Source: a virus. From it: 64,000 nucleotides of DNA. The position numbers and the translations under genes were made by a program. Within the stretch, counting starts at the first letter, position 1, and the number at the start of each line of letters is the position of its first letter. Positions 1-64,000 of this stretch are shown piece by piece. The stretch covers positions 7,383-71,382 of IMG/VR virus record IMGVR_UViG_3300036828_000565. One strand, 5' to 3'. The notes under the pieces are model-generated. The model had not been told where the DNA came from. It did not search any database and was given only the letters and a program-made list of their open reading frames with translations.

Positions 1-268
1 AAATATGACGGTATGTTTGATTTCTAATCAAACAGCAACTGGTTCAATGACTATAGCTTTTCAGACGGGAACATATGGATCAGCATTAACCAATACTCCA
101 TTACAAGTTGTACTTGCGGCAAGTGCGGCATTAGGATGCTATTCAGATACAACAGACTCATTTACTTATACTGCGGGTCAAGGCATTGACATCCAATTGG
201 TAAACGCTGGAACAGCTACTAGTGGATTTGTGGGAACTATATATGCGGAATTTACTAACATACATTAA
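1..268 (+). CDS. C-terminal part of a Thr/Gly/Ala-rich beta-strand protein, probably truncated by the window edge
   Basis: ORF 5..268 begins at the window edge; composition resembles neighbouring adhesin-like proteins; overlaps the next start. Confidence 0.5.
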   Translation, partial: NMTVCLISNQTATGSMTIAFQTGTYGSALTNTPLQVVLAASAALGCYSDTTDSFTYTAGQGIDIQLVNAGTATSGFVGTIYAEFTNIH

Positions 269-2861
269 AGTTGGTTTAGTGGCCGCGGTATTAAGTGTAG
301 TGGCACACGCTACGGCTTATACTATAACAGCTCCGCATTACACGATGCATGTGGGAGATTTGGTCCCGCCGTGCATTATTCAGATTTCAAATGGCACAAG
401 TATCGTTTCTGAGTCTAATACATTGTTCTCTGGTGCAGCTAGCTGTTCTATTGGAGCAACTTCAGTATCTCCGGTTGGTAACTATACGATTACAGTATCA
501 CAAGGAACCTTAGCTTCTTTGACGGGTGGAGATACTATCTCTACAGTGAACAGTCAACTAACTGTCATTGCACCAGATGGGGAAGGCGCTTCTTTGACTG
601 TTGCGGGTACGTTACCTCCTGGATTCTTTGGAGGTATCAGGTTTCCTGCTATCAACATGACAAGTAATGGAATAGCTAATGTAGTAGCAGGAGGTACGGA
701 TAATGCGGCAGCGTTTTTAGAGTTAACTGCATTTGGAAGAGGCACTCAACTTGCTACAGTTAGCGTAGCGACTAGTGCAGGTACCTCAACTATTACTCAA
801 ACCTCAGGTACACAGTTTACTGGACTGGCTGCTGGGACACCTATCAAGGTAGATGGATTGATCAATAGCATAGCCTCAGTAACTGACGCTACGCACTTAG
901 TAACGACTAGCACGGTTGAGGGTGGAGTGACTCTGACTGGTGTTCAACTAGAGTTTCCACCTTGGGTAGTGAATGTATCGGGAACAGCTGTTACTGCGGT
1001 GTCGGGACCAACGTTTACTGGGCTTACTGGACAGATGTTAATTGACGGTACAGTCTATACTATCTCTTCAGTGACGGATGCTACTGATATAGTGCTGACT
1101 ACTTCAGCTCCTACTCTTACCAACAAGAACATGTATAAAGGACCGGCCTCTTGTTGTAGTGCTGGTAGTGGTGGGTCAACTCCACAGAATTTCTATCTAC
1201 CAGCCGGGGTGTATTCAACTAGTCAACCCTTGCAATTGTACTTAAATTATTGGCAGATCATTGGTGATGGTCCACAGTCTTCAGTTATCAAGCTCCTGCC
1301 TAATTCGCCTATGTTTAATACTGGGACAGCCACTCAATGGATTAGTCCTCAATCAGTAGGCGGTAACCAGAATTTTCATCAATTTGTTTACAACCTAGGT
1401 TTTGAGATTGGTGCAGGCAATCCCAATGCTATTCCTTTAACAACAGAGATGAATAATGTCGCGGCGATGCGAAATGTGCAGATATGGGCTGACGATTCAG
1501 TTTGTCCATACGCGATAAGTGAGCGACGGGGGTTCCCTGGGCCGATGTTGTTGAAGAATATTGCTATATATGGATGCAACAACGCTATCTCTAGTAACCA
1601 GAATGAGTACACGACGGTGATTGAAGGTCTTACTTTAGAAGGTCAGACTGGCGTAGTAATGGATCCTACCTCACATAACTATGCTTTACGTCATGTGCTG
1701 TCAGATAATCCTGCTATCTTTTTCAATGGCGCTACTGGATCTTATGGAGTAGTTTCCTTATTGGATTCAGAACTATTGAATGGTAATAGTTCTACTAATG
1801 CTATTGGCATATTATCTGGTGGTAGTGGATATTTCAAGAATGTTCATGTTACTGGCTATCAACATTCGATAGTGGACTCTAGTACTGGTACGACTGTAAC
1901 CGTAGATGGAAACGTTACGCAATCATGGAGTGGGCCGGGAGCATCATTGTTTGGCGGTACTCCAGACTCATTGCACTTGCCGGAGAATGAGACACCAATA
2001 CCTACAGATCCTTCACCAAGCACCTGGACGGCCCTCGATTCTACTGTAGCTAACTGGCCGACTGAGATTTCCAGTTCTGCTTCAACTACAGTCTATGCTC
2101 CACCTGGTGGTTACAACACCGCTAATGGTAGTACAGTTACAATCAACGTTCCAGATACCGTAAATCACATCATCTTCTATCAATCTAAGAGAACTGATAA
2201 TAACGCCTACACTATTCAGTTAAATGTTGCAGGAACATCAGCTACTCCAATTGTTATAGATGGTTGTATCTATAATCAATGTAATGTGGTACATACCGGA
2301 TCAAGAACATTAGTACTTTTAGATAGTGTGCTCAATCAATATTCTTCAGCGCCAGGTGCTGGTAATCTATATGGTGAAGATACTATCTTGACAGGTACAG
2401 CAGCTACTGTGCCATTAGTATTCTACTCTTCTCAACATATATGGTTTAGACACATGAATCTGGAGCACCATACTTTTGTTAAACTGGATTGTGAAGGATG
2501 TACGATCTGGGTATTAGGATATAAGACGGAAGAACCATTTCCTAACATTGTGTTAAATGTGGCCGCTAAAGGTGAGTTCTTTACAACGTTTATGTATTCA
2601 AATGTGCTTCCATCGCAACCGAGTCAGATACTGTTAAATAATTCTAGTGTGTTTTTATCGAGTGTACTTGATAAAGTAGATACAGCAGGACGAGGTAATA
2701 CTGATTGGGTAACAGATACACAAAATAGTATAGTACAAAATTTACCTACCGGAAATATAAACAATACCATTAATTTGCCTATGTATTATTCATATGGAGC
2801 CAATGTAGTTCCAACTCCTACGGGTAATAATCCAAGGGGTAGAGTATTGTCATTTTACTAA
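243..2861 (+). CDS. Secreted beta-helix glycoside hydrolase/pectate-lyase-like (GH55-like) protein with N-terminal MBG-like domain; tailspike/depolymerase-like
   Basis: ATG 243 gives Sec signal MRNLLTYIKVGLVAAVLSVVAHA; MBG-like SPVGNYTITVSQGTL; beta-helix cap FYLPAGVY...IIGDGPQSSVIKL; second repeat VYAPPGGY. Confidence 0.7.
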   Translation: MRNLLTYIKVGLVAAVLSVVAHATAYTITAPHYTMHVGDLVPPCIIQISNGTSIVSESNTLFSGAASCSIGATSVSPVGNYTITVSQGTLASLTGGDTISTVNSQLTVIAPDGEGASLTVAGTLPPGFFGGIRFPAINMTSNGIANVVAGGTDNAAAFLELTAFGRGTQLATVSVATSAGTSTITQTSGTQFTGLAAGTPIKVDGLINSIASVTDATHLVTTSTVEGGVTLTGVQLEFPPWVVNVSGTAVTAVSGPTFTGLTGQMLIDGTVYTISSVTDATDIVLTTSAPTLTNKNMYKGPASCCSAGSGGSTPQNFYLPAGVYSTSQPLQLYLNYWQIIGDGPQSSVIKLLPNSPMFNTGTATQWISPQSVGGNQNFHQFVYNLGFEIGAGNPNAIPLTTEMNNVAAMRNVQIWADDSVCPYAISERRGFPGPMLLKNIAIYGCNNAISSNQNEYTTVIEGLTLEGQTGVVMDPTSHNYALRHVLSDNPAIFFNGATGSYGVVSLLDSELLNGNSSTNAIGILSGGSGYFKNVHVTGYQHSIVDSSTGTTVTVDGNVTQSWSGPGASLFGGTPDSLHLPENETPIPTDPSPSTWTALDSTVANWPTEISSSASTTVYAPPGGYNTANGSTVTINVPDTVNHIIFYQSKRTDNNAYTIQLNVAGTSATPIVIDGCIYNQCNVVHTGSRTLVLLDSVLNQYSSAPGAGNLYGEDTILTGTAATVPLVFYSSQHIWFRHMNLEHHTFVKLDCEGCTIWVLGYKTEEPFPNIVLNVAAKGEFFTTFMYSNVLPSQPSQILLNNSSVFLSSVLDKVDTAGRGNTDWVTDTQNSIVQNLPTGNINNTINLPMYYSYGANVVPTPTGNNPRGRVLSFY

Positions 2862-2878
2862 CCGAAAAGGAAAAATTA

Positions 2879-5809
2879 ATGAAAAAGATGCTAAAATTGC
2901 TCATTTTTTCCTTGGGTATGACTTCGGTTGGTCTTTATGCTCAGACTAAGAATCCTCAGTGGCCTGTTTACGTGAATCCGGGATCTATGGGTCAGATTCC
3001 GCAATATTATCCCTCTCAAGCGGGCATTCCAATGTTAGGTCCATCAAATTTGACGGACAATGGGAACTTTTTGCTATATAAAGGTCAACCAATTAATGGT
3101 GGGAGTAATGGAGGTGGAGGAACACCAGCTCTTCCTTTAGGAATTCCACAGACTGATATTCTTCAGGTTCCGCCTATCCCAGCACGTACTGCAGGATGGC
3201 AAGATCTTTTGACTACAGCTGATGTACCTCATGGACATCCAAACTGGATGAGTTTCCAGCCCATTACGGTTACGCAGACACTTGTCAATACTACTTTCAA
3301 TGAAGGTGCAAATGGTTCGCCTGTTGCAGGTACGCAGCCAGCAACTAACTTGCCGGGTAATAGTTGGTACATCGCAAGTGGTTCTTCGTTTGTTACCGCT
3401 CCAATTTATGTCTCTGGTGGTGGCATGACCTGGGCCGGCACCAATGGTTTACTTGAGTTTGATATAGGTAGTTACGGTGGAATAGTCAACTTTACCGGTG
3501 TACATGCAGGTCCGGGTCTCACCTTAATGGCGCTCGATGACGCTAATCAGCAGGATAAGCTCATTATCGTTATTGACACCAACATGACCATCAATAAGGT
3601 TGTGGGTGGCATCGTCAATGTAGTTGCAACTTATCCCGTTACTATGACGGCGAGCGACAATTATCGGTTTGTGGTAAGTGGCCAGTCGTTTACTTCAACC
3701 ATGAATGGCACCACGCTTGGTACTTATACTTTGCCTGCAGGGACACCGCTCACGACAAATACTCGCTGGGGTATGTTCTCCTCCGGTGGTGGTACTGCGA
3801 CTATGCAGGGTTTTAGTTTTCAAGGAACTGCAACTATAACACAACCTATTCCTGCAGTCGGTACCGCCTGTATCTTGCAAGCAAACGGTAATTGTGGACC
3901 AGTTGTCGCTAACCAAGGTATCGCGCCGCGTTCTGACTCGACTATTGGACCGGTTCCTGAGATTGGCTACTCGACCAACAATGATGGTACTTCTTCAATC
4001 GCGTGGCAGGAAAATGTGGCGAATGGGCAATATGACGTCCGTCGACCGCGTTCAGGTGTCACTTGGGCGACTAACCCGATTACCGCTTGGTCGAATACAA
4101 TGAATCAAGCAGCCTGTGATTCGATTCAAACTCATCTTTTACCGCTGGTCTTTCTGCCTGCTGGTACTGCCAATGTTACTGGTCTGCAGTTACCGCCAGG
4201 TATCAGTGTTTTCGGTCAACAAGGCGCGGCAACTGGCACTACTACTTTGCGGCAATCAAATGGTACACAAACATTGCTTGGAGTGGTCGGGAGTTACACT
4301 ACCTCCTGTAATGGTGTCACGACTACCTTTACTGGTGGTAACTCGACAGTAAAATATATCAATTTCCAAGGTGGTGGTACGGCTTCACCTAATGACATCG
4401 GTATGGATATGGAGACTATTTCTGGTGGCGCAGCGTGGGACTCGTTCAATGGTTTTGGTGGACCGGGTGCGAAGATTCTTGGTGTCAACAACTATGGATA
4501 CGACCTTTATGCGAGCTCGAACTTGGGCTGGTATATGTTCTCTGGTGCCTACAATCCTTCAAGCTTTGCTGATACCACCTATCATGCGTCGCTTGAGCTT
4601 GCTTCACAGGATGGGCAGTTTCACGACATCATTGAGTATGGTTGGAATCCCGACCAGTATGTCGCTGGTCAGGGTCTCTATAATCGTTGGTATCTTTGTG
4701 GTGTGTTGCTTGGAGGCTCTCCGAGCTTCCCCTTTACCAATAGTTTTATTCAGGTCAATCCGAATGACTTGTGTCTTGGAGGAACAGGAGTTGGTGGTTA
4801 TGAGGTTACTAACAATCGTCTTGATCTGCCGTGGTTTAATAGCGTGCGTTTAGTAGCGGGGCCAGCGCCACAAAGCGCAACTGTCATGAACAACACGCTT
4901 GAAGGTTCTTGCACCTCGCAAACTTTGAATCCAACCAATTTTCCAACAAATCCAGGTGGTGTCTCAACTGATCCTACTTGTGCCGCGATCCGTGTTGAAC
5001 AGACCTATCTCACCTCGAATATTGGCCCAAATCAATATACCTCATCACCTGGCTTAGTACCAGAGTGGCCTGTATATGATGTATTTTTTGAGACCAACAT
5101 TTCTGGTCAACAGCCTGGCACGGTTAACGAACCTGGCCACTCGATAGGTGGTGGAGTAGGTGGTGATCCACCGGATGGAAACCAGAATGCGGCGGTTGGA
5201 AGGAGTGTGTGGGAAGAAACTAAAGTCGCTTTCGGTAATACTGCGCCTACGATTCCCATGAATCAGTACCGGCAAGTGCACTTGAAATCCTCAACTGCGA
5301 CTACCTGGAGCCACGCGTCGGTTAGTTATCCAGACACTATTCGTTATCTTGATATTGGACCAAACGACACCGTTCTTAACACCGATAACATTATCACTTG
5401 CTATGGTACCATCCATGGCGACGCCTTTCGTATCCTCCACGCCTTTTGGTTTGATGGCACCTATCTACGGGAGTTTCCTTGTCCAGCTCAAACTCCAGCA
5501 CTAGTTGCGAGTTCTGAGATAGTGACTTTCTCCTCTACTCCGACTTTCTCAGTTGCTACTCGGGCATCAATTATTACACTTACTGCTGGTGTCTCAAGCT
5601 TTACTTTAGCAGCTGGGGCAAATGGTCAAGAAAAGACACTTACTTTTTGTCAAAATGGGACTGGTGGATTTACTGTTGTTCCGCCAGCAAATGTTCGTGG
5701 CTTCTTTACCGTGGGTACTACTGCGAATAAGTGCAGTTCTCAACACTTCACTTATTTTGTTGGTCAAACGGCATGGCTAGCCGATTCAGCTGGAGTTATC
5801 AACGAATAA
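2879..5809 (+). CDS. Secreted multidomain beta-helix (pectin-lyase-fold) adhesin/tailspike-like protein
   Basis: Signal peptide MKKMLKLLIFSLGMTSVGLYA; VFLPAGTANV...ISVFGQ beta-helix start; C-terminal domain resembles part of the fibre at 27109; AAGGA RBS. Confidence 0.65.
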   Translation: MKKMLKLLIFSLGMTSVGLYAQTKNPQWPVYVNPGSMGQIPQYYPSQAGIPMLGPSNLTDNGNFLLYKGQPINGGSNGGGGTPALPLGIPQTDILQVPPIPARTAGWQDLLTTADVPHGHPNWMSFQPITVTQTLVNTTFNEGANGSPVAGTQPATNLPGNSWYIASGSSFVTAPIYVSGGGMTWAGTNGLLEFDIGSYGGIVNFTGVHAGPGLTLMALDDANQQDKLIIVIDTNMTINKVVGGIVNVVATYPVTMTASDNYRFVVSGQSFTSTMNGTTLGTYTLPAGTPLTTNTRWGMFSSGGGTATMQGFSFQGTATITQPIPAVGTACILQANGNCGPVVANQGIAPRSDSTIGPVPEIGYSTNNDGTSSIAWQENVANGQYDVRRPRSGVTWATNPITAWSNTMNQAACDSIQTHLLPLVFLPAGTANVTGLQLPPGISVFGQQGAATGTTTLRQSNGTQTLLGVVGSYTTSCNGVTTTFTGGNSTVKYINFQGGGTASPNDIGMDMETISGGAAWDSFNGFGGPGAKILGVNNYGYDLYASSNLGWYMFSGAYNPSSFADTTYHASLELASQDGQFHDIIEYGWNPDQYVAGQGLYNRWYLCGVLLGGSPSFPFTNSFIQVNPNDLCLGGTGVGGYEVTNNRLDLPWFNSVRLVAGPAPQSATVMNNTLEGSCTSQTLNPTNFPTNPGGVSTDPTCAAIRVEQTYLTSNIGPNQYTSSPGLVPEWPVYDVFFETNISGQQPGTVNEPGHSIGGGVGGDPPDGNQNAAVGRSVWEETKVAFGNTAPTIPMNQYRQVHLKSSTATTWSHASVSYPDTIRYLDIGPNDTVLNTDNIITCYGTIHGDAFRILHAFWFDGTYLREFPCPAQTPALVASSEIVTFSSTPTFSVATRASIITLTAGVSSFTLAAGANGQEKTLTFCQNGTGGFTVVPPANVRGFFTVGTTANKCSSQHFTYFVGQTAWLADSAGVINE

Positions 5810-5817
5810 GGAATATC

Positions 5818-7617
5818 ATGCCGAATAAGAAAAAGAATTCTTTAAGAAACAGCCTTCTTCCGGCAAATGACGATAGGAATTATATTCGTCAAGAAATCAT
5901 TGCTAAAGATTCATATAGTAATGTTCCAGCTAGAATTGGTGAGGGAACTCCCAATTTAACTCAATCTGGCCAGTATCCTTTATTAAGAATTACTGAAGAC
6001 TATCCTCTTATTCTTAGTCTCTATCGTTCTTCATGGGTCGTTCGTCGTGTTATCGATAGTGTAGCTAATGACATGTATAGTGCATTTCCTATTTTAGATT
6101 CACAGATTACTCCTCAACAAATTACATCTTTTCATAAAGTCATCAAAAAGACTGATACTGTTAAAAAATTGAAGAGTGCGGCAAAGTGGGGTCGTCTCTT
6201 TGGAGGAGCGGCGTGTATCATAGTTATTGATGGTCATGATGATTTAATGGAGCCTTTAGATGTTGATGAAGTTGAGATAGGTTCCTATAAAGGTCTCATT
6301 CCTTTAGATCGTTGGTCTGGAATTATTCCAGGTCCTGAAATTGATTCAGATGTCAATAACCCAAAGAATTTTGGTTTGCCAACTTACTATACTTGTATCA
6401 TGGATGCGGGAAGCGTAAATGTTCATCATTCAAGAATTATCAGGTTCACTGGTCGTGAGTTACCACAATGGGAAGTTCAGGTAGAACTATACTGGGGTAT
6501 GTCAGAGGTTGAGGTTATCTTTGATGAACTTAGAAAGAGGGACTATTCATCTTGGAACATTATCTCACTCTTGACAAGAGCTCAGATTCTCTCTATCGAG
6601 GAGCCACAATTAGCTACTTTGATGAGTGGTGCTGGTGGATCAAATACTGCTTACAATAACTTTACTCAAAGAATGGAGTCAATAAGCCAGCTTTTAAATA
6701 ATCAAGGACTTCTTGTACTTGGTAAGGATGGAAAACTTAACCAAGCTAGTTATAGTTTTGGTGGCATTTCTGATGTTTATCATGAGTTCATGAAGGATCT
6801 TTCAGCTGCTTGTGAGATTCCATATGAGATAGTTTTTGGCCGTGAATCTGGTATGGGTGGTGGTGGTAACTTCTCTAGTAATGGACAATCTTCTCTTCAA
6901 CTCTATGATAACATGGTTGAACAGAAACGTAATAGTGAAGGTAACCCAGTAATTGATAAGTTACTTCCTATTATTTGTATGAGTACTTGGGGACAGATTC
7001 CAGATGATATAGCTTATCACTGGGCTCCTATTAGATCTATTAGTGATAAGGAACGTACTGATCTTGGTAAATCATTAGTAGAGTCTATCCTAATGGCTTA
7101 TAATGCTGATCTCATTACAAAACAAGAGGCAAGAAAAGAGTTAGCTCAACAGAGTGGTACTAATGGTCTCTTTAGTAACATATCTGATGAATCAATTGCT
7201 GAGACTCCAGATAAGTTTGCTAGTGAGATACAGGCTGAGCAACAAGAGGACCAGATGCTTAAACAAGCAGCTATGCAAAAGGCAATGATGGGTGGTGCAG
7301 GTGGAGGTGGTGCTGGTGGTGCTGGTGGTGCTCCTCCATCTAATGGTGCCGGAGGTGGTAAAGCTGGTGCCGGCGCTTCACCTGCGATGGGAACTAGAAT
7401 GGGTGAACAAGTTCCTATTGAATCTAAACCAATTGGAGTTGAAGGTTTAAAGTGGCATAAGAGTAGAAGAATAACTACCGGAGGAAAAAGTAACACATCA
7501 GCTGAAGCTATGAAACAATCAATGAGACACTCTGTTAAGCATGAGATGAAGAAACCTGTTAAAGATAGTGATGGCGTTATAGATGGTTCTTTTATGATGT
7601 CTAAACCAATGAGATAA
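5818..7617 (+). CDS. Phage portal protein (DUF1073/HI1409 family) with Gly/Ala-rich C-terminal extension
   Basis: LYRSSWVVRRVID, WGRLFGGA, HHSRIIRFTG, WGMSE, IPYEIVFGRE motifs; ATG 5818 after AAGGA. Confidence 0.9.
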   Translation: MPNKKKNSLRNSLLPANDDRNYIRQEIIAKDSYSNVPARIGEGTPNLTQSGQYPLLRITEDYPLILSLYRSSWVVRRVIDSVANDMYSAFPILDSQITPQQITSFHKVIKKTDTVKKLKSAAKWGRLFGGAACIIVIDGHDDLMEPLDVDEVEIGSYKGLIPLDRWSGIIPGPEIDSDVNNPKNFGLPTYYTCIMDAGSVNVHHSRIIRFTGRELPQWEVQVELYWGMSEVEVIFDELRKRDYSSWNIISLLTRAQILSIEEPQLATLMSGAGGSNTAYNNFTQRMESISQLLNNQGLLVLGKDGKLNQASYSFGGISDVYHEFMKDLSAACEIPYEIVFGRESGMGGGGNFSSNGQSSLQLYDNMVEQKRNSEGNPVIDKLLPIICMSTWGQIPDDIAYHWAPIRSISDKERTDLGKSLVESILMAYNADLITKQEARKELAQQSGTNGLFSNISDESIAETPDKFASEIQAEQQEDQMLKQAAMQKAMMGGAGGGGAGGAGGAPPSNGAGGGKAGAGASPAMGTRMGEQVPIESKPIGVEGLKWHKSRRITTGGKSNTSAEAMKQSMRHSVKHEMKKPVKDSDGVIDGSFMMSKPMR

Positions 7618-7625
7618 AATAGTTA

Positions 7626-7655
7626 TTTACAACTATTGATAGTTTGATTTATAAT
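7626..7655 (+). promoter_or_regulatory. sigma70-type promoter TTTACA-N18-TATAAT upstream of the ART gene
   Basis: TTTACA 7626-7631, TATAAT 7650-7655; same architecture as four minus-strand promoters. Confidence 0.7.
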
Positions 7656-7682
7656 AAATTAATGGGTAAAAAGGAAAAACCT

Positions 7683-10343
7683 ATGAATGAGCTGGCTGAG
7701 CTATTGGAGAGCTTGGCCACTGATGCAGGTGGACCTGGCGAGTTTAAATATGATGGTGGTCCTAAGCCTTATATTTCGAAAGAAACTGGAGAAGTTACTC
7801 CAAAATCTAAAGAACGAGTTGAAGGATTACAGCAACAAGAACCTGTTAGGCTTCCTGAGATTTCTATTCCTTTATTATCTCCTGAGCAGCAACAAAAAGT
7901 AGATACTCTATCTGCTAAGTACTCAGTTGTTTTGAATGGTCTTCAGGTTCCTAGTAAACCTTCTTCATTAAAAGAGAGTTTTAATAAAGCACTAGATTTT
8001 ATGGGGCTTCTTCCTTCTAAAAAAGCTTCTGTTTCATCTCGTAGAAAGTTTCTTACTCAATCTATGGCTGTTGTAGCTTCTACGACTGCTGGAGGTGTCT
8101 TAGGTAAGGGTGGTTTAAAGGCTCTTTCTGAGATGAGTGGGTTGTCTGCCGAGACTCTAGCTGCACCTTCGGCTGCACTAGTTGAGAAATCTTTTTCAAC
8201 TATAGCTGTTAAATTAGTGAATAGTTATCTCGATAAGTTTAAAGAGTCGTTTGGTGAAGGCTCGATTGATGAATTGAGGGAAATTAGAGTTGATGAAGCT
8301 GCAGAATCTGTTAATGCTAAAGATTTAATGTATTCTGTAAAACAAGTAGCTGAAGACATGGAAGAGAGTTTAAGAATCTCAGTCACTGAAGATAGTGCTA
8401 TATATCCAACTTTCTTAAGAGAGTTTAAAGATAGTGCTGAATCTTTAAAAGACATTCTAAAATTGGCTGGAGTTGATGAACAAAGTATAAGTAGATTTGT
8501 AGCTAATCCACAGGAACTTTCAAATTTGGCGGCAAGATATAGAAGTTCATTTGTTTCTCCAGAGAATGCCCCTTCTTGGAAACCAAAAGGTTTTCAACCG
8601 CCCCCAGAACAAATGGACATTTTAACTGAATTAGAAGCTGAATTGCCTCCTCCTGAAGGATTTTTTGCTGAAGGCGAAGCTTGGGAGTCATCTGAGGAAT
8701 TTGAGGCTCATAAGGTTAGACAAGCTGAATTTCAAGAAGAATGGAATAAGAAGTATCCACCAAGTGAAGAAGCTGAAGCCGCTGAACCTGAAACTGCTGA
8801 GGCTAAAGTAGAAACTGCTGAACAAGCTGAAGCTGCAGAAACATCAGAGCTTAGTGAATTGACTGCTGAAGGTGGTTCAGAATCTTCTATTGCTTCAGCA
8901 ACTACCAGACTCGCGGCTACATTTAATAGAATAGATAAGTTTCTGGCTGAAGAAAATAAAGAAGTATCACATGGAAGTAGAAACCTAGGAATTGATTCAG
9001 ATATCGCTCTTGACTATACCTTCATTCCTGAAGAACATCCTCGTCAGAAGGATCCTGATTGGGGAGGTAAGACACAAGAACTTGGGAATCTTCCTGCTCC
9101 TAAAGGTTGGCAAGAGGGTGGAAAATCTGGTGGTTTAGCTGCGACAGTTTATAATGCTCGTACACAGGAAGAAGCTGAAAGATTAGGCCAGATGTATCCT
9201 GAGTTTGATAAACTTGTTCAACATTATGTTGAAGTTCAAGATCAACTTACTAAGAGTTATGTTGCTGAAGGTAAAGGAGTAGTAAATCCTGATTTTGGCT
9301 ATCCTGAGTCTACTAAATTTAAGGAAGAATTTGTTGATCCAATAGAAAAGAGAATCGCTGAAGAAGAAAAGAAAATTCACTCTGAACTACAACTTTTAGT
9401 TGGCAAATGGGGTTCTGAACAGAAAGTTAGATTCTACGCTACTCCTGAAGGTAAAGCTCAAAAAGAAGAAGAAGAGCGTCAGATTGAGTATTGGAATAAA
9501 GAGAATGAGATACGCTGGGCAAAAGAAAAAACTGAAAAAGCTGAAAGAAAAGCTAAACTCAGCAAGTTATCTAAGACCGGAAAAGCTAAATTCCAAGATA
9601 AAGAAGTTGATGATTATTATAAAGAATATGGACTTAATTCAAAACAAAATGAAGCTTTAAAAGAGGATGAAGGAAAGTTTAAACGTACTAGGATGTTGAG
9701 TGAGCATGAATTACAGACTATAGATGAGTATGGAGCTAGTGCTGACTTCATTCAAGGTTATTTGGCTTTTAAGAGTCTTTCAGGAAGAGGAAGACCTGGT
9801 GGACAAGCTGCTCAGTTTGGTGGAGATGAGAAGTATGCTCAGACAATAGTTAAAGAAATGAGTAAAGCTTGTAATTCATTTGAAGTAAATCATGACCTTG
9901 ATGTATATAGAGGAATTAGAACATTTAATGATGAGAATGGTAAATTGAATGCTCAATCAAAGGCTTATTATGATGCATTCTTAAATGCTGAACCTGGTGA
10001 CACTATTCATAATCCTGCTTTTTCTTCTACTACAACTGATATGGGTCGAGCTGTTGATTTTTCAGAAATGCATTTAGATATTCAACATGCAGAAAAAGAA
10101 ACTCAAGAAAATACTGAAGGAATGATTCTTCATATTGGATTGAAAAAAGGTCAAAAAGCTTTAGAGATGAATAGAGCTGGTCATTTTGGTATGCTAGACG
10201 GATTAGAAACTAGAGAAGTTGTTCTTGATAAAGACTCCAGATTTAAAGTTGAGTCTGTTGATAAAGAAAAAAGAATCGTAAAACTATCTTTACTCGATAA
10301 AGGTACTGCAACAGATTCTGTAATTTCTTTAGTTTTTAACTAA
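7683..10343 (+). CDS. Large acidic head-associated protein with C-terminal ADP-ribosyltransferase (VIP2/Alt-like, R-S-E) domain
   Basis: DVYRGI (R), AFSSTT (STS-like) and ETREVVL (E) in order near the C-terminus; lies between portal and protease; AAGGA RBS before ATG 7683. Confidence 0.75.
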   Translation: MNELAELLESLATDAGGPGEFKYDGGPKPYISKETGEVTPKSKERVEGLQQQEPVRLPEISIPLLSPEQQQKVDTLSAKYSVVLNGLQVPSKPSSLKESFNKALDFMGLLPSKKASVSSRRKFLTQSMAVVASTTAGGVLGKGGLKALSEMSGLSAETLAAPSAALVEKSFSTIAVKLVNSYLDKFKESFGEGSIDELREIRVDEAAESVNAKDLMYSVKQVAEDMEESLRISVTEDSAIYPTFLREFKDSAESLKDILKLAGVDEQSISRFVANPQELSNLAARYRSSFVSPENAPSWKPKGFQPPPEQMDILTELEAELPPPEGFFAEGEAWESSEEFEAHKVRQAEFQEEWNKKYPPSEEAEAAEPETAEAKVETAEQAEAAETSELSELTAEGGSESSIASATTRLAATFNRIDKFLAEENKEVSHGSRNLGIDSDIALDYTFIPEEHPRQKDPDWGGKTQELGNLPAPKGWQEGGKSGGLAATVYNARTQEEAERLGQMYPEFDKLVQHYVEVQDQLTKSYVAEGKGVVNPDFGYPESTKFKEEFVDPIEKRIAEEEKKIHSELQLLVGKWGSEQKVRFYATPEGKAQKEEEERQIEYWNKENEIRWAKEKTEKAERKAKLSKLSKTGKAKFQDKEVDDYYKEYGLNSKQNEALKEDEGKFKRTRMLSEHELQTIDEYGASADFIQGYLAFKSLSGRGRPGGQAAQFGGDEKYAQTIVKEMSKACNSFEVNHDLDVYRGIRTFNDENGKLNAQSKAYYDAFLNAEPGDTIHNPAFSSTTTDMGRAVDFSEMHLDIQHAEKETQENTEGMILHIGLKKGQKALEMNRAGHFGMLDGLETREVVLDKDSRFKVESVDKEKRIVKLSLLDKGTATDSVISLVFN

Positions 10344-10369
10344 ATAAAAATTATAAAATAGGAGGAAAG

Positions 10370-10801
10370 ATGTTCCTCCCTCCCGTAGCACAGCCTACGC
10401 AGGATGTGGCGCGTGTCAAATTCTATTATGGTCTATCAATCTATATAGAAAATCCTGAAGGATCAATTAGAACAGGAAAGAATTGGGCCAGTAAGGCTCC
10501 AGCTCACTATGGTTACATCATGGGCTTCTTTGGTGCGGACGGTGATGAGATGGATTGTTACATTGGACCAGATTTGAAAACTGGAAAAGTTTATGTGGTC
10601 GATCAAAATAAGATAAATTCTGAAGATTTTGATGAGCATAAAGCTATGATAGGTTATCATTCTCAACAAGAGGCTTTAGAAGATTATTTTGATGGTCACA
10701 GTCAAGGTAAGATAATCTTTAGAGGAGTAACTCAATTAACCCCTTTAGAGTTTCATAGATGGTTAAGGTTCGGGGATCATAAGGTTCCGTTATCAGGATA
10801 G
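10370..10801 (+). CDS. Inorganic-pyrophosphatase-like (InPase) domain protein
   Basis: IENPEGSIRTG, HYGYI, GADGDEMDCYIGP, VVDQ, FDEHK motifs; GGAGG RBS. Confidence 0.8.
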   Translation: MFLPPVAQPTQDVARVKFYYGLSIYIENPEGSIRTGKNWASKAPAHYGYIMGFFGADGDEMDCYIGPDLKTGKVYVVDQNKINSEDFDEHKAMIGYHSQQEALEDYFDGHSQGKIIFRGVTQLTPLEFHRWLRFGDHKVPLSG

Positions 10802-10809
10802 GAGATGAA

Positions 10810-10992
10810 ATGAAATCAGGGGATAGTGTCTATACCAGTTTCCCTAAGAGAAATGTTGTAAGCCCAAATTCGGGTAACGGAGGAGGAAATAGTGGAGCTG
10901 TAATTTCTCCAGCGCCAGGTTTAGGACTTTCAGCTTATCAAGATCCAGATGTTCCAGTAAAGAAACTACCTAATAAACAAGGAGGGGCTTAA
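10810..10992 (+). CDS. Hypothetical protein
   Basis: 60-aa ORF with AGGAG RBS, tightly packed in the head operon. Confidence 0.55.
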   Translation: MKSGDSVYTSFPKRNVVSPNSGNGGGNSGAVISPAPGLGLSAYQDPDVPVKKLPNKQGGA

Positions 10993-10993
10993 C

Positions 10994-11332
10994 GTGCCTA
11001 ATTTCGGAAAACCTGCTATTCCTGGAGATAAGGTAAACATTATTCCCTCTCCTTTAGGTCAAAAATATAATAGCATAGAAAACTGTTTCTCCAGCGGACC
11101 CGTCTTTGATCTTACACCAAAAGACGAGTCTACTCAACATAGCCTAGATACTTTACCTAGTCCATATGGTCCACCTTATGGAGTTATGGATTCTAAGTTT
11201 TCTGAATTAGAGCATAAACTAGAACATAAAAAGGGAGTAACTAATCCTGCTGCATTAGCCGCTAAGATTGGAAGAGAGCAAATAGGACAAGCAGAAATGA
11301 CTCGGCGTAGTGTGGAGGGCCGAAAGAAATGA
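10994..11332 (+). CDS. Hypothetical head-cluster protein
   Basis: GTG start after GGAGG; basic C-terminus NPAALAAKIGR. Confidence 0.6.
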   Translation: MPNFGKPAIPGDKVNIIPSPLGQKYNSIENCFSSGPVFDLTPKDESTQHSLDTLPSPYGPPYGVMDSKFSELEHKLEHKKGVTNPAALAAKIGREQIGQAEMTRRSVEGRKK

Positions 11333-11341
11333 GAACTAAAT

Positions 11342-12796
11342 ATGGCTAAAAATTATTATGCTCAAGCTATTAGTCCTCATATGTCTGAGACCGTTCACGG
11401 GTATCTCATTTGTGAGGATGTTCCAATCTGTAGAAGCGGTTTTCAAGAGTATCTAGGTAGTGAACTTGTAGGCATGCCTGGATATGAATCTAGTTGGGAG
11501 TTAGATCCTAATGGTCACTATAATGTTTATAGACCTAAAAATGAGGTTCTAGATCCTTTAACTATTAAATCTTTTGAAGGTTGTACTGTTGTTGATGAAC
11601 ATCCTGATAGTAGTGTAGTCCATATTGATAATGACCAAGAACTTAGTTGTGGTCACATAGAAAAAGTAAGACGGGGCCCCGACCATGGTGGTGAGGTAAC
11701 TTTAATTGGTGATCTTCACATTAAGAACCCTGAGTTAAAGAAAAAAGTTATGGAAGATGGGGTTCGTGATATCAGTTGTGGTTATCTATTAAAGTTAGTT
11801 CGTCTCCCAGATAAAACTCTTGAAATGCACTCCATCAGAGGTAATCATGTAGCGGTGGTAGAAAAAGGCAGGGCCGGAAGTCGAATTGCTATTAAAGATT
11901 CGGCCCCGCCCGAAATCAAAAAAAGGAAGGTAACAAGTATGAATATGTTAGAGACGATTTTCGGGCGTGGAGTGAAGGCCTATGCGGCAGATGCCACGGA
12001 CGATGATCTGGCTATTTTAGGCAGAAGTATGTTTAGTAAGGCGCCAGAGCCCAAGCAAGCAAATGACTCTTCTACTTTAGCTGTAGATAAGAAGGAAGAA
12101 GAGAAGCCAGCCATGGATGCTCATCGTGCTGCTGCTCATGCAGCTCTTGATCGTTGTATGGATGCAATGAAGGATGCTAAGAAGATGGGGTGTGATGCCT
12201 TTGGAAAACCAACAGGTATTGCGGGTCTTAAAAAGGCACTCGATTCTTATTTTGCTACAGATGCAGAAGATAAGAAGGAAGATAAGGAAGAAGATAAGCC
12301 AACAGAAGATTCCAAGGTTGAGGAGTTGAAAGAAGAAAAAGCAGCTGAGGATAAGGCAGAAGAGCATCAAGAAGAAAAGACAGCGGCTGAAGAGCATGAA
12401 GAAATGAATGATGAAGAAGTAGCTGAAGATGCTGAAGGGACAGATAAGATCAATGATTTAGGTAAGAATGTTTTAGGGGCTCTAGACTCTGTTCGTAGTT
12501 TTATGAAAGTAAGTAAACCTCTTGTTGCTATTATTGCTAATAAGCCTATTTCGAAGCGCTCACAGGCTGAGAAGGTTATGCTTGATAGTTATAATCAATC
12601 AGTTAGAGCTTTGAATGAGTCTGGAGGAAAATCTTATAAGATGTTTTCTAAGATTAGAGTTCCTGATAATATTCCTGCTCTTGCTACTGATAAAGCTGTT
12701 GTAGTGGAGGACTGCTCGAGATTTTATGAGGGCGTTCCCTATGCAATTGGTAAACGGCGTCATCAGGAATACCTTGATAAGAAGGAGAGTAAGTAA
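11342..12796 (+). CDS. Prohead protease/scaffold (DUF2213 family)
   Basis: GYLICEDVPICRSG, VYRP..EV, SFEG, EHP, ISCGY, NHVAVVEKGRAG; acidic scaffold-like C-terminal half. Confidence 0.9.
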   Translation: MAKNYYAQAISPHMSETVHGYLICEDVPICRSGFQEYLGSELVGMPGYESSWELDPNGHYNVYRPKNEVLDPLTIKSFEGCTVVDEHPDSSVVHIDNDQELSCGHIEKVRRGPDHGGEVTLIGDLHIKNPELKKKVMEDGVRDISCGYLLKLVRLPDKTLEMHSIRGNHVAVVEKGRAGSRIAIKDSAPPEIKKRKVTSMNMLETIFGRGVKAYAADATDDDLAILGRSMFSKAPEPKQANDSSTLAVDKKEEEKPAMDAHRAAAHAALDRCMDAMKDAKKMGCDAFGKPTGIAGLKKALDSYFATDAEDKKEDKEEDKPTEDSKVEELKEEKAAEDKAEEHQEEKTAAEEHEEMNDEEVAEDAEGTDKINDLGKNVLGALDSVRSFMKVSKPLVAIIANKPISKRSQAEKVMLDSYNQSVRALNESGGKSYKMFSKIRVPDNIPALATDKAVVVEDCSRFYEGVPYAIGKRRHQEYLDKKESK

Positions 12797-12798
12797 CC

Positions 12799-13563
12799 AT
12801 GCCAGCAACTGTAGTTCCTGTCAGAGGACTTTTACTTGGCTTTGTCGGCAATATTTCTAATGAGGGATATTCGCTGAGAACGCCCCGTCAAGTTAATCCA
12901 ACTGATACTCTAAGTATCGCGTTTGGTGAGACTTTTGTTCTTAACCCGAATAATACTTACTCTAGTGTCAAGCAATTTCTATTGAATGGAACTGGTGGTC
13001 TTTCAGCTTCTTCTCCTATGGGCATTGCGGCTTCTAACGTTAATATTAATCCTGCTTATAATATAGTGGGTACATTAAATGTGCAGACTCCTGGAGGAGT
13101 TTATATTCCTGCTTCTGTGATGGATGGTCTTGTTCAGGGAACCATTAACGTTACTTGTAATAATGGTACTCCTGTAGCACAAGGAGCTGTTTATCTTAGA
13201 ACAGCTGTGAATGCTGGTGTACCTAATGGTGTAGTTGGTGGTTTAGAAGCTCTTGCAGATCCTAATCCTGTAACAGCTACAACTTTAACGACAACTCTTA
13301 ACTCTACAGCGGCTACTGTTTCAACTGGTACTGGTCTAGTTGTTGGTATGGCAATTAATAACGTAAATGTTCTTCCTGGTACTTACATTAAGACTATTGC
13401 AGGTACTGCAGTTACTCTTAGTCAGAATGCTACAGCTAGTGGTTCTGCTATAGCGGCAACTTTCTCAGCCTCTATTCTGATTCCAAACTTTGCTTGGAAA
13501 ACAGGTTATCTTGAAAATGATACTACTTGCCAGGTAACTATTCTTACTCGCACTGTAGCCTAA
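12799..13563 (+). CDS. Capsid cement/decoration protein
   Basis: Between protease and capsid; GTINV..GTPVAQGAVYLR motif; carries a ~60-aa beta-rich insertion. Confidence 0.7.
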   Translation: MPATVVPVRGLLLGFVGNISNEGYSLRTPRQVNPTDTLSIAFGETFVLNPNNTYSSVKQFLLNGTGGLSASSPMGIAASNVNINPAYNIVGTLNVQTPGGVYIPASVMDGLVQGTINVTCNNGTPVAQGAVYLRTAVNAGVPNGVVGGLEALADPNPVTATTLTTTLNSTAATVSTGTGLVVGMAINNVNVLPGTYIKTIAGTAVTLSQNATASGSAIAATFSASILIPNFAWKTGYLENDTTCQVTILTRTVA

Positions 13564-13581
13564 CGGCGGAAAGGAAAATAA

Positions 13582-14595
13582 ATGAATCTCCTCACTCAAA
13601 GAGAGTTTACGCAAAATCTAAATATTTTGCGGAGTGGAAGGATTCTGTCCGACGCCGCTATTGCAGCTACAGGACAAACCTTCTTAATGGCAGAACTCGC
13701 TAAACTTGATCCAACGGTACGTCTTCCATTGGAGAACTATACTTATCTTCGCGATATTCCTATAGATCGCGGGGGTGGGTGGATTATGCAGCATCTTGCT
13801 CATAACGTAGATTTTCGTGGCCCTCGTGACAATTCAGCAGGTTCACAGAGTAATGATTCTCGCGTGATTGAGTACAACGTAAATCAGGACGCCTGGCCTG
13901 TGTTTCCGTATCAGGTTCGCATTCGAATTCCGATTGTTGAATCTTTACGTATGGCACAGGTTGGCCGTAGCCCACAAGATCTCCTAGATAAGGGCGTTCG
14001 TGTAGACTACAGTAAGACTCTTGATACCCGTACTTATGCTGGTTTCAATGGTCAACAGGGTATGGTTAACAATCCAACTCTTACGTCTACGGCTCTTCCG
14101 GCTACAGGAACTGGTTCCACTACGACTTGGTCCACAAAGAATGCCACTCAGATTTTGGGTGATTTTAACTTTATGGCGCTGACGAATTGGAATGCCAGTG
14201 GAAACGCTCCGGGTGCAATGCCTGATAGGTTCCTTATTCCTCCTAATCAATATGTTCAAATTACTCAACCAATGGCTATAGTTGGTGGTCCTAGTGGCTA
14301 TGCTTCTATTCAGGATTATGTCAAGAAGAATTATCTTGGATCGGCTTTTGGAATTGACCCTGAGATTTATCCTCTTCCTGTTTGGCTTGATGGACAGGGT
14401 CCAGGTAGTACTCAAGAACTCATTGCTTACAAATATGATAAGGATTGCTTATCTTTAGGTATTCCTCAGGAGATCTCACGTTTTGGTGCGCCTCCTTCTA
14501 TCGTATCTGGTTGTTTTGAGTTTCTTTACCTTGCTAACATTGGTGTAGTTAAGATTAATCGTCCCCAGACGATTCAGATCTACTACGGGGCTTAA
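13582..14595 (+). CDS. Major capsid protein (DUF2184 family)
   Basis: FLMAELAKLDP, TYLRDIPI, GMVNNP, QILGDFN, PDRFLIPPNQY, GVVKINRPQTIQIYYG; canonical position. Confidence 0.9.
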   Translation: MNLLTQREFTQNLNILRSGRILSDAAIAATGQTFLMAELAKLDPTVRLPLENYTYLRDIPIDRGGGWIMQHLAHNVDFRGPRDNSAGSQSNDSRVIEYNVNQDAWPVFPYQVRIRIPIVESLRMAQVGRSPQDLLDKGVRVDYSKTLDTRTYAGFNGQQGMVNNPTLTSTALPATGTGSTTTWSTKNATQILGDFNFMALTNWNASGNAPGAMPDRFLIPPNQYVQITQPMAIVGGPSGYASIQDYVKKNYLGSAFGIDPEIYPLPVWLDGQGPGSTQELIAYKYDKDCLSLGIPQEISRFGAPPSIVSGCFEFLYLANIGVVKINRPQTIQIYYGA

Positions 14596-14610
14596 TTTCT
14601 AAATAACTAG

Positions 14611-14634
14611 GTGGTCCTAGATAATTAGGACCAC
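14611..14634 (+). terminator. Stem-loop after the capsid gene (terminator or mRNA-stabilising hairpin)
   Basis: GTGGTCCTA-gataat-TAGGACCAC, 9-bp stem; no strong U tract. Confidence 0.55.
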
Positions 14635-14650
14635 TATCCTAAGGAGCAAG

Positions 14651-14932
14651 ATGAGAATCGTAGCGGATAGACATCTTAATCTACATTCACCTTCAACACA
14701 GGGTGGACTTGTTTTCGTTCCTCAAAAGGAAGCAACCGTTGTTCCTGAAGATGTTCGAGAACATCCAGCATTTAATCTTTTAGTAAAAAATGGTCATGTT
14801 TCAGTTCTAAAACCTAATAGTAATGATCCTGTTGCTTTAGAAGAAGAACCTGAAGAAAAGCCTGAAGAAGAAGAACCTAAAGAAGATTCTGAAGAAGAAG
14901 AACCTGAAGAAAAGAAATCTGAAGAAGAATAG
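14651..14932 (+). CDS. Small acidic head-completion/hypothetical protein
   Basis: AAGGAG RBS; EEEPEE low-complexity tail. Confidence 0.7.
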   Translation: MRIVADRHLNLHSPSTQGGLVFVPQKEATVVPEDVREHPAFNLLVKNGHVSVLKPNSNDPVALEEEPEEKPEEEEPKEDSEEEEPEEKKSEEE

Positions 14933-14939
14933 GTGAATT

Positions 14940-15689
14940 ATGGGAACGAGTGGGTTTCCTGACATTTCAGGATTTTATGATATGGTCTATGGAGGTGCAG
15001 GAGTAGATTTTGGAGGTTTAACTCTACTCTACTTTGGTGGAGCCTCTGGTATGGTTTTTAGCGGAAACCCACCTTATACTGTAACAGATTTCTTTAATTT
15101 TTATAGTAAATTTGCTGGACCTGCTTCGATTATTAATGGAAATTTAACTCAGGGAAGTAACATAATTACTAATATAGCTAGTAATCAAATTACTGGTTTA
15201 GTTTCAGGACAATTATTAGTTAATTCTAATTTTTCAAAAGATACTTTAATTGTAGATGTTGGAACTACTAATATGACTGTTTCTAATCCATCTACAGCTA
15301 CAGTTATAGGGTCCCAGATAATGGTTTATGAAGCTCCTTTTGTTCCAATTATTGTCGTTCTTACATATCTTAATTTAGCATTAGCTAGTGTCATGTATAG
15401 TAGATATCAAGAAGCATGGCCTATGATGATTAATCTTTTCATAGCTCATTACTGTACCTTATTCATGAGAACAGAAACAGGAACTCCTAATGTAACAGCA
15501 TCTCAAGTAGCTTCTTCTGGTCTTGCTAAAGGAATTACAGTTTCAAGAGCAGCTGGTGATGTTAGTGCTACTCAAGAACTTTTACTTAATCAATATATGG
15601 ATTGGGGAGCTTGGACTCAAACTGAATATGGTTTGCAGTTTATTACTATAGCTAGAGCAACGAATATGGGGCCAATCTGGGTACCGTAA
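14940..15689 (+). CDS. Head-tail adaptor (DUF4054 family) with inserted beta module
   Basis: LFIAHYCTL, SRAAGDVS, WTQTEYGLQF motifs. Confidence 0.8.
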   Translation: MGTSGFPDISGFYDMVYGGAGVDFGGLTLLYFGGASGMVFSGNPPYTVTDFFNFYSKFAGPASIINGNLTQGSNIITNIASNQITGLVSGQLLVNSNFSKDTLIVDVGTTNMTVSNPSTATVIGSQIMVYEAPFVPIIVVLTYLNLALASVMYSRYQEAWPMMINLFIAHYCTLFMRTETGTPNVTASQVASSGLAKGITVSRAAGDVSATQELLLNQYMDWGAWTQTEYGLQFITIARATNMGPIWVP

Positions 15690-15779
15690 CTATGCGAAAT
15701 AATTTTAATTCTGAAGAACCAGATTCTTCTTGGACAGAACAAGAGATTCTTTTTTGGTTTATAAAACATCGAGAAAACA

Positions 15780-16358
15780 ATGAGTCCACCTCCGGTAGAG
15801 ATAATAAAGAAGAAAGGGATGTCAGACGACTTCCTTCGACGAATAAAGACACTAGGAGACAGTTCAGTTTACGTTGGTATTCCTAAAGGTTCTAGAACTG
15901 GGCGAAGTGAAGATATTCGTGAAAGAGCTAGAAGATTTACAGGTAAGAAAAAGAAAAGTAAGAAGGAAAGAAAAAGACTCTTTACTGCAGCAAGATTTAA
16001 TACCATAACGAATGCTCAAGCTTTAAGGTTGTTTTCTTTTGGTTCTTATCTTAATAATCAACCGGCACGTCCTGTTTTAGAACCAGCTATTCAAGATAAA
16101 GCAAATAAAGAAAAAATAATTGCTGAAATAGCAATAGCTACTAAGAATTTACTAGATGGTAGAATTTATATAGCTAATCAACATCTAGATAGAGCAGGTA
16201 GAGTGGCTAGAGATGCTGCTAAGGATTGGTTCTTTAATCCACAAAATGGTTGGGCTCCAAATGCTGCTTCAACAGTTGCTATTAAGGGTTTTGATTCACC
16301 TGGTATAGATACACAGGCAATGAGAAATGCTATAACTTTCATCAGAAAGGGGTCTTAA
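15780..16358 (+). CDS. Neck/tail-completion protein
   Basis: VYVGIP, PARPVLEP, WAPNAASTVAIKG..PGIDT.AMRNAITF motifs. Confidence 0.75.
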   Translation: MSPPPVEIIKKKGMSDDFLRRIKTLGDSSVYVGIPKGSRTGRSEDIRERARRFTGKKKKSKKERKRLFTAARFNTITNAQALRLFSFGSYLNNQPARPVLEPAIQDKANKEKIIAEIAIATKNLLDGRIYIANQHLDRAGRVARDAAKDWFFNPQNGWAPNAASTVAIKGFDSPGIDTQAMRNAITFIRKGS

Positions 16359-16359
16359 T

Positions 16360-16755
16360 ATGTCTGAAGTAAGTGATTTAGCATTTGTTATAGATGATGG
16401 TACTCTTTCTGAAGACTTTATTATAGCGAGACAAACAGGTTCATTTCAGATCGGTGGATGGATTCATACTGAGCAACAGATACCAGGATGGGGAGTAGTT
16501 TCAGTAGCTACAGCCGAAGATCTAGAAATGGTTCTTGAAGGAGATAAGCTTACTGGAGCTATGGTGTTTCATAGTCAACAGAGAATCTACATTACTGAAG
16601 AAGATAATGGTCCTCCTCCAGATTTTAAACCAGGAACTCAATATATTAGTGATCAGATGATTTGGAATAATCATAGATGGAGAGTAACTGAATGTTTTCC
16701 TTATCCAAATCGTAATTATTGGAAGGCTATTGCGGTTAGAATGAAGGGGCACTAA
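16360..16755 (+). CDS. Head closure/stopper protein
   Basis: Position and size; D.MIWNNHRWRV...YWKAIAVR. Confidence 0.65.
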   Translation: MSEVSDLAFVIDDGTLSEDFIIARQTGSFQIGGWIHTEQQIPGWGVVSVATAEDLEMVLEGDKLTGAMVFHSQQRIYITEEDNGPPPDFKPGTQYISDQMIWNNHRWRVTECFPYPNRNYWKAIAVRMKGH

Positions 16756-17561
16756 TGCCTAGTATAGTAACTTATCCTGACGGATCGATTTTAACGTCTA
16801 CTGCGCTATCAGATAACCAGGTTGAGACTGCTCTTCAGTTACTTTCAGCTCAAGTCCTAGGAATTTTGATTAGCCCATTAAACTTAAATGTTACTTTAAC
16901 GGCTAATTCTCCTAATGCGGTGGTAGATAGCGCTTCTTTGTTATATGATGGAGTTACTATTTCAGCAACAGGTATTCCTCCTGGAACAACTATTTTATCA
17001 ATATCTGGAGTTAATATAGTTCTAAGTAATAATGCTACTATCTCAGGTACTGAACCTGCTATAGCTCAAGATTTAAAAGCTACTTCAGTAGTAAGAATTG
17101 GTTGGCAACAACAAGGTCAGCCTGGACCTAGTATAAATAGTGATACTTTAGCTATTACAGCTGAACCTATAGATACTCCATTTTCTAGATTAAGAGATTC
17201 AGTACAGACAACTATTGGGACTATAAATACTCAATTAGATGTGTTTACTAGAACTTGGCGAGTTTCATGGGCATTTTATGGTCCCCATTCTCTAGATTAT
17301 GCTAGAGCTGTTAAATCAGCTTGGACTATGGTATCTTTTGTAGATAATTTTCTTTCAAACTATAATCTCTTCGTTAATCCTGAAATAGAAGAACCTAGTA
17401 GAAATCCTGACTTGTTTCAAAGTCAGTGGTGGGAACGTGTTACTATGAAGGCAGAATTCAGTGAACAGGTAACCGAGACATTAACTGTAGGCACTGTGGA
17501 ATCTGTAGAGGTTAAGGTCTATACTAAAGACGGCCAATTAGCCGATATCACAATACCATAG
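16755..17561 (+). CDS. Tail terminator/neck protein with inserted beta module
   Basis: VRIGWQQQGQP, W.FYGP, QWWER motifs; immediately before the sheath gene. Confidence 0.65.
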   Translation: MPSIVTYPDGSILTSTALSDNQVETALQLLSAQVLGILISPLNLNVTLTANSPNAVVDSASLLYDGVTISATGIPPGTTILSISGVNIVLSNNATISGTEPAIAQDLKATSVVRIGWQQQGQPGPSINSDTLAITAEPIDTPFSRLRDSVQTTIGTINTQLDVFTRTWRVSWAFYGPHSLDYARAVKSAWTMVSFVDNFLSNYNLFVNPEIEEPSRNPDLFQSQWWERVTMKAEFSEQVTETLTVGTVESVEVKVYTKDGQLADITIP

Positions 17562-17573
17562 TAAGGAGTCAAT

Positions 17574-19010
17574 ATGAGTGCTAATCCTCTACCGTTGAGT
17601 TTAATTGCAGATCTTACTGTAATTACCTCTTCTCCGCAAGTGGCATCTCCAACATTTAATACTGGACTTGTAATTGGACCGACGGCTGCAATTCCAAGTT
17701 ATGGCGTAAATCCAAGACTTAGACTTTATCTAGCTACTACATATAGTACAGCTATGATTAATGATGGATTTACGCTTACTAGTCCAGAAGTTATCTGTGC
17801 TAATATGTATTTCAGTCAGTCTCCTCAACCTCAGACTATAGCCATAGGTCGTCTAGATCTTACAGCAATTTCAGCAGCAGTTCCAACTTCAGGAAGTATT
17901 GGTGTTAATTATAAAGTTGGAGATATTATTACTGTAGTTCAATCTTCAGCAAGTAATGGACAGTTACGAGTTATTACTATTGGTACAGGTGGTACTGTAA
18001 CTGGTATTGCTATTACAGGAAGTCAAGGTACTGGTTATTCGGTTGCTAATGGTTTATCTACAACCGGAGGAAGTGGCACAGGTCTTCAAGTCAATATTAC
18101 AGCTATCGGAGAGTCAGCTGTACAAGCAGCTATTGCTTGTCGTGCTATAAATGCTACTTGGTATCCTTTTATGGTTACCAGTGCTTTACCTGCTGATCAT
18201 ATTGCTCTTGCTTCTTGGACACAATCTCAGATTGGAACAGTGTATCTTGGAAATGATTCAGAAGTTGCAGTTTTAAATGGTTTAGCTGCTAATACACTTT
18301 CTACGATATTTGGTGCTAATAACTCACGTACATGGATGCAATACGCTACTACACAGGGAGGTCTTTACCCTAATCAGATTTATTTTACTGCTTCTCTTAT
18401 GGGTCAGATGATGGCCTCTAATACTCAGTTAGCTAATAGTTCATTTACTGAGAAATTTAGTGGTGGTGTTCCTCTAATTGGGGTATATACGGAACCTGTT
18501 AACACTACTCAAATAGCTAATATAGAAGGTTCACTTCCATCATTTGGTCCTAATGGTAACCTGTTCTTGAATTACGCTAATGCGTTTAAGATTCTAGAAC
18601 AAGGTACTATGATGGCTCCTGGAGTGTTTTTCGATCAAATTCTGGGATTAGATGTTTTAGGATCTAATATTCAATACAATATTTTGAATGTCTTAACTAC
18701 ATCACCAAAAGTTCCTCAGACTGATGCTGGTCAGCAGATTCTAGTTCAAGCAGTAGAAGCCGCTTTGAATCAAGCTGTAACTGTTGGATTCATTGCTTCT
18801 GGTGGAGTCTGGCGAGGTCAAGCTATTAATATAGGTAAGGGTCTTAGTGTTGGTCAATCTCTACCTCAAGGTTATATTGTACTTACACCTCTATATAGTC
18901 AAGTATCTCAGGCTTCTATTGCTGCTAGACAAGCCCCTACAATTTATGTGGCTATGATTGAAGCAGGAGCAGTTCATTTCGTGACCATCGCAGTTATGGT
19001 TCAAGTTTAA
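17574..19010 (+). CDS. Contractile tail sheath protein (DUF3383)
   Basis: YFSQSPQP, KVPQTDAG, RQAPTI...AGAVHFV motifs. Confidence 0.9.
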   Translation: MSANPLPLSLIADLTVITSSPQVASPTFNTGLVIGPTAAIPSYGVNPRLRLYLATTYSTAMINDGFTLTSPEVICANMYFSQSPQPQTIAIGRLDLTAISAAVPTSGSIGVNYKVGDIITVVQSSASNGQLRVITIGTGGTVTGIAITGSQGTGYSVANGLSTTGGSGTGLQVNITAIGESAVQAAIACRAINATWYPFMVTSALPADHIALASWTQSQIGTVYLGNDSEVAVLNGLAANTLSTIFGANNSRTWMQYATTQGGLYPNQIYFTASLMGQMMASNTQLANSSFTEKFSGGVPLIGVYTEPVNTTQIANIEGSLPSFGPNGNLFLNYANAFKILEQGTMMAPGVFFDQILGLDVLGSNIQYNILNVLTTSPKVPQTDAGQQILVQAVEAALNQAVTVGFIASGGVWRGQAINIGKGLSVGQSLPQGYIVLTPLYSQVSQASIAARQAPTIYVAMIEAGAVHFVTIAVMVQV

Positions 19011-19024
19011 GGGAAGGATAACTA

Positions 19025-19468
19025 ATGTCAACAGCTTACTCATTTAAGAGTGTTGTCGGAGCCTTCAGCGACCCTGATGCTGGAACCTATCCATTTCAAG
19101 GTCAACAAGGCTTAAAACAAATAACTATTAACAATGCTACGGAACGTACTGCTCATGATACAGCTTCTGATGGAACAGTAATGATTAGCTACATTTCAGG
19201 AGCTTCTGGTTCAGCTGAACTTGAATGTCAACAGAATAGTTCTCTTCATGAGTTTCTAGTTAATTGGGCTAATATCAAATATACTCAAGCAGAAAACGGT
19301 AATGGAGCAAGTTACGCTTCAGCTGCTTTAAAAGTAATAGACTTAATTAATGGAGCTATTCATACACTTACTGGGATTAGTCCAGCTAAGATTCCTGATA
19401 AAAATTATACAGCCGCAGGTGGAATGGTGACTTGGCGTCTAATGGCAGGAAACGTAATTACACAGTAA
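19025..19468 (+). CDS. Tail tube protein (DUF3277-like)
   Basis: AYSFKSV, ASDG.VMIS, QNSS, KIPD..Y...G..VTW; follows the sheath. Confidence 0.8.
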   Translation: MSTAYSFKSVVGAFSDPDAGTYPFQGQQGLKQITINNATERTAHDTASDGTVMISYISGASGSAELECQQNSSLHEFLVNWANIKYTQAENGNGASYASAALKVIDLINGAIHTLTGISPAKIPDKNYTAAGGMVTWRLMAGNVITQ

Positions 19469-19474
19469 GGAGGA

Positions 19475-19855
19475 TTGGTGAATTCTCGAGTCTCAAACAA
19501 AGAAGTTAAAATAGAAAACCGTAACTATCAGCTTAATAAACCTGATGCTCGTACGGCTTGCTACTTATTTTCATTTCTAGGGGCGAAAATAAATGAAAAT
19601 GAAAACTTTTTCACTGGCTTAGGAAGGTGTACAAGAGCTGAATTTAATGAGATTCAATCTTTGGCTTTAGGTAAAATTTTTAGAATGGACCAAAAGGAAG
19701 ATTCCATATTTCCTGTGGCTATATTTTTAAATGGTAGAATAACTGATCAAGATCTTGAAAATAATGCTGATGAATTAATGAAACTTACTTCAGAATGGTT
19801 AGTCTTTGCCTTTGACCCTTTTATGGTCGCAAGCGGATTGAATTCTCAGAAGTAG
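19475..19855 (+). CDS. Tail assembly chaperone (gpG-like)
   Basis: GTG start after AAGGAGG; lies between tube and tape measure; slippery CCCTTTT near the 3' end. Confidence 0.75.
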   Translation: MVNSRVSNKEVKIENRNYQLNKPDARTACYLFSFLGAKINENENFFTGLGRCTRAEFNEIQSLALGKIFRMDQKEDSIFPVAIFLNGRITDQDLENNADELMKLTSEWLVFAFDPFMVASGLNSQK

Positions 19856-20052
19856 AAACCCTCGATTTTCAACCGGCTGAGTATCTAACCTTAGATTGGT
19901 TTCTTATGAGGCCGGTAGAAGCTGGTTTATGGAAGCTTCATGAGACCTTTGATGGTACCTACACCGCTGATGACCTTTTTGATATAAATGAAATACTCGA
20001 CGTTCAAGCTGAGAATAGAGCGCGAGCTAAAGCTGCAACAGGAAAGGAATAG
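19816..20052 (+). CDS. -1 frameshift extension of the tail chaperone (gpGT-like), missing from the ORF track
   Basis: GAC CCT TTT slippery heptamer 19816-19822; the -1 frame reads YGRKRIEF...DWFLMRPVEAGLWKLHETFDGTY...NEILDVQAEN to TAG 20050-20052, just before the tape-measure ATG. Confidence 0.8.
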   Translation, partial: PFYGRKRIEFSEVETLDFQPAEYLTLDWFLMRPVEAGLWKLHETFDGTYTADDLFDINEILDVQAENRARAKAATGKE

Positions 20053-20054
20053 GA

Positions 20055-21683
20055 ATGGCTGATAATATCCTCGACAGTTATTTTGTAAGAATCGCAGCCC
20101 TTCCTGACACGAAATCCTTTGTTAAAGCTGGAATGATTTTAGCTAGAACAGAATTGTCTATTGCTGGAGTAGCTAAAAGTGCGCTTAAATCTGTTATTGC
20201 TTTCGAAGCTGCTTCTGTAACAGCTTTTGCTGCTATTGGTGTAGGATTGGTTTCTTTGGCAGATAAAACAGCTATGACAGATCAACAATATAGACTCATG
20301 GGTATTAGAATGCTCATGACTAAGTCATCTGCTCGAGCTATGCAGCAAGCTTTAGATGAATTAGGAGCAACTATAGATGAAGTAGCTATGGACCCCGAGT
20401 TAAATGCTAGATTCCAGTATCTATATAATGAGAATATTAGATTAGGAAAACAACTCGGTGGTGATTTTGATGTTATTCAAAGAAATGTTCGTGACATACG
20501 AATGGAATATAAAAGGTTTGGTAATGAATTAGAAGTTTTAAGTTATCGTGTTATTTCTGATTTATTTGAAAAGCTTGGATTTGGTAATGAAGATCTTCTT
20601 AAAAAGTTACAAAATCTTAATGAATGGTTTACTGAAAATCTTCCTGAAATTTCAAATGAGATTTCTACTGAATTTATACCAATATGGAATGATGCTGTTA
20701 TAGTATTGAAAGACTTTGGAGATGTTGTTGAGATTGTTGTTGGTAACTTTCAGTTGTTAACTGGTGTCTTGATGGATGATGATGCACTTAAAAATACGCA
20801 AGTTTCAGTTAAAAGTTTGATTGAGATGTTTCATGATTGGGTTGATTGGATAGCTAAAGCAACTCTAGGGATTCAATTTCTAGCTAAGGCTTTTAGTCAC
20901 AGTGTAACTGCTGGTGGTTATTTTATAGAAGAAATGAAGGCCTTATCTAGAGGTGATGCTAAGTCATTTAGTGAATATAAGAAGTTACAAGAAGGTGAGA
21001 CTGGTGAAGGTTGGTCTGACATTAAAGGGTTACTTACTGGTAATATAGAAGGATTAAAAGATGCTTCAGGTCTTTCTAGTTACTTTGCTAGTCAACAGGG
21101 TCGTCTTGGCGTTAGTCATGATACTCCTGGTAACTTAGTACAACTTATTGATTCTACTGCTAAAAAATACAACATAAATCCTGAGCTTCTTGCAGCTATT
21201 ACTCATCAAGAAGATCCTTCACATGATCCAGGTGCTGTGAGTCCTAAAAAGGCGATGGGTTTAATGCAGTTAATGCCTGCAACAGCTAAGCAATATGGGG
21301 TAACAAATCCTTTTAATCCTGAGCAGAATATGGATGCTGGAGCTCATTTTTTCTCAGATATGTTAAAAAAGTACCATTATGATATTCCTAAAGCTTTAGC
21401 TGCTTATAATGCGGGTCCTGGGAATGTAGATAAGTATGGTGGAGTACCTCCCTTTAGTGAGACTCAACAGTATGTATCTAGAATCATGAGAAACTTTTCT
21501 GATCTAAGTAGTGCTTCTGCTGCACAAGGTGGTGCGGTTGTAATAGATACTGTTAATATAAATGTTCCTCATAATCTTCCTGAGAATAAGTGGTCTCAAT
21601 TTGTAAAAGATTCATTTAAAGAACAAACCGATAAAGCTACAAGAAATACTACGGCACAGACAGCGGGAGGAGCGTATCGCTAA
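20055..21683 (+). CDS. Tape measure protein with C-terminal lytic transglycosylase (SLT) domain
   Basis: Helical N-terminus; AITHQE, AVSPKKAMGLMQLMPATA, ALAAYNAGPG, ETQQYV motifs. Confidence 0.85.
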   Translation: MADNILDSYFVRIAALPDTKSFVKAGMILARTELSIAGVAKSALKSVIAFEAASVTAFAAIGVGLVSLADKTAMTDQQYRLMGIRMLMTKSSARAMQQALDELGATIDEVAMDPELNARFQYLYNENIRLGKQLGGDFDVIQRNVRDIRMEYKRFGNELEVLSYRVISDLFEKLGFGNEDLLKKLQNLNEWFTENLPEISNEISTEFIPIWNDAVIVLKDFGDVVEIVVGNFQLLTGVLMDDDALKNTQVSVKSLIEMFHDWVDWIAKATLGIQFLAKAFSHSVTAGGYFIEEMKALSRGDAKSFSEYKKLQEGETGEGWSDIKGLLTGNIEGLKDASGLSSYFASQQGRLGVSHDTPGNLVQLIDSTAKKYNINPELLAAITHQEDPSHDPGAVSPKKAMGLMQLMPATAKQYGVTNPFNPEQNMDAGAHFFSDMLKKYHYDIPKALAAYNAGPGNVDKYGGVPPFSETQQYVSRIMRNFSDLSSASAAQGGAVVIDTVNINVPHNLPENKWSQFVKDSFKEQTDKATRNTTAQTAGGAYR

Positions 21684-22516
21684 TGGCTACTGGAATAATA
21701 CTTCCTTCTCTATTAACTTTATCGGCTTCCGCTTCTGAGGCTTTAATTTTTTCAAGTGATCCTCAAAGTGAATTAATTCAAAGTATTGGACTTCCAGGAA
21801 CTTGGACTCCTCCTCAATATTCTCGTCCTGCTCTTACTATAATTCAGGTTCCTGGTGGAACTAGCGGCACCTCTGGTCAACCAAATAGTCCATTAACTAA
21901 CTATATTTTTGATGCTATTTTTAGTATTAAGCATCATCGTTCAATACATAAAACATCTCATCCTGTTCTTACAGGAGCTAATCTAACTGATCATGCTTAT
22001 GTTTTACCTTCTAGAATAACTCTAGAGATTGGTATGAGTGATGTACAAGCTTCATATCAAGAAGGTATGTGGACTGGGGCAGCCACAAAAAGTATATCAG
22101 CTTGGCAGATTTTAAAGATTTTAGCTAATAATAGACTTCCTGTTACTCTTATTACTCGTTTGGATACGTATCTTAATATGGTTATTACTGATATAGATTC
22201 TCCAGATGATAATAAGACTTTACATGGATTAAAGGCTACTATTGTTTTAGAAGAGCTTTTAATAGCTAGTACTATTTCATCTTCTACTATTAGTGCTAGG
22301 CCTCAAACTACTGATGAAACTCCTGGTGGAACTGTAAAAGGATTATCTCCAAATGATTCTCAGGTTCAACAATTTAAGATTCCTTCTCCATTATATCCAG
22401 ATATTCAACCTTTGAGTCCACCTGTTCCAGGTTCTGGATCTATTAGTAGTGATAGTTTAGGTGGGCAAGATATAGTATTTACAGGAAGTTCTACTCCATC
22501 AGAGCATTTACCTTAA
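21683..22516 (+). CDS. Baseplate/tail-tube initiator (Dit-like) protein
   Basis: FDA...HH...TSHPVLTGANLTDHAY.P, TRLDTYLNMVI motifs. Confidence 0.75.
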   Translation: MATGIILPSLLTLSASASEALIFSSDPQSELIQSIGLPGTWTPPQYSRPALTIIQVPGGTSGTSGQPNSPLTNYIFDAIFSIKHHRSIHKTSHPVLTGANLTDHAYVLPSRITLEIGMSDVQASYQEGMWTGAATKSISAWQILKILANNRLPVTLITRLDTYLNMVITDIDSPDDNKTLHGLKATIVLEELLIASTISSSTISARPQTTDETPGGTVKGLSPNDSQVQQFKIPSPLYPDIQPLSPPVPGSGSISSDSLGGQDIVFTGSSTPSEHLP

Positions 22517-22530
22517 GTATAGGTCTAAAT

Positions 22531-22956
22531 ATGAGTTTACAGGTTATTACACTAACTAATTCTCCTAATCAATCTTATACCGTAAACCTTACAGTTGATG
22601 GGTCTCCTCTTATATTAAACATAACTATTAGTTATAATGAAATGTCTGGATATTGGATGCTAGCTATATATAATGCTAATAGCAACTTACTACTAGATTC
22701 TGTTCCTATGTTGACAGGTGCTTATCCAGCAGGAAATCTTTTACAGCAGCAACGATATCTAAACATAGGATCATGGTTTCTTGTGAATGTTTCTAATCTT
22801 AAAGTTGAAGCAAGTAGTTCTCTAGGATACGGTGAAGGTGGATACGGTCAAGGTGGATATGGTGGTGAACAAGGTCAAGGTGGAACTAACTATCCAAATT
22901 CTACTAACTTAGGTACTGATTTTCAGCTATGGGTTGATGATACGCCTTTAGCTTGA
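22531..22956 (+). CDS. Small baseplate protein
   Basis: PNQSY.V, YNEMSGYW, PML.G..NLLQQ.RYL, LGTDFQL motifs; GYGEGGYGQGGYGG insertion. Confidence 0.7.
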   Translation: MSLQVITLTNSPNQSYTVNLTVDGSPLILNITISYNEMSGYWMLAIYNANSNLLLDSVPMLTGAYPAGNLLQQQRYLNIGSWFLVNVSNLKVEASSSLGYGEGGYGQGGYGGEQGQGGTNYPNSTNLGTDFQLWVDDTPLA

Positions 22957-22976
22957 TTGTTCTCGAGTTTTAAGGT

Positions 22977-23069
22977 AAAAGATGCAAAAATTCTGGTGAT
23001 ATAATATACACCCCACGGTTGCATATTTCACCTAGATATCTCCAGGATTCACCTAGATTATCTCCAGGG
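22977..23069 (+). repeat. Dispersed intergenic element copy A
   Basis: AAAAGATGCAAA..TGCA-N33-TGCA then tandem TTCACCTAGAT(T)ATCTCCAGG (23027-23069); related to 31590, 44440 and 62844. Confidence 0.8.
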
Positions 23070-23086
23070 ATGAGGTACGTATCATT

Positions 23087-24193
23087 ATGAGCACCGGATC
23101 AACAATACCTTTCTATGGTAGAGCGTGGGCTTTAACTGTAACACCTACTACTGGTCCAAGTGCTGGAACACCTATAATTATAACCTCAAATTCTTTTGAA
23201 CCTGAAGCTTTACGAATGACCTTTGAGATTGAACAGATGGCGTTTTCAGCTTATTGGCAAGCTGAAATAGTTATTTACAATGCAAATGGTCCAATTACTA
23301 GTGGCCCTTCAGCAGGGATCAATTTATATCAAGCAGTTATACAAGAAGGAGATTTAGTAACAGTATCTGCAGGATATCAAGCAGATTATCCTTATCCACA
23401 AACTCCTCCTGTTATTTGGAGTGGACCGGTATTCTATACTATTCAAGATAGAGTTGATGTTGTAGATCAGAGACTTATTCTTCACTGTATCTTAAATAGA
23501 GCTTTGACTACTCAAAATTTTATAAATGCTACTGCTCCTGCTCTTTCTACTCAATTTTCACAAGCTCGAATTATAGCGTCTAAATCAATTAATCCTATAG
23601 GTATAGATCAACAACAGATTCAGAGAGTATTTGGTAGTTCTGTTTCACAAAGATCAGCAACTAATCTACCTAGAGGCAAAACCTATTTTGGTAATCCACA
23701 TCGTTATCTTGAGGCATTAGCTGATCAAAATAGTGCCCTTTCTTGGTTTGATAATACGCACTGTAACTTTGATACTCTTCAATTTCCTACAGGACCATTA
23801 GTTACTACATATTCTCCAGTAAATGTTGGAGGTGGTCCCCCACAGAGAGTAGGTGGAGTAACTTTAAGTTTAATTGGACAACCTCAACAAACTCAATTTG
23901 GAACTAATTTTCGAGTTTTATTAGATCCAAGAGTTCAGATAGTATCTCCTTTACCACAAGTAGGAATATTGCTACAATTTATTAGACAGGCTCCAATATC
24001 ATATCCAATTCCTAAAGGTCAGATTCCACCTCTTCCTCTTCCTGAAGATGGTCAATATGTGGTTATTGGTGTTAGATTCACTGGTGACACAAGAGGAAAT
24101 CCTTGGTACTTGGATATTACAGGAGCTTTAAACGTAGTTAGTGCAATTCAAATGCTAGGTCAGAGCTTAGAAGCTGATCCAACGAGTAATTAA
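23087..24193 (+). CDS. Baseplate hub protein
   Basis: YGRAW, VSAGY, LPRGKTYFG, LIGQPQQTQFG, DGQY.V...TGDTRGNPWY motifs. Confidence 0.8.
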   Translation: MSTGSTIPFYGRAWALTVTPTTGPSAGTPIIITSNSFEPEALRMTFEIEQMAFSAYWQAEIVIYNANGPITSGPSAGINLYQAVIQEGDLVTVSAGYQADYPYPQTPPVIWSGPVFYTIQDRVDVVDQRLILHCILNRALTTQNFINATAPALSTQFSQARIIASKSINPIGIDQQQIQRVFGSSVSQRSATNLPRGKTYFGNPHRYLEALADQNSALSWFDNTHCNFDTLQFPTGPLVTTYSPVNVGGGPPQRVGGVTLSLIGQPQQTQFGTNFRVLLDPRVQIVSPLPQVGILLQFIRQAPISYPIPKGQIPPLPLPEDGQYVVIGVRFTGDTRGNPWYLDITGALNVVSAIQMLGQSLEADPTSN

Positions 24194-24194
24194 G

Positions 24195-24905
24195 ATGCTT
24201 TCTATACAAGAGAGATTGGCTGTAAAAACTGAGCCTATTGAAGGAGCAATGTGGCAATGGCTCTGTATGTTACGTTGTGCTATTCCTGGAGTAGTAAAAT
24301 CGTTTAATTTAGATAAACAGACTTGTGTAGTTCAACCAGCGATTCAAGAGTTGGTGATGCTACCACCTCCGTCTACTTCTCAAACTCCTAATCCCGGTAG
24401 TGGTCAAAATATTCCAACGTATGTACCTATCGCTCCAATAGCTGATGTTCCGATAATAATGCCTCGAGTACCAGGTTGGTCGATTACAATGCCTATAGTA
24501 CCTGGTACTGAGTGTTTATTGGTTTTTGCTGACGCTTGTATAGATGGGTGGTGGGCTAATGGTGGAGTCCAGGTTCAATATGACAGAAGAAGGCATGATC
24601 TATCTGATGCAATGGCTCTATTTGGGCCGTGGTCACAACCGCATGTACTTACTGGCTATTCATCAACATCTTTACAAATCAGATCAGATGATCAAACAGT
24701 GGTCATTGATTTGACAGCTGGAAAGATTTCGATCATTGCAGCAAATGTAGAAATTAAGAATGCTGTTGCTCCGGCTCCGAAATTTTTAGTTAATGATAAC
24801 TTTTATCAATGGTTTGTAAATGTCTTTCTACCAGCGGTGAGTCATGGACCTCTAGTTCCTCCTCTTCCTGTTAATCCAGAAACTACAGTATTGAAAGGAC
24901 AATAG
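24195..24905 (+). CDS. Baseplate central spike (Gp138-like)
   Basis: AIPGVVKSF, DVPIIMP, PG.ECLLVFADACID.WW..GG, RRHDLSDA motifs. Confidence 0.85.
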   Translation: MLSIQERLAVKTEPIEGAMWQWLCMLRCAIPGVVKSFNLDKQTCVVQPAIQELVMLPPPSTSQTPNPGSGQNIPTYVPIAPIADVPIIMPRVPGWSITMPIVPGTECLLVFADACIDGWWANGGVQVQYDRRRHDLSDAMALFGPWSQPHVLTGYSSTSLQIRSDDQTVVIDLTAGKISIIAANVEIKNAVAPAPKFLVNDNFYQWFVNVFLPAVSHGPLVPPLPVNPETTVLKGQ

Positions 24906-24907
24906 AT

Positions 24908-25306
24908 ATGGCAACCATTACGGTTAGAGCTATTGATCCTGTTACCTTTGAACCTCAACAAGGAAATAGTCAATCTAATTTTATCTCAGATTTAGATGCT
25001 GTAGTTCAAATCATTAATACTCGTTTGAGATTATTTCAAGGAGAGTGGTTTCTTAATTTACTTGATGGATTACCTCTTTTTCAATCTATAGAAGGATCTT
25101 CAGGTGGAGCAAGAAACATTCAAATAATAACTAATTTGATCTCAAATAGAATACGTCAATCTCCTCATGTTACTTTAATCTCTTCGGTAACATCAAGTTA
25201 CCTTAATCGTAGTTATAAGTATTCTGCTATTGTTCAAACTGAGTTTGGACTTATTACAATAAGTAATTCTCCAGGAAGTTTAGCTACTTTAGCAACTTCA
25301 ACATAA
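24908..25306 (+). CDS. Baseplate wedge/sheath initiator (gp25-like)
   Basis: TRLRLFQGEWFLNLLDGLP, VQTEFG motifs. Confidence 0.8.
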   Translation: MATITVRAIDPVTFEPQQGNSQSNFISDLDAVVQIINTRLRLFQGEWFLNLLDGLPLFQSIEGSSGGARNIQIITNLISNRIRQSPHVTLISSVTSSYLNRSYKYSAIVQTEFGLITISNSPGSLATLATST

Positions 25307-25316
25307 GAGGACTAAA

Positions 25317-26516
25317 ATGGCATATTTTCCACCAATGATAACCGCCGCCGGATTATCAGTGCCACTGTTCTCTGATATTCAACAGGCTTTAATAGATTCA
25401 TACCGAACGAGTTATGGTAGTACCACCTATCTTGGTAATGATTCAGCTGATTATCAATGGATTACTTCCATAGCTTTGAAACTAAACGATAATATGGGTT
25501 TATGTCAGTTAGCTTATAATTCTAGATCTCCTCTTACAGCAGTTGGTTCAGCTTTAGACTCTCTAGTTAAAATTAATGGAATTGCAAGGTTACCTTCTTC
25601 AGCTTCATCGGTTATTTTAAGTTTAACAGGTACTTCAGGAACTATAATAACTAATGGAGTTATTCAAGATATAATGGGTATCCTTTGGTCATTACCTCAA
25701 ACAGTAGTAATTGGTGTAGGTGGGACATTATTAGTGTCAGCTTTATGTCAACAGAGTGGTCCTATATCAGCAAAAGCTAATACTATAACTATTCCTGTAG
25801 GTGGATTTACAGCCGGTTGGACTTCTGTTACAAATCCTAGTCCAGCTATACTTGGGCAACCAATAGAGGCTGACTCATCATTAAGAGCTAGACAATCAAT
25901 TTCTGTGTCTTTACCATCAGAGACTAGATTAGCTGCTACTCAAGCCGGCCTTGAACAAGTTGCAGGAGTTACTAGAGTAAATGTTTTAGAGAATCAACTT
26001 TCAGTTACAGATTCTTTCGGCAATCAAGGTCACTCTTTGACATGTGTTGTTGAGGGTGGAGCTGATGTTGATATAGCTACAGCTATTTTTATTAATAGAG
26101 GAATTGGTTGTAATACTCAAGGAGCAACTGTTCCTACAATGACAATTATTCCAGTTACAGATCCTAACTCAGGAAATGTTACTGAAATTGGATTTGTAAG
26201 ACCTACTAATATTCCAATCTACATTCAAATTAATGTTCATAGCTTAAGCTTAGCTTTTACGGTATCTACTCAAGCAGCAATTATAGCAGCCATAGTAAAT
26301 TATTTGAATGGATTAGAAATTGGAGAATTAGTTACTCAATCTGGTTTAATGGCAGCAGCTATGTCAGTTATGCCTAATATTTTACTTCCAATGTATTCTA
26401 TTAAAGCTCTGTATTTAAGTACTAGTCCTAGTCCTACTACTAGTACTGACATTCCTCTCACATTTTTCGATGTGGCTTTGGGAATAACCACTAACGTTAA
26501 TTTGACGGTGGTGTAA
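25317..26516 (+). CDS. Baseplate J/gp47-like wedge protein
   Basis: P.TAVG.ALD, GIARL, GWTSVTNP..A..G...E.D..LR.R, HSL.CVVEGG motifs. Confidence 0.9.
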   Translation: MAYFPPMITAAGLSVPLFSDIQQALIDSYRTSYGSTTYLGNDSADYQWITSIALKLNDNMGLCQLAYNSRSPLTAVGSALDSLVKINGIARLPSSASSVILSLTGTSGTIITNGVIQDIMGILWSLPQTVVIGVGGTLLVSALCQQSGPISAKANTITIPVGGFTAGWTSVTNPSPAILGQPIEADSSLRARQSISVSLPSETRLAATQAGLEQVAGVTRVNVLENQLSVTDSFGNQGHSLTCVVEGGADVDIATAIFINRGIGCNTQGATVPTMTIIPVTDPNSGNVTEIGFVRPTNIPIYIQINVHSLSLAFTVSTQAAIIAAIVNYLNGLEIGELVTQSGLMAAAMSVMPNILLPMYSIKALYLSTSPSPTTSTDIPLTFFDVALGITTNVNLTVV

Positions 26517-26517
26517 A

Positions 26518-27102
26518 GTGGGAACACAACCAACTCAATTATTGCCTACAGGATACTATAATAGTCGATTAACTTCGATGTATAGTAACGCCAATTTATT
26601 TCATGATTGGTTATTGTCTGTTCTAAATATTGCTAACGATATAAGCAATCTTTTGTCTAGTATACAGGGAGCTTTTGATCTAGATTTTGCCATAGGGGCT
26701 CAATTAGATATACTTGGCTTAAACATGGGTGTTAGTAGAATAGTTCCTTTTCAACCCAGTGGTGGAGCTAGTCCGGTATTAGATGATGATACTTATAGAT
26801 TATTACTTCAAGCTACTAGAGCTAATAACAATTGGGATGGAACTATTGGAAGCCTTTATCCTATATGGAATCTATTATTCCCAGGTGGTCAAATTACTAT
26901 TTTAGATAATCAAAATATGACAGCTACTATTATTATGACAGGTAGCTTTAGTCTTATTGTTCAAGATTTGATTAATAATGGAATGATAGTTCCAAGACCT
27001 CAGGCTGTCAATTATACTTACGAGTTTGGAAGTACTCCATTCTTTGGGTTTGACCTTAACAATTCCTTTATCGCAGGTTGGGATACGGGTAAATGGAGCT
27101 AG
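26518..27102 (+). CDS. Baseplate wedge protein (DUF2612)
   Basis: FDLD.A.GAQLDILG, LDDDTYR, N.WDGT, DNQNMT, PRPQAV, FFGFD motifs. Confidence 0.85.
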   Translation: MGTQPTQLLPTGYYNSRLTSMYSNANLFHDWLLSVLNIANDISNLLSSIQGAFDLDFAIGAQLDILGLNMGVSRIVPFQPSGGASPVLDDDTYRLLLQATRANNNWDGTIGSLYPIWNLLFPGGQITILDNQNMTATIIMTGSFSLIVQDLINNGMIVPRPQAVNYTYEFGSTPFFGFDLNNSFIAGWDTGKWS

Positions 27103-27108
27103 TGAGTT

Positions 27109-28215
27109 ATGGCAGGATTAACTAACTTTTTACAGTGGAATCCTAATCAGGTAAATCAAGAAACTGATGCTCAATATCAAGCAGACTCTCAGAGAATAGG
27201 GGGTGCTCCTGTTGGCACCCCTTTTCCTTCGAGAACAGGTAATAAAGCTCTTTACCAAGTTTCTACAGGTGTCGCTGCTCTGATGCAGATGATGGCTAAT
27301 AAAGGTTTTAATGTTACTGATGTTAACTTCGGAAACTTAGCTTCAGTATTATCTGCTATTCAAACTACGGCTGACCAAAAGGCTCCTCTTGTAGTAGTTC
27401 CTTATTCTCCTACGGCTTCATTTCAGGCTAATCTAACATCAACTTTTCAGATGACTTTAAATGGGAACGCTACTAGTTGCTCTATAGGTAATTGGTCAGC
27501 TGGTCAGATAATTAGCTTTATTTTAATTCAGGGTGGTGGAGGAGGCTTTACCTTTCATATTCCAGGGGTTAATATGTGGCCTCCTGTTATTAATGGTACT
27601 CCAGGAAGTTCAACTTTAGTTCAAATTGTTGCTCGTCAAGATCTTTCACTATGGCCTGCTGCGCAATCATTTTTATGGTATAACCCCGTTATACGGGGCC
27701 TTGGTGTAGGTCAACTTGCCGCAAATGTAATCTATATTGGATGGAGTTTAGCTGGTAGATTAAAAGCAACTGTTGATGTTACAGATTTAGGTAATTTTGT
27801 TTTTGATTCTCAGCTTAATGCTGCTACTGCTCCGTTACAGACAGGAATAAATACTAATACTGCAAATATTGCTTCTAATACTACAAATATTAGTAACAAT
27901 ACTTCAGCTATTAATACGATTAATGCTGCTTTAGCTGCTTTTTCAGGATCTCTTACTACTAATGGTTATGTTGCTCTTCGAGTTAATGGTGGAGCTTCAT
28001 TTTATATTCAATGGGGTACAACAGGAGATTTTGACCCAACTATAACAGTTACATTCCCTATTGCTTTTCCGTCTACTTGTGCTGTAGTTATGGGAAATGA
28101 TATATTTGCTGGAAGTTCTAGAATTGTAAGTACTGTTAGTTCTAGTAGAACTGGCGTAACTTTTCAGAAGGATGGAACAGGAAACGGAATTCACTGGATT
28201 GCTTTAGGTTATTAG
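27109..28215 (+). CDS. Tail fibre protein with C-terminal gp53-like domain
   Basis: Follows DUF2612; coiled TNTANIASNT segment; NGY...YIQWG...VTFPIAFP...HWIALGY C-terminus. Confidence 0.8.
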   Translation: MAGLTNFLQWNPNQVNQETDAQYQADSQRIGGAPVGTPFPSRTGNKALYQVSTGVAALMQMMANKGFNVTDVNFGNLASVLSAIQTTADQKAPLVVVPYSPTASFQANLTSTFQMTLNGNATSCSIGNWSAGQIISFILIQGGGGGFTFHIPGVNMWPPVINGTPGSSTLVQIVARQDLSLWPAAQSFLWYNPVIRGLGVGQLAANVIYIGWSLAGRLKATVDVTDLGNFVFDSQLNAATAPLQTGINTNTANIASNTTNISNNTSAINTINAALAAFSGSLTTNGYVALRVNGGASFYIQWGTTGDFDPTITVTFPIAFPSTCAVVMGNDIFAGSSRIVSTVSSSRTGVTFQKDGTGNGIHWIALGY

Positions 28216-28223
28216 GAGATAAT

Positions 28224-29750
28224 ATGAAAAGAGTTCTATCGTTTATTAGTATTATGCTCCTATTTGTTCTACCAATTTTTTCTCAGACTATATTAACTCC
28301 TAATATAGGTCTTCAGATTCCAGCAGGAGGATCTACTGACTGGAATCTTCCATTAAATTATAACTTCAATCTTATAGATCAAATAATGGGTGGAACAGTC
28401 CAGATTTCTGGATTAGGTTTAGCTCTTACTCCTATATTTGGAGTTGGTTCTCCAAGTAATTCATGTTCGGCTAATAATCAAGGTCAAGAGTATTTTGATA
28501 GTACTACCTCTCCATTTCAAGGATATGTCTGTAATAATTTATCGTGGTCAACCTTTGGAGGTGGAGGAGGAGGCGGTGGTGGTGGTGCGGGTTTTCCATT
28601 AGGATTTGTATTTGGTACAAGTTCAACAACAGCAAGAACAGCTGTTGCAAGTGATATTAGTTTCTTATTATCTAGCTTAAGTGGATGTACTACATCTGGC
28701 TATCTTTATTCTCCAGCGGGTGGTAACTGCGTTGCTGGGGGAACTGGTGGAAGTAGTGCTTTTAATACTATAACTTCTGGAGTAAATAACTCAGCTGCTA
28801 TGGTTGTTGGTTCAGGCGCTACATTTACGGCTACTGGAACAGGTACAATTGTAGCTACTAGTTTACCTTATAGTGGATTGACTGGTACAGTTCCAATATG
28901 GAATCAAAATACTACTGGTGATGCAGCAACAGCTGATGCTTTGTCTGGTGTTCCTACTACTTGTTCAGCCGGCCAAGTTCCAATTGGTATCTTACCTAAT
29001 GGTAATGCTACAGGTTGCTTTAATCCATCAGGTACTGCTTCAGGAACTACCGGTAATTATGGCCTTTTTGTTTCTGGATCAGCTATTGGTAATGGTCACC
29101 TTGATTATGGTATAACAACTGCAGCAACTAATACTAGTACAGTTCCATTCCAGATAAATGATGGTTCTGGTACAGGTGGAACATTTACTAGTTATGCTGG
29201 ATCTGCTCCAACTGGTTTAGCCGGTCTATCAAGACTTTATATGTCTAGTACGACTAATCAGTTCATGGTAAACATGAATAATACTGGTCAAGCTTATTTA
29301 GCATCTGTATTAACTCCTGCTGCTGCGGGCGACTGCGCTATCTTTGATACCGATGGAATTAGACTCAAAGATTCGGGGGTTGCTGGTTGTTCTTCTGGTG
29401 GGGGTGGTACGCCAGGAACTCCATCACATACAGGTGATGCAGGAGCAGGTACAGGGGGCTCACTTGTTATAACGTTTGCGACTGGAGCTAATGATAATAG
29501 AGGTTACGTAAATTTAACAACCGGCAATGCACCTGCAGCTAATTCAGGAATCATTACAATTACATTTGGTGGTACACATGCAACTGCACCTGGTTGTGGT
29601 GTAGCACCTTCATCAACATTAGCACAAAATTTAAGTGGTGGAGTTTTCGTACCGGCAAGTTCTGTGACAACAACAGCATTTGTTATTACAGGTACAGCTG
29701 CGTTACCGGCTAATACTACTGGTTATCAGTGGTTCTACTGGTGTGAGTAA
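28224..29750 (+). CDS. Signal-peptide-bearing fibre-like, Gly/Thr/Cys-rich protein
   Basis: MKRVLSFISIMLLFVLPIFS signal followed by fibre-like TPNIGLQIP...DWNLPLNYNFNLIDQ; many Cys. Confidence 0.6.
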   Translation: MKRVLSFISIMLLFVLPIFSQTILTPNIGLQIPAGGSTDWNLPLNYNFNLIDQIMGGTVQISGLGLALTPIFGVGSPSNSCSANNQGQEYFDSTTSPFQGYVCNNLSWSTFGGGGGGGGGGAGFPLGFVFGTSSTTARTAVASDISFLLSSLSGCTTSGYLYSPAGGNCVAGGTGGSSAFNTITSGVNNSAAMVVGSGATFTATGTGTIVATSLPYSGLTGTVPIWNQNTTGDAATADALSGVPTTCSAGQVPIGILPNGNATGCFNPSGTASGTTGNYGLFVSGSAIGNGHLDYGITTAATNTSTVPFQINDGSGTGGTFTSYAGSAPTGLAGLSRLYMSSTTNQFMVNMNNTGQAYLASVLTPAAAGDCAIFDTDGIRLKDSGVAGCSSGGGGTPGTPSHTGDAGAGTGGSLVITFATGANDNRGYVNLTTGNAPAANSGIITITFGGTHATAPGCGVAPSSTLAQNLSGGVFVPASSVTTTAFVITGTAALPANTTGYQWFYWCE

Positions 29751-29755
29751 AGCTA

Positions 29756-30907
29756 ATGAAAAAATTTCTTAAATCTTTCATTCTATTATTCTGTAGCACG
29801 GCTTTAGCCCAAGCTACGAACCCGGTATACTCACCTGGTACTAGTTCATTTACTGGAAGCGTTACTGTGGGTATATCTAATTCTACGAGTGGTTCAGTAT
29901 TCTTTTGTACTACCGATGGATCAACTCCAGATATTTCTTCATCACAGATAGCCGGTAGTATTACTTTACATGCTACAACTACTTTAAAATGTATAGCGGC
30001 TGTAATTGGAATTAATCAAAAAAATGGTCAGAATCATGTACCTTCGGCTAATAATTATTGGAAGTATCCTCCTGTTTGTTATGGTACTGGCCCCTATACA
30101 ACAACAGGAGCAGGTTGTGCGGCTGATGATCCGGGTGGCACAGGTATACCTTTAGATTCTACTTATAATCTTACTTCTTCTCCTTCTTTATCTGGTCAAT
30201 CGATATTATTTGGAGAAACAAGTCAACCAAATCATCAAACTAATATTTTATTTGCGCTTAAGTCTTCTTTTGGTGGTTGTGATGGTTGTACTCAATTCTT
30301 AGAGACTCATGATTATTATTGGCCTACTAATAGTAACGCATCTGCTGATGAAGATGACATGTATAGTTTTGATGTTACAGACAATATACGTTTTATGGCA
30401 GGTGGTCAGTACTGTCACACGGGTTGTCCAGGTGGTACAGCTGGTTGGGATTATGGTGGAAATAGTAACGTTTCTTGGACTAATAGCGGTGTAACGGCTG
30501 GTGGTACTCGTGGAGTATGGCATCACTTTCAAAGATACATGTACACTATAGCTAGTGAAATTACTAGCAAACCATGTTCTTCTTCAGGTGCTTGGCCTTA
30601 TATCTATATTAAGTATCTAGCTATTGACGGAACAGCTTATAATAATAGTGGTCCTGGTTGGAAATTTTGTGCTAATGCTTTACCTGGTGGATGGGGAAGA
30701 TTAGCTGGTTATCAAGCTCAGATTGATATTGCTTCTCATACTACTTCTGTTGGTGGTAGTCAAAATTGGGACAATGTTACTTTCTTAGCAACTTACCCTC
30801 CTTCTTCTGTAATAACAGCTACTTATACTTTAGGTGGAGCAACACCAACTCCTCAAGATTCTTTTAGTGGAAAGGGTGGTCTTTCGGGTCACGTGATTGT
30901 AAATTAA
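29756..30907 (+). CDS. Secreted protein: chitobiase/Fn3-associated domain plus lectin/lyase-like beta-sandwich
   Basis: Signal MKKFLKSFILLFCSTALA; P.YSP...TTDGSTP...TTTLKCIA; Cys- and Trp-rich core. Confidence 0.65.
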   Translation: MKKFLKSFILLFCSTALAQATNPVYSPGTSSFTGSVTVGISNSTSGSVFFCTTDGSTPDISSSQIAGSITLHATTTLKCIAAVIGINQKNGQNHVPSANNYWKYPPVCYGTGPYTTTGAGCAADDPGGTGIPLDSTYNLTSSPSLSGQSILFGETSQPNHQTNILFALKSSFGGCDGCTQFLETHDYYWPTNSNASADEDDMYSFDVTDNIRFMAGGQYCHTGCPGGTAGWDYGGNSNVSWTNSGVTAGGTRGVWHHFQRYMYTIASEITSKPCSSSGAWPYIYIKYLAIDGTAYNNSGPGWKFCANALPGGWGRLAGYQAQIDIASHTTSVGGSQNWDNVTFLATYPPSSVITATYTLGGATPTPQDSFSGKGGLSGHVIVN

Positions 30908-30918
30908 GGAAGTTAAAG

Positions 30919-31560
30919 ATGCACAAAGGTTTGTTGTTCCTCCCTCTCTGTGCAGTATTCGTGGCGCATGCTCAGATTCATTCGATTGATTGGACTATCG
31001 GTGCCTCACATTCTCCGGTTTGTGTAAGCAGCGGTACTCAGCCCATGTTACCATGCGTTAAGAGTTATGTCATAACCGATCTAACGATCAACTCCGAGAC
31101 CTGTATGGTAGCTGCGCCAACGTTAACGTGTATACAGACTGGCGTGACGTGGACTGGTACACATAAGTTTTCGGCGGTTGCTGCTGGTCTTGATACACAT
31201 GGTAACGCGGCTAATTCATCGGCTACGCCTGCGGTGAGTATCTCAATCAATGTGCTAATAGTTAACACTGTCACCGGAATGGTAGCGACGCGAACTTCTA
31301 CCACGGTCACAGCTAAGTGGACAAGCGATGGCAACCCTAAGTTACCATTCTGCAATGGCGCGATATATCCGTGCGTGCACGGCATCATTGGCAAAGACCT
31401 AACAAATGGCACCCACGAAACACACGTTGCGCCAACAGCACTCAAGGTATCGTGGAAAGAGTCAAACACCAGAGGTCATCGCATCGGAGTGTCAGTTGCT
31501 GTTGCAACCACACCCACCAGTTATGTCTATAGTAAATGGGCGGTATATACGCTACAGTGA
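30919..31560 (+). CDS. Secreted Cys-containing protein with two Fn3/Ig-like repeats
   Basis: Signal peptide; internal repeat W....P.C.....PCV......DLT occurs twice. Confidence 0.6.
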   Translation: MHKGLLFLPLCAVFVAHAQIHSIDWTIGASHSPVCVSSGTQPMLPCVKSYVITDLTINSETCMVAAPTLTCIQTGVTWTGTHKFSAVAAGLDTHGNAANSSATPAVSISINVLIVNTVTGMVATRTSTTVTAKWTSDGNPKLPFCNGAIYPCVHGIIGKDLTNGTHETHVAPTALKVSWKESNTRGHRIGVSVAVATTPTSYVYSKWAVYTLQ

Positions 31561-31589
31561 CTGTAAATTAAGTTGCCATAATTCTTGAG

Positions 31590-31683
31590 AAAAGATGCAA
31601 AATTTCTATTGATATTTATATTGCCAAATGTTGCACAAATGTCCTGGAGATAACCCCGGCATTCACCAGAGATAACCTAGGGT
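31590..31683 (+). repeat. Dispersed intergenic element copy B
   Basis: AAAAGATGCAAA..TGCA-N32-TGCA, then CCTGGAGATAACCCCGGCATTCACCAGAGATAACCTAGG. Confidence 0.8.
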
Positions 31684-31695
31684 TATATGATTTTA

Positions 31696-31920
31696 TCATT
31701 TGGTACGTATATTTTTAACTTGATTCTTTATACAAGATGAAGTTATCATATCATGAATCTTTCTATAGTAATCAATTTCAGCCCACTTAATAGTGATTGG
31801 TGAAGTTGAGGGATGGTAGCCGGCAGGACATTGAGGTATTAGTCTTATTCCTTTGCATTCTGGCTTTGTATCACATTGGATCGTAATGACAGGTTGTGGT
31901 GGCGGTGGTAGTGCGTTCAT
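31696..31920 (-). CDS. Hypothetical small Cys-containing protein
   Basis: 74-aa ORF with AGGA upstream; inverted relative to its neighbours. Confidence 0.45.
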   Translation of the reverse strand: MNALPPPPQPVITIQCDTKPECKGIRLIPQCPAGYHPSTSPITIKWAEIDYYRKIHDMITSSCIKNQVKNIRTK

Positions 31921-31948
31921 AAAATTATCCTAGTTAAGTGGGTGTAAG

Positions 31949-32440
31949 ATGTTGCCATTCGATACTGACCGAATACTATTAAAGATTCTTCAAGTTTCCC
32001 AGATAAATATGCGTCTGCAGATTGTGCAGGTAGCAGAAATTCGCGTTACTAATTGTCTTCTTCGTCGGCTCTTGAAAGAGATAGAGCCTCAACCCGTCAC
32101 CGGATTCAAATTCGAGGATATTACTATGCTGCCTTTTGCCCCAGGATCTTCGCCTATCATCACCATCACTCCACAGCCTCTCGGTGTTCTACTGACCCAG
32201 GGGGCACCTACTACTGTCAGTTCTGACCCGGTGAATTATCCAGTTTCGGTTGACTCTACCGGTTTGATTGCTACTATTGACATCCCGACCACGGCAACAG
32301 TGGGTGCACCAGCAGCTACTCTAACCACTAGCTATACCAATGAGGATGGAAAGGTAGCAACATCAACATCGCAGCCTTTTGGACCTATTGTGGCAGCAGT
32401 TACAGATGTAACTGGATTCACTTTTGAGCAGACTACATAA
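31949..32440 (+). CDS. Hypothetical Ig-like protein
   Basis: Thr/Pro-rich beta protein; VTGF.FE at both ends; alternative start at MLPFAPG after GAGGA. Confidence 0.55.
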   Translation: MLPFDTDRILLKILQVSQINMRLQIVQVAEIRVTNCLLRRLLKEIEPQPVTGFKFEDITMLPFAPGSSPIITITPQPLGVLLTQGAPTTVSSDPVNYPVSVDSTGLIATIDIPTTATVGAPAATLTTSYTNEDGKVATSTSQPFGPIVAAVTDVTGFTFEQTT

Positions 32441-32449
32441 ATAAGATAT

Positions 32450-32473
32450 GGGCCAACTTAAATAAGTTGGCCC
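32450..32473. terminator. Hairpin at the convergence of the two arms (likely bidirectional terminator)
   Basis: GGGCCAACTTA-aa-TAAGTTGGCCC inverted repeat between convergent stop codons. Confidence 0.7.
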
Positions 32474-32479
32474 TAAAGT

Positions 32480-32773
32480 TTATCTGATATCATAAGTCAA
32501 TTCACAGTTATGATAGACCACTTTGGTCTTTGGCCTTTCTGGATCAGGGTCTATTATAGTTGTATCATGCTTAGCGTCACAAACAGCCGTGACATTTCCT
32601 TTGGAACTATGATCAATATCTAACTTTATCTTGCCTGAGCTAAGTTTAGTTACTTTGGGTTTTTGTCGATCGTTTGCATTAGCACTGTTAAGTTGAGCAA
32701 ACGCTCTTGATACTGGTCTACCGTATTGAGCAACCCACATTATCAAGGCTATGAATCCAATAAATTTAAGCAT
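32480..32773 (-). CDS. Hypothetical protein with N-terminal hydrophobic segment
   Basis: MLKFIGFIALIMWVAQY; GGAG RBS. Confidence 0.6.
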   Translation of the reverse strand: MLKFIGFIALIMWVAQYGRPVSRAFAQLNSANANDRQKPKVTKLSSGKIKLDIDHSSKGNVTAVCDAKHDTTIIDPDPERPKTKVVYHNCELTYDIR

Positions 32774-33197
32774 AAATTTTCTCCAATCTAGTTAGTTCAT
32801 TAGGCCTGGACAATATTCCTTTGATATCTGGAGGGATATAGTCCGGGCCTTTTGGTGTCTTTGTACCGTATTTCTGACCATCAACTGCTTTAACAGCTGT
32901 TTTGCTCATGTTGCTTCTGTGAACTTCAATAAAGATACGTTCTATAGGAATACCATAAGAAACACAAGTACCTATAACAACATAAATAAGATCAGCTGCA
33001 CCATCTGCAATTTCTTCTAAACTTCCTTCTTCTATCCCTTTAAGCATCTCTGCGCACTCTTCTAGTATTAATTCACTTCTTAATAGTTTAATAGAATCAG
33101 GAGGAATGCTAGGATAGTTAGAAATCATGTGACCGTATTTTTCATGAAAGTCTTTTAACATCTGTTCAAAGTTCAAAGATAATGTTTTCGTGTTCAC
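32766..33197 (-). CDS. MazG-like/PRA-PH nucleotide pyrophosphohydrolase (candidate dCTPase/dUTPase)
   Basis: LILEECAE, EIADGAADLIYV, EVHRSNMSK, KGPDY.PPD motifs. Confidence 0.85.
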   Translation of the reverse strand: MNTKTLSLNFEQMLKDFHEKYGHMISNYPSIPPDSIKLLRSELILEECAEMLKGIEEGSLEEIADGAADLIYVVIGTCVSYGIPIERIFIEVHRSNMSKTAVKAVDGQKYGTKTPKGPDYIPPDIKGILSRPNELTRLEKIYA

Positions 33198-33621
33198 TTC
33201 TACTCCTTTCCATAAGATGTCTAATTGATTCTACGCCGTGTCCTTTAGAGAAATAAGGACCTTTAAATAAAGGTATAGAATCCTTATCTTTATCTACTCT
33301 AAATGTTGAGAGTTGTGTGGTACTTAAAACAGCAGTCATCTTAATATCTGGATAGTAAATAACATATAGAACTAAAGCGTATCTTGATATTCGTTTACAG
33401 ACTTCATATTGACGAATATCGTTTATAGCTTCCCAGGGAAAACAACATGTTTCATCTGCCCCAGTCCCTATTTTGGTTTCATAGAATGTTACAAAACTAT
33501 GTTTAATGTGCATGTTATCTGGAAGACCTAACATTACTTTATCGCTAATCTTAATGATCTTCCCACCAATTTCTTTTCTAAGCTTTGAAGCAAGTAACCC
33601 ACTGAATGTTGATTCTTTCAT
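33166..33621 (-). CDS. PD-(D/E)XK nuclease (resolvase/VRR-NUC-like)
   Basis: MKES.F, GLPD, FYETK and Q motifs. Confidence 0.65.
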   Translation of the reverse strand: MKESTFSGLLASKLRKEIGGKIIKISDKVMLGLPDNMHIKHSFVTFYETKIGTGADETCCFPWEAINDIRQYEVCKRISRYALVLYVIYYPDIKMTAVLSTTQLSTFRVDKDKDSIPLFKGPYFSKGHGVESIRHLMERSRSEHENIIFEL

Positions 33622-34625
33622 TCAATCAACCTTTCTATGGTAGATATCACTTCTTCCTTGCTAGAGAGATGACTCTCCAGCCATTCTCTTTGAGCTACGA
33701 CTCTCTCCTCATATTCTTGAGGCCCCGCCAGAGATTCGAAATCACTAGAACTACCTCTATATGCTTCACCCATTAAGGAGGCGTCTCTAAAATCTGAATA
33801 GATTATCGTTTCAGCCCACGCTGCATTTAGGTACCTTGTTCTCCACCACCCCGACCCAGCTGAAGGATATCCACAAGATAGGATACCAAAACTATCTGCG
33901 AATAATTGAATAGTTTGAGACTCATTTAGAACAAAACCATCACCCATTCTTTTATTTCCAACATAGGAAACAGGAAACTCAAATCCTTGTTTGTTGACCC
34001 ATCTAGAGTGATCAGAGAGGGCTGCCATGATCCACCGTTTTTTCTTATTGTAAAATGTTGGAATGTCGATAGTTGGATACTTGACCCAACTTGATGGATC
34101 AACAGTATATAGGGTGGCATTATAGTTTTCTCTCATTAAAAATTCATGATCTCCCCAAGAAAACATTGGGGCTAATACAGGAGCATTGTTTCCGGCTAGT
34201 GCTATAGACACCATTAAGGAAAGACTGTTATAAGTACTTTCTATAGCTTCTGGACTACATTTAAAGTTCCTATAATCGAGATACTTTTCCCATCTTTCAA
34301 GAGTGTATCTTACCGAAGGACCGAAGTTACAGAAACTCCAGTCGTCAGCAAAAACAGCAAATTTTCCTTGCATTTGATCCATAGCATAATGAGTCTCTGG
34401 CACTAAACCCGCTGATATCGAACTTAAAGGAGCAACTCCTAGGAATGCGTATCTGTATTTCCAGGTTAAATCTTCTCCTATTATTACTTTCCTTCTTTCT
34501 ACATCATATCCCATATCTTTTAAGATATCCTCTAGAACATAGGCGAACGTCACGTAGTCACCTTGAATCCTAGTACTACCTGATGTTCGAGTGGTATAGC
34601 CAGATATTAAGATCTTATGCTTCAT
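33618..34625 (-). CDS. Putative DNA glycosyltransferase (GT-B-like fold)
   Basis: N-terminal KILISG and MGYDV; C-terminal FADSFGILSCGY.SAGSGWWRTRY..AA....IIYSD resembling a GT-B nucleotide-sugar-binding region; located in the modification cluster. Confidence 0.55.
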   Translation of the reverse strand: MKHKILISGYTTRTSGSTRIQGDYVTFAYVLEDILKDMGYDVERRKVIIGEDLTWKYRYAFLGVAPLSSISAGLVPETHYAMDQMQGKFAVFADDWSFCNFGPSVRYTLERWEKYLDYRNFKCSPEAIESTYNSLSLMVSIALAGNNAPVLAPMFSWGDHEFLMRENYNATLYTVDPSSWVKYPTIDIPTFYNKKKRWIMAALSDHSRWVNKQGFEFPVSYVGNKRMGDGFVLNESQTIQLFADSFGILSCGYPSAGSGWWRTRYLNAAWAETIIYSDFRDASLMGEAYRGSSSDFESLAGPQEYEERVVAQREWLESHLSSKEEVISTIERLIE

Positions 34626-34941
34626 TATCCTTTAGATCTCCCCATCTTATACAATTACCAACAGCTTCTTCACATTCTTTTCTATTTTTAAGTAACTTAT
34701 CTAAGAATTTAGGATCAACTTTCAAATCTATAACACCTCCAAAAGCTTCTCCACCTGGGTTAATTCCAAGTTCATGAGTCTTCATCACAGCAGATAAGAA
34801 CCCAGGAGCTTTCGTTATTACGGCTCCAAGAAATCTATTAGGTTCAGCAAATGATATATAGAAAAGTTGCTCAGGGTTATTTCTTTCTTCTTCTAACATA
34901 GCTACGAATCTAATTGCAGAATCAACGGTTATTTCATTCAT
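34615..34941 (-). CDS. Hypothetical protein
   Basis: ATGA overlap with the polymerase stop; FYISFA..FLGAV...GINPGGE. Confidence 0.65.
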   Translation of the reverse strand: MNEITVDSAIRFVAMLEEERNNPEQLFYISFAEPNRFLGAVITKAPGFLSAVMKTHELGINPGGEAFGGVIDLKVDPKFLDKLLKNRKECEEAVGNCIRWGDLKDNEA

Positions 34942-36836
34942 TCTGTACACCTCCTCCAATTTTCCCCTACTTTTATCTTCCAAAGAAGTGGTACACGGCA
35001 TGGAATACGTGAGTCAGGAGCCTCCAATAACTCTTTGAAATTTTTGGCTTTGGCCCTGTTCTCGATATCGCCATCGATCTCATCGTGTACAGTTGCACGA
35101 AGGTCCATTGTAAGTAACTTTCGGTTGCGATAAGTTTCGAGAATTTTGACCTTAAGAGTTTCGGCTGCGGTTCCTTGGATAATTGCGTTAAGAGCTGAGT
35201 GTAATCTTTCGCCGGTGGGATACCTTCGGCGTCGACCCATGATTGTATGGACATAGCCACGATTCTTTGCAACTCGCATTGCCTCTTGAGATAGACTCTT
35301 AGCTTCTGGAAATTTCTCATCATATTCTCTTGATATTGCAAAAGCCTTTTGCATCATGCAAGTTTTCTTATGATTTGCTTTGCACCACTGATCTCCTGGT
35401 GGAACCCCACAATTACATGGACAACCAAGTTTACGAGCTAATTTAGGAATTCCCATCGTATAGAGTTTTCCAAAGTTATTGTGCTTAGCATCTTTTCGTT
35501 TTTGACCAAGCAAATTAGCCACCAGTTGATGGAAATCCATTGTTGGGTCGGAACAGTAAGCAGAAATGAGTTTGTCTGATCTTGAATAATGGACGAACCA
35601 ACGGAATTCGATCTGGGAAGCATCAGCTGAGACGTAGAGCTTTCCGTCAGCAGGGATGAAGAGTTCTCGTAAAATCCAAGCAGCAATCTCATATTCCTCT
35701 AATTGAGATTCAACTTTCATGACTTGTTGAATGTTAATGCCCTTCTTATCTATTCCTCCAGAAGAAGCATATCGTCCGGTAACTGTTCCAAATTCATCAC
35801 TTCTTAATTGATGAAGTTGATAACGTAAGATGTTGTTGGCATCTAATAGATTACGATACTTTATAAGATACTTAGTTAGTAGTGAGTGAAGTTTTCGAGC
35901 CAACAAAATTGCTCTTACGCATGGGTGTTGTATTCTTCTTAGATACTCTTCTTCAAAGGTAACTTCACCGCCTAATTCTTCTTCTCTTCGTGGATATTCT
36001 AATCCAAGAGCATTAAATAATCGTCTAAGATCTGGACCGGAGTTAGGATTAACTTTAACTCCGGTCTGAGCATATAAAGAAAGAATCGCAGATTGATGTG
36101 CTTCTTCAACTTCTCTAATCCATAATTCTAATTTAGATCTATCTATTCTAGCGCCTGCTCGTTCCATAGCTACTGTTGAATAAATTAATTGGTCTTCAAG
36201 CTCGCAAACTGCAGTAAGTCCTTGATTGTCAATTTCTTCTTGTTGAAAAATGTCGAGTTCACGATGTAAGAAAGCGTCATGTTCCGCATAGGTCCCGACT
36301 TCACTAGCAGCCATGTCGGCAATGTTGTACTTTTCGCCTTCTGTTTCTTCTTTACTGATCCCCAATACATCGTTCGATAATTGATTGAGATTGAAGCGTC
36401 TACGATTTTCATCAAGTAAAGCCGCTTTGAAAGCAGGATCATGTACTTTAACATCGAGTTCTTCGAGATCCAATTCCCAGTTATAACAAACTTGAATATC
36501 ACCTTTTGCGTTGAGAATGCAGAGATGTCTACCTCTAAGGTTTCCTTTAGCCCAACGCCGTACGGTGTTTTCGTCAAGATTTCCTCCAGCTCGGTGACCG
36601 ACAGGCAGATAGTATCTTCTACCAAGGGGATCGCAAATCGCAATTCCAGCAAGTCTAGAGCGATAGATGTTTTTATTGGGGAGTTCAAATTCTGTATCAA
36701 AACCAAATTTCTCCTTTAAAGGAATTTGAGAAAAATCGGGTAGCTCGGCTGGAGCTACCCAACCAGTAGGTGCATGGTTTCCACTAAATAAAGATCCCAC
36801 CATTTCGGGTTGTGGATATCTTTTAGTCGGGCACAT
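34938..36836 (-). CDS. polA: Family A DNA polymerase with 3'-5' exonuclease domain
   Basis: Exo FDTE, NAKGD, YAEHDA; TGRYAS; motif A DASQIEFR, motif B RKDAKHNNFGKLY, motif C TVHDEI. Confidence 0.95.
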   Translation of the reverse strand: MCPTKRYPQPEMVGSLFSGNHAPTGWVAPAELPDFSQIPLKEKFGFDTEFELPNKNIYRSRLAGIAICDPLGRRYYLPVGHRAGGNLDENTVRRWAKGNLRGRHLCILNAKGDIQVCYNWELDLEELDVKVHDPAFKAALLDENRRRFNLNQLSNDVLGISKEETEGEKYNIADMAASEVGTYAEHDAFLHRELDIFQQEEIDNQGLTAVCELEDQLIYSTVAMERAGARIDRSKLELWIREVEEAHQSAILSLYAQTGVKVNPNSGPDLRRLFNALGLEYPRREEELGGEVTFEEEYLRRIQHPCVRAILLARKLHSLLTKYLIKYRNLLDANNILRYQLHQLRSDEFGTVTGRYASSGGIDKKGINIQQVMKVESQLEEYEIAAWILRELFIPADGKLYVSADASQIEFRWFVHYSRSDKLISAYCSDPTMDFHQLVANLLGQKRKDAKHNNFGKLYTMGIPKLARKLGCPCNCGVPPGDQWCKANHKKTCMMQKAFAISREYDEKFPEAKSLSQEAMRVAKNRGYVHTIMGRRRRYPTGERLHSALNAIIQGTAAETLKVKILETYRNRKLLTMDLRATVHDEIDGDIENRAKAKNFKELLEAPDSRIPCRVPLLWKIKVGENWRRCTE

Positions 36837-37278
36837 ATATCCTTCCAGCTATCTGTACTGCACACCCTGCTTCTAATAGAACAGTTAACCCAGACTTATC
36901 TGCATATTCTTCAATACATATAATAGCACCAATGTTTGTATTAACAATCATCTTAGCGCAAACAAAACAAGGAGTACAAGATGCGTACATAACACTAGCC
37001 CTACTAAGATCACTACACTGTAAAAGAGCGTTTTGTTCAGCGTGGACTGCCATACACTGTGATGTATCCCCTGATTTATCAGTAGCCCCCAAACAAGGAA
37101 CATCGATGCAATGATCAAAATTCTTGGGTACTCCGTTGTAACCAGTACTAAGAACATGTCCCTCCTTATCTGTTATAATAGCTCCAACTTTTCGTCTAAT
37201 ACATGTACTGCGGTTTGCTACTAATTTAAGCATCTCTAAATAATACTCAACTTTTGTTAATCTTGTTTGGGAGTTCAA
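36823..37278 (-). CDS. dCMP deaminase
   Basis: RSTC.RRKVGA, TGYNG, HAEQNA, PCFVC zinc motifs. Confidence 0.92.
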   Translation of the reverse strand: MNSQTRLTKVEYYLEMLKLVANRSTCIRRKVGAIITDKEGHVLSTGYNGVPKNFDHCIDVPCLGATDKSGDTSQCMAVHAEQNALLQCSDLSRASVMYASCTPCFVCAKMIVNTNIGAIICIEEYADKSGLTVLLEAGCAVQIAGRIYVPD

Positions 37279-38104
37279 GTAGTACCTCCAAGGCAGAATG
37301 TTTATCTTGTTCTAAAGCCGTAGCGTAACTTTTCCATGGTTCTTGTAAAGAGGCTGTTGGTTCTTTTCTTAATAGTATATTAGACATAACATGTTTTCCT
37401 GGAAATATGTTAGTTATTGTAGGAGAATAATGATAGTTAGCATCTTCAGACATTAATAGTGCCATAGCATTTTGAATGTTTATTTCATATAAGTGACTAG
37501 AAGCAAGGTTCATAGTAATTGAACCTACAGGTAAATTTAAATAAGAAGCTACTACATTAGTGTATTGAGTAAAAGTAAAGAAATCATATGGAAATCCTAA
37601 CCATACATCTGAACTTCTCATATTAACAGTAACATGTAATGCTCCTTCTCTAATAAGCCATTGAAGAGAAATAGTACAAGGTACATCTAATGAAGTAGAA
37701 GGTGAAGGAGTCCAAATAGTTGCTACAGCCTGTCTAGAATCCTGTTTTCTTAAAGATTCTAATATATAAAAAAGTTGAGGTCTTAAACGAGGACCATAAG
37801 CTCCTGATAGTATCTGCCCATCATCACTAAAATCTTTCATCACGGAATTGTATCTAATCAAATAAGAGAGCTCATTTAATCCAGCTTGAATCCAAAGCCA
37901 TTCTGCTATCATGAATCTATAATTTAAATCTCTGCTTGGACTAAGAATGATATTGTTAAGAGCCTTTTTAACTTCTACTGAAACGTTCATTATTTCTATA
38001 GTTCTTTTTCCTCTAGGAGAACTACTTACACCAATTTGAAATAAAGATGTAATTAATGCTCTCCATGCGTGTGAAACGCTTCCTTCTTTAATTAGTAGAG
38101 CCAT
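37247..38104 (-). CDS. Thymidylate-synthase-family enzyme, probably a dCMP C5-modifying enzyme (hydroxymethylase-like)
   Basis: AEWLW, GAYGPR, DSRQA, catalytic PCT, MRSSDVWLGFPYD with Asp at the E. coli ThyA Asn177 position, SSHLY. Confidence 0.85.
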   Translation of the reverse strand: MALLIKEGSVSHAWRALITSLFQIGVSSSPRGKRTIEIMNVSVEVKKALNNIILSPSRDLNYRFMIAEWLWIQAGLNELSYLIRYNSVMKDFSDDGQILSGAYGPRLRPQLFYILESLRKQDSRQAVATIWTPSPSTSLDVPCTISLQWLIREGALHVTVNMRSSDVWLGFPYDFFTFTQYTNVVASYLNLPVGSITMNLASSHLYEINIQNAMALLMSEDANYHYSPTITNIFPGKHVMSNILLRKEPTASLQEPWKSYATALEQDKHSALEVLLELPNKINKS

Positions 38105-39011
38105 GTATTCTTTCCTTAATAATGTCAGCAAGGACCTGTGAATTAGATCCTTTAAAACGTTTTAAATAAGATGGATGGGGAATGTAAGAAGTTTTGTATA
38201 TATGAGTAGCTCGCTCATCATACCATGCTTTAGCTGCTTGTCCCATTAAGAAAATATGCTCTATGTTGTTAAGCCAAGCAAGCATCGCTCCTAATGAGTG
38301 TATGTGATTTATCGGACTAAAAGCATTTGAGATGGCAATTTCTGATTCTTTTAATCCAGCCTTTATAAGAGCACTATTGAAATAACCACTCGATCCATTT
38401 AGTGCATGAAAAGGCACGTCGATACTAGGATGATTTGGTCTATCACCTATAAATAGATACTTTGCCTGTTTAGATCCTACTAAACCTTTAGGAGATCTAT
38501 TAGGTGGAAATTTATCTATATCTTGAATTAAAGATTCTACATTATTTTTCTCATAGTTAAAAATTCTACACTTGTTACTATAAGTCCAATCGAGATAACT
38601 CTCATACACTTGTTGAAATTTTTCCATAGATTTAAGAAAATCATTTGGATCTTTCATTTTAATAGAATAGTTATCTATAGCTACTTGTCTAAATGGAAGA
38701 CAAATAATTTGAGTGACTTCCTTACTATCACAGAGTCTCGTAAATAAAGTTTGACCATTATGTCCAAGACGATCTATTCCTCTTACTATTGGACCGTAGA
38801 TACGTTCACCTAACCAAAGACGATCATGAACAACATTTTGAGAACCTTCAATAGATTCATTTAGAATCTCAAGATAGTAAGCAATAAGATCTATATTATC
38901 AGGAGGGGGTCCTTCATGTTTGTATTTAAATCCAAACTCTTTTTCTAGTCTTTTAGCTAAGATAGTTTTACCACCTCCATCAGGACCTTCTAAAATTATT
39001 ACTTGTCCCAT
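38088..39011 (-). CDS. P-loop dNMP kinase fused to a uracil-DNA-glycosylase-superfamily domain
   Basis: IILEGPDGGGKT and HDR..LGE.IYG; C-terminal LFIGDRPN..PF..SSG, ISNA, FLMGQAA, HPSY. Confidence 0.8.
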   Translation of the reverse strand: MGQVIILEGPDGGGKTILAKRLEKEFGFKYKHEGPPPDNIDLIAYYLEILNESIEGSQNVVHDRLWLGERIYGPIVRGIDRLGHNGQTLFTRLCDSKEVTQIICLPFRQVAIDNYSIKMKDPNDFLKSMEKFQQVYESYLDWTYSNKCRIFNYEKNNVESLIQDIDKFPPNRSPKGLVGSKQAKYLFIGDRPNHPSIDVPFHALNGSSGYFNSALIKAGLKESEIAISNAFSPINHIHSLGAMLAWLNNIEHIFLMGQAAKAWYDERATHIYKTSYIPHPSYLKRFKGSNSQVLADIIKERIHGSTN

Positions 39012-39352
39012 TATGTTACCTCCGGCATAGTAACAGCAAAAGGAAAATCACAAACTTGGCACTGACAGTGAAAGTGTTCAAAATTAAGGTGAGCACAGAT
39101 AATGGTATGTTTTTCAGTTTTCTTTTCTCCAGAAAATGGATTCATCAATTCTTGTTCAATCTCTGCGGGTTGACTACCTCTACAATATGAAATAGGAAAG
39201 GCACCTCTTTTTTTAAAGACATCATCTGTGTATTTACATTTGGGACATGTCAAAACAGCTATCGGAATTTTTCGTCCGAAAACTTTATATCTAAATTTGG
39301 GAAAGGAAATTACAGGGAGGGTAGGAATAATAGAATCTAATTCAGATGTCAT
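39011..39352 (-). CDS. Zinc-ribbon protein
   Basis: CPKC and HCQCQVC motifs. Confidence 0.65.
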   Translation of the reverse strand: MTSELDSIIPTLPVISFPKFRYKVFGRKIPIAVLTCPKCKYTDDVFKKRGAFPISYCRGSQPAEIEQELMNPFSGEKKTEKHTIICAHLNFEHFHCQCQVCDFPFAVTMPEVT

Positions 39353-39387
39353 GTTTCCTCGTCTTATTTCACGACTTGTTTACTTCG

Positions 39388-39431
39388 AAAAATAGAACAG
39401 GGGAAGTGCAGGCGCATTTGAACTTCCCCTG
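39388..39431 (-). terminator. Rho-independent terminator
   Basis: CAGGGGAAGT/ACTTCCCCTG stem followed on the minus strand by TTCTATTTTT. Confidence 0.75.
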
Positions 39432-39457
39432 GCAACTTAGATATAAGGAGTAAAAAT

Positions 39458-39904
39458 CTAAGCTGCTGTCTCTTCCTTCTTCTCTTCTTTCTTAGCAGGA
39501 GGTTCAGGAAGCTTAGCAGAGACTTCGTTTCCAGTCATTCCCTTAAGATGATAGGCAACAGAAGCCTCGACAGGAGTTCGTGATACTAGATTTTCAGTTG
39601 CTGAGGCAACTTCATCAACAGTAAAATACTTATCAGGACCATGCTGTTTAGCCAGCTTCTGAAGAGCACGGATTACATGTCCACGTTGACCATTATACTT
39701 AGCTGCATCAACTTCACTAAGAATGCGATAAGTGGCATTCTTTGCTGTTACACGTGGCTTTCTTTCTTTGGCAGCTGCACCATCAATTTTGGTTGTTGCA
39801 GCCTTTGGCTGTTCCGCTTCAACCTTATCGCCAACCTTTGTCTTGGTCTGTTCGGTCTTAGGCTGTTCAGTCTTAGCCTGTTCATGCTGTTTTTGATCCG
39901 ACAT
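39458..39904 (-). CDS. Putative winged-helix DNA-binding protein with Lys/Glu-rich tails
   Basis: Core resembles the C-terminal domain of the next ORF. Confidence 0.6.
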   Translation of the reverse strand: MSDQKQHEQAKTEQPKTEQTKTKVGDKVEAEQPKAATTKIDGAAAKERKPRVTAKNATYRILSEVDAAKYNGQRGHVIRALQKLAKQHGPDKYFTVDEVASATENLVSRTPVEASVAYHLKGMTGNEVSAKLPEPPAKKEEKKEETAA

Positions 39905-39912
39905 TTTTTCTC

Positions 39913-40533
39913 CTATGCCACAATCTCAAGTACCCCTTGAGAGGCAAATTTATGGATGAAGTAGGTCACTACTCTACCTACATCAGATTTTGTCTTAAGC
40001 TTGCCAGTTACTAAGTGAGTTATTTGATAAATGCTGGCTTGCCCATTCTCTTTAAAGGCGTTCAATATAACTAATTGACGACCTTTATATTGTAAAAGAT
40101 CAACATTTTCGGCTAGATTATACTCTCTATTAGCCTTATTAAAGAGAGTTGAAACTGGTTTATTGTACTCTTTAGATGAGTGTGAGGCTAAAAATGTTAA
40201 TGCCTCTTTATAGGAACATTCATCTAATTCAGCAATAGCATTTGCAACTAACTGAACAGGAAAATATTTCTTATTCTTTACGAATAATTCAACCCGTTCT
40301 TTAAAACTTTTTCTAAATCTCTCAAAATCGAAACTATTTCCAGTGTTATTTACAGGCCAAAGACAATTTCCACTGGATCTAACAAAATCATATTCACCGA
40401 GAATTAACTCAGTCAAATGAACAGGGTGTAGTAATTGAGCTTGTCTATATTTCATCTCAAAAACTAGCCAAATACCATAACCTGAGAAAGGAGCTTTTTT
40501 CTTGTTGTAAACTGTTACCTCTCTAATCTCCAT
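39913..40533 (-). CDS. Protein with C-terminal putative winged-helix domain
   Basis: ILNAF...ASIYQIT.....V.YF...F.SQGVLEI pattern; first gene after the 40560 promoter. Confidence 0.6.
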   Translation of the reverse strand: MEIREVTVYNKKKAPFSGYGIWLVFEMKYRQAQLLHPVHLTELILGEYDFVRSSGNCLWPVNNTGNSFDFERFRKSFKERVELFVKNKKYFPVQLVANAIAELDECSYKEALTFLASHSSKEYNKPVSTLFNKANREYNLAENVDLLQYKGRQLVILNAFKENGQASIYQITHLVTGKLKTKSDVGRVVTYFIHKFASQGVLEIVA

Positions 40534-40559
40534 TGTTTTACTCTTTTTTACCTAATATA

Positions 40560-40589
40560 ATTGTATAACAAGCTTATGTCCGTTGTAAA
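40560..40589 (-). promoter_or_regulatory. sigma70-type promoter TTTACA-N18-TACAAT
   Basis: Minus strand TTTACAacggacataagcttgttaTACAAT. Confidence 0.7.
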
Positions 40590-40650
40590 CAACTGTTTTC
40601 AAATCTTTAGTAATCGAAGTTATTGAATTTCCGTAACCAAGAAATGGTTA

Positions 40651-40896
40651 CTAAAAATGAAACCATCTTTTATACCATTTTACTTTAAAGTCAGCCTCTA
40701 TGAAATCATCAACTTCTTTCATTACAGAAATTAGTACTCCTATTGGTCTATTTAGCTGAGCTTGATTTCGAAGCTTATCTCTATATCTAGGATGTGATGG
40801 TCTAATTCTCAAACACATTAGAATAGTAGGATGTTCTTCTACTTCACATAATGAATCTACTTCATACATTCTATCTTTAAAAAATTGGAGATCCAT
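40651..40896 (-). CDS. Hypothetical protein
   Basis: AAGGAG RBS; in operon with the helicase. Confidence 0.6.
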   Translation of the reverse strand: MDLQFFKDRMYEVDSLCEVEEHPTILMCLRIRPSHPRYRDKLRNQAQLNRPIGVLISVMKEVDDFIEADFKVKWYKRWFHF

Positions 40897-40905
40897 CTTA
40901 ACTCC

Positions 40906-42384
40906 TTAGAATCTATAAGCAAAATTACCATCAGGAAGTAAGAAAAACACTCTCTCCTTAGCTCTTGATACCGCGACATACCAGCACCTATGTTCATCAT
41001 CAGGATTCTTAATCATTCCTTCCCATACAGCTCGACTCATTTCAGGATCTATCAAAACAGTGTGTGCTTCTCTCCCTTTAGATTGATGAATAGACATTAA
41101 TTCTACCTTAGGAAGAGCACATCTTAGAAGACCTCTTTTTCTGACGTATGATACCATATTATCTTTTTCTGCTATATCTAAAAGTTGAAACCATTGTTGA
41201 ATATTAGGACGCTCTAAGAAAACCTCTTTAATACTTACTGTTTCTTGTTCTTTAATTTTTTGATGAACTGTAGGTTCGATATAGTCAAGATCACATACTC
41301 GTATAAGTTTCTTAACATCTTCTGATTTTGCCTCACCATGTTCAAAGAGTTGATACCATGCACCAAGAGTAATTCTAGAATCTAAATTATTAAATGGACT
41401 CCCTCTACCGATATATGGAATAGATTCATTTCGTAAGAGTTGTGAGATTTGTGACCCACGATAATGGTTTCGAAACAAAATAAAAGATTTATGATTTAGG
41501 TCTATAGATCCTAAGTATCCTGCATTAGCTACTAATCCTTCAGATTCTGTTGGAGCATATTCTTTTGGTAAACGTTTTCTTATTCTGTGTACAATTTCCA
41601 TTGCGGCATGATGAACTGCCTTTGATACTCGGAAAGATTGATTCAAAATCTCCGTCTTATCTACCACTAGGTCTTGGAAAGCGTTGCTATCAGCTCCAGC
41701 CCAGTGGAAGATCGCTTGATCGTCATCTCCTGCCACATACCATCTTTTAGCATTTGATCCAAGTCGTTCCACAGCATCCCATTGTAAAGCAGAGAGATCT
41801 TGAGCTTCATCAACAAAGATGACGTCAATGTCAAGGGGTTTGCCGTGCTCGATATATCGAGTGAGGAGATCGGTATAGTCAAACATTCCATTTGCTTCTT
41901 TCCAGGTTCTATAGGCATTTGTAAACCACCTAGCGTACTTGAAATCTATCTCTGTTGTAACATCTTGTAACGTATCTTTAAGATGGAGTTTTCTATGTCT
42001 TCCACAATGATTAGCTTGAAGAAGAATATCATCTCGAGTAGGAGCATCTATTCCTCTTTCAAATTCCTCAACCCATGGATCAAAATCATTTCCAGTAAGT
42101 TTAGCTCCTAATTGATTTCCAAAACTTCGAATATCTTCTGGTTTAACAATTTGATCTCTTCCTATTGCAAGTTGTCTATAACAAATAGCGTGTATAGTTC
42201 GTAAGTAAGGAAAGTTCTTCTCATCCTCACCAGTTCTTTGAAGTGCTTCAACTCTCGCCGCTCGCGTGAAGGTTAGGAAAGAGATTCTTTCTGGTTTTAT
42301 TCCATCTGCTATTTCTTTTTGTAGATAATTTAATAATGTCGTAGTTTTTGCGCAACCAGGGGGCCCCAGAATTTTTAGTCTCAT
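40906..42384 (-). CDS. UvrD/Rep-like superfamily 1 helicase
   Basis: GPPGCAKTT, LTFTR.A, TIHA, VDEAQD, GDDDQAIF, QSFR, SIHQSKGRE, YVAVSRAK. Confidence 0.92.
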   Translation of the reverse strand: MRLKILGPPGCAKTTTLLNYLQKEIADGIKPERISFLTFTRAARVEALQRTGEDEKNFPYLRTIHAICYRQLAIGRDQIVKPEDIRSFGNQLGAKLTGNDFDPWVEEFERGIDAPTRDDILLQANHCGRHRKLHLKDTLQDVTTEIDFKYARWFTNAYRTWKEANGMFDYTDLLTRYIEHGKPLDIDVIFVDEAQDLSALQWDAVERLGSNAKRWYVAGDDDQAIFHWAGADSNAFQDLVVDKTEILNQSFRVSKAVHHAAMEIVHRIRKRLPKEYAPTESEGLVANAGYLGSIDLNHKSFILFRNHYRGSQISQLLRNESIPYIGRGSPFNNLDSRITLGAWYQLFEHGEAKSEDVKKLIRVCDLDYIEPTVHQKIKEQETVSIKEVFLERPNIQQWFQLLDIAEKDNMVSYVRKRGLLRCALPKVELMSIHQSKGREAHTVLIDPEMSRAVWEGMIKNPDDEHRCWYVAVSRAKERVFFLLPDGNFAYRF

Positions 42385-42818
42385 AAAATTGCCTTTCCAT
42401 TTTTATACATTATAGCGGGTCGTAGTCTACTTTTTCTTAATCCTTCAGCTACATTTTCTCTATATTGAGGATCTTGCCATCGTGTTGCTATTCCTTCAGA
42501 AATTCTTTCTTTTGTTTCTTTACTTGGTGATATTCCAATATTCCAACCAGCAATAGGAAGTTTTTCTTTATCAGCACAATCCATCATATTGTCTGAATTA
42601 GTTCCTACGAAAATGTGTTCTTCATTAATACATTTTGGATTATCACAGTGATGACAGTACATTTTTCCTTCATCAAGATAGCCTAGTGATCTCTCTACTT
42701 TTCTTCGAGCTTGTGTTTTACTTCTTACTAAAATACACTCAGAATTCAAAGAGATCTGCCTGAGCCTGCGTATCTCGTTTAATCTCTCTAGTTTTTCTAG
42801 GCTCGGTTTCATCTTCAT
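42381..42818 (-). CDS. HNH homing-endonuclease-like protein with NUMOD3-like tail
   Basis: CHHCDNPKCINEEHIFVGTNSDNMMD; WNIG..PSKETKERIS. Confidence 0.8.
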   Translation of the reverse strand: MKMKPSLEKLERLNEIRRLRQISLNSECILVRSKTQARRKVERSLGYLDEGKMYCHHCDNPKCINEEHIFVGTNSDNMMDCADKEKLPIAGWNIGISPSKETKERISEGIATRWQDPQYRENVAEGLRKSRLRPAIMYKNGKAIL

Positions 42819-43227
42819 CCTTCTTTCTTATTGCCATTATCCAACTTTTACCAGGACAGGGAACATAATAAATATTATCATAGTACATAGGAGGATTGTC
42901 ATGTAAACTACGAGAAAACCTAGTGACATCTTCTTCTTTATATACTTCCATCCTACCGTGACTCATCATACAAAGAGCCATAGCAGCCCAATGATCGTGA
43001 TGCCTCATTGAGATTAAAGGAGCGAAAGTTCCTGCTTTACAAGCTATCAGGAATCCTAATTTTTTTAACTCAGAGTTATCTATTTTAGCAATTAAACCTG
43101 CCTCAAAAGCTTTAGTTATATCACCAACTATTGTTAGGATCTGTTCATCTCTTTGATACTCAACCCATTCTTCTAGGTCAAGATTCTTAGCAATGAATGA
43201 ATCATCATGAGGATCATAACTTTCCAT
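42739..43227 (-). CDS. Hypothetical protein
   Basis: AGGAG RBS; overlaps both neighbours. Confidence 0.6.
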   Translation of the reverse strand: MESYDPHDDSFIAKNLDLEEWVEYQRDEQILTIVGDITKAFEAGLIAKIDNSELKKLGFLIACKAGTFAPLISMRHHDHWAAMALCMMSHGRMEVYKEEDVTRFSRSLHDNPPMYYDNIYYVPCPGKSWIMAIRKKDEDETEPRKTREIKRDTQAQADLFEF

Positions 43228-43702
43228 GTTTTAACTCCTCTATTTTTCTATTGAGATACCATGATGCTTTCTCCAGATTTTCTAGAGGATTTCCTTTCTT
43301 ATCCCACCTTGAGATATACTTAATTGTGTTTCCTAAATGAAAATCTAGTTTCCATGCTTCAATTACTTTAATAGCTTCATATGTTGTATCACCACCGTAG
43401 TGAGCTGGGTGATTTACTGATTTAGATTCTATTGGAAACACTGGATTAGATCTTTGGACTACATTAAATTTATCTCTATAACCATAGACAAATTTAGACC
43501 CAGAAGGTAGCCATTGTTTGACTATTGCTGTTACGGTTTCTTTATATTCAGGACCTGGAGTTATTACTTCAATTGTGTAATCAAAGGTTACGCTCCATTC
43601 CCAACTATATGTTTCTCCTAGTATTTCTTTTAGTCTAGGAAATACTTCTAGCATAAAAGATTTCCTGAGTTCAGGAAGTCTAGCATCTTCTACGTTTATC
43701 AA
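43214..43702 (-). CDS. DUF3310 (T7 gp1.7/SaV-like) domain protein, candidate nucleotide kinase
   Basis: VNHPAHY, EAIKVIE, FHLGNTIKYISR..KKGN..E.LEKA.WYL. Confidence 0.8.
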   Translation of the reverse strand: MINVEDARLPELRKSFMLEVFPRLKEILGETYSWEWSVTFDYTIEVITPGPEYKETVTAIVKQWLPSGSKFVYGYRDKFNVVQRSNPVFPIESKSVNHPAHYGGDTTYEAIKVIEAWKLDFHLGNTIKYISRWDKKGNPLENLEKASWYLNRKIEELKHGKL

Positions 43703-44427
43703 TGTGGTCTCCTCATATTGTCAATTTGTCTTTCCCCTGGAATGATGTCATCAAAGAGCAGTGGTACGTTTTGCTGAAATTCTCTAAGTAATGAATCACA
43801 GATTTGACGAATTTGAGGATGAGCTTCTTTGGTTGTCCTCATAAGTAGCAGGTGTCTCCAACTACGAAGATTGGCAGTCGTTAGAATCTTGGCAGCTAGA
43901 GCATTAGGGAGAACTGAACGAGCTTCTTGAGGTCTCATGCCATTCTGTAAAGCTTTCTTATAATAAAACTCAGCATCATGAATAGCATTCATCCAACCGT
44001 CGTCATTGTGGCAGTCTTCTTGATTTTCTCCATGCCACCATAAACCATCGCTGTCTCGCCAAGCCTCGTCACCATCTAAACACCTAAAACAGGTTCGATC
44101 AGGAACCGGGTAAATGAAACTCGGTGGCATCTTCTTCTCATAGTTTACGAATCTAGTAGACTCTTGCGTAAAAGACATAAGACGATGACGAACCCACTCA
44201 TGAGTGATGCCCCTGTCCATAACTGCCATGACTGATATTGAACAATGCTCAACAACAGACCAATCACCGTGATCCACAACCACATTCTGAATAAACCTAT
44301 TCCATGTGTTTTCATTCATGTTCTCTTCTGAGCGATGTGAAATTCGGGCCCCAAACTCAATCATCTTTAAACCTTCACTTAATAACTCAGGTTTAAGAAT
44401 GTGCGCGAATGGCTTGATTATCTTCAC
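43699..44427 (-). CDS. thyX: Flavin-dependent thymidylate synthase
   Basis: RHRLMSFTQES (RHRx7S), SVVEH, QEARSVLPNA, NLRSWRH, AHPQIR. Confidence 0.93.
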   Translation of the reverse strand: MKIIKPFAHILKPELLSEGLKMIEFGARISHRSEENMNENTWNRFIQNVVVDHGDWSVVEHCSISVMAVMDRGITHEWVRHRLMSFTQESTRFVNYEKKMPPSFIYPVPDRTCFRCLDGDEAWRDSDGLWWHGENQEDCHNDDGWMNAIHDAEFYYKKALQNGMRPQEARSVLPNALAAKILTTANLRSWRHLLLMRTTKEAHPQIRQICDSLLREFQQNVPLLFDDIIPGERQIDNMRRPH

Positions 44428-44439
44428 TTTATCCCCTTG

Positions 44440-44533
44440 AAAAGATGCAAATAATTGGGTGTATATTATTATTGTAAAAGGTTGCCCAATGAACCCTAGA
44501 TATCTCCAGGATCACCCGGAGTGTACTCTAGGT
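44440..44533 (+). repeat. Dispersed intergenic element copy C, directly upstream of thyX
   Basis: AAAAGATGCAAA..TGCA-N33-TGCC; CCTAGATATCTCCAGGAT (44495-44512) identical to 23031-23048. Confidence 0.8.
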
Positions 44534-44549
44534 GTATATATTTATAACA

Positions 44550-44732
44550 TTAGGATTTAATATTGAGCGCATTTTTCAACTTGTTTAATAGTTCAGGATC
44601 TAATTTTCTTTCATCGAGAATAACACCTCTTGGTTTAAATCCTTCTGCTGTTATAGCTTCGTTTAAATGTGTCCATTCTTCAATGGTAAATTTAAAACGA
44701 ATTATCTGCCAATCAATTCCTCTAACCATCAT
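44550..44732 (-). CDS. Hypothetical protein
   Basis: ATGA overlap with the primase stop. Confidence 0.55.
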   Translation of the reverse strand: MMVRGIDWQIIRFKFTIEEWTHLNEAITAEGFKPRGVILDERKLDPELLNKLKNALNIKS

Positions 44733-46219
44733 AGATCTGTTCCTTCTGGTTCAAATATCGCGTCATCATAATTTTCTGTTTGACGATTAACAGATGATGC
44801 TGCTATTGTCCATGCTCTTATTACTTTTCCTTTTATCTTAATCGTTTCTGATATACATTTTCTTTCATGAAGTATAGCAAATAGATCTTGATTTTGAATC
44901 ATTATCTTCTGAGACAATAGGTATCTTTGAAGATAGGATACTTGAAATAGTATCTTATCTTTTTCAAATATCGGCATACCTCTTAATAGATCCTCTCTAC
45001 TTTTAGAGCGTTCACTTAAGGCTAAGAAATCATCAATCTTTTCATTAACAGATCCATAATTTGAAGCATCTTCAGGAGCCTCAATATCTGTTTTAGTAGT
45101 TAATAGATTCTTTAATTTTTGTTCCCATTGAGCTTGTTTTATTGGTCGTAATATAAGATCTTGAATTTCAAAGATACGTTTACGAAATTTTTCAAAGTTA
45201 CGAAACTCATCTGAACTTAAATGAATATCTCTTGAGTTTACTTCAACTGTATATGTTGGAGGATCTGTAAGAATCTTTCTTAAGTTTTGTACGTTTAACT
45301 CATCAAAATTGTTTTCGTCTTCCCATGGCTTGTTACCGACTCCGAATGGGAGAGTGAGGCAAGTCTTCCTATCACAGTGAGAGCAAAGTGGCTCCTCATC
45401 ACACTTATATTGATACTGTCGCAGTCCGAGACTTTTAATGAGCGCTTCCAATTCATTAGAAGGCAAAGGAGGCGAAACATAATTTTTATTATAGTTACGT
45501 AGTTTATCTTGCCAACCATTTGGACTTGATTTTCTGTAAAAGACTCCGTATGAAAAAAGTCCGACATTACGAGATCCGGTTCCGAGTCCTTCATGATTTA
45601 ATTCCTTTAAACATGGTGGCATCTCTCCTATCTGAACTAAATCTAAACCAATTGTTTCATCTATTTTTTCATTTCCGGTATAGTAGCAAACCGAGTTAAG
45701 AAATTCATCGATATCGTAGGAGCCGTTATTTCCAACCGCATATCTGACTGTGTTTGAAGCGTTGAAATAAGGAAGGTTGATCCAGTTTCCAATATTATCT
45801 GTAGTACTTTTTGCTTGCTTGGGAAATATTTCTGTTTTAGACGGATAGCCGAGGAGAGAAGCCCACTTCCTGAGTAAGTATTGTACGGTAGTAGAATTAA
45901 TTGGTTTGTTGAAGAAAACGTAGAGATGAGCTCCACCACTTTTACTTCTACAGACGGATAGAGGGAGACTTCGTTTAGATACACGCGCATATAACTCCTT
46001 ATGATCAATTGTGTCTATATCTAAATCTATAGCCCCGAAGTAACACATCCCATTTTCATCAACAGGAACTATTCCAAGTCCTAGGTCCCCGACTAAGTGC
46101 CGCCGATAGTCTTCTTCCGTAGCGGGAGACAAAAGCGTGGCCATCTTACCTGTAGATTTTTCCCAGGTACCATGAGCAAGTCCGGATCCCCTAAATAAGC
46201 CAGCGAACTTATCTAACAA
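44729..46219 (-). CDS. AEP-superfamily primase/primase-polymerase with PriCT-like domain
   Basis: FGAIDLD, RSKSGGAHLYVF, EIFPKQ, GNWINLPY, PPCL, G.RN..LF, PPL...E, C..EPLCSHC...C; TTG start. Confidence 0.85.
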   Translation of the reverse strand: MLDKFAGLFRGSGLAHGTWEKSTGKMATLLSPATEEDYRRHLVGDLGLGIVPVDENGMCYFGAIDLDIDTIDHKELYARVSKRSLPLSVCRSKSGGAHLYVFFNKPINSTTVQYLLRKWASLLGYPSKTEIFPKQAKSTTDNIGNWINLPYFNASNTVRYAVGNNGSYDIDEFLNSVCYYTGNEKIDETIGLDLVQIGEMPPCLKELNHEGLGTGSRNVGLFSYGVFYRKSSPNGWQDKLRNYNKNYVSPPLPSNELEALIKSLGLRQYQYKCDEEPLCSHCDRKTCLTLPFGVGNKPWEDENNFDELNVQNLRKILTDPPTYTVEVNSRDIHLSSDEFRNFEKFRKRIFEIQDLILRPIKQAQWEQKLKNLLTTKTDIEAPEDASNYGSVNEKIDDFLALSERSKSREDLLRGMPIFEKDKILFQVSYLQRYLLSQKIMIQNQDLFAILHERKCISETIKIKGKVIRAWTIAASSVNRQTENYDDAIFEPEGTDL

Positions 46220-46236
46220 TGAACCCTTCTATAGTC

Positions 46237-46269
46237 TATACAGGAAGCCAATTTCTTAGCTTCCTATAT
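46237..46269 (-). other. Stable GAAA-tetraloop hairpin between the SSB and primase genes
   Basis: Minus strand TATAGGAAGCTAA-GAAA-TTGGCTTCCTGTA, 13-bp stem with G-U pairs. Confidence 0.65.
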
Positions 46270-46271
46270 GA

Positions 46272-47096
46272 TTAAAATGCTTGATGTTGTCCTTCTATAT
46301 CATTAGCTCCATGACCAAATTCTACTTCAGCTTCTTCACCAGTCGTATCAATTTTGATATTACTAGCTTTGAGTTTCTTAAACAAATGATCCATTTGATC
46401 AAAGAGTTCTCGATTTACGTATTTATCAGGCGTGATCTTTTTTTCAAACCATTGATTCTTATCTTTTTTCATTTCAACTACAGTTACTCTATAATACTTT
46501 GAAAACATTGGCATGTTAGTGAGACGAACAGCAGCTAAAAGTTGTTTTGATAATTTTAGTCCGGTAGATTTATAACTTACAGCAATTGGAGAAGGTATCT
46601 CAACATCAGGCATGAATGCCATAAAATTATGATATAGAGTACATAGTGGTGGATCATTTGCTGATTCAGATTCTTTAAGTGCCCCGTTACCCCAACTGCT
46701 AAATTGGCATGAAGCACAACTTGCTGGAGAAAGTCGTCCTCCATCAATCGCATTCACGGATATACAGTCTATACCCCCACCCTCATCTATATCTATGTAT
46801 TTGATTCTATTCTTAAAAAAGAATAAAGCAATGACAACTAAATCAATTCCATAAATTTCTTGAGTTACTGTATTAAAGAGTTGTCCTTCTTCTAAACCTG
46901 GAATATAAGCTGAATCACTTTTACGACGCTGAGGTGAAAGCGACTGACATAGACCAAGTCTAGGAAGTAGAATATCTGAGCTATCTACATCTTCCATACC
47001 TGCTTGATTACCAATTGTGCCCCTTAGAAACTCAGGGACCTCTTGATAGAGAGATGAATGTTTTTGTTTAGCTAATTCATTATCATTCGTCGTCAT
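46272..47096 (-). CDS. Probable single-stranded DNA-binding protein
   Basis: G.ED...DI.LPRL...Q.LSP, F.KSTGLK.SK-like motif, acidic tail ending in F; replication cluster. Confidence 0.6.
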   Translation of the reverse strand: MTTNDNELAKQKHSSLYQEVPEFLRGTIGNQAGMEDVDSSDILLPRLGLCQSLSPQRRKSDSAYIPGLEEGQLFNTVTQEIYGIDLVVIALFFFKNRIKYIDIDEGGGIDCISVNAIDGGRLSPASCASCQFSSWGNGALKESESANDPPLCTLYHNFMAFMPDVEIPSPIAVSYKSTGLKLSKQLLAAVRLTNMPMFSKYYRVTVVEMKKDKNQWFEKKITPDKYVNRELFDQMDHLFKKLKASNIKIDTTGEEAEVEFGHGANDIEGQHQAF

Positions 47097-47598
47097 AATT
47101 TACTCCCCTAATCATTATTGATTGTTTAAAGTATGGTTCGATTCCAGCAGGAACCGGTTGTCCATCTATAAGTCTAGATTTAACTAGACTGTTCATTGTT
47201 TGATAGTTTACTGAGAGAAGATCTTCCATATCATTTTCAGATATCCAGCTCATAAACGCTGGCTTATCTTTGACAGAAGAATAAACATCATCTTTAATTG
47301 AAATAGATACTCCACCCTCAAGTTTGACGCTAGTGTAATCTTGACTTTCCATCATTTCAATTAATTCTTGTTGAGTTGCTTCTACTATAATTTGTTGAGC
47401 TTTTATTAATGCATTAAGTCTAGCTTTCTCGGCTCTTGCTTTTGCGTAAACGATACCTAAACTTTTTACGGTTACTTGTTTACCGCTAGCTAAAAGCTCT
47501 CCTTTAACTTCATCTTTCATGAGGTTAACCTTAGATTGATAGTCGGGTTCTACCTCTACTTTAGTGAGTTGACTCTTAAATCCACTATATTTTCCCAT
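47083..47598 (-). CDS. Conserved phage replication/recombination coiled-coil protein
   Basis: Coiled N-terminus; AF..W..EN...DL...VN.QT....V......G...P.GI pattern. Confidence 0.6.
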   Translation of the reverse strand: MGKYSGFKSQLTKVEVEPDYQSKVNLMKDEVKGELLASGKQVTVKSLGIVYAKARAEKARLNALIKAQQIIVEATQQELIEMMESQDYTSVKLEGGVSISIKDDVYSSVKDKPAFMSWISENDMEDLLSVNYQTMNSLVKSRLIDGQPVPAGIEPYFKQSIMIRGVNYDDE

Positions 47599-47845
47599 TG
47601 TGTCCTTCTTTTGGGCATTTAAAGTCTTCTATTTGGTTAAGAGGGACCTTATATTTAGTCTTTTCACCACAACTACAAGTAACAGATACTATTTGCCCAC
47701 TCTTTTTTAGTTTTCTAATCTTACTCGGTTCATGAGGAGGTAAGAAAAATTTATCTTCTTGTCTACGTTGTCTAAGTTCCTTTAAAAAAGATACTTGTTG
47801 TTCCATCATTTGGATTTGAATCTCTAGATGATCATCAGTAAACAT
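47585..47845 (-). CDS. Small Cys-containing hypothetical protein
   Basis: CSCG...CP; AAGGGG RBS. Confidence 0.55.
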   Translation of the reverse strand: MFTDDHLEIQIQMMEQQVSFLKELRQRRQEDKFFLPPHEPSKIRKLKKSGQIVSVTCSCGEKTKYKVPLNQIEDFKCPKEGHNGKI

Positions 47846-47857
47846 TGTTTTCCCCTT

Positions 47858-49369
47858 TTAGAATGGTACATCATTTTCTTCCTGATATAGTTCAGCAACC
47901 CATTTTGATGCGGTCCAATTTGCAAAGTCTTCATGGTTTCTTAGATTCTTTAAGATGATTCCACTAACTGTTCTTTCTCTATTAGGTCCAACAACCAGGT
48001 AATCTTGCAGGAGTACTTGAAATCTTTGACCTGGTCTGTGTACGCGATCTTCACTTTGTGATCTTGTGATGAAAGAATAATCATTGGATAAGTAGTCAAC
48101 AAGCTGACATTTAGAGAAATTAGATCCAAAACGTCCAGCCTGGGGCTGACCGATAAGCAAAGCGGGACCTTTAAGATCTGTGTTATCTGGGTGAAAGAGA
48201 AATGTAGCTTTTTCCCTATCAGTTTTCGATAATCCTCCTTGTAGCACTTCAACCTGTAGGTTGGGAAACCGTGCCCGTACTCTCCTCTCAAGCCTTGCAA
48301 TTTCAGCCCTAAATCTACACCAAGTAATGAGTCTGAGGTCTGGGTCTTCTCTGAGTCTAAATTCGAGATTATCCAAGTAAGCATCTGTGAGTTCTGATGA
48401 TATCTCGACCGTAGTGGTTGATCCGTCATCTTCATCATCTAAAAATCCTCCTAAAAAACCTGAGCAAATTTGAGCTAATCTCAGTGATTTAACCGGAGCA
48501 GTAGTTACAATAGAAGCTTCATCAGAAGAATTTAAATATGCTACAAATTCTTCTCTCATTGAAACATATTTTTCCCATGTAGCTGGAGTTAATCTTACTT
48601 CAATCAAAGGTGATCTCATCTTTGGCAAGATGTCGAGACAATCTTTTTTAAGTCTTCTTAATGCATATGGCTTAATCTTATTTTGAAGTCCTTCAATATC
48701 GTGATAAGCTATAACTTGCTTATGCATGTAACCACCCATCTGACAATGATGATTTCTAAATGTAAAATAGTTCTTGAAACCTAGAATCAGAGGATCGAGA
48801 AACTCGAATTGACTCCATAGGTTAAGTATAGATTGTCCGATTGGGGTACCGTTAAGAATAAATCGCTTAGCTATTACTTTCTTTATATTAAGAGTTCCTC
48901 TAGTTTGTGAAGCGCGATGGTTAGAGATCGTACTTGATTCATCTACTCCACCAAATATTTTTCTATTTTTCATTAATGTAGAAAGAGTCTTAACATGTTT
49001 CTCTTGTCTTAAAATTTCTACTGACACTACCACCCATAAAAGACCTTCTGATCTATCAGGAACTTCTTTTGTATCTTTTGAAAACTCATGAATGATTCCT
49101 TTTACAAAAGAATGTTCTATAATTTGCGAATACTGAGGATGGACCCAGACACTTTTAACTTGAGCGGGGCAAATTATAAGTACGGTATCTATAATTCCTG
49201 CTTCATACATGAAACATGCTGCATCTATTACTTGTTTCGTTTTACCACTACCCATCTCATCAAGTAACGCAAAGTGCTGGTTACTTATTAAGGCTCGCGT
49301 ACCTATCCTTTGATGATCAAAAGGTGGGTATACGCATCTAGACCAATCGAGATTTTCTACATCAATCAT
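47858..49369 (-). CDS. SNF2-like superfamily 2 helicase
   Basis: DEMGSGKT, DES, LNGTP, LWSQFEFL, RRLKKDCLD.LP, QSEDRVHRPGQ. Confidence 0.92.
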   Translation of the reverse strand: MIDVENLDWSRCVYPPFDHQRIGTRALISNQHFALLDEMGSGKTKQVIDAACFMYEAGIIDTVLIICPAQVKSVWVHPQYSQIIEHSFVKGIIHEFSKDTKEVPDRSEGLLWVVVSVEILRQEKHVKTLSTLMKNRKIFGGVDESSTISNHRASQTRGTLNIKKVIAKRFILNGTPIGQSILNLWSQFEFLDPLILGFKNYFTFRNHHCQMGGYMHKQVIAYHDIEGLQNKIKPYALRRLKKDCLDILPKMRSPLIEVRLTPATWEKYVSMREEFVAYLNSSDEASIVTTAPVKSLRLAQICSGFLGGFLDDEDDGSTTTVEISSELTDAYLDNLEFRLREDPDLRLITWCRFRAEIARLERRVRARFPNLQVEVLQGGLSKTDREKATFLFHPDNTDLKGPALLIGQPQAGRFGSNFSKCQLVDYLSNDYSFITRSQSEDRVHRPGQRFQVLLQDYLVVGPNRERTVSGIILKNLRNHEDFANWTASKWVAELYQEENDVPF

Positions 49370-49575
49370 TAGTCTCTTGCCTCTAGTAAAGCTTCATAAC
49401 ATATCATAGCTATTCTTCTTGCTTCTACACTTCTAAATTCATGATCATTAGGTTCTTGACCAAAGTGACTTTGATCTATATATAAAAGTACCTTATCATT
49501 TTTATATATAGTCCATGCTCCAGTCATAGAATCATAACCACCTAAATCATCGAATTCTAAAACTAATCCTTTCAT
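49369..49575 (-). CDS. Hypothetical protein
   Basis: TAATG overlap with the helicase start. Confidence 0.6.
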   Translation of the reverse strand: MKGLVLEFDDLGGYDSMTGAWTIYKNDKVLLYIDQSHFGQEPNDHEFRSVEARRIAMICYEALLEARD

Positions 49576-49801
49576 GAATCACCCTTATTAGCCATAACTT
49601 TCAACTATAATATTTTGCTCATTACGAATCTCTACTGTAGAAATTATGTGTTTTACTTTATGAATTCTAACTGCTTGTCTAGCTATATTAATAGGCAGGA
49701 TACAAGTTGTTTTGTAGCTGCAATTTAAACAAGAACAAAAATAAAGGCGCATAAACACCTCCAGATTTACTGGTAAGATATATTCTTCAGGGGTCTGTTT
49801 C

Positions 49802-49993
49802 TTACTGTCCTGTACAAGTGCTGCGGTGATGTCTTACAGGAGATCTGCCTTCAGGCATTGGATCTAGGGGGATGTTTGTTCCGTAAGGTGTCTCATACCA
49901 CTCTATGTCACTACCACAGTATGAGCAGACACCATCATTCAAGAAGGTATAGCCATTGCCCTTCAGATCTTCACTTTTGTTTGGTAAGGCCAT
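49802..49993 (-). CDS. Small zinc-finger protein
   Basis: CSYCGSDIEW..T..G..IPLD...H..TC; GAGGA RBS. Confidence 0.7.
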   Translation of the reverse strand: MALPNKSEDLKGNGYTFLNDGVCSYCGSDIEWYETPYGTNIPLDPMPEGRSPVRHHRSTCTGQ

Positions 49994-50008
49994 TTATGTC
50001 CTCTTTTT

Positions 50009-50076
50009 ACCTGTAAGGAGTGAGGCTCTACCACCTATGGTTGAACCTCACTCGAATATATATCATTCTTACAGGT
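50009..50076 (-). other. Nested stem-loop in the 5' leader of the zinc-finger gene
   Basis: ACCTGTAAG/CTTACAGGT enclosing GAGTGAGGTTC-aACCA-tagg-TGGTa-GAGCCTCACTC (minus strand). Confidence 0.55.
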
Positions 50077-50116
50077 TACTACTCCCCACATTTAACTAGT
50101 ATTTTCCACCTAATAT

Positions 50117-50353
50117 TCAGGTAGTGGGGCTGGAATCTTCAGTATCTACAGTGGGAGGATTTGCTTTAGAGTTTAACTGATCAGCAGCAGTTGCCATAGC
50201 AGCTATTGCAGCATCAATATCAGATTGTCGAACTCCGAGAGGGCTACTAGCTGCGGTAGATAAAGCTTTTGCAGCCTCAAGTAGTACTGTTGCTGGAGTC
50301 TCTTCTGCTGTTGTCTGTTCAGTAGTATCAAGAGTACTGGTATCGTTTTCCAT
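50117..50353 (-). CDS. Hypothetical Thr/Ala-rich protein
   Basis: AAGGAG RBS before MENDT. Confidence 0.55.
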   Translation of the reverse strand: MENDTSTLDTTEQTTAEETPATVLLEAAKALSTAASSPLGVRQSDIDAAIAAMATAADQLNSKANPPTVDTEDSSPTT

Positions 50354-50415
50354 TTTTCTATTCTCCTTTTGTAGAGTTCTAATAGTTAAAGTTAGTCTCC
50401 TTAGTAAGCCCATGC

Positions 50416-50742
50416 TTACTCCTCTTCTTCTACCTCATCTTCGTCTTCATCTTCATCAACTCCAATAAAGAATTCACGAAGAATATCTTCTGCGGTTTCG
50501 AGGTCTACGCCTTGTGGCATGTCCTTAACAATTGCTAGCAATTCTGATTCGCCATCAAAAGAAATCTCATAGATAATATTTTGAGATTCTTTTCCATAAT
50601 TACAATCAATTGTTAATTTTTTATCTTTAAAGCCACTTGATGGATCACCTTTATCAGCTCCCATAAAATCAATTGGAAGATCTGACTCATTAATTTGCTC
50701 TGGACTTACGTTTAACTTAATAGTTTTTTCTTGCGTAGTCAT
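50416..50742 (-). CDS. Highly acidic hypothetical protein
   Basis: AAGGGG RBS before MTTQE; DEDEDEDEVEEEE tail. Confidence 0.6.
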   Translation of the reverse strand: MTTQEKTIKLNVSPEQINESDLPIDFMGADKGDPSSGFKDKKLTIDCNYGKESQNIIYEISFDGESELLAIVKDMPQGVDLETAEDILREFFIGVDEDEDEDEVEEEE

Positions 50743-50758
50743 TTTTTTCCCCTTCGTT

Positions 50759-51220
50759 TTAAATAACACCTGTAGGCCAGAAATAAGGAAGATTAGGATC
50801 CTCATCTGGCCAATATTGTCTATAATGTGTTGGGAGTTTTCTTACAAGATTTGATCGGTGCGATCTATGAAATGGTTCGTATCCGAGAAAAGAAGGAGGA
50901 TTTTCTTTTAATCCTAAATCATAATCCAAGCATTCTATAGAGTTACTATAGCCTCTTGAACACCATTCTCCTACAGCACAGGCTAAGTAATACTTAAGCC
51001 ATTCTTCGTGACCTGCCCACATTATTACAGCAGGATGATTCTTCCATTGAGAATTACTAAAATCAAAAGGAACTAAAGAATGAAGATTACTTGGAAGTAC
51101 CGGTTGATTAAGCAAAATTTCTAATATTTGAGCCGCTTCTATTCTCTGTTTTCCGAGCCTTTGATAGTCAAGGTACTCCATTGACTTCACGAAACTCTTC
51201 ACCGGTAGAAAGGTTTGCGT
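50759..51220 (-). CDS. Pyrimidine-dimer DNA glycosylase/endonuclease V-like (MSMEG_6728-type); probable ACG start
   Basis: (ACG)QTFLP..SF..S...LD..RLGKQR.EA.QIL, NHPAV.MW.GHE, EW..RGY, HRSHRSNL.RK, LPYFWP. Confidence 0.8.
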   Translation of the reverse strand, partial: TQTFLPVKSFVKSMEYLDYQRLGKQRIEAAQILEILLNQPVLPSNLHSLVPFDFSNSQWKNHPAVIMWAGHEEWLKYYLACAVGEWCSRGYSNSIECLDYDLGLKENPPSFLGYEPFHRSHRSNLVRKLPTHYRQYWPDEDPNLPYFWPTGVI

Positions 51221-51231
51221 ACATTTCTCCT

Positions 51232-51441
51232 TTATGCAGCTTCTTCATTATTTTCAGTTGGCCAGATATTCTCAATAGGTTCACTTAGAGCTTTAGCAAT
51301 GGCTTGAGCCGTAGTAAGTGTTACCCCTTTCCCTTTACTGGCATTATACAGAGTCATTCTGGTGAGATGTGTTAATTCAACAAGTTCTCTCCAGCTAATA
51401 TGCTTACTCTCCATGATGTCGTACATTAGGGATTTTCTCAT
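51232..51441 (-). CDS. Cro/XRE-type helix-turn-helix regulator
   Basis: ISWRELVELTHLTRMTLYN...VTLTTA.AIAKAL...IENIW. Confidence 0.85.
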   Translation of the reverse strand: MRKSLMYDIMESKHISWRELVELTHLTRMTLYNASKGKGVTLTTAQAIAKALSEPIENIWPTENNEEAA

Positions 51442-51448
51442 ATAATTC

Positions 51449-51478
51449 ATTATATCATAAGCTTATTATCTTTGTAAA
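51449..51478 (-). promoter_or_regulatory. sigma70-type promoter TTTACA-N18-TATAAT, probably giving a leaderless HTH mRNA
   Basis: TTTACAaagataataagcttatgaTATAAT, then 7 nt to ATG 51441. Confidence 0.7.
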
Positions 51479-51502
51479 TATCTTTTTTTCTAAATTTTAA
51501 TA

Positions 51503-51844
51503 CTACTCTCTAACGTTACAATTGAATCCAATACGATAACGCCAAACATATGTCGTAGATGCTTCAAGTCCTTCACGTGGACCATAAATTTCGAAGCCGT
51601 AATGATTCGTTGGAAAGAATGACCACATATGAAGTCTTTTTGCTGATTCTGAAAGAGGTATGAGGCAAACAGCACTCTTATTGTGCCAAACCGCAAAACG
51701 AAGATAGAAAAGACCAGCAAAGGGCGAAGGTGACGTTCCTGTAGAAACGTATATGACACCATGTCTATCTGTAGAACCTGGCTGTAGTATGATAGCTGAG
51801 TTATACCCTACACCAGATTGTGTTATTATAGTTGGTGTAACCAT
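51503..51844 (-). CDS. Hypothetical protein
   Basis: 113-aa ORF in the minus-strand array. Confidence 0.5.
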   Translation of the reverse strand: MVTPTIITQSGVGYNSAIILQPGSTDRHGVIYVSTGTSPSPFAGLFYLRFAVWHNKSAVCLIPLSESAKRLHMWSFFPTNHYGFEIYGPREGLEASTTYVWRYRIGFNCNVRE

Positions 51845-51863
51845 TTCTTATTTCTTTCAATAA

Positions 51864-52256
51864 CTATTCTTCTTGTGAAACCTCAAAAGCCTGTAATGCT
51901 GCTTGAGCGATCATCTGTAATACAAGCGGTGGTGCAGATTTTTTATTCTCAATCTCACGTAATGCTACTAACAACGCACCTATCTGACTCTCTAATTCAG
52001 CTTGCTTGACTATCTGCCCAGCGTTAAACTCATACTGCCTGTCACGCTCACCCTCTGCTTTGACTATACGTTCAGCCATCTCATCTATAGATAGCTCCCA
52101 GAGCCAACCTTGTCCATGACAACCATAACAAGATTGTGAAATCATGCGTGGTTCAGTATTAACATCCATGTCTCCTGCTGATGCAAATGTCCTACGCGTA
52201 ACACGTCCACTACTTTTACAAATTGGACACGGCATCTTTAAATCATCTAATGTCAT
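51864..52256 (-). CDS. DnaJ-type zinc finger plus coiled-coil protein
   Basis: CPICKSSG and CYGCHGQG repeats. Confidence 0.65.
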   Translation of the reverse strand: MTLDDLKMPCPICKSSGRVTRRTFASAGDMDVNTEPRMISQSCYGCHGQGWLWELSIDEMAERIVKAEGERDRQYEFNAGQIVKQAELESQIGALLVALREIENKKSAPPLVLQMIAQAALQAFEVSQEE

Positions 52257-52621
52257 TTTTGTTCCCTTTCACTGAATCTTAAGGTTCCATGCTTCTTTTG
52301 AATATTCAAGCTAAGTAAGGTACAATAGTACGTAGCATTTAGCCACTGACCTTTAAACACAGATTCTTCTAGTTTCTTAATAAGTCGCTTAACTTCAGCA
52401 GTATTATCAGAAGTCTGAGGTAGGTGCAAAATCTGATTTTTCGCGTCTCGAGGACTCTTTTTTAACAATGCCATCTCCTCGGGTAACAGAGATAATTTCC
52501 AACGTAGTGAGTCTATTAATGAGTGGCCGTATTTGATTTCTGTAGTCATAAGCTTGTCCGAAGGTTTTAATAGCTTCATCGTTCCATATGTCTCCAAACT
52601 CATCTCTAATATAGTAGTCAT
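52253..52621 (-). CDS. Hypothetical protein
   Basis: ATGA-type overlap with the next gene. Confidence 0.55.
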   Translation of the reverse strand: MTTILEMSLETYGTMKLLKPSDKLMTTEIKYGHSLIDSLRWKLSLLPEEMALLKKSPRDAKNQILHLPQTSDNTAEVKRLIKKLEESVFKGQWLNATYYCTLLSLNIQKKHGTLRFSEREQK

Positions 52622-52637
52622 ACCTCATGTTTGTACC

Positions 52638-53150
52638 TTAAGGTAGAATCTCTGATATTTCTGACAGTATCAAAGCTAAACCGGTGCCAGGTTTTGGAGT
52701 AAAGAAACCTGTTGGTTTTTGAAGATGTTTACCTTTCCAAAGCGGAGCAAAAGAATCAAAAGCTTCATCATCAGCAATGTTTACAGTATGAGTCTTGGTA
52801 TCTACTTCAAGTTCCATCATTCGATACCTGATCGTACTACAATCCCAATTAGATAACTGAGCTCTACAATTAATTGAAGTCTTATACCATTGCCATACCC
52901 AAGCTACGTATCGACCTTTTGATGTATAGTCATTGAAACCAGCATCAAATCTTGGGTCAGCCATAAAGAACATGACATCTTTATCTTCATATAGAGTAAT
53001 GATTGGTTCCATCTGTCCAGGGTGCCACCAATCATGTACAGCAATTGGTCGATCAAAGTTATCTAATCTGAGACCAAACGCATCATTATAGCTCTGTGCC
53101 GAAGAAGCAGAGGCTATTAGAAATGTTGCGATAATTGGAAAGAATCTCAT
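52638..53150 (-). CDS. Secreted hypothetical protein
   Basis: Signal MRFFPIIATFLIASASSA; Cys pair. Confidence 0.6.
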   Translation of the reverse strand: MRFFPIIATFLIASASSAQSYNDAFGLRLDNFDRPIAVHDWWHPGQMEPIITLYEDKDVMFFMADPRFDAGFNDYTSKGRYVAWVWQWYKTSINCRAQLSNWDCSTIRYRMMELEVDTKTHTVNIADDEAFDSFAPLWKGKHLQKPTGFFTPKPGTGLALILSEISEILP

Positions 53151-53395
53151 GACTGTCCCGAGGATTCTCTTACTAACTCTAAATCTCCATAAATCAAGAA
53201 TGTCTGTGTAAGTCTAATGACACACTCAGGTCCACAAACATCTTTTACGGTATCAGTATGGTTTTCAAAATTAGCATCAAAATCAACTTTGCTAAGATGT
53301 AAACCATCCTCATCTATATCCATTATAAACCAATGATCACCAGCTTTCTTTTGTTTATCACAGACATCGCACGATACTATCATATTAGTCGACAT
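53147..53395 (-). CDS. Zinc-binding hypothetical protein
   Basis: CDVC...W...DVCG.EC; AAGGAG RBS. Confidence 0.65.
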   Translation of the reverse strand: MSTNMIVSCDVCDKQKKAGDHWFIMDIDEDGLHLSKVDFDANFENHTDTVKDVCGPECVIRLTQTFLIYGDLELVRESSGQS

Positions 53396-53500
53396 TCTTT
53401 TTCTCCTTATTATCTTTAATCCACAATATTGCCTCTATTTGAAGATTAATAGCTATAGCAGCGTCAGCTTGAACATGAACTATAGGCTGTTGATTATTGT

Positions 53501-53776
53501 TTATGATTGTATAGAGTCTCTTTCTTTGCTGTTCAAGTCGCCTGTTAAGTTCTTCTCTTTCCATTTCACCTCCCTATACTTTCCAAAGAACCTTTGAAAC
53601 ACCATTAGATTTTCTCCATCTATTCCCAAGCCCCATTCTTCATGACAAGTCTTACAAATATAGACCCAGTGACCTTTGGCCCCATATGGTCCTTGTTTCA
53701 CGCGAGCATCAAAAAGCTCAAAGTTATCTGCTTTTTCACATATCTCGCATGCTTGATTTATAGAAGGTACCTTCAT
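53501..53776 (-). CDS. Zinc-binding hypothetical protein
   Basis: CEIC..FDA....G.W..IC..C...GLG. Confidence 0.65.
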   Translation of the reverse strand: MKVPSINQACEICEKADNFELFDARVKQGPYGAKGHWVYICKTCHEEWGLGIDGENLMVFQRFFGKYREVKWKEKNLTGDLNSKERDSIQS

Positions 53777-53973
53777 TTTTCTTCTTCTTTAAATAAGTCA
53801 TCCCAACAAACTTCACACATGCCTGAGATACTGTATTCTCTGATACCATTTTCTGTACGAAATAAAGGAGGTTTTCTGCACTTAACACAGATGCCTTGTG
53901 AATGGGCTTCTGCTTTAGTCATACCCGTAGCCATAATCGATATTTCATCCTTGAATCTCTGTAATGGATCCAT
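53773..53973 (-). CDS. Small zinc-binding protein
   Basis: CVKC...REY.ISGMC..C.D..F; AAGGAG RBS. Confidence 0.7.
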   Translation of the reverse strand: MDPLQRFKDEISIMATGMTKAEAHSQGICVKCRKPPLFRTENGIREYSISGMCEVCWDDLFKEEEK

Positions 53974-54190
53974 TTTTACTCCTTTCTAGAATCATTCCTG
54001 TTTGTACCCCGAATAAAAAGATGAAGGCCAAAGTCTTTAATGTAACATGACCTTCACTGGATATAGTATCTTTAATGAATAAAGCAAGACCCATTCTATT
54101 ATTTGGTTCTTCTGTCCATTCATCCATCATTCTACTTTTCTCTAGTTCATCGGTCTCAAGAGCAGCCATTGATGCTTCTAGAATCGTCAT
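53945..54190 (-). CDS. Hypothetical protein
   Basis: GAGG RBS; packed in operon. Confidence 0.55.
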   Translation of the reverse strand: MTILEASMAALETDELEKSRMMDEWTEEPNNRMGLALFIKDTISSEGHVTLKTLAFIFLFGVQTGMILERSKNGSITEIQG

Positions 54191-54192
54191 GT

Positions 54193-54387
54193 TTACCTCA
54201 ATAGTTGTCCGTCTATTCTATCTAATAAAGAATAGAGTTCATCAGCCATTTTAACAAGTACAGGGCCTTTTTCAGGATGAGTGAGACGTGATAAAGCTTT
54301 AATTAGCTTATAAGCTTCAACACGAGTTAATTGAACGGCTAATTTTGCCTCCTCTCTGGGCCCTGCATCTTCTGAGTTCCATCCCAT
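54193..54387 (-). CDS. Hypothetical protein
   Basis: GAGGA RBS. Confidence 0.55.
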   Translation of the reverse strand: MGWNSEDAGPREEAKLAVQLTRVEAYKLIKALSRLTHPEKGPVLVKMADELYSLLDRIDGQLLR

Positions 54388-54401
54388 TAGATTCCTCTCT
54401 T

Positions 54402-54659
54402 CTAGTTTCTTTCCTCCAGTAAAAGTTCGTTATATGTAGCAAGATTCTTAGCACTTACTAAGTAACCACCACGATTTTTCAGGTTATGAACTGTACAATT
54501 CATACACATGTAATAACCTCGTCTATCTTTACGATGATAGACGATAGCTACAGCCGGAGTAGCACAGGGAATGTATCGATCTACAGATAAAGAATTAGCT
54601 TCTTGACACATGTGTTCCCATGGAATTATCTCAATTAGTGGGATGTCTATCTTTTTCAT
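54402..54659 (-). CDS. Hypothetical Cys-containing protein
   Basis: CQE...C..PA...YYMC..C..HN..NRGG. Confidence 0.6.
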   Translation of the reverse strand: MKKIDIPLIEIIPWEHMCQEANSLSVDRYIPCATPAVAIVYHRKDRRGYYMCMNCTVHNLKNRGGYLVSAKNLATYNELLLEERN

Positions 54660-55213
54660 GCGGCGGTTATCTTTCTCATAGCTCGTCTCCGTGCATTCTC
54701 AGCTTTACGTTGATCCGGTGTCATGGCATCCCAGTAAGCTTTAATGCCTGATTTCTTCTTTTTAGTAATTATTGTATTTTTTACAAGACCTCGACGCTTC
54801 ATCTCCTTCTTGCGTTGGTCTTCTGTCATAGCGGCCCAATAAGCTTTGATGCCAGAAATTCTCTTTCTCTTGTTTCTATCTTCAAATGCACCATGGACGC
54901 CGCGTGGCTTCTTGTTCTTACTTCCTACTGGTCTTCCCACTTTCCCCCGTGGGCGGCCCTTTCGTGTCCGGCTACCCACTTCCATCTCTGTGCTCCCTTG
55001 TAGTAATCCGGGGGCCTTTTCTCGCAAAACCCGCACGCGATCCGATACGCTCCCGGTCGAATTAGTGAGAAGTAACGATCCCAACTCGTTGGAAAGCTCG
55101 GCCGGGGAGATGCCGATTCCTGCTGCGTAGTACTCGATTTGGACTTCGAGCCTACCGTGGAGGTGTGCAATTGCTTTTTGTGTACTAGCTTTAAATTTGT
55201 GGCTGGCATTCAT
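54656..55213 (-). CDS. Very basic AT-hook-like DNA-binding protein with two SGIKAYW repeats
   Basis: KGRPRG..GRPVGSKNK; SGIKAYWAAMTEDQRKKEM and SGIKAYWDAMTPDQRKAEN; AAGGAG RBS. Confidence 0.65.
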   Translation of the reverse strand: MNASHKFKASTQKAIAHLHGRLEVQIEYYAAGIGISPAELSNELGSLLLTNSTGSVSDRVRVLREKAPGLLQGSTEMEVGSRTRKGRPRGKVGRPVGSKNKKPRGVHGAFEDRNKRKRISGIKAYWAAMTEDQRKKEMKRRGLVKNTIITKKKKSGIKAYWDAMTPDQRKAENARRRAMRKITAA

Positions 55214-55248
55214 TGTTTCTCCTTTTAGTTATGCTTCATCATTGTAAA

Positions 55249-55270
55249 GATGGGCTCGTAAGAGCCCACC
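55249..55270 (-). terminator. Terminator closing the Tat-protein/membrane-protein unit
   Basis: Minus strand GGTGGGCTC-ttac-GAGCCCATC then TTT. Confidence 0.65.
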
Positions 55271-55273
55271 TGA

Positions 55274-55444
55274 TTAATGGAAGAACCGGACAGTAAGTGC
55301 TGAATAAATTAACCAGCATCCACTAAGAAGAAAAGCTACAGAAAGTACTATACGTAAGTTTTTAGAGCCTCTAGATACTATGTGCAAGAGTCCTAGTATT
55401 GCTCCGAATAGTCCGGTAAGTATTACTGGCATTGTAGTAGGCAT
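55274..55444 (-). CDS. Small two-TM membrane protein (candidate immunity protein)
   Basis: AAGGAG RBS; two hydrophobic helices separated by SRGSKN. Confidence 0.65.
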   Translation of the reverse strand: MPTTMPVILTGLFGAILGLLHIVSRGSKNLRIVLSVAFLLSGCWLIYSALTVRFFH

Positions 55445-55455
55445 AATTACACTCC

Positions 55456-56283
55456 TTACAGCGGGCAAACCATTCCATGTCCAATGCCCCATGCGAAAGA
55501 ACCAAGAGTACCAGCGATTCCTATATCAGTTAGAATACCAGCGGCAAGTACTCCTGCAATTCCTAAATCTGCTAATCCTCCAGTCATAACACTTAATACA
55601 AAAAATCCAAGACCAGCCGCGTAGCTATCAAATGCATCCCATTGACATTCAGAAGGGGAAGGTCCATTTTCATTTATCGGTGGATTTTGTGGCGCTTTCT
55701 GAACTACTAGAGGTTGAGGTTGATAATACTTTCCTTGGAAGTATACAGGTTTTGGAGTTAGCATGGCGGCAATATTAGAGCATTGGTTGCGAGCTTTAAT
55801 AATATATGGGTACATTCCATTTGCTCGCATATTGTTAAGGGTTACTGTTCGATAATCAACCCCGCCTGAAATTGCCTGTCCCGAAGACGCAAACCAATTT
55901 AGATAAGCAGAAACTGTTTGATTTGTAACTGATGGATTATACAGTCTAACAGTAGCGGCTGCCGCACTAACTCTGACATAAGCCGCAGTGAGTTGATTCT
56001 CATTAACTCCATTGTAGTATGGCTTAATCATGTTATCCATACCATACCCAGCCCAGAAATAAGCCAACGTGTTGTAAGTATTTGAAAGATTCTTGTAATC
56101 CGTCGGCGTTATTGTACCGTAAAAATGTTTTGCTGCAACTTGAGCAATAGACTTACCAGTATTAATAAATACGTTCGGATCAATAGTAACTGCTCCTACC
56201 TTTCTTGGTGTAAGGATTGAAGGAATAGCAAGGGACGCTGTAGCTAATCCAGTGCTGGTAAGAAACTTTCTACGATCTATCAT
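55456..56283 (-). CDS. Tat-signal protein with Cys-flanked hydrophobic Gly-rich C-terminal peptide (bacteriocin-precursor-like)
   Basis: MIDRRKFLTSTGLATASLA twin-arginine signal; Pro-rich linker; C-terminal C...GLADLGIAGVLAAGIL...C. Confidence 0.65.
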   Translation of the reverse strand: MIDRRKFLTSTGLATASLAIPSILTPRKVGAVTIDPNVFINTGKSIAQVAAKHFYGTITPTDYKNLSNTYNTLAYFWAGYGMDNMIKPYYNGVNENQLTAAYVRVSAAAATVRLYNPSVTNQTVSAYLNWFASSGQAISGGVDYRTVTLNNMRANGMYPYIIKARNQCSNIAAMLTPKPVYFQGKYYQPQPLVVQKAPQNPPINENGPSPSECQWDAFDSYAAGLGFFVLSVMTGGLADLGIAGVLAAGILTDIGIAGTLGSFAWGIGHGMVCPL

Positions 56284-56305
56284 TATTTCCCCTTTTAGTG
56301 TACTC

Positions 56306-56397
56306 CCAAGGTAGGCAGATGTCGAAGACTGAATACTTGTACTAATTCAGCCGATAGGCCCAGAGGCAAATCAAGGCCCACCACCTGCCTACCGTGG
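56306..56397 (-). ncRNA. Putative three-way-junction structured RNA in the 5' leader of the Tat gene
   Basis: Minus strand P1 GGTAGGCAGGTG/CATCTGCCTACC, P2 GGCCT/GGGCC, P3 GGCTGAAT/ATTCAGTC; A-C mismatches on + are G-U pairs on -. Confidence 0.55.
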
Positions 56398-56404
56398 CAA
56401 TACA

Positions 56405-56635
56405 CTAGTTTACCGGTCCTTGTCGTCTAACTATTTCATCAATTTCTTTAAAAACATCGTTCTTTTCTTCTTCCATACACCCAACTAATTGTTTACCATC
56501 CTTATATGTGGAATAGGCCTCTATTCCTGCCTTTACTCCTCTGATGAACGCATCCATCTGGACTTCACTCCTACTATTTGTTATGCGTTCATTTTCGATA
56601 GCGTAATCCCAATACTTTCGTTTTGCGCTAGTCAC
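56405..56635 (-). CDS. Hypothetical protein
   Basis: GTGA overlap; F..G...GI.AY...KDG.Q.VG motif. Confidence 0.55.
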   Translation of the reverse strand: MTSAKRKYWDYAIENERITNSRSEVQMDAFIRGVKAGIEAYSTYKDGKQLVGCMEEEKNDVFKEIDEIVRRQGPVN

Positions 56636-56958
56636 AATAAACCTCTCTGTTGATCATTGAACTGCCTAGTCTTTTCCCCACAAAATCTAGCAATAGATTT
56701 AAGATGCCCTGAGTCTGTCAAAGCATCGCTCAACGACTGATACACATAGCGTCCCCATGCAGGATACCACATGACCCGACCTACAGGTGGTGGAGTGTAA
56801 TGATCTAGATGATTAGAGTTTCTATGATGCACTAACCATTCATGTCCACCATGCTCTGGGTGACTTCTTTCCTTAAGAATAAAATCGAGATAACTAATTC
56901 GATGCTGTTTACTTGCCATAATCCCTCGGATGTTTAACATAACCTCCCATGGACACAC
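56632..56958 (-). CDS. Hypothetical protein
   Basis: G.V.WYPAW.RY.Y motif; start uncertain. Confidence 0.55.
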   Translation of the reverse strand: MCPWEVMLNIRGIMASKQHRISYLDFILKERSHPEHGGHEWLVHHRNSNHLDHYTPPPVGRVMWYPAWGRYVYQSLSDALTDSGHLKSIARFCGEKTRQFNDQQRGLL

Positions 56959-57075
56959 ATAGTCTGTTTACGTGATAACATTCCCATGATCTTTATCACT
57001 CACCAGTCACGCTAAAGGTTTCATGGTGCCAATAGCGTTTATGTGTGCCCATGGCAAGTTACGCTTGCCTCTTAC

Positions 57076-57234
57076 CTATGATGCTTTGAGAGCCATGATC
57101 TCCTGAGCGTATTGCTCACGTTCTTCTTCATTTATTTTTTTCCAGAATTCCATGAACTCGGCATTCGTAACAGGGCGAGAACTTCCCTCATTAATGAAGT
57201 TCTTGATAAGTATCGGACGGGGAATCTCAATCAT
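57076..57234 (-). CDS. Small hypothetical protein (52 aa, below the ORF-track cutoff)
   Basis: MIEIPRPILIKNF...RPVTNAEFMEFWKK..EEERE; starts directly after the upstream stop. Confidence 0.55.
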   Translation of the reverse strand: MIEIPRPILIKNFINEGSSRPVTNAEFMEFWKKINEEEREQYAQEIMALKAS

Positions 57235-57537
57235 CTAATTCGCTTTCCAATATTGAATACATGATTCAATATCTTCTTTAGTTTCTTTCTGAGCCCATTC
57301 TTCTTTCATCACCCACTCATACATTTGAGTGGCTTCAGTTTTCTCGACATCAAAATACATGTAACTATCGAGAAGATCCCAAACTTTTTTAGCCAGTTCT
57401 TTCCACTTTTGACCAGCCTCGAGAGTCTCTTTCCAGGTAAAGTATTTACTAGGATCTACACCCGGGTGCTCCTCTTTGAAAGTCTTCATACTATAGCTTA
57501 TGTACCACTTGCGTTTTTGTGGAAAAGAACGTTTCAT
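57235..57537 (-). CDS. Hypothetical protein
   Basis: ATGA overlap, AAGGA RBS. Confidence 0.55.
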   Translation of the reverse strand: MKRSFPQKRKWYISYSMKTFKEEHPGVDPSKYFTWKETLEAGQKWKELAKKVWDLLDSYMYFDVEKTEATQMYEWVMKEEWAQKETKEDIESCIQYWKAN

Positions 57538-57875
57538 TGTTCATCCTTTCCTTCTATCATCCCCTGAGCTAAATAGAACATAACACGAAGAATCTCGCAG
57601 ATCTCTTTATTTTCTTTAGTATATCCATCAAGTATGTCACTCATCACAGACATGATAGCTACTAACTCTAAACACTCAGGGTTAGAAAACATTCGACTAG
57701 AAGTAGGAGTGTTTCTCATCATGAATTTAAGAGCCTTATCTAATTGCCCTTTATGTAACCCGATAGCCAAATCATCTGCTTCAAAGATACCTTTTCGATC
57801 CAAAAGCATCTGAGCCAGGGCTAACACTGACTCACCATTACTGAAAACAAGCTTATTTTCTGACACAACTTTCAT
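57534..57875 (-). CDS. Hypothetical protein
   Basis: GAGG RBS. Confidence 0.55.
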   Translation of the reverse strand: MKVVSENKLVFSNGESVLALAQMLLDRKGIFEADDLAIGLHKGQLDKALKFMMRNTPTSSRMFSNPECLELVAIMSVMSDILDGYTKENKEICEILRVMFYLAQGMIEGKDEQ

Positions 57876-58003
57876 TTTTGCCTCTTTCTAGTAAAAAATG
57901 CACGATACTTGGCACGATCACGGTAAATGCCTAGCCCACTTAACACGAACAAAGCGACGATCATTACCCACAGCCAATCTATATGCCACATAGTATGACC
58001 TTT

Positions 58004-58276
58004 CTAGTAATAGTTTCTAGGAAATGAGATTCTGGCGGCGGCTCGCGTCATTGTTTTTTCTGATGTAAGTTTTCGAGCTTTCTTAAATAAGACTCGAACC
58101 GGCATCCTTGCTATGGAACGAGCATGCCGTCTCGCTTGTCTTAACCTATCTACCTCACCCTTTGTCACAACATCATGACACTCAGAAGGAGCATGGAAAG
58201 TATCTACATCGATATGCATCTCTATCTCAGACCGATGAGCGGCGAAGATAATTGAAAGAGCCTTACCCAGATTCAT
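58004..58276 (-). CDS. Hypothetical protein
   Basis: GGAGG RBS, ATGA overlap. Confidence 0.55.
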   Translation of the reverse strand: MNLGKALSIIFAAHRSEIEMHIDVDTFHAPSECHDVVTKGEVDRLRQARRHARSIARMPVRVLFKKARKLTSEKTMTRAAARISFPRNYY

Positions 58277-58527
58277 GATTTTGCCTCCGCTTCATCATTC
58301 AAAGCCTCTTCATCTTCAAAATCGCACATCAAGTATTGTTTCAGTACAGCAGCATGTAGAGTCTCAATATTATGGAATGGAGTTGGATCCGTAACGCGAT
58401 TAGCCGATACGGTCATACTTGTAACATCAATACAAACTCCAGCCCAATTGTCAAACAAGTCATCACACTGAGATAACTCATTGTTGAAGTTAAATGACTT
58501 AAGATAATTTGAAAGCCAGGGCTTCAT
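58273..58527 (-). CDS. Hypothetical protein
   Basis: GAGG RBS. Confidence 0.55.
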   Translation of the reverse strand: MKPWLSNYLKSFNFNNELSQCDDLFDNWAGVCIDVTSMTVSANRVTDPTPFHNIETLHAAVLKQYLMCDFEDEEALNDEAEAKS

Positions 58528-58659
58528 TTCTTTGCCTCTCTTTTTGCCTCATATAGTGTTAATGCAGCCGCAATTAGACTAGTTGCTTCAGCTATGTACT
58601 TCTTTTTACAGTTTGCGGAGCAGTATTCACCATGTTCTGGTCTATCTGAAATCAGCACA

Positions 58660-58914
58660 TCACAATTCACGCAACGAGCCATTTATCCTCACTTTCTCTG
58701 CCTCGTACTCATCACTCAAGAGTTTTTCTTTTACCTGCAGATGGAACGTCATTAACGCGCTTTTTAAGTGCCTTGCATAAACGCTGACAAGTTCAGCATC
58801 ATCATGATCAGATGCATCCGCGACTCTAATAACAGCATCAAAGAAGCGCCCAACTGAAGCAAAACGATGTAAGATCCCCGTATCGGTTTCGGTTAATGTT
58901 ATCTCAAACTTCAT
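58660..58914 (-). CDS. Hypothetical protein
   Basis: ATGA overlap. Confidence 0.5.
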   Translation of the reverse strand: MKFEITLTETDTGILHRFASVGRFFDAVIRVADASDHDDAELVSVYARHLKSALMTFHLQVKEKLLSDEYEAEKVRINGSLREL

Positions 58915-59108
58915 AGATGAATCCTAAATCCATGCTCAGCGGTTAACCAAGATGGTTGATTGCAGCACCTACAGTTATTGGTCTCTGGATTCATCTTGAA
59001 CTTATGAGGAATCCCATAAATAAAGCCCCCACAAGACTCATGGGTGCACCCTGCCCCGTTCACCATGATCTTACCACACTTGATACAGATTCCTGTCTTT
59101 GATTTCAT
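58911..59108 (-). CDS. Small Cys/His-rich protein
   Basis: CIKC, C...C, CRCC..H. Confidence 0.5.
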   Translation of the reverse strand: MKSKTGICIKCGKIMVNGAGCTHESCGGFIYGIPHKFKMNPETNNCRCCNQPSWLTAEHGFRIHL

Positions 59109-59386
59109 CGATTTGCCTCTGGATCTGTATATGATGAATCAGTTACTTGAAGTTCTTCATCATACTCTTCGTTATAGGGCCCGTCTATGCCTTTCTCTTG
59201 AGCATCAGCGCAAGCATCACACTGATAATGAAGACTCACATCTTCTTGAGTCAGACGATTTGGATACTTGCAGGTTGGACAACGTTGATCTCTAACCCCG
59301 GCCCGTAGCGCTGAACCACTTCCCGGATCAGCAAAGTGCATATCAGCATAGTCATACTGATCTGGATCATCATCGTCATAGTACAT
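59105..59386 (-). CDS. Acidic zinc-finger protein
   Basis: FADPG..SALRA....CPTC...NRLT..D....YQCD.CAD motif. Confidence 0.7.
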   Translation of the reverse strand: MYYDDDDPDQYDYADMHFADPGSGSALRAGVRDQRCPTCKYPNRLTQEDVSLHYQCDACADAQEKGIDGPYNEEYDEELQVTDSSYTDPEANR

Positions 59387-59608
59387 TTACACGCCCCTAT
59401 CTTGTGAAGAAAGCTCTTCACGTCTATTTACGCTAATTTTACATAGGATTGAGAGTAACTCAGAGATGTTGCTACCTAATTCGGCAAAGAGAGAAAGTAC
59501 GATATAATCTGACTTTTCTTCTCCCAAATCATCGAGAGTTTCGAGATTCTGATCAATACATTTGGAAAGAAAACGCACACGATTTATGTCACTTTGCTTA
59601 ATCTGCAT
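59387..59608 (-). CDS. Hypothetical early protein
   Basis: GAGG RBS; first gene after the 59655 promoter. Confidence 0.55.
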   Translation of the reverse strand: MQIKQSDINRVRFLSKCIDQNLETLDDLGEEKSDYIVLSLFAELGSNISELLSILCKISVNRREELSSQDRGV

Positions 59609-59654
59609 TGAATGCCTCTCTGGTTAATAGGTTTTCCTATTTACCATATAATAC

Positions 59655-59684
59655 ATTATATAATAAACTTATGTGAGTTGTAAA
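59655..59684 (-). promoter_or_regulatory. sigma70-type promoter TTTACA-N18-TATAAT
   Basis: TTTACAactcacataagtttattaTATAAT. Confidence 0.75.
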
Positions 59685-59694
59685 TAACTATTTT

Positions 59695-59925
59695 TCACTT
59701 GCTGTTCAAAAGTTCCTTAGTGGCGGTAGCTAACTGTTGATCATAGAATATGACCATTTCTTCTACTCTCTGTCTCAAAAGAGCCGCCCGTGCTCTGATC
59801 TCTGGAGGCAGATTCTCGTTTAAAAGTTCCTTGACATGCTTTAGATCCTTTTCTGCGTCATGCTTCTTCAGGGTTATTAGGTCTACTTGTCTCTGCCATG
59901 GGCTTATCATTATACTTCCTTTCAT
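59695..59925 (-). CDS. Hypothetical coiled-coil protein
   Basis: ORF in the minus-strand array; start uncertain. Confidence 0.5.
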   Translation of the reverse strand: MKGSIMISPWQRQVDLITLKKHDAEKDLKHVKELLNENLPPEIRARAALLRQRVEEMVIFYDQQLATATKELLNSK

Positions 59926-60070
59926 ACATCATGATGTCTGCTAAAGCTCTAAAGGCAATGATACGTGACTTATGCCTCTCGATCTCAGTTAAACTTAAGT
60001 TGCGCGGACCTGTGAGAGCATCCGCGCTTCTAAATATTTCCTTCTTGATTTCTTCAAGAGTCATACACAA
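59858..60070 (-). CDS. Hypothetical protein
   Basis: Overlaps the upstream stop. Confidence 0.45.
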   Translation of the reverse strand: MCMTLEEIKKEIFRSADALTGPRNLSLTEIERHKSRIIAFRALADIMMYERKYNDKPMAETSRPNNPEEA

Positions 60071-60573
60071 ACAGCTTCCTCAGTTTCTACTGGAGTTTCT
60101 ATTATCCAAGTACCTCGATAACTAGAGTTAAAGAGATTAAATGGTCTTATCGTTAAGTACATTGTTTCTCGAGATAGTATCTCTACTACCTCTTTAGGAA
60201 AGAGTCCATTTAAGTTTTGTTCGTTCATTTTAAATAGTTCAACATTATCAGTTCCGTGACTCAAGATAAAGAAAGCGATACGAGCCTTAGCCCTTAACAC
60301 TTGAGTCTTTGGATCTTGATACAATTGAGTAAATCGACCATCCCATACATAGTCCCAATCTCCTGCAAACAGACTATTTGCCTGATCAAAGGATATGTCT
60401 AAGATTTGTTGAGCTATAAAAGCTACATGAAATTCTGCAGGAAATTTAAGACTTTCATGATATATCGTAACTAGATGTCCCGCGATGCACCGTTGAGGAC
60501 CGTCGTATGATCTTTGATCATAGTTCTCTTCATTTATTTCCCCCATAACATGTATCAAAGCTTCTACATTCAT
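60061..60573 (-). CDS. Hypothetical protein
   Basis: Y.Q..Y....CIAGH...A..IL.I...QA..LF motif; AAGGGG RBS. Confidence 0.65.
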   Translation of the reverse strand: MNVEALIHVMGEINEENYDQRSYDGPQRCIAGHLVTIYHESLKFPAEFHVAFIAQQILDISFDQANSLFAGDWDYVWDGRFTQLYQDPKTQVLRAKARIAFFILSHGTDNVELFKMNEQNLNGLFPKEVVEILSRETMYLTIRPFNLFNSSYRGTWIIETPVETEEAVCV

Positions 60574-60607
60574 CTTGTTTCCCCTTTTGTTGTGATTTGT
60601 GATTCTA

Positions 60608-61426
60608 TTATGCTTTCCAATAATAAGTTTCCATATTTAATACAGTAGCATTTATAGTCCCAGAAGAACCGCGTCCGCCAATCTGAAAATTGACTAGCAA
60701 ATCGCCAACTGTCCAATTTTGGTTAAGCATTGAGAGTCCATTAGCACTGGACTCAAACGGCGTATAAGTACCATTAAACGTTACGCCAATATAAGTTACG
60801 TGCCCACTATCATCCCGCTTACTATAAAGCTCAATCAACTGCATCTCATTCGCGGGCCATTTTCTGGGATCAGTTTTAAGACTGGATACATTCCAGTGGC
60901 ATCTACCAGACGGAGTAGTAGTATATTCCCAACACAGATTCCAGCTTGTTGCTTGTGTGCAAGGATAAACTACTTTATTTGAACCAATTACATGCGTGAA
61001 ATCTAACTCCAAACATCCAATTAACTCAGGATGATCAAAGGATACTCCTAGTTTATAACAATATTGATTAGGAGTGGTATCTTTCACAAACATATTATGC
61101 CAGCGATAGCCAGCATTGTTCGTGAAATTTGTAGTAAACAAGCGACCTTTACCACTTCCTAGGTACTTCGTACTTCCGGTAGCTGACCCGCCTGTAGTAG
61201 TATCATGTTCGCCTTTCCAGTTAGTATTACCGTCTAACATCTTAACTCCAGCGTTAGCTGGAATAACCGGTGCTCCTGAGGATGGTGGTGGTGTTGTTAC
61301 TTCAGTCATCGTAGTCGTAGTCTGTACAGTAGTTGTAGTCAAAACCTCATACTTCCCATCTGGAGTTACTTCTTTATTCGTTATTACTGTTGGTCCGGCT
61401 GCTGTTGGTTCTTTTTGATCTGTCAT
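60608..61426 (-). CDS. Concanavalin/polysaccharide-lyase-like beta-sandwich protein without a signal peptide
   Basis: LELDF, WEYT...HW, RD.SG.VTY..VTFNG, W..GDLLVNFQI.G; Thr-rich N-terminus. Confidence 0.55.
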   Translation of the reverse strand: MTDQKEPTAAGPTVITNKEVTPDGKYEVLTTTTVQTTTTMTEVTTPPPSSGAPVIPANAGVKMLDGNTNWKGEHDTTTGGSATGSTKYLGSGKGRLFTTNFTNNAGYRWHNMFVKDTTPNQYCYKLGVSFDHPELIGCLELDFTHVIGSNKVVYPCTQATSWNLCWEYTTTPSGRCHWNVSSLKTDPRKWPANEMQLIELYSKRDDSGHVTYIGVTFNGTYTPFESSANGLSMLNQNWTVGDLLVNFQIGGRGSSGTINATVLNMETYYWKA

Positions 61427-61437
61427 TTAACGTCTCC

Positions 61438-61455
61438 TTCACCCTTTCGGGTGAA
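61438..61455 (-). other. GAAA-tetraloop hairpin abutting the RBS of the 61426 gene
   Basis: Minus strand TTCACCC-GAAA-GGGTGAA then GGAG. Confidence 0.5.
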
Positions 61456-61569
61456 TTGTTTACTATATTGTGAAGTGACAAGCTTGTGAACTATGGTAAC
61501 GTAGTAATATTAGAAGTAATAATGACCATATGAATAACTTTGTATGATGAATGGGTTTGGAGAGGATGT

Positions 61570-61770
61570 TTAGTTACTTAAGTAATGCTCTTTTCTTAAT
61601 TTTCGGATCACTTTTTTGGTCAATATTGCTCGATCAAGGGCGCTCAATTTACTGGTAACATCCATAAGATCTCCCCCAAGTTTCACTCGTACTAGACTAT
61701 TATCGTCTAGGTTGACGTCTATGTAAATGAGCGAGTGGTTATGTTGAATCCTAACTCTTTTGATGTTCAT
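61570..61770 (-). CDS. Hypothetical protein
   Basis: AAGGAG RBS, ATGA overlap. Confidence 0.55.
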   Translation of the reverse strand: MNIKRVRIQHNHSLIYIDVNLDDNSLVRVKLGGDLMDVTSKLSALDRAILTKKVIRKLRKEHYLSN

Positions 61771-62015
61771 CTTGCTCCTTCACTAACTTGACAAACATAA
61801 AACTTATGTTCTGTAACAATAAACAGTCTCTTTTCTGAGAAACTTTTATATTGTATAGTGTCAAAGAGTATTACAGGTTGCTTAAACACAAAAGTGTCAA
61901 ACTGCATCCCTTGCTCCATACCTTCTTTATAACCGTGCACATCACCCATCCTGTAGGCTGTTATAATAGCGAGTAACATTAGGTAAATCACTACTATATT
62001 GCGAAGTGACTTCAT
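61767..62015 (-). CDS. Single-TM membrane protein
   Basis: Hydrophobic N-terminus followed by G..HGY.EG. Confidence 0.55.
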   Translation of the reverse strand: MKSLRNIVVIYLMLLAIITAYRMGDVHGYKEGMEQGMQFDTFVFKQPVILFDTIQYKSFSEKRLFIVTEHKFYVCQVSEGAR

Positions 62016-62383
62016 TTCTTCTCAACTTTCGGAGATGGAGGAGGTGTAGGAGGCTTCTTAGTGCAGACTGGATCTTGAGTCGCGGCGTCAATTGTGATCT
62101 CATATCCCGTGCCACATGTCGCTTGAATCTCTCTAACTACTGACTGTAACTTGTCGGATTCTGCCTGGGCCAGTTTAAATGCTGGGTCATTCTGTAACTG
62201 TTGCTGGGCCGCCATGTTTCTTGCTTGTGCCTTAAAGAATCTTGTTACTTGGTCTCGCGAGATCAAAGGTGCCTTTCCTTTAGAGTCAGCTTTCGCGACT
62301 TTTCCTCCCCCTTGACACCCACCCTGCCCCGTGAGGAGTATCAAAGTAGCTATTAATATAGTAGATTTCATCTTACGCTCCAT
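62012..62383 (-). CDS. Exported/lipoprotein-like hypothetical protein
   Basis: MKSTILIATLILLTGQGGC signal-like N-terminus; Pro-rich tail. Confidence 0.55.
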   Translation of the reverse strand: MERKMKSTILIATLILLTGQGGCQGGGKVAKADSKGKAPLISRDQVTRFFKAQARNMAAQQQLQNDPAFKLAQAESDKLQSVVREIQATCGTGYEITIDAATQDPVCTKKPPTPPPSPKVEKK

Positions 62384-62789
62384 TGGGTGTTATCAAAATG
62401 ATGGGAATGTTTCTTTTACGGGCGTACCTTATTGTAGCCCAAGTCCCCGACCTTATCTCTTCATCCTTGCTCCGTGGTGTGGCGATCAAAAGGTTACAAA
62501 GATCGACTATATTGTGGTTACGCTCGATGTACTCCTTAGGAGCGTATGTGACATTACCCTTAGCATATGCGCGCTTACGTGCGTCAATAGGAGGATGTAC
62601 GTGGATAATGCAACCTAACAAAGAAGCTATGCTTCCTGCTTGAGCATCTGAGCCGATGCAATCTCCGTGGTGAAACTCGATAGTTTCTTCTGGTAAGAGT
62701 TTAGACCACACCTCAACTAGAATCCTTTTCACCTCACCCTGCTGGTGAAGGGTTAAACCGATTTGGGTGCCGGTGAAACCGATTTTCAT
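62373..62789 (-). CDS. SLOG-superfamily (DprA/YpsA-like) nucleotide-binding protein
   Basis: IGFTGT, HHGDCIGSD, HPP, RNHNIVD, RSGTWATIRYA motifs. Confidence 0.8.
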   Translation of the reverse strand: MKIGFTGTQIGLTLHQQGEVKRILVEVWSKLLPEETIEFHHGDCIGSDAQAGSIASLLGCIIHVHPPIDARKRAYAKGNVTYAPKEYIERNHNIVDLCNLLIATPRSKDEEIRSGTWATIRYARKRNIPIILITPNGA

Positions 62790-62843
62790 TTATTTCGCCC
62801 CGGGTGTAAAATAATTATTTTAAAAAATTTAAAGATATCCGCC

Positions 62844-62938
62844 GTGAATGCCGGGGATACCTAAGGTTCACTTGTGCATATTGAATATTGATAATCATCA
62901 TCCGTAAAATGCACATTCACTCAAGTTCACCAGGTGAC
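62844..62938 (-). repeat. Dispersed intergenic element copy D (inverted)
   Basis: Minus strand TGCA-N31-TGCACAAGTGAACCTTAGGTATCCCCGGCATTCAC; the 13-mer CCCCGGCATTCAC is shared with copy B (31654-31666). Confidence 0.65.
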
Positions 62939-62947
62939 TTTAGATTA

Positions 62948-63178
62948 CTATTTTGCTGTATCAATATCATCAATTTCTTTTATAATAGGATCTGGAGTAT
63001 TATCTTGTGGAGCAACTAAATGAATAATTTTATCTAGACATACTATTTCCTTAATAGAGTAAATTCTACCTTCTCCGTCTTCAAATTTGACAATAGTATC
63101 TACACCATGTCTTTTAACATCATCAAGTATAAATCCTATAAGGTCTATTGCTTTAATATCACATATATGATACTCCAT
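62948..63178 (-). CDS. Hypothetical protein
   Basis: ORF in the early array. Confidence 0.5.
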   Translation of the reverse strand: MEYHICDIKAIDLIGFILDDVKRHGVDTIVKFEDGEGRIYSIKEIVCLDKIIHLVAPQDNTPDPIIKEIDDIDTAK

Positions 63179-63530
63179 TCATAGGTAAATAGTATTGAGG
63201 TTCATAGATCTCTGAACCCTCCTCAGCCACTAGAACGTAGTTAGCTCTTTTGGAGGTCCCATAGAATTTTGTAAGATACTCTTCGATAAAATGGATGAGA
63301 TCACGTAGACGAGAGATGGGAGTATATGAGGGCACCTTCACGAGAGCGAGTTTCAAAGGTGAGGTTTGGGTGGGTACTGCTCCATTCTCTTGTACAGCGG
63401 GGTACCAGAACAAAAGAATCAACTTGATTGATCTTTTTGTTTCTTGAGAGTAGTGAGGTGAAAGATTGGTATATGGAGAGTTGTCTAATATGTACGTCAT
63501 GCTCTCACAATCTACCTGTGGGATTATCAC
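63159..63530 (-). CDS. Hypothetical early protein
   Basis: GGAGG RBS; first gene after the 63567 promoter. Confidence 0.55.
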   Translation of the reverse strand: MIIPQVDCESMTYILDNSPYTNLSPHYSQETKRSIKLILLFWYPAVQENGAVPTQTSPLKLALVKVPSYTPISRLRDLIHFIEEYLTKFYGTSKRANYVLVAEEGSEIYEPQYYLPMNGVSYM

Positions 63531-63566
63531 TTTGTCCTCCGTTCATTTGGTTTCAATCATGTATAT

Positions 63567-63596
63567 ATTATATCACACCTTGGGATCAGTTGTAAA
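63567..63596 (-). promoter_or_regulatory. sigma70-type promoter TTTACA-N18-TATAAT
   Basis: TTTACAactgatcccaaggtgtgaTATAAT. Confidence 0.75.
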
Positions 63597-63716
63597 TACC
63601 TTTTATAACTATTTTTTTTATCTCATGCCTCTTGCGCGCGTATAATTGTCGGGTACGCCTGCCTGTAAAAGCGCGCACATACTCAGCACATTTTTTTTTT
63701 ACCCAATAGGTAAAAC

Positions 63717-63845
63717 TGATGTTACCGTGTTACCTGTACTTAAGTATTGTAAAATGAATAACATAGCGGGTAACAAAGAGGTAACATCGGCGGCATTTGA
63801 TGTTACTCGATGGACTTTGATTACCATCGGGTGAGGAAAGTTACT
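63717..63845. repeat. GTTAC/GTAAC iteron-like repeat cluster (candidate origin or terminus)
   Basis: GATGTTACC, GTGTTACC, GGTAACA, GGTAACATC, GATGTTACT, AGTTACT in a non-coding region. Confidence 0.5.
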
Positions 63846-64000
63846 AAAGATCACACTTTTACAATAAGACGCGTCCCATTATTGGGCTGCACTTTAAAGT
63901 GTTTTGTAAACGCGCGCTCTTTTGCCCGGGGGTGCCTGCGCGAGGGGGGAGAAGTAGGTTGTGCATTTGTGGAGTAAGCTCTCGAGCCAGTCGTACGGTA

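What the first reader, a model, noticed from the sequence alone, without database searches (positions are those of the whole stretch)
32766..39011. Apparently complete cytosine-replacement and hypermodification pathway flanking a family A polymerase
Seen: a contiguous run of kinase-UDG, TS-family enzyme, dCMP deaminase, PolA, hypothetical, GT-like protein, nuclease and MazG-like pyrophosphatase. The TS homologue reads RSSDVWLGFPYD. Known: Asn at this site (E. coli ThyA N177) selects dUMP, Asp (T4 gp42 D179) selects dCMP; T4 pairs this with a kinase, dCTPase and glucosyltransferases. A separate ThyX here makes a dTMP role redundant. Inference: C is replaced by a C5-modified base (hmC, 5-OH-C or mC) and probably glycosylated by enzymes unlike the T4 set; the final base may be new.
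Basis: partly seen in the sequence, partly recalled or inferred. Interest (0 to 1): 0.85.

Follow-up and report, generated by a model that had tools for sequence, protein, structure and literature searches.

The report
Phage hydroxymethylcytosine-plus-sugar DNA modification module
An uncultured soil phage carries, around its DNA polymerase gene, a full set of enzymes that most likely swap cytosine for 5-hydroxymethylcytosine and then attach a sugar with a glycosyltransferase of an undescribed family, a T4-like trick built from mostly different parts.

Summary
On the minus strand of 32766-39011 lie a kinase-UDG fusion, a thymidylate-synthase (TS) homologue, dCMP deaminase, family A polymerase, a small unknown ORF, a GT-B glycosyltransferase, a PD-(D/E)xK-like nuclease and a MazG-like NTP pyrophosphatase. 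An intact ThyX lies at 43699-44427.

Aligned to E. coli ThyA, the TS homologue has L143D, C146, H147T, D169 kept and N177D. That is T4 gp42's pattern. By published diagnostic residues it predicts a dCMP hydroxymethylase, not a dTMP, 5-methyl-dCMP or 5-hydroxy-dCMP synthase.

The 335-aa protein has no Pfam match. It folds confidently as GT-B, and both T4 DNA glucosyltransferases are among its best solved neighbours.

Its family is large (776 representative clusters). In IMG/VR, all 23 of 23 loci with enough upstream flank carry the same TS signature, and 51 of 52 with enough downstream flank carry a MazG-like gene. Family members occur in cytosine-modification clusters of cultured phages and are sometimes fused to a gp56-type dUTPase/dCTPase or a methyltransferase.

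A cultured phage with the same core, AXL3, resists enzymes with G/C in their sites.

The sugar, the dCTPase role of MazG and the UDG domain's role are all inferred. I read this as a new variant of a known kind.

The parts
38088..39011 (-). Fusion of a dTMP-kinase/YorR-like P-loop nucleotide kinase (about residues 1-170) with a family-4-like UDG domain (about residues 179-293). It is the candidate 5hm-dCMP kinase. The role of the UDG domain is unknown.
   Evidence: phrog_761 3.1e-16. Pfam UDG 18.6 bits, below the cut-off. Profile A4 against PDB: YorR 3.2e-06 and Thermus UDG 1ui0 0.002. Conserved GPDGxGK, DR, G[DE]xP and HP[SQ]Y motifs. dTMP kinase equivalog 18.1 bits against a cut-off of 83.25.
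37247..38131 (-). Thymidylate-synthase homologue, predicted dCMP hydroxymethylase (5hm-dCMP synthase). The database gene call is 285 aa, so the true start is probably a few codons inside the listed ORF.
   Evidence: PF00303 1.3e-20. Alignment to E. coli ThyA gives L143->D149, C146->C152, H147->T153, D169->D175 and N177->D183. The best solved relative is the CMP hydroxymethylase MilA at 4.4e-19. It scores below every NCBIfam thymidylate synthase cut-off.
36823..37278 (-). dCMP deaminase. It supplies dUMP for ThyX, as T4 cd does for td.
   Evidence: PF00383 1.5e-18. phrog_174 1.9e-39. The HAE and PCxxC zinc motifs are visible in the translation.
34938..36836 (-). Family A DNA polymerase with a 3'-5' exonuclease domain. 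It is presumed to incorporate the modified dNTP.
   Evidence: PF00476 1.1e-43 and PF01612 4.6e-07. phrog_17 7.4e-77.
34615..35001 (-). Small ORF of unknown function. It is probably not a core part of the module.
   Evidence: No Pfam or NCBIfam match. The protein atlas gave nothing at 0.9 or above. Among related loci it was found only in L007/L034.
33618..34625 (-). GT-B fold glycosyltransferase of an unnamed family (called 'GT335' here). It is the candidate DNA 5hmC glycosyltransferase.
   Evidence: AlphaFold2 pLDDT 89.4, pTM 0.88. Foldseek against PDB: SenB 1.0e-06, T4 beta-GT 1bgt 6.5e-06, T4 alpha-GT 1y8z 5.1e-05. 776 representative clusters. Linked to the Asp-type TS homologue and to MazG-like genes. 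Homologous to Morganella phage Rgz1 gp40, hhalign 99.3%.
33166..33621 (-). PD-(D/E)xK-type nuclease-like protein, probably a resolvase or VRR-NUC-like replication/recombination enzyme.
   Evidence: Invariant E3, GLPD35, E48-x-K50 and Q71. 4qbo nuclease at E 0.49 with the PD/ExK motifs aligned. Low-confidence model, pLDDT 58.9. Its best fold hits are RecU, PrfA and Hjc, none better than E 0.036.
32766..33197 (-). MazG-like all-alpha NTP pyrophosphohydrolase. It is the candidate dCTPase and/or dUTPase.
   Evidence: PF01503 1.9e-15. phrog_671 2.7e-28. The best solved relative is DR2231 at 4.9e-12. No pairwise similarity to T4 gp56.
43699..44427 (-). Flavin-dependent thymidylate synthase ThyX. It makes dTMP, which frees the ThyA homologue for another reaction.
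   Evidence: PF02511 6.2e-41. RHRLMSFTQESTR stretch present. Conserved in relatives L007, L008 and L010.

Best explanation
The module is a T4-like cytosine-replacement pathway built on a different chassis.

Inferred steps:
1. The ThyA homologue hydroxymethylates dCMP to 5hm-dCMP.
2. The dTMP-kinase-like half of the kinase-UDG fusion phosphorylates it, and a host NDP kinase completes 5hm-dCTP.
3. The MazG-like pyrophosphatase lowers competing dCTP and/or dUTP.
4. dCMP deaminase plus ThyX supply dTMP for this 38% G+C genome.
5. The phage PolA incorporates 5hmC.
6. After replication, the GT-B enzyme 'GT335' transfers a sugar from a host-made NDP-sugar onto the 5-hydroxymethyl group. This gives glycosyl-5hmC DNA that resists restriction.

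Shown here: the genes, their families, the active-site signature, the GT fold and the cross-phage linkage.

Inferred: every activity, the extent of replacement and the identity of the sugar.
For: TS signature. It is L143D / C146 / H147T / D169 / N177D, the same as T4 gp42. The thymidine-modifying phage PaMx11 has Asn at 177.

Published meaning of these positions. N177D selects dCMP. L143D/E goes with a non-methyl product. D169N marks 5-hydroxy-dCMP synthases (PMC13326640, sections 24 and 28). Positions 177 and 147 are the two that best separate TS homologues of cytosine-modified contigs from those of unmodified contigs (PMC8670742, section 11).

Family conservation. Among the 120 listed homologues, D177 is in 120 of 120, D169 in 120 of 120, T147 in 119 of 120, and Asp three residues before the catalytic Cys in 120 of 120.

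Other TS evidence. ThyX is intact. The ThyA homologue fails all NCBIfam TS cut-offs.

GT335. It has a GT-B fold, and T4 beta- and alpha-glucosyltransferases are among its best solved neighbours.

Linkage of GT335 to the TS type.
- Of the 80 IMG/VR loci kept from 264 relatives, all 23 with at least 9 kb upstream carry a TS homologue with this exact signature.
- Of the 52 with at least 3 kb downstream, 51 (9 of 9 plus 42 of 43) have a MazG-like gene within 3 kb.
- Of the 24 phage records with a GT335 homologue, I tested 8. Six have the hmC-type signature, one (Rgz1) has the 5-hydroxy-C type, and one (C48C1) has no TS homologue.

Context in cultured phages. The Rgz1 homologue lies between an arabinose-5-phosphate isomerase and an NDP-sugar gene, inside the polymerase-to-TS cluster. 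In Aes012 and DSL-LC01 it sits next to a UDP-galactopyranose mutase.

Fusions. GT335 is fused to dUTPase_2, the family that T4 dCTPase gp56 matches, and to Methyltransf_23, the family of the methyltransferase beside the same core in AXL3 and MW202510.

A cultured parallel. Phage AXL3 has the same MazG, kinase-UDG, Asp-type TS and dCMP deaminase core plus ThyX. Its DNA was cut by only 2 of 37 enzymes, both with A/T-only sites (PMC7504290 passages).
Against: There is no biochemical or virion-DNA evidence for this uncultured phage.

- The signature residues are correlative. L143D also occurs in the dUMP hydroxymethylase-type PaMx11 protein.
- The protein is only about 25% identical to T4 gp42, and the tree is saturated.
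- The MazG-like protein's nearest solved relative, DR2231, is described in a paper title as acting exclusively on dUTP. I saw this only in a reference list. It shows no similarity to gp56. dCTP exclusion, and so full replacement, is therefore unproven.
- GT335 matches the T4 glucosyltransferases only at TM about 0.5, and SenB ranks first. Its acceptor is unknown.
- No NDP-sugar gene was found in the genome.
- One GT335-bearing phage, C48C1, has no TS homologue.
- AXL3 lacks GT335, and its restriction resistance could come from a guanine modification.
Confidence: 0.6

Rival explanations
1. 5hmC is made and incorporated, but GT335 does not act on DNA. It glycosylates something else, such as a host envelope component, a phage protein or a small molecule. 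The hydroxymethyl group then stays bare or is decorated by another, unrecognised enzyme.
For: GT-B enzymes have very diverse acceptors. The top fold hit is the selenosugar synthase SenB. One GT335-bearing phage lacks any TS homologue. The genome has no sugar-nucleotide genes.
Against: GT335 sits inside the replication and nucleotide operon. It co-occurs with the hmC-type TS in 23 of 23 informative loci and with MazG-like genes in 51 of 52. It is fused to a gp56-type dUTPase in P0213. It lies in the cytosine-hypermodification cluster of Rgz1.
Confidence: 0.2
2. The TS homologue is a dCMP methyltransferase, as in Xanthomonas phage XP12, and the DNA carries 5-methylcytosine.
For: N177D alone turns ThyA into a dCMP methylase (PMC8670742, section 11). 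The nearest cultured relative, AXL3, infects a Xanthomonadaceae host.
Against: Position 143 is Asp in 120 of 120 family members, as in the hydroxymethylases, where ThyA has Leu (PMC13326640, section 24). A methyl group offers no point of attachment for the tightly linked glycosyltransferase. I could not fetch the XP12 enzyme for a direct comparison.
Confidence: 0.07
3. The enzyme is a flavin-dependent 5-hydroxy-dCMP synthase of the RB69/DLP3 type, and the sugar is ether-linked directly to C5.
For: The gene trio of TMPK-like kinase, TS homologue and GT is the same as in DLP3 gp78-80, RB69 gp45-48 and RL38J1 gp214-216 (PMC13326640, Table 1 in section 25). A GT335 homologue sits in an arabinose-type cluster in Rgz1, whose TS homologue has N169.
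Against: The diagnostic D169N change is absent. Asp is kept in the window protein and in 120 of 120 relatives.
Confidence: 0.03
4. The TS homologue acts on dUMP, either as an ordinary thymidylate synthase or as a dUMP hydroxymethylase feeding thymidine hypermodification. On this reading the dCMP deaminase is its supplier.
For: dCMP deaminase is the adjacent gene. GenBank and the AXL3 paper annotate the homologues as thymidylate synthase.
Against: Asp stands at the N177 position in all 120 relatives, whereas the dUMP-type PaMx11 enzyme has Asn. ThyX already covers dTMP synthesis. All TS equivalog cut-offs are missed by a wide margin.
Confidence: 0.05

Closest known systems
T-even phage 5hmC pathway: T4 gp42 dCMP hydroxymethylase, gp1 dNMP kinase, gp56 dCTPase/dUTPase, cd, td, alpha- and beta-glucosyltransferases
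   Same: The logic and the set of roles are the same. There is an Asp-type ThyA homologue with the same five active-site positions as gp42, a nucleotide kinase, an all-alpha NTP pyrophosphatase, a dCMP deaminase, a separate dTMP synthase and a GT-B glycosyltransferase.
   Different: Almost every part comes from another family.
- The kinase is TMPK/YorR-like and fused to a UDG-like domain. T4 gp1 is a different kinase type (recalled).
- The NTPase is PRA-PH/MazG-type, not dUTPase_2.
- The dTMP synthase is ThyX rather than td.
- The polymerase is family A, not the T4 gp43 type.
- The GT has no sequence similarity to the T4 enzymes.
- The TS homologue is about 25% identical to gp42 and does not group with it.
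- The genome is 71 kb.
Glycosylated 5-hydroxycytosine clusters of RB69, DLP3 and RL38J1 (Lee et al. 2026, PMC13326640)
   Same: These have the same adjacent trio of TMPK/YorR-like 'nucleotide kinase', ThyA homologue and DNA glycosyltransferase (Table 1, section 25). A GT335 homologue lies in such a cluster in the T4-like Morganella phage Rgz1.
   Different: Those enzymes carry D169N and make 5-hydroxy-dCMP with a flavin. Here D169 is kept. Those phages encode their own NDP-arabinose or UDP-galactofuranose supply; none was found here. tblastn found no RB69 or RL38J1 protein related to GT335.
Stenotrophomonas phage AXL3 and the Manatee Spring phage MW202510 module
   Same: These have the same conserved core: NTP pyrophosphatase, kinase, Asp-type TS and dCMP deaminase. 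The kinase is UDG-fused in AXL3. AXL3 also has ThyX, and its DNA resists restriction at sites that contain G/C.
   Different: They carry a Methyltransf_23 gene where this phage lineage carries GT335. Their modified base has not been identified in what I read.
Asp177 TS homologues of cytosine-modified metagenomic phage contigs (MetaGPA, PMC8670742)
   Same: Asp at 177 and a non-His residue at 147 are the two positions that best separate modified from unmodified contigs (section 11). The window protein has both.
   Different: That study followed up a 5hmC carbamoyltransferase. The passages I read do not describe a glycosyltransferase of this family.

Membership tests
dCMP hydroxymethylase (5hm-dCMP synthase) branch of the ThyA superfamily | ThyA fold and domain, with the catalytic cysteine (E. 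coli C146) | tested here: met
   PF00303 1.3e-20. C152 aligns with C146.
dCMP hydroxymethylase (5hm-dCMP synthase) branch of the ThyA superfamily | Asp at the N177 position, which gives cytosine specificity | tested here: met
   D183 aligns with N177 and with T4 gp42 Asp. 120 of 120 relatives have it.
dCMP hydroxymethylase (5hm-dCMP synthase) branch of the ThyA superfamily | An acidic residue at the L143 position, three residues before the catalytic Cys, which admits water and gives a non-methyl product | tested here: met
   D149. 120 of 120 relatives have it. The rule comes from PMC13326640, section 24.
dCMP hydroxymethylase (5hm-dCMP synthase) branch of the ThyA superfamily | Formation of 5hm-dCMP from dCMP and methylene-tetrahydrofolate | not testable with these tools
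   Needs an enzyme assay or the in vivo LC-MS assay.
dCMP hydroxymethylase (5hm-dCMP synthase) branch of the ThyA superfamily | Grouping with T4 gp42 in a phylogeny | tested here: inconclusive
   The tree is saturated. The window clade sits with AXL3, MW202510 and DSL-LC01 (support 80/80), apart from gp42 plus Rgz1. All reference branches are long.
5-hydroxy-dCMP synthase (RB69 gp48 type) | Asn at the D169 position | tested here: not met
   D175 is kept. 120 of 120 relatives keep it. Rgz1 gp33 shows N in the same alignment.
Canonical thymidylate synthase ThyA | Asn177, His147, and a score above the equivalog cut-offs | tested here: not met
   D183 and T153. The best NCBIfam score is 64.2 bits against a cut-off of 174.55, and all seven models are missed.
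T4 alpha/beta DNA glucosyltransferases | GT-B two-Rossmann-domain fold | tested here: met
   Model pLDDT 89.4. 1bgt at 6.5e-06, TM 0.54. 1y8z at 5.1e-05, TM 0.53.
T4 alpha/beta DNA glucosyltransferases | Detectable sequence relationship to the T4 enzymes | tested here: not met
   No Pfam family at E <= 0.01. About 10-12% identity in the structural alignments.
T4 alpha/beta DNA glucosyltransferases | Transfer of a sugar to 5hmC in duplex DNA | not testable with these tools
   Only genomic association could be examined.
dTMP kinase / YorR-like nucleotide kinases | P-loop GxxGxGK(T/S) and a DR motif, with similarity to known members | tested here: met
   EGPDGGGKT and DRLWLGE are conserved. phrog_761 3.1e-16. 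YorR 3.2e-06. It is not a Tmk equivalog: 18.1 bits against 83.25.
Uracil-DNA glycosylase superfamily, family 4-like | Motif A G-E-x-P-G and motif B H-P-S, with a domain match | tested here: inconclusive
   The motifs read GDRPN and HPSY, conserved as G[DE]xP and HP[SQ]Y. Pfam 18.6 bits is below the 24.3 cut-off. 1ui0 at E 0.002 with the family profile. The motif definitions are recalled.
MazG-like all-alpha NTP pyrophosphohydrolases | Domain match above the cut-off | tested here: met
   PF01503 57.5 bits against 21.3. DR2231 at 4.9e-12.
MazG-like all-alpha NTP pyrophosphohydrolases | dCTP hydrolysis, as by T4 gp56 | not testable with these tools
   No similarity to gp56. The nearest solved relative is reported as dUTP-specific, seen as a title only.
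PD-(D/E)xK nucleases (VRR-NUC / RecU-like) | Catalytic D...(D/E)xK motif on the restriction-endonuclease-like fold | tested here: inconclusive
   The motif is conserved. 4qbo at E 0.49. Model pLDDT 58.9, best fold hit RecU at E 0.036.

The most novel reading that the evidence does not exclude
GT335 founds a large, undescribed family of DNA-base glycosyltransferases: 776 clusters at 50% identity and no Pfam model. Phages of very different hosts use it to decorate 5hmC or 5hoC. They include uncultured soil and lake phages, Gordonia actinophages and T4-like Aeromonas, Morganella and Providencia phages.

Its repeated pairing with UDP-galactopyranose mutase and arabinose genes suggests furanose or other non-glucose sugars. 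The final base in this phage would then be a glycosyl-5hmC that has not been described.

The recurrent kinase-UDG fusion may add a base-flipping step at the DNA level, such as proofreading or marking of unmodified or deaminated pyrimidines, rather than serving only as a nucleotide kinase.
Probability: 0.35. Interest if true: 0.75.

Novelty: new variant of a known kind. Interest (0 to 1): 0.6.

Why it matters
If the reading is right, complete T4-style cytosine replacement with sugar decoration is not a speciality of T-even phages. It would be a portable module common in soil and freshwater phages with family A polymerases.

It would also name a new, large DNA glycosyltransferase family. The family is easy to test with existing 5hmC DNA substrates. 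Such enzymes are useful reagents for labelling and mapping 5hmC.

The result gives a sequence rule for predicting which uncultured phages carry hypermodified cytosine: Asp-type TS plus GT335 plus a MazG-like gene. That matters for three things:
- metagenome library bias;
- the evasion of restriction and CRISPR systems;
- the choice of therapeutic phages.

Cultured carriers exist (Gordonia phages GMA2, Phendrix and the Forza group; Aeromonas phage Aes012), so the prediction can be tested directly.

Tried and rejected
- Megablast of the region against 50,697 phage records: no match.
- Phylogeny of TS homologues with references: saturated long branches, no decision on origin.
- A 129-sequence MAFFT alignment put ThyA L143 one column off. 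I corrected this by counting from the catalytic Cys and with the small alignment.
- BLASTP of the MazG-like protein against T4 gp56: no similarity.
- Search of the whole 71-kb record for UDP-galactopyranose mutase (PF03275) and Glyco_trans_1_2 (PF13524): none.
- Pfam and PHROG scans of 20 further ORFs, including the 7.4 kb outside the window: only a terminase.
- hyp128: protein atlas below 0.9, no lead.
- nuc151 structure: pLDDT 58.9, fold hits not significant.
- Palindrome observed/expected counts, G/C-containing against A/T-only sites: both near 0.93-0.99, uninformative.
- Sequencing runs: one holder only, kept as contigs and probably the source sample, so base-level signals could not be examined.
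- VIA-align second look at the GT model: the machine was busy three times and it never ran.
- The XP12 dCMP methyltransferase could not be fetched for comparison. I found no accession in the passages I read.
- The DR2231 primary paper is not held.
- Literature searches for this GT family or for Gordonia GMA2 DNA modification found nothing relevant.
- Supplementary files of PMC13326640 (alignments and pathway figures) were not seen. They may hold further TS homologues or GTs that bear on novelty.

Full report
**What is there**

The window is bases 7383-71382 of a 71,382-base IMG/VR virus record rated complete. The only sequencing run that holds it is labelled soil metagenome. Structural genes run on the plus strand up to about 32 kb. 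A replication and nucleotide-metabolism block then runs on the minus strand.

In the order of transcription, the finding's interval holds these ORFs:
- a 307-aa kinase-UDG fusion (38088-39011);
- a 294-aa ThyA homologue (37247-38131);
- dCMP deaminase (36823-37278);
- a family A polymerase with 3'-5' exonuclease (34938-36836);
- a 128-aa ORF (34615-35001);
- a 335-aa protein (33618-34625);
- a 151-aa protein (33166-33621);
- a 143-aa MazG-like protein (32766-33197).

Pfam and PHROG matches confirm the TS, deaminase, polymerase, MazG-like and kinase assignments. ThyX lies upstream at 43699-44427, and its conserved RHR...S...S.R stretch is intact. The UDG and nuclease labels rest on weaker evidence, set out below.

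**The ThyA homologue**

I aligned the protein with E. coli ThyA, T4 gp42 and others. The correspondences are:

| E. coli ThyA | Window protein |
|---|---|
| L143 | D149 |
| C146 | C152 |
| H147 | T153 |
| D169 | D175 |
| N177 | D183 |

T4 gp42 has the same five residues. The homologue in Pseudomonas phage PaMx11 has Asn at 177. I recall PaMx11 as belonging to a thymidine-hypermodifying group. In a larger MAFFT run the L143 column slipped by one. Counting from the catalytic Cys settled it.

Lee et al. 2026 (PMC13326640; I read the abstract and sections 24, 25, 26, 28 and 29) give the meaning of these positions:
- N177D confers dCMP preference.
- A bulky hydrophobic residue at 143 excludes water, and it is Asp or Glu in hydroxymethylases.
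- D169N is diagnostic of the flavin-dependent 5-hydroxy-dCMP synthases.

Yang et al. 2021 (PMC8670742; abstract, section 10 part 1, section 11 and passages) found that positions 177 and 147 best separate TS homologues of cytosine-modified phage contigs from those of unmodified contigs.

The window protein thus reads as a 5hm-dCMP synthase. Four further results agree:
- Its best solved relative is the CMP hydroxymethylase MilA, 4.4e-19.
- It misses all seven NCBIfam thymidylate synthase cut-offs.
- Among the 120 best database relatives (43-76% identity, apart from the window's own gene call), the signature is essentially invariant. D177 and D169 are in 120 of 120, T147 in 119 of 120, and Asp at Cys-3 in 120 of 120.
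- A tree with the few references at hand was saturated. It shows only that this clade is not a close offshoot of T4 gp42.

**The glycosyltransferase**

The 335-aa protein has no Pfam, NCBIfam or informative PHROG match. It has well-conserved relatives. An AlphaFold2 model built on 23 sequences has pLDDT 89.4.

Foldseek against the PDB returns only GT-B glycosyltransferases at the top:
- SenB, 1.0e-06;
- T4 beta-glucosyltransferase 1bgt, 6.5e-06;
- T4 alpha-glucosyltransferase 1y8z, 5.1e-05.

TM-scores are about 0.5, as expected for two-domain enzymes at 10-12% identity. In BFVD the close matches (TM 0.7-0.8) are uncharacterised phage proteins. A profile search of 1.84 billion representatives finds 776 clusters, 345 of them at E <= 1e-30.

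**What the glycosyltransferase keeps company with**

In the phage collection, 24 records hold a distant homologue. I examined eight of them, one for each organism group.

| Record | TS homologue | Context of the GT335 homologue |
|---|---|---|
| Actinomycetia phage DSL-LC01 | hmC-type | Same kinase, TS, deaminase and PolA run; GT next to a UDP-galactopyranose mutase, with a MazG-like gene two genes on |
| MW202657 | hmC-type | 'Pyrimidine hmase' and an NTP-PPase gene on the same record |
| Aeromonas phage Aes012 (T4-like) | gp42-like second TS homologue, hmC-type | GT beside a UDP-galactopyranose mutase |
| Gordonia phages GMA2, Mareelih, Phendrix | hmC-type | GT in a small cluster beside a dUTPase or MazG-like gene; further glycosyltransferases are annotated there in Mareelih and Phendrix |
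| Morganella phage Rgz1 | Asn at 169, the 5-hydroxy-C signature | GT (hhalign 99.3%, E 9.8e-21) between an arabinose-5-phosphate isomerase and an NDP-sugar gene, inside the polymerase-to-TS cluster |
| Cyanophage-family phage C48C1 | no PF00303 match | not applicable |

A scan of IMG/VR with the family alignment found 264 relatives and kept the best 80.
- 27 of the 80 loci hold a TS homologue, and every one has the signature D/C/T/D/D.
- All 23 loci with at least 9 kb of upstream flank have it.
- The 53 loci without it have at most 7,335 bases upstream. In that lineage the TS gene ends 7.2-9.0 kb upstream, so its absence is truncation.
- A MazG-like gene lies within 3 kb downstream in 9 of 9 close loci and 42 of 43 distant loci that have enough flank.

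These loci fall into only two or three lineages, so they are not 80 independent observations.

Fusion proteins add a Rosetta-stone link:
- P0213 joins GT335 to a dUTPase_2 domain. This is the Pfam family that T4 dCTPase gp56 itself matches.
- P0228 and P0241 join GT335 to Methyltransf_23. That is the family of the methyltransferase beside the MazG, kinase and TS core in AXL3 and MW202510.

The picture is of a conserved core with interchangeable decorating enzymes.

**The other parts**

Kinase half. It has the P-loop and DR motifs of dTMP kinases, and its family profile best matches YorR. YorR is also the structural match reported for the 'nucleotide kinase' that sits beside the TS homologue and first glycosyltransferase in DLP3, with thymidylate kinase matches for the RB69 and RL38J1 equivalents (PMC13326640, Table 1).

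UDG half. It keeps G[DE]xP and HP[SQ]Y motifs and matches Thermus family-4 UDG at E 0.002. Its function is open. The fusion recurs in AXL3 and in many relatives, but the two halves are separate genes in MW202510.

MazG-like protein. It is a solid PRA-PH/MazG family member. Its nearest solved relative, DR2231, is reported in a paper title as exclusively a dUTPase. I saw this only in a reference list. A dCTPase role is therefore an inference from the T4 analogy and from linkage.

151-aa protein. It has a conserved PD...ExK motif and weak RecU, Hjc and VRR-NUC resemblances. A VRR-NUC or RuvC-like gene follows PolA at the matching position in MW202510 and DSL-LC01. I therefore take it for a resolvase-type replication enzyme and not a pathway member.

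128-aa ORF. It is found only in the closest relative.

Sugar supply. No sugar-nucleotide genes were found anywhere in the record. The donor would have to be a host NDP-sugar, as in T4 (recalled).

**Experimental anchor**

Stenotrophomonas phage AXL3 has a TS homologue 37% identical to the window's. It has the same signature and the same neighbours, and it also has ThyX. Its DNA was cut by only two of 37 restriction enzymes, both with A/T-only sites. The authors concluded that G/C bases are probably altered (PMC7504290 passages). This fits cytosine replacement by the shared core but does not identify the base.

**Verdict**

Its interpretation is supported as far as sequence analysis can go, and it is narrowed to 5hmC followed by glycosylation.

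The principle is known from T-even phages and, for Asp-type TS homologues in metagenomes, from MetaGPA. Three things are new:
- the combination of parts (TMPK-UDG fusion, MazG-type NTPase, ThyX, PolA);
- its abundance in environmental phages;
- a large unnamed GT-B family that my literature searches did not find described.

Noticed in passing
L020 (Morganella phage Rgz1, OK499989.1) 5893-6960 and 10979-11683: The Rgz1 TS homologue (gp33) has Asn at the ThyA-169 position and Glu at 143. This is the published 5-hydroxy-dCMP synthase signature. It lies in a cluster with an arabinose-5-phosphate isomerase, an NDP-sugar gene and a GT335 homologue. Gualtarvirus is not among the genera named in section 24 of PMC13326640, so arabinosyl-5-hydroxycytosine may extend to this genus, with a different first glycosyltransferase.
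   Followed up: partly
L025, L026, L027 and L030-L032 (Gordonia phages GMA2, Mareelih, Phendrix): These cultured actinophages combine an hmC-signature TS homologue with a GT335 homologue and a dUTPase or MazG-like gene. Further glycosyltransferases are annotated beside it in Mareelih and Phendrix. They are predicted carriers of glycosylated 5hmC. I found no report of this.
   Followed up: partly
P0213, P0228, P0241: These are natural fusions of the GT335 domain. One is fused to a dUTPase_2 domain and two to a Methyltransf_23 domain. P0193 (867 aa) and P0200 (484 aa) carry extra N-terminal regions with no Pfam match.
   Followed up: partly
L050 11212-12195 and the matching ORF in 67 of the 80 loci L034-L113; DSL-LC01 L022 9085-10074: The DSL-LC01-like lineage has a second, diverged GT335 paralogue directly downstream of the first and upstream of MazG. 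This suggests two successive sugar transfers.
   Followed up: no
window 42381-42818 (-): An HNH endonuclease ORF sits between the UvrD-like helicase and the upstream 162-aa ORF and overlaps that ORF. It had no counterpart in any related locus, and in L007 the two neighbours abut. It is probably a recent homing-endonuclease insertion.
   Followed up: partly
L017 671-1514 (same contig as L038): The TS homologue of this relative is split over three reading frames, with two frame breaks. This is either a sequencing error or a decaying gene.
   Followed up: no
window 46272-47598 (-): Two genes match the Pfam families named after Pseudanabaena phage Pam3 gp34 and gp33. They lie next to an archaeo-eukaryotic primase (AEP-TOTE) and an SNF2 helicase. 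This block is conserved across the relatives.
   Followed up: no
window 50759-51202 (-): A pyrimidine-dimer DNA glycosylase homologue (PF03013). The DSL-LC01 module also carries one.
   Followed up: no
window 43214-43702 (-): A DUF3310 protein lies directly downstream of ThyX, and the pair is conserved in relatives L007-L010. Its function is unknown.
   Followed up: no
window 1-6000 (+): G+C is higher here (0.43-0.47 against about 0.37-0.39 elsewhere) over two very large ORFs of 879 and 976 aa. I did not examine them.
   Followed up: no

Follow-up and report, generated by a model that had tools for sequence, protein, structure and literature searches.

A viral P-loop nucleoside-monophosphate kinase fused to a minimal uracil-DNA-glycosylase-fold domain and encoded beside a predicted dCMP hydroxymethylase

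The window analyzed here is a 64,000-nucleotide stretch of viral DNA (positions 7,383 to 71,382 of IMG/VR record IMGVR_UViG_3300036828_000565), and its minus strand carries at 38088..39011 an ORF of 307 amino acids with an ATG start and a stop codon at 38088-38090; the plus-strand frame across these positions is riddled with stops in the ORF list. Residues 1-171 (38499..39011, minus strand) form an N-terminal P-loop nucleoside-monophosphate (NMP) kinase domain, assigned from matches to phrog_761 and to the YorR/thymidylate kinase fold, and residues 172-307 (38091..38498, minus strand) form a Cys-less C-terminal domain with a minimal uracil-DNA glycosylase (UDG) fold, assigned from profile and fold matches. 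The kinase half contains GPDGGGKT (residues 9-16) and HDR (62-64), and the UDG half contains IGDRPN (188-193), PF (200-201), SSG (207-209), SNA (228-230), LMG..A (255-260), and HPS (279-281). A first-pass annotation had described the product as a dNMP kinase fused to a family-4-like UDG domain without Fe-S cysteines; all of the motifs that it quoted were found in the translation, no cysteine follows residue 171, and the description proved correct in fold, profile, and motifs. The AlphaFold2 model of the fused protein had a pLDDT of 95.9 and a pTM of 0.92, the motif residues were invariant or almost so across 48 homologues, and both domains were present in 75 of 80 homologues. With neither domain does the window protein itself reach the thresholds set by Pfam and NCBIfam. 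We conclude that the kinase and UDG fusion in the window is genuine and more than a chance arrangement.

The kinase domain of the model (residues 3-173) matched YorR of Bacillus subtilis SPbeta (3kb2), its nearest structural neighbor, with a Z of 16.8 and thymidylate kinases with a Z of about 14 (VIA). Profile searches returned phrog_761, "thymidylate kinase" (E 3.1e-16), and, in the PDB, YorR 2axp (E 4.6e-10). The Walker A motif is GPDGGGKT, the invariant residues are G9-x-D-G-x-G-K15, D63-R64, R77, and R92, and the Walker A motif, the D-R motif, and the fold place the domain among the P-loop NMP kinases of the thymidylate kinase/dNK/YorR group. To our knowledge, no function has been established for YorR. 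The relatives carry the database name "thymidylate kinase"; the window protein scored far under the curated dTMP kinase threshold, at 18.1 bits against a cut-off of 83.25 with TIGR00041 and covering only the P-loop, and Pfam Thymidylate_kin was absent among its matches at E up to 0.1. The T4 gp1 dNMP kinase (1dek/1del) was absent from the best 60 of 169 PDB sequence matches (E up to 1) and from the fold rows listed, a result that leaves room for similarity. When the 71,382-bp genome was scanned for the classical Walker A motif, only the fused ORF, a terminase-like ORF, and two unlikely matches were recovered, and no other candidate for a 5-hydroxymethyl (5hm)-dCMP kinase was seen.

Residues 172-304 of the model superimposed on UdgX (6l6s) over 130 residues with a Z of 14.0 and an rmsd of 2.7, and the UDG half matched the family-4 UDG of Sulfolobus tokodaii (4zbx) with a Z of 13.5 (VIA). 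The best Foldseek matches were 1ui1, 1l9g, and 1vk2, an atlas structure search gave a TM of 0.76 between the UDG half and a type-4 UDG cluster, and a profile of the C-terminal domain only (25 sequences) matched the Thermus thermophilus family-4 UDG 1ui0 with an E of 4.6e-7 and all motifs aligned. The UDG-superfamily fold suspected in the first reading was thereby upheld, both by the UdgX and by the 1ui0 comparison. The Pfam UDG model PF03167 remained sub-threshold on the window protein (E 0.0021, 18.6 bits against a gathering cut-off of 24.3); a precomputed PF03167 match was present in 22 of 80 homologues. The domain shares its fold (Z 13.5-14.0) with UdgX and the family-4 UDGs (T. thermophilus UDGA 1ui0, Thermotoga TM0511, and S. 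tokodaii 4zbx), and with the latter the motif order G-acid-x-P-x, PF, N, LG..A, HPxYLxR. It differs in its length of about 135 residues versus the 190-205 of family-4 UDGs and UdgX, and from family-4 UDGs in having GDRPN in place of GE(A/G)PG, in the absence of the 4Fe-4S cysteines, and in its fusion to a kinase.

A 4Fe-4S cluster is a defining feature of family-4 UDG. The C-terminal domain lacks the four cysteines of such a cluster, there being no Cys in residues 172-307, and the alignment to 1ui0 shows a gap in place of the segment that holds the Fe-S ligands; the domain, free of a cluster, is the smallest family-4-type UDG seen in this analysis. Motif A of the window protein is G189-D190-R-P-N193, accompanied by F201, S208, and N229, and motif B is H279-P-S-Y-L-K-R285. 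In family-4 enzymes, motif A is GE(A/G)PG with a water-activating Glu and motif B is HPS(S/A)(L/V)(L/V)R, and functional roles have been described for the UdgX/family-4 residues E52, N91, H178, and R184 (PMC10359453). Motif A of the relatives reads G-[D/E]-x-[P/V/A]-[N/G], with the acid kept nearly always and the third and fifth positions varying, and H279, P280, R285, and N229 were invariant in 48 sequences and aligned with HPAYLLR and ITN of 1ui0. Of the residues with a function in family 4, the window-type clade (clade 1) keeps Asn229, His279, and Arg285, the stacking Phe, and either Asp or Glu as the acid of motif A. The combination of family-4 motif B with the uracil-reading Asn is present in the window-type domain and absent from a second clade (clade 2), which has PPPLYH.

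Downstream of the fusion, at 37247..38131 (minus strand), lies a ThyA homologue (Pfam Thymidylat_synt, 1.3e-20) with a dCMP-hydroxymethylase signature; an ATG near 38104 is its likely true start, and the gene shares sequence with the 3' end of the fusion. Its best PDB match was the CMP 5-hydroxymethylase MilA (4.4e-19), with D-V-P-C over D-V-A-C and ...PYD over ...VSD in the alignment. By published rules, Cys146 is catalytic, N177D indicates a dCMP substrate, L143D/E indicates a hydroxymethyl product, a retained D169 indicates that the enzyme is not a 5-hydroxy (5ho)-dCMP synthase, and the L143D/D169/N177D signature is assigned to dCMP hydroxymethylation (PMC13326640). With numbering mapped by count from the catalytic Cys, without superposition, the window protein has L143D/C146/D169/N177D, and 70 of 74 rows, namely the window plus 69 loci, show the D/C/D/D combination. 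The candidate identity of 5-hydroxy-dCMP synthase was rejected, D169 being kept in 74 of 74 rows versus the published diagnostic D169N (PMC13326640). Asp occupied the position of Escherichia coli N177 in 73 of 74 rows, the remaining row ending at a contig end, and the Asp-type ThyA homologue was directly downstream in 72 of 81 loci, so the co-occurrence that the first-pass annotation had proposed as a check was borne out.

Next on the minus strand are a dCMP deaminase at 36823..37278 (Pfam dCMP_cyt_deam_1, 1.5e-18; phrog_174, 1.9e-39) and a family A DNA polymerase at 34938..36836 (NCBIfam DNA polymerase I, 1.6e-51), on which the DpoZ model scored 246.9 bits, under its cut-off of 500. A GT-B glycosyltransferase at 33618..34625 (minus strand), a candidate DNA (5hmC) glycosyltransferase, had no Pfam match and an empty profile search against PDB sequences, and was placed by fold search alone (AlphaFold2 pLDDT 87, with Foldseek matches to SenB and to T4 beta-glucosyltransferase 1qkj, TMq 0.61, TMt 0.59). 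The protein encoded at 32766..33197 (minus strand) is an NTP pyrophosphohydrolase of the MazG/PRA-PH type (Pfam PRA-PH, 1.9e-15; MazG, 0.0049) and a candidate dCTPase by analogy with AXL3 gp30 and T4 gp56. A flavin-dependent thymidylate synthase, ThyX, that would make dTMP is encoded at 43699..44427 (minus strand; Pfam Thy1, 6.2e-41). The ORFs scanned included no amino-acid:DNA transferase and no other gene for a downstream step of hypermodification. Searches of the phage's own genome for a dUTPase and a second UDG were empty; the latter search also missed the known UDG domain, and both are therefore uninformative.

We put at roughly 50% the probability that the protein is bifunctional, combining a 5hm-dCMP/dNMP kinase with an active glycosylase directed at U or 5hmU as a base of the uracil type, both activities being predicted. 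The gene would belong to a phage that replaces cytosine by 5-hydroxymethylcytosine (5hmC), which is probably then glycosylated. The kinase domain would take 5hm-dCMP from the adjacent ThyA homologue to the diphosphate, as T4 gp1 does, and may act on dTMP too. The UDG domain would be a minimal uracil-DNA glycosylase of the family-4 type, lacking the Fe-S cluster, that flips a uracil-type base out of DNA and cuts the glycosidic bond, with 5hmU arising from deaminated 5hmC or 5hm-dCMP. Such base removal would keep phage DNA clear of bases that pyrimidine rewiring tends to introduce, and the fusion may serve to place this activity beside the machinery of replication and precursor supply. Observed here were the folds of both halves, the conservation of residues of catalytic type, the wide occurrence of the fusion, and its synteny; the substrates of the two domains, their catalytic activity, and why they were fused are inferences. 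The 5hmC reading draws further support from the pathway context of a T4-BGT-like GT-B protein, a MazG-like NTP pyrophosphatase, dCMP deaminase, and ThyX.

T4 gp1 is the functional analogue of the kinase half, with predicted 5hm-dCMP phosphorylation beside a dCMP hydroxymethylase. Small P-loop kinases also lie beside a MilA-like ThyA homologue and DNA glycosyltransferases in the 5-hydroxycytosine clusters that encode DLP3_078, RB69p045, and RL38J1_214, which differ from the window in having no UDG domain and in ThyA homologues with D169N where the window keeps D169 (PMC13326640); these three kinases were not among the tblastn matches in the phage collection. The tested 5ho-dCMP kinase of RB69 and DLP3 is of the T4 gp1 type and the YorR/thymidylate-kinase-like kinases of those clusters are putative only (PMC13326640), so a role in phosphorylating modified dCMP is given here to a YorR-like kinase as a prediction. 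It is rather improbable that the fusion merely pairs a conventional dTMP kinase with a conventional enzyme of uracil repair, by chance and with no link to cytosine modification. The "thymidylate kinase" names of the relatives and the presence of thymidylate kinases among the nearest folds would suit that explanation, as would the capacity of the phage to make dTMP via dCMP deaminase and ThyX; against it stand the Asp-type ThyA homologue that adjoins the fusion in most loci, the low TIGR00041 score, and the absence from the genome of another 5hm-dCMP kinase candidate.

A uracil-type rather than a cytosine-type base is proposed because an Asn invariably stands at the Watson-Crick face, the place taken by Glu in Brig1, an enzyme of the UDG fold whose target is a cytosine derivative (PMC11078745). 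Among the functions offered by the first-pass annotation, excision of uracil or of a deaminated modified C fits best, with Asn, the acid, His, and Arg all kept, and attack on unmodified host C is disfavored by the same invariant Asn. T4-type phages destroy C-containing DNA, a behavior that would accommodate a glycosylase for a cytosine-type base, serving as a weapon or as quality control of complete C replacement and directed at unmodified C in host or mis-replicated DNA or at modified C. The close association of the fusion with the hydroxymethylase cassette suits this idea too, and Brig1 demonstrates that the UDG fold can excise cytosine derivatives (PMC11078745), but the Asn is invariant as in uracil-specific enzymes and we regard a cytosine target as very unlikely. 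Brig1 is, like the window domain, a UDG-fold protein tied to 5hmC-type phage DNA, and is otherwise distinguished as a host defense enzyme with an enlarged pocket and Glu, whereas the window enzyme is phage-encoded and has Asn (PMC11078745).

The fusion was found in 69 of 81 related loci and the kinase alone in the other 12, which keep the same synteny and have no separate UDG ORF in their flanks (one ends at a contig end). The flanks contained a dCMP deaminase in 26 of the 32 fused loci of the window type, in 7 of the 12 loci with the kinase alone, and in none of the 37 loci of clade 2. The proposal that the UDG domain was fused to counter dU derived from the dCMP deaminase was not supported, the domain showing no co-variation with the deaminase across the 81 loci. 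The clade-2 domains (37 loci) have Pro for the motif-B His and Cys for the motif-A Gly, have no basic residues in the loop, and are near-neutral, and their pocket residues Asp, Pro-Phe, Asn, and Ser are kept. An hhalign comparison relates them to the window-type domain (probability 97.9%); their profile gave no UDG match against PDB sequences. The median charge of the UDG domain is +1 in clade 1 (pI 8.4) and -1 in clade 2 (pI 6.3), a difference too weak to decide DNA binding. A homologue of the GT-B glycosyltransferase lies directly upstream of the fusion in 37 of 37 clade-2 loci, where the glycosyltransferase, fusion, and ThyA genes overlap as one cassette. Beyond these loci, the best 150 matches of the domain profile among 1.84 billion representatives yielded 138 new proteins, 133 of which also carry the kinase and 5 of which do not and mostly look like fragments. 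The UDG-domain profile matches 1,316 representative clusters with an E of 1e-10 or lower, and relatives are encoded on 141 IMG/VR stretches. Stand-alone viral clusters of 124-146 amino acids, partly with PF03167, resemble the mini-UDG domain, which suggests that it can work by itself.

Uracil excision may not be the conserved function, given the loss of the basic loop and of the His of motif B in clade 2. It is conceivable, if on the whole unlikely, that the UDG-fold domain is a non-glycosylase module that binds bases or nucleotides or tethers the protein to DNA, either holding kinase, hydroxymethylase, and glycosyltransferase at replicating DNA or regulating or feeding the kinase by way of a bound pyrimidine nucleotide. 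The suggestion in the original annotation that the domain binds a nucleotide and channels it to the kinase gains some support from the clade lacking the His and basic loop while retaining the pocket residues, and the near-constant company of the kinase, the fixed inter-domain arrangement suggested by the pTM, and the clade-2 cassette point the same way. On the other hand, the four family-4 catalytic/DNA-wedge residues are invariant or almost so in the window clade, which is hard to explain without catalysis, UDG families 2 and 5 are active though each is without one of two catalytic motifs, the kinase-only relatives indicate that the kinase does not need the domain, and stand-alone mini-UDG-like proteins exist. 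Because the fusion is near-obligate among the new top matches and the glycosyltransferase, fusion, and ThyA genes overlap, a non-repair reading stays within view, and we give a small chance to the mini-UDG being a dedicated part of the 5hmC-DNA machinery rather than a repair enzyme. It could, for example, be a fork-associated reader or excision module policing pyrimidines that are deaminated or have escaped hydroxymethylation. In the clade without the His, it could act purely by flipping bases or binding nucleotides, linking glycosylation and the precursor supply by kinase and hydroxymethylase to the replisome.

In the extreme form of that idea, the UDG fold would be the targeting half of a kinase acting on DNA, flipping 5hmC (or 5hmU) for phosphorylation of the hydroxymethyl group in the manner of 5-HMUDK. 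The 5-HMUDKs likewise belong to this broad class of P-loop kinases and act on DNA (PMC8989533), and a base-flipping domain would make mechanistic sense as a partner. Such an activity is highly improbable here: PF18748 (HMUDK_HMUD1) was not matched by the window protein at E up to 0.1, whereas M6 gp54 matched it at 7.7e-18, hhalign of the kinase profile to M6 gp54 aligned just 22 P-loop columns (probability 64%), downstream hypermodification genes are absent from the ORFs scanned, kinase-only relatives hold the same synteny, and the phage would be left without any 5hm-dCMP kinase. A thymidine-hypermodification enzyme (5-HMUDK plus aGPT-Pplase) was likewise rejected, with no PF18748 match and a cytosine-specific ThyA homologue. 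The aGPT-Pplase identity itself was ruled out, as aGPT-Pplases are helix-hairpin-helix proteins (PMC8989533) and the C-terminal domain has an alpha/beta UDG fold and no Pfam aGPT-Pplase match.

For the favored pairing of a modified-dCMP kinase with a uracil-type glycosylase, a precedent comes from phages of the SP-15/YerA41 type, whose thymine is modified and whose PolA carries a fused, active UDG domain; there too a UDG is joined to a DNA-synthesis enzyme in a pyrimidine-replaced phage, with dU removal as the rationale (PMC13697223). The window fusion differs in that its partner is a kinase and not a polymerase and its replaced base is predicted to be C and not T, and activity has been demonstrated for PolA-UDG only. 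If the glycosylase is active, it would be a second independent case, after PolA-UDG, of base excision wired into modified-DNA synthesis and would give enzymologists a UDG scaffold of 135 residues; an inactive domain would represent a new use of the UDG fold. C-replacing phages must rebuild their pyrimidine pool, and how they keep unwanted bases out is poorly known beyond T4. The fusion defines a large viral family beside a predicted dCMP hydroxymethylase and DNA glycosyltransferase, and the kinase-mini-UDG pairing is widespread yet undescribed: no description of it was found in literature searches, and "UDG" and "kinase" each have 0 occurrences in the MetaGPA paper. Further kinases or fusions of this sort may appear in the supplementary files of PMC13326640 and PMC8989533.

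Full-length homologues with both domains are encoded by the cultured Stenotrophomonas phage AXL3 (gp29, 27.6% identity) and Pseudoxanthomonas phage PW916 (26.6% identity), the former annotated just as thymidylate kinase and the latter an unannotated ORF. The available text of the AXL3 paper uses "glycosylase" 0 times (PMC7504290), and that of the PW916 paper mentions no glycosylase domain (PMC9414467). AXL3 has the same gene order as the window (fusion, ThyA homologue, dCMP deaminase) and, unlike the window, no GT-B homologue in its 8-kb flanks. Its DNA resists restriction enzymes with G/C-containing sites, being cut by 2 of 37 enzymes, both with A/T-only sites (PMC7504290). The fusion marks AXL3-like and many uncultured phages as probable carriers of 5hmC-type genomes, a flag that matters for sequencing, restriction mapping, and predicted sensitivity to modification-dependent defenses. 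Immediately upstream of the fusion in the window, a Cys-rich ORF of 113 amino acids (39011..39352, minus strand) had no family match in Pfam, PHROG, or NCBIfam. Its stop codon shares 1 nt with the start codon of the fusion gene, and its homologues lie upstream of the fusion in eight close loci (L002 and L005-L011).

The open reading frame at positions 38088-39011 of the window was confirmed on the minus strand with a length of 307 residues. The first-pass annotation had described it as a dNMP kinase fused to a family-4-like UDG-superfamily domain without Fe-S cysteines; all motifs that it quoted were found in the translation, and no cysteine occurs past residue 171. A search of a 5.8-billion-protein collection returned 80 homologues (E up to 0.001), to which domain HMMs assigned both halves in 75 cases and the kinase alone in 5. 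An AlphaFold2 model built from an alignment of 48 homologues had a pLDDT of 95.9 and a pTM of 0.92, and Foldseek matched it to family-4 UDGs and nucleotide kinases. The proposed architecture stands; the first-pass interpretation has partial support, the function suggested for the second domain being a prediction. We conclude that the protein joins a known kinase fold to a known glycosylase fold in reduced form, an architecture that is widespread and for which no description was found in the literature searched.

For the C-terminal half (residues 172-307), the Pfam UDG model gave an E-value of 0.0021, below threshold, in a single-sequence search, and the UDG fold was established by Foldseek and profile comparison. 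A 25-sequence profile of this domain alone matched the Thermus family-4 UDG at E 4.6e-7, and residues 172-304 of the predicted model were superimposed on UdgX (Z 14.0, rmsd 2.7, 130 residues) and the S. tokodaii family-4 UDG (Z 13.5). GDRPN aligned with GEGPG of the Thermus enzyme, PF with its PF, Asn with its ITN, LG..A with its LGAVA, and HPxYLKR with its HPAYLLR, whereas its cysteine-bearing insert has no equivalent in the fusion. Among the 48 homologues, F201, N229, H279, P280, R285, and F286 are invariant and G189, D198, P200, and S208 nearly so. PMC10359453 assigns the activation of water in UdgX and family-4 enzymes to the motif-A Glu, the grip on uracil to Asn and the motif-B His, and substrate binding to the motif-B Arg. 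The fusion retains all four positions, the first as Asp or Glu. In a UDG-fold enzyme whose substrate is a cytosine derivative, Glu stands where uracil enzymes carry Asn (PMC11078745); the invariant Asn of the fusion thus disfavours a cytosine-directed glycosylase. A DenV-type pyrimidine-dimer DNA glycosylase (50759-51202, minus strand; Pfam Pyr_excise, 4.5e-19) would be a second DNA glycosylase of this phage.

The kinase half (residues 1-171) matched the PHROG 'thymidylate kinase' family at 3.1e-16 over residues 1-174 in a single-sequence search, in which P-loop families gave marginal matches only; with the NCBIfam dTMP kinase model the score was 18.1 bits, below the cut-off of 83.25. G9, D11, G12, G14, K15, D63, R64, R77, and R92 are invariant in the same 48 homologues, and residues 3-173 of the predicted model resembled YorR (Z 16.8) and thymidylate kinases (Z about 14). 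This is the sole plausible classical P-loop nucleotide kinase in the 71,382-bp source genome, a virus record rated complete. With regard to a kinase that acts on DNA, the prototype 5-hmdU DNA kinase (Pseudomonas phage M6 gp54) matches PF18748 at 7.7e-18; the window protein gave no match to that Pfam family, and hhalign of its family against gp54 aligned the P-loop alone. The aGPT-Pplase transferases that partner such kinases are described in the accessible portion of PMC8989533 as helix-hairpin-helix rather than UDG-fold proteins. On the basis of these three results, a role of the fusion in thymidine hypermodification was dropped.

The surrounding genes lie on the same (minus) strand and overlap or abut. 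The adjoining ThyA homologue (37247-38131), identified by family match, has the MilA CMP hydroxymethylase as its nearest solved relative (4.4e-19). As reported in the available sections of PMC13326640 (E. coli numbering), N177D denotes a dCMP substrate, L143D/E a hydroxymethyl rather than methyl product, and D169N a 5-hydroxy-dCMP synthase; the window protein has L143D, C146, D169, and N177D, the hydroxymethylase signature. In the same text, YorR/thymidylate-kinase-like 'nucleotide kinases' adjoin ThyA homologues in 5-hydroxycytosine clusters, and the kinase assayed is of the T4 gp1 type. Family matches also identified a dCMP deaminase (36823-37278), an NCBIfam family A DNA polymerase (34938-36836), and a Pfam MazG/PRA-PH-type NTP pyrophosphohydrolase (32766-33197), with a Pfam ThyX (43699-44427, minus strand) more distant upstream of the fusion. 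The top NCBIfam score of the polymerase was to the aminoadenine-incorporating DpoZ model, at 246.9 bits far under the cut-off of 500. A 335-residue protein (33618-34625) matched nothing in Pfam, NCBIfam, or PDB-sequence searches, and its single PHROG match, to a family of unknown function, was weak; its model (pLDDT 87) has a GT-B glycosyltransferase fold, the best matches including T4 beta-glucosyltransferase (TMq 0.61), with a resemblance also to SenB. Since its homologue adjoins the fusion in all 37 loci of the clade 2 described below, this protein probably represents a family of DNA 5hmC glycosyltransferases outside the Pfam, NCBIfam, and PDB-sequence searches. The window thus encodes a candidate dCTP-depleting pyrophosphatase, a predicted dCMP hydroxymethylase, a kinase, and a candidate DNA glycosyltransferase, together with a dCMP deaminase and ThyX for dTMP, and therefore mirrors the logic of T4. 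A Cys-rich 113-residue ORF (39011-39352, minus strand), whose stop overlaps the start codon of the fusion, contains CxxC and CxCxxC patterns and matched no family; eight close loci (L002, L005-L011) encode a homologue of it upstream of the fusion. Farther off, the regions 44729-46219 and 46272-47598 (minus strand) encode a 'TOTE conflict system'-type AEP primase domain with PriCT-1 and, after it, proteins matching cyanophage Pam3 gp34-like and gp33-like families, which hints at kinship with Pam3-type siphophages.

An IMG/VR scan identified 141 stretches with a relative, of which the best 80 were kept and Stenotrophomonas phage AXL3 added, for 81 loci. Of these, 73 encode a ThyA homologue, in 72 cases immediately downstream, and the anticipated co-occurrence with an Asp-type enzyme was borne out: Asp occupies N177 in 73 of 74 rows, the other being truncated, and 70 of the 74 have the complete hydroxymethylase signature. 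The C-terminal domain is found in 69 loci; in the other 12, one of them truncated by a contig end, the kinase occurs by itself, with no separate UDG ORF in the flanks. The fused loci comprise 32 of the window type, with family-4-like motifs, and 37 of a second group, clade 2, in which motif A is LCDKGP, the PF, Ser, and Asn are retained, and motif B is PPPLYH, with Pro replacing His and the basic residues gone (HPSYLKR in the window). The clade-2 domain is near neutral in charge. Its homology to the window-type domain was shown by hhalign at a probability of 97.9%, and its profile gave no direct match to PDB sequences. A dCMP deaminase flanks 26 of the 32 window-type loci versus 0 of the 37 clade-2 loci. 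In all 37 of the latter viral contigs (within L033-L081; for example, L033:5120-7711) the GT-B homologue lies immediately upstream of the fusion, and the glycosyltransferase, fusion, and 260-residue ThyA homologue genes overlap. In one other fused relative (L027:5992-6966) the C-terminal domain is degenerate (Asn to Ser, His to Ser, motif A unrecognizable), which by sequence looks like pocket decay in one lineage.

The most economical joint reading is that the kinase half would be the 5hm-dCMP kinase of the phage, perhaps acting on dTMP as well, and the C-terminal half a minimal, cluster-free family-4-type glycosylase predicted to act on a uracil-type base. By analogy to PolA-UDG enzymes, the fusion may serve to keep base excision in the same place as replication and the synthesis of precursors. 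The weak points of the glycosylase assignment are the loss of the motif-B His and basic loop in clade 2, the absence of a link between the domain and dCMP deaminase, and the occurrence of kinase-only relatives; because of these, a non-catalytic UDG-fold domain that binds or tethers is kept alive, with a cytosine-directed glycosylase and a DNA-level kinase at lower odds. Concerning the preferred glycosylase assignment, active UDG domains are fused to PolA in modified-thymine phages, in which dU removal is argued to be necessary (PMC13697223, available text).

Among cultured phages, AXL3 gp29 is a full-length homologue (27.6% identity), and Pseudoxanthomonas phage PW916 encodes another in an ORF that carries no annotation. 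AXL3 has the fusion, ThyA homologue, and dCMP deaminase in the same order as the window and also encodes an NTP pyrophosphatase and ThyX. The available text of PMC7504290 names gp29 as thymidylate kinase and nowhere uses 'glycosylase'; it reports that AXL3 DNA was cut by 2 of 37 enzymes, TasI and Tru1I, whose sites contain only A/T. When the domain profile was searched against 1.84 billion representatives, 1,316 proteins were matched (E up to 1e-10), and within the best 150 matches the kinase was also present on 133 of 138 new proteins. Stand-alone mini-UDG-like forms probably exist, since ESM Atlas feature neighbours include viral clusters of 124-146 residues, partially labelled PF03167. Full-length look-alikes of the fusion were found in BFVD, one from Bacillus phage G; this protein, Gp315 (G3MA56, 331 residues), aligned over the whole model with a low TM of 0.46 and may represent a distant fusion of kinase and UDG in which the domains are arranged differently.
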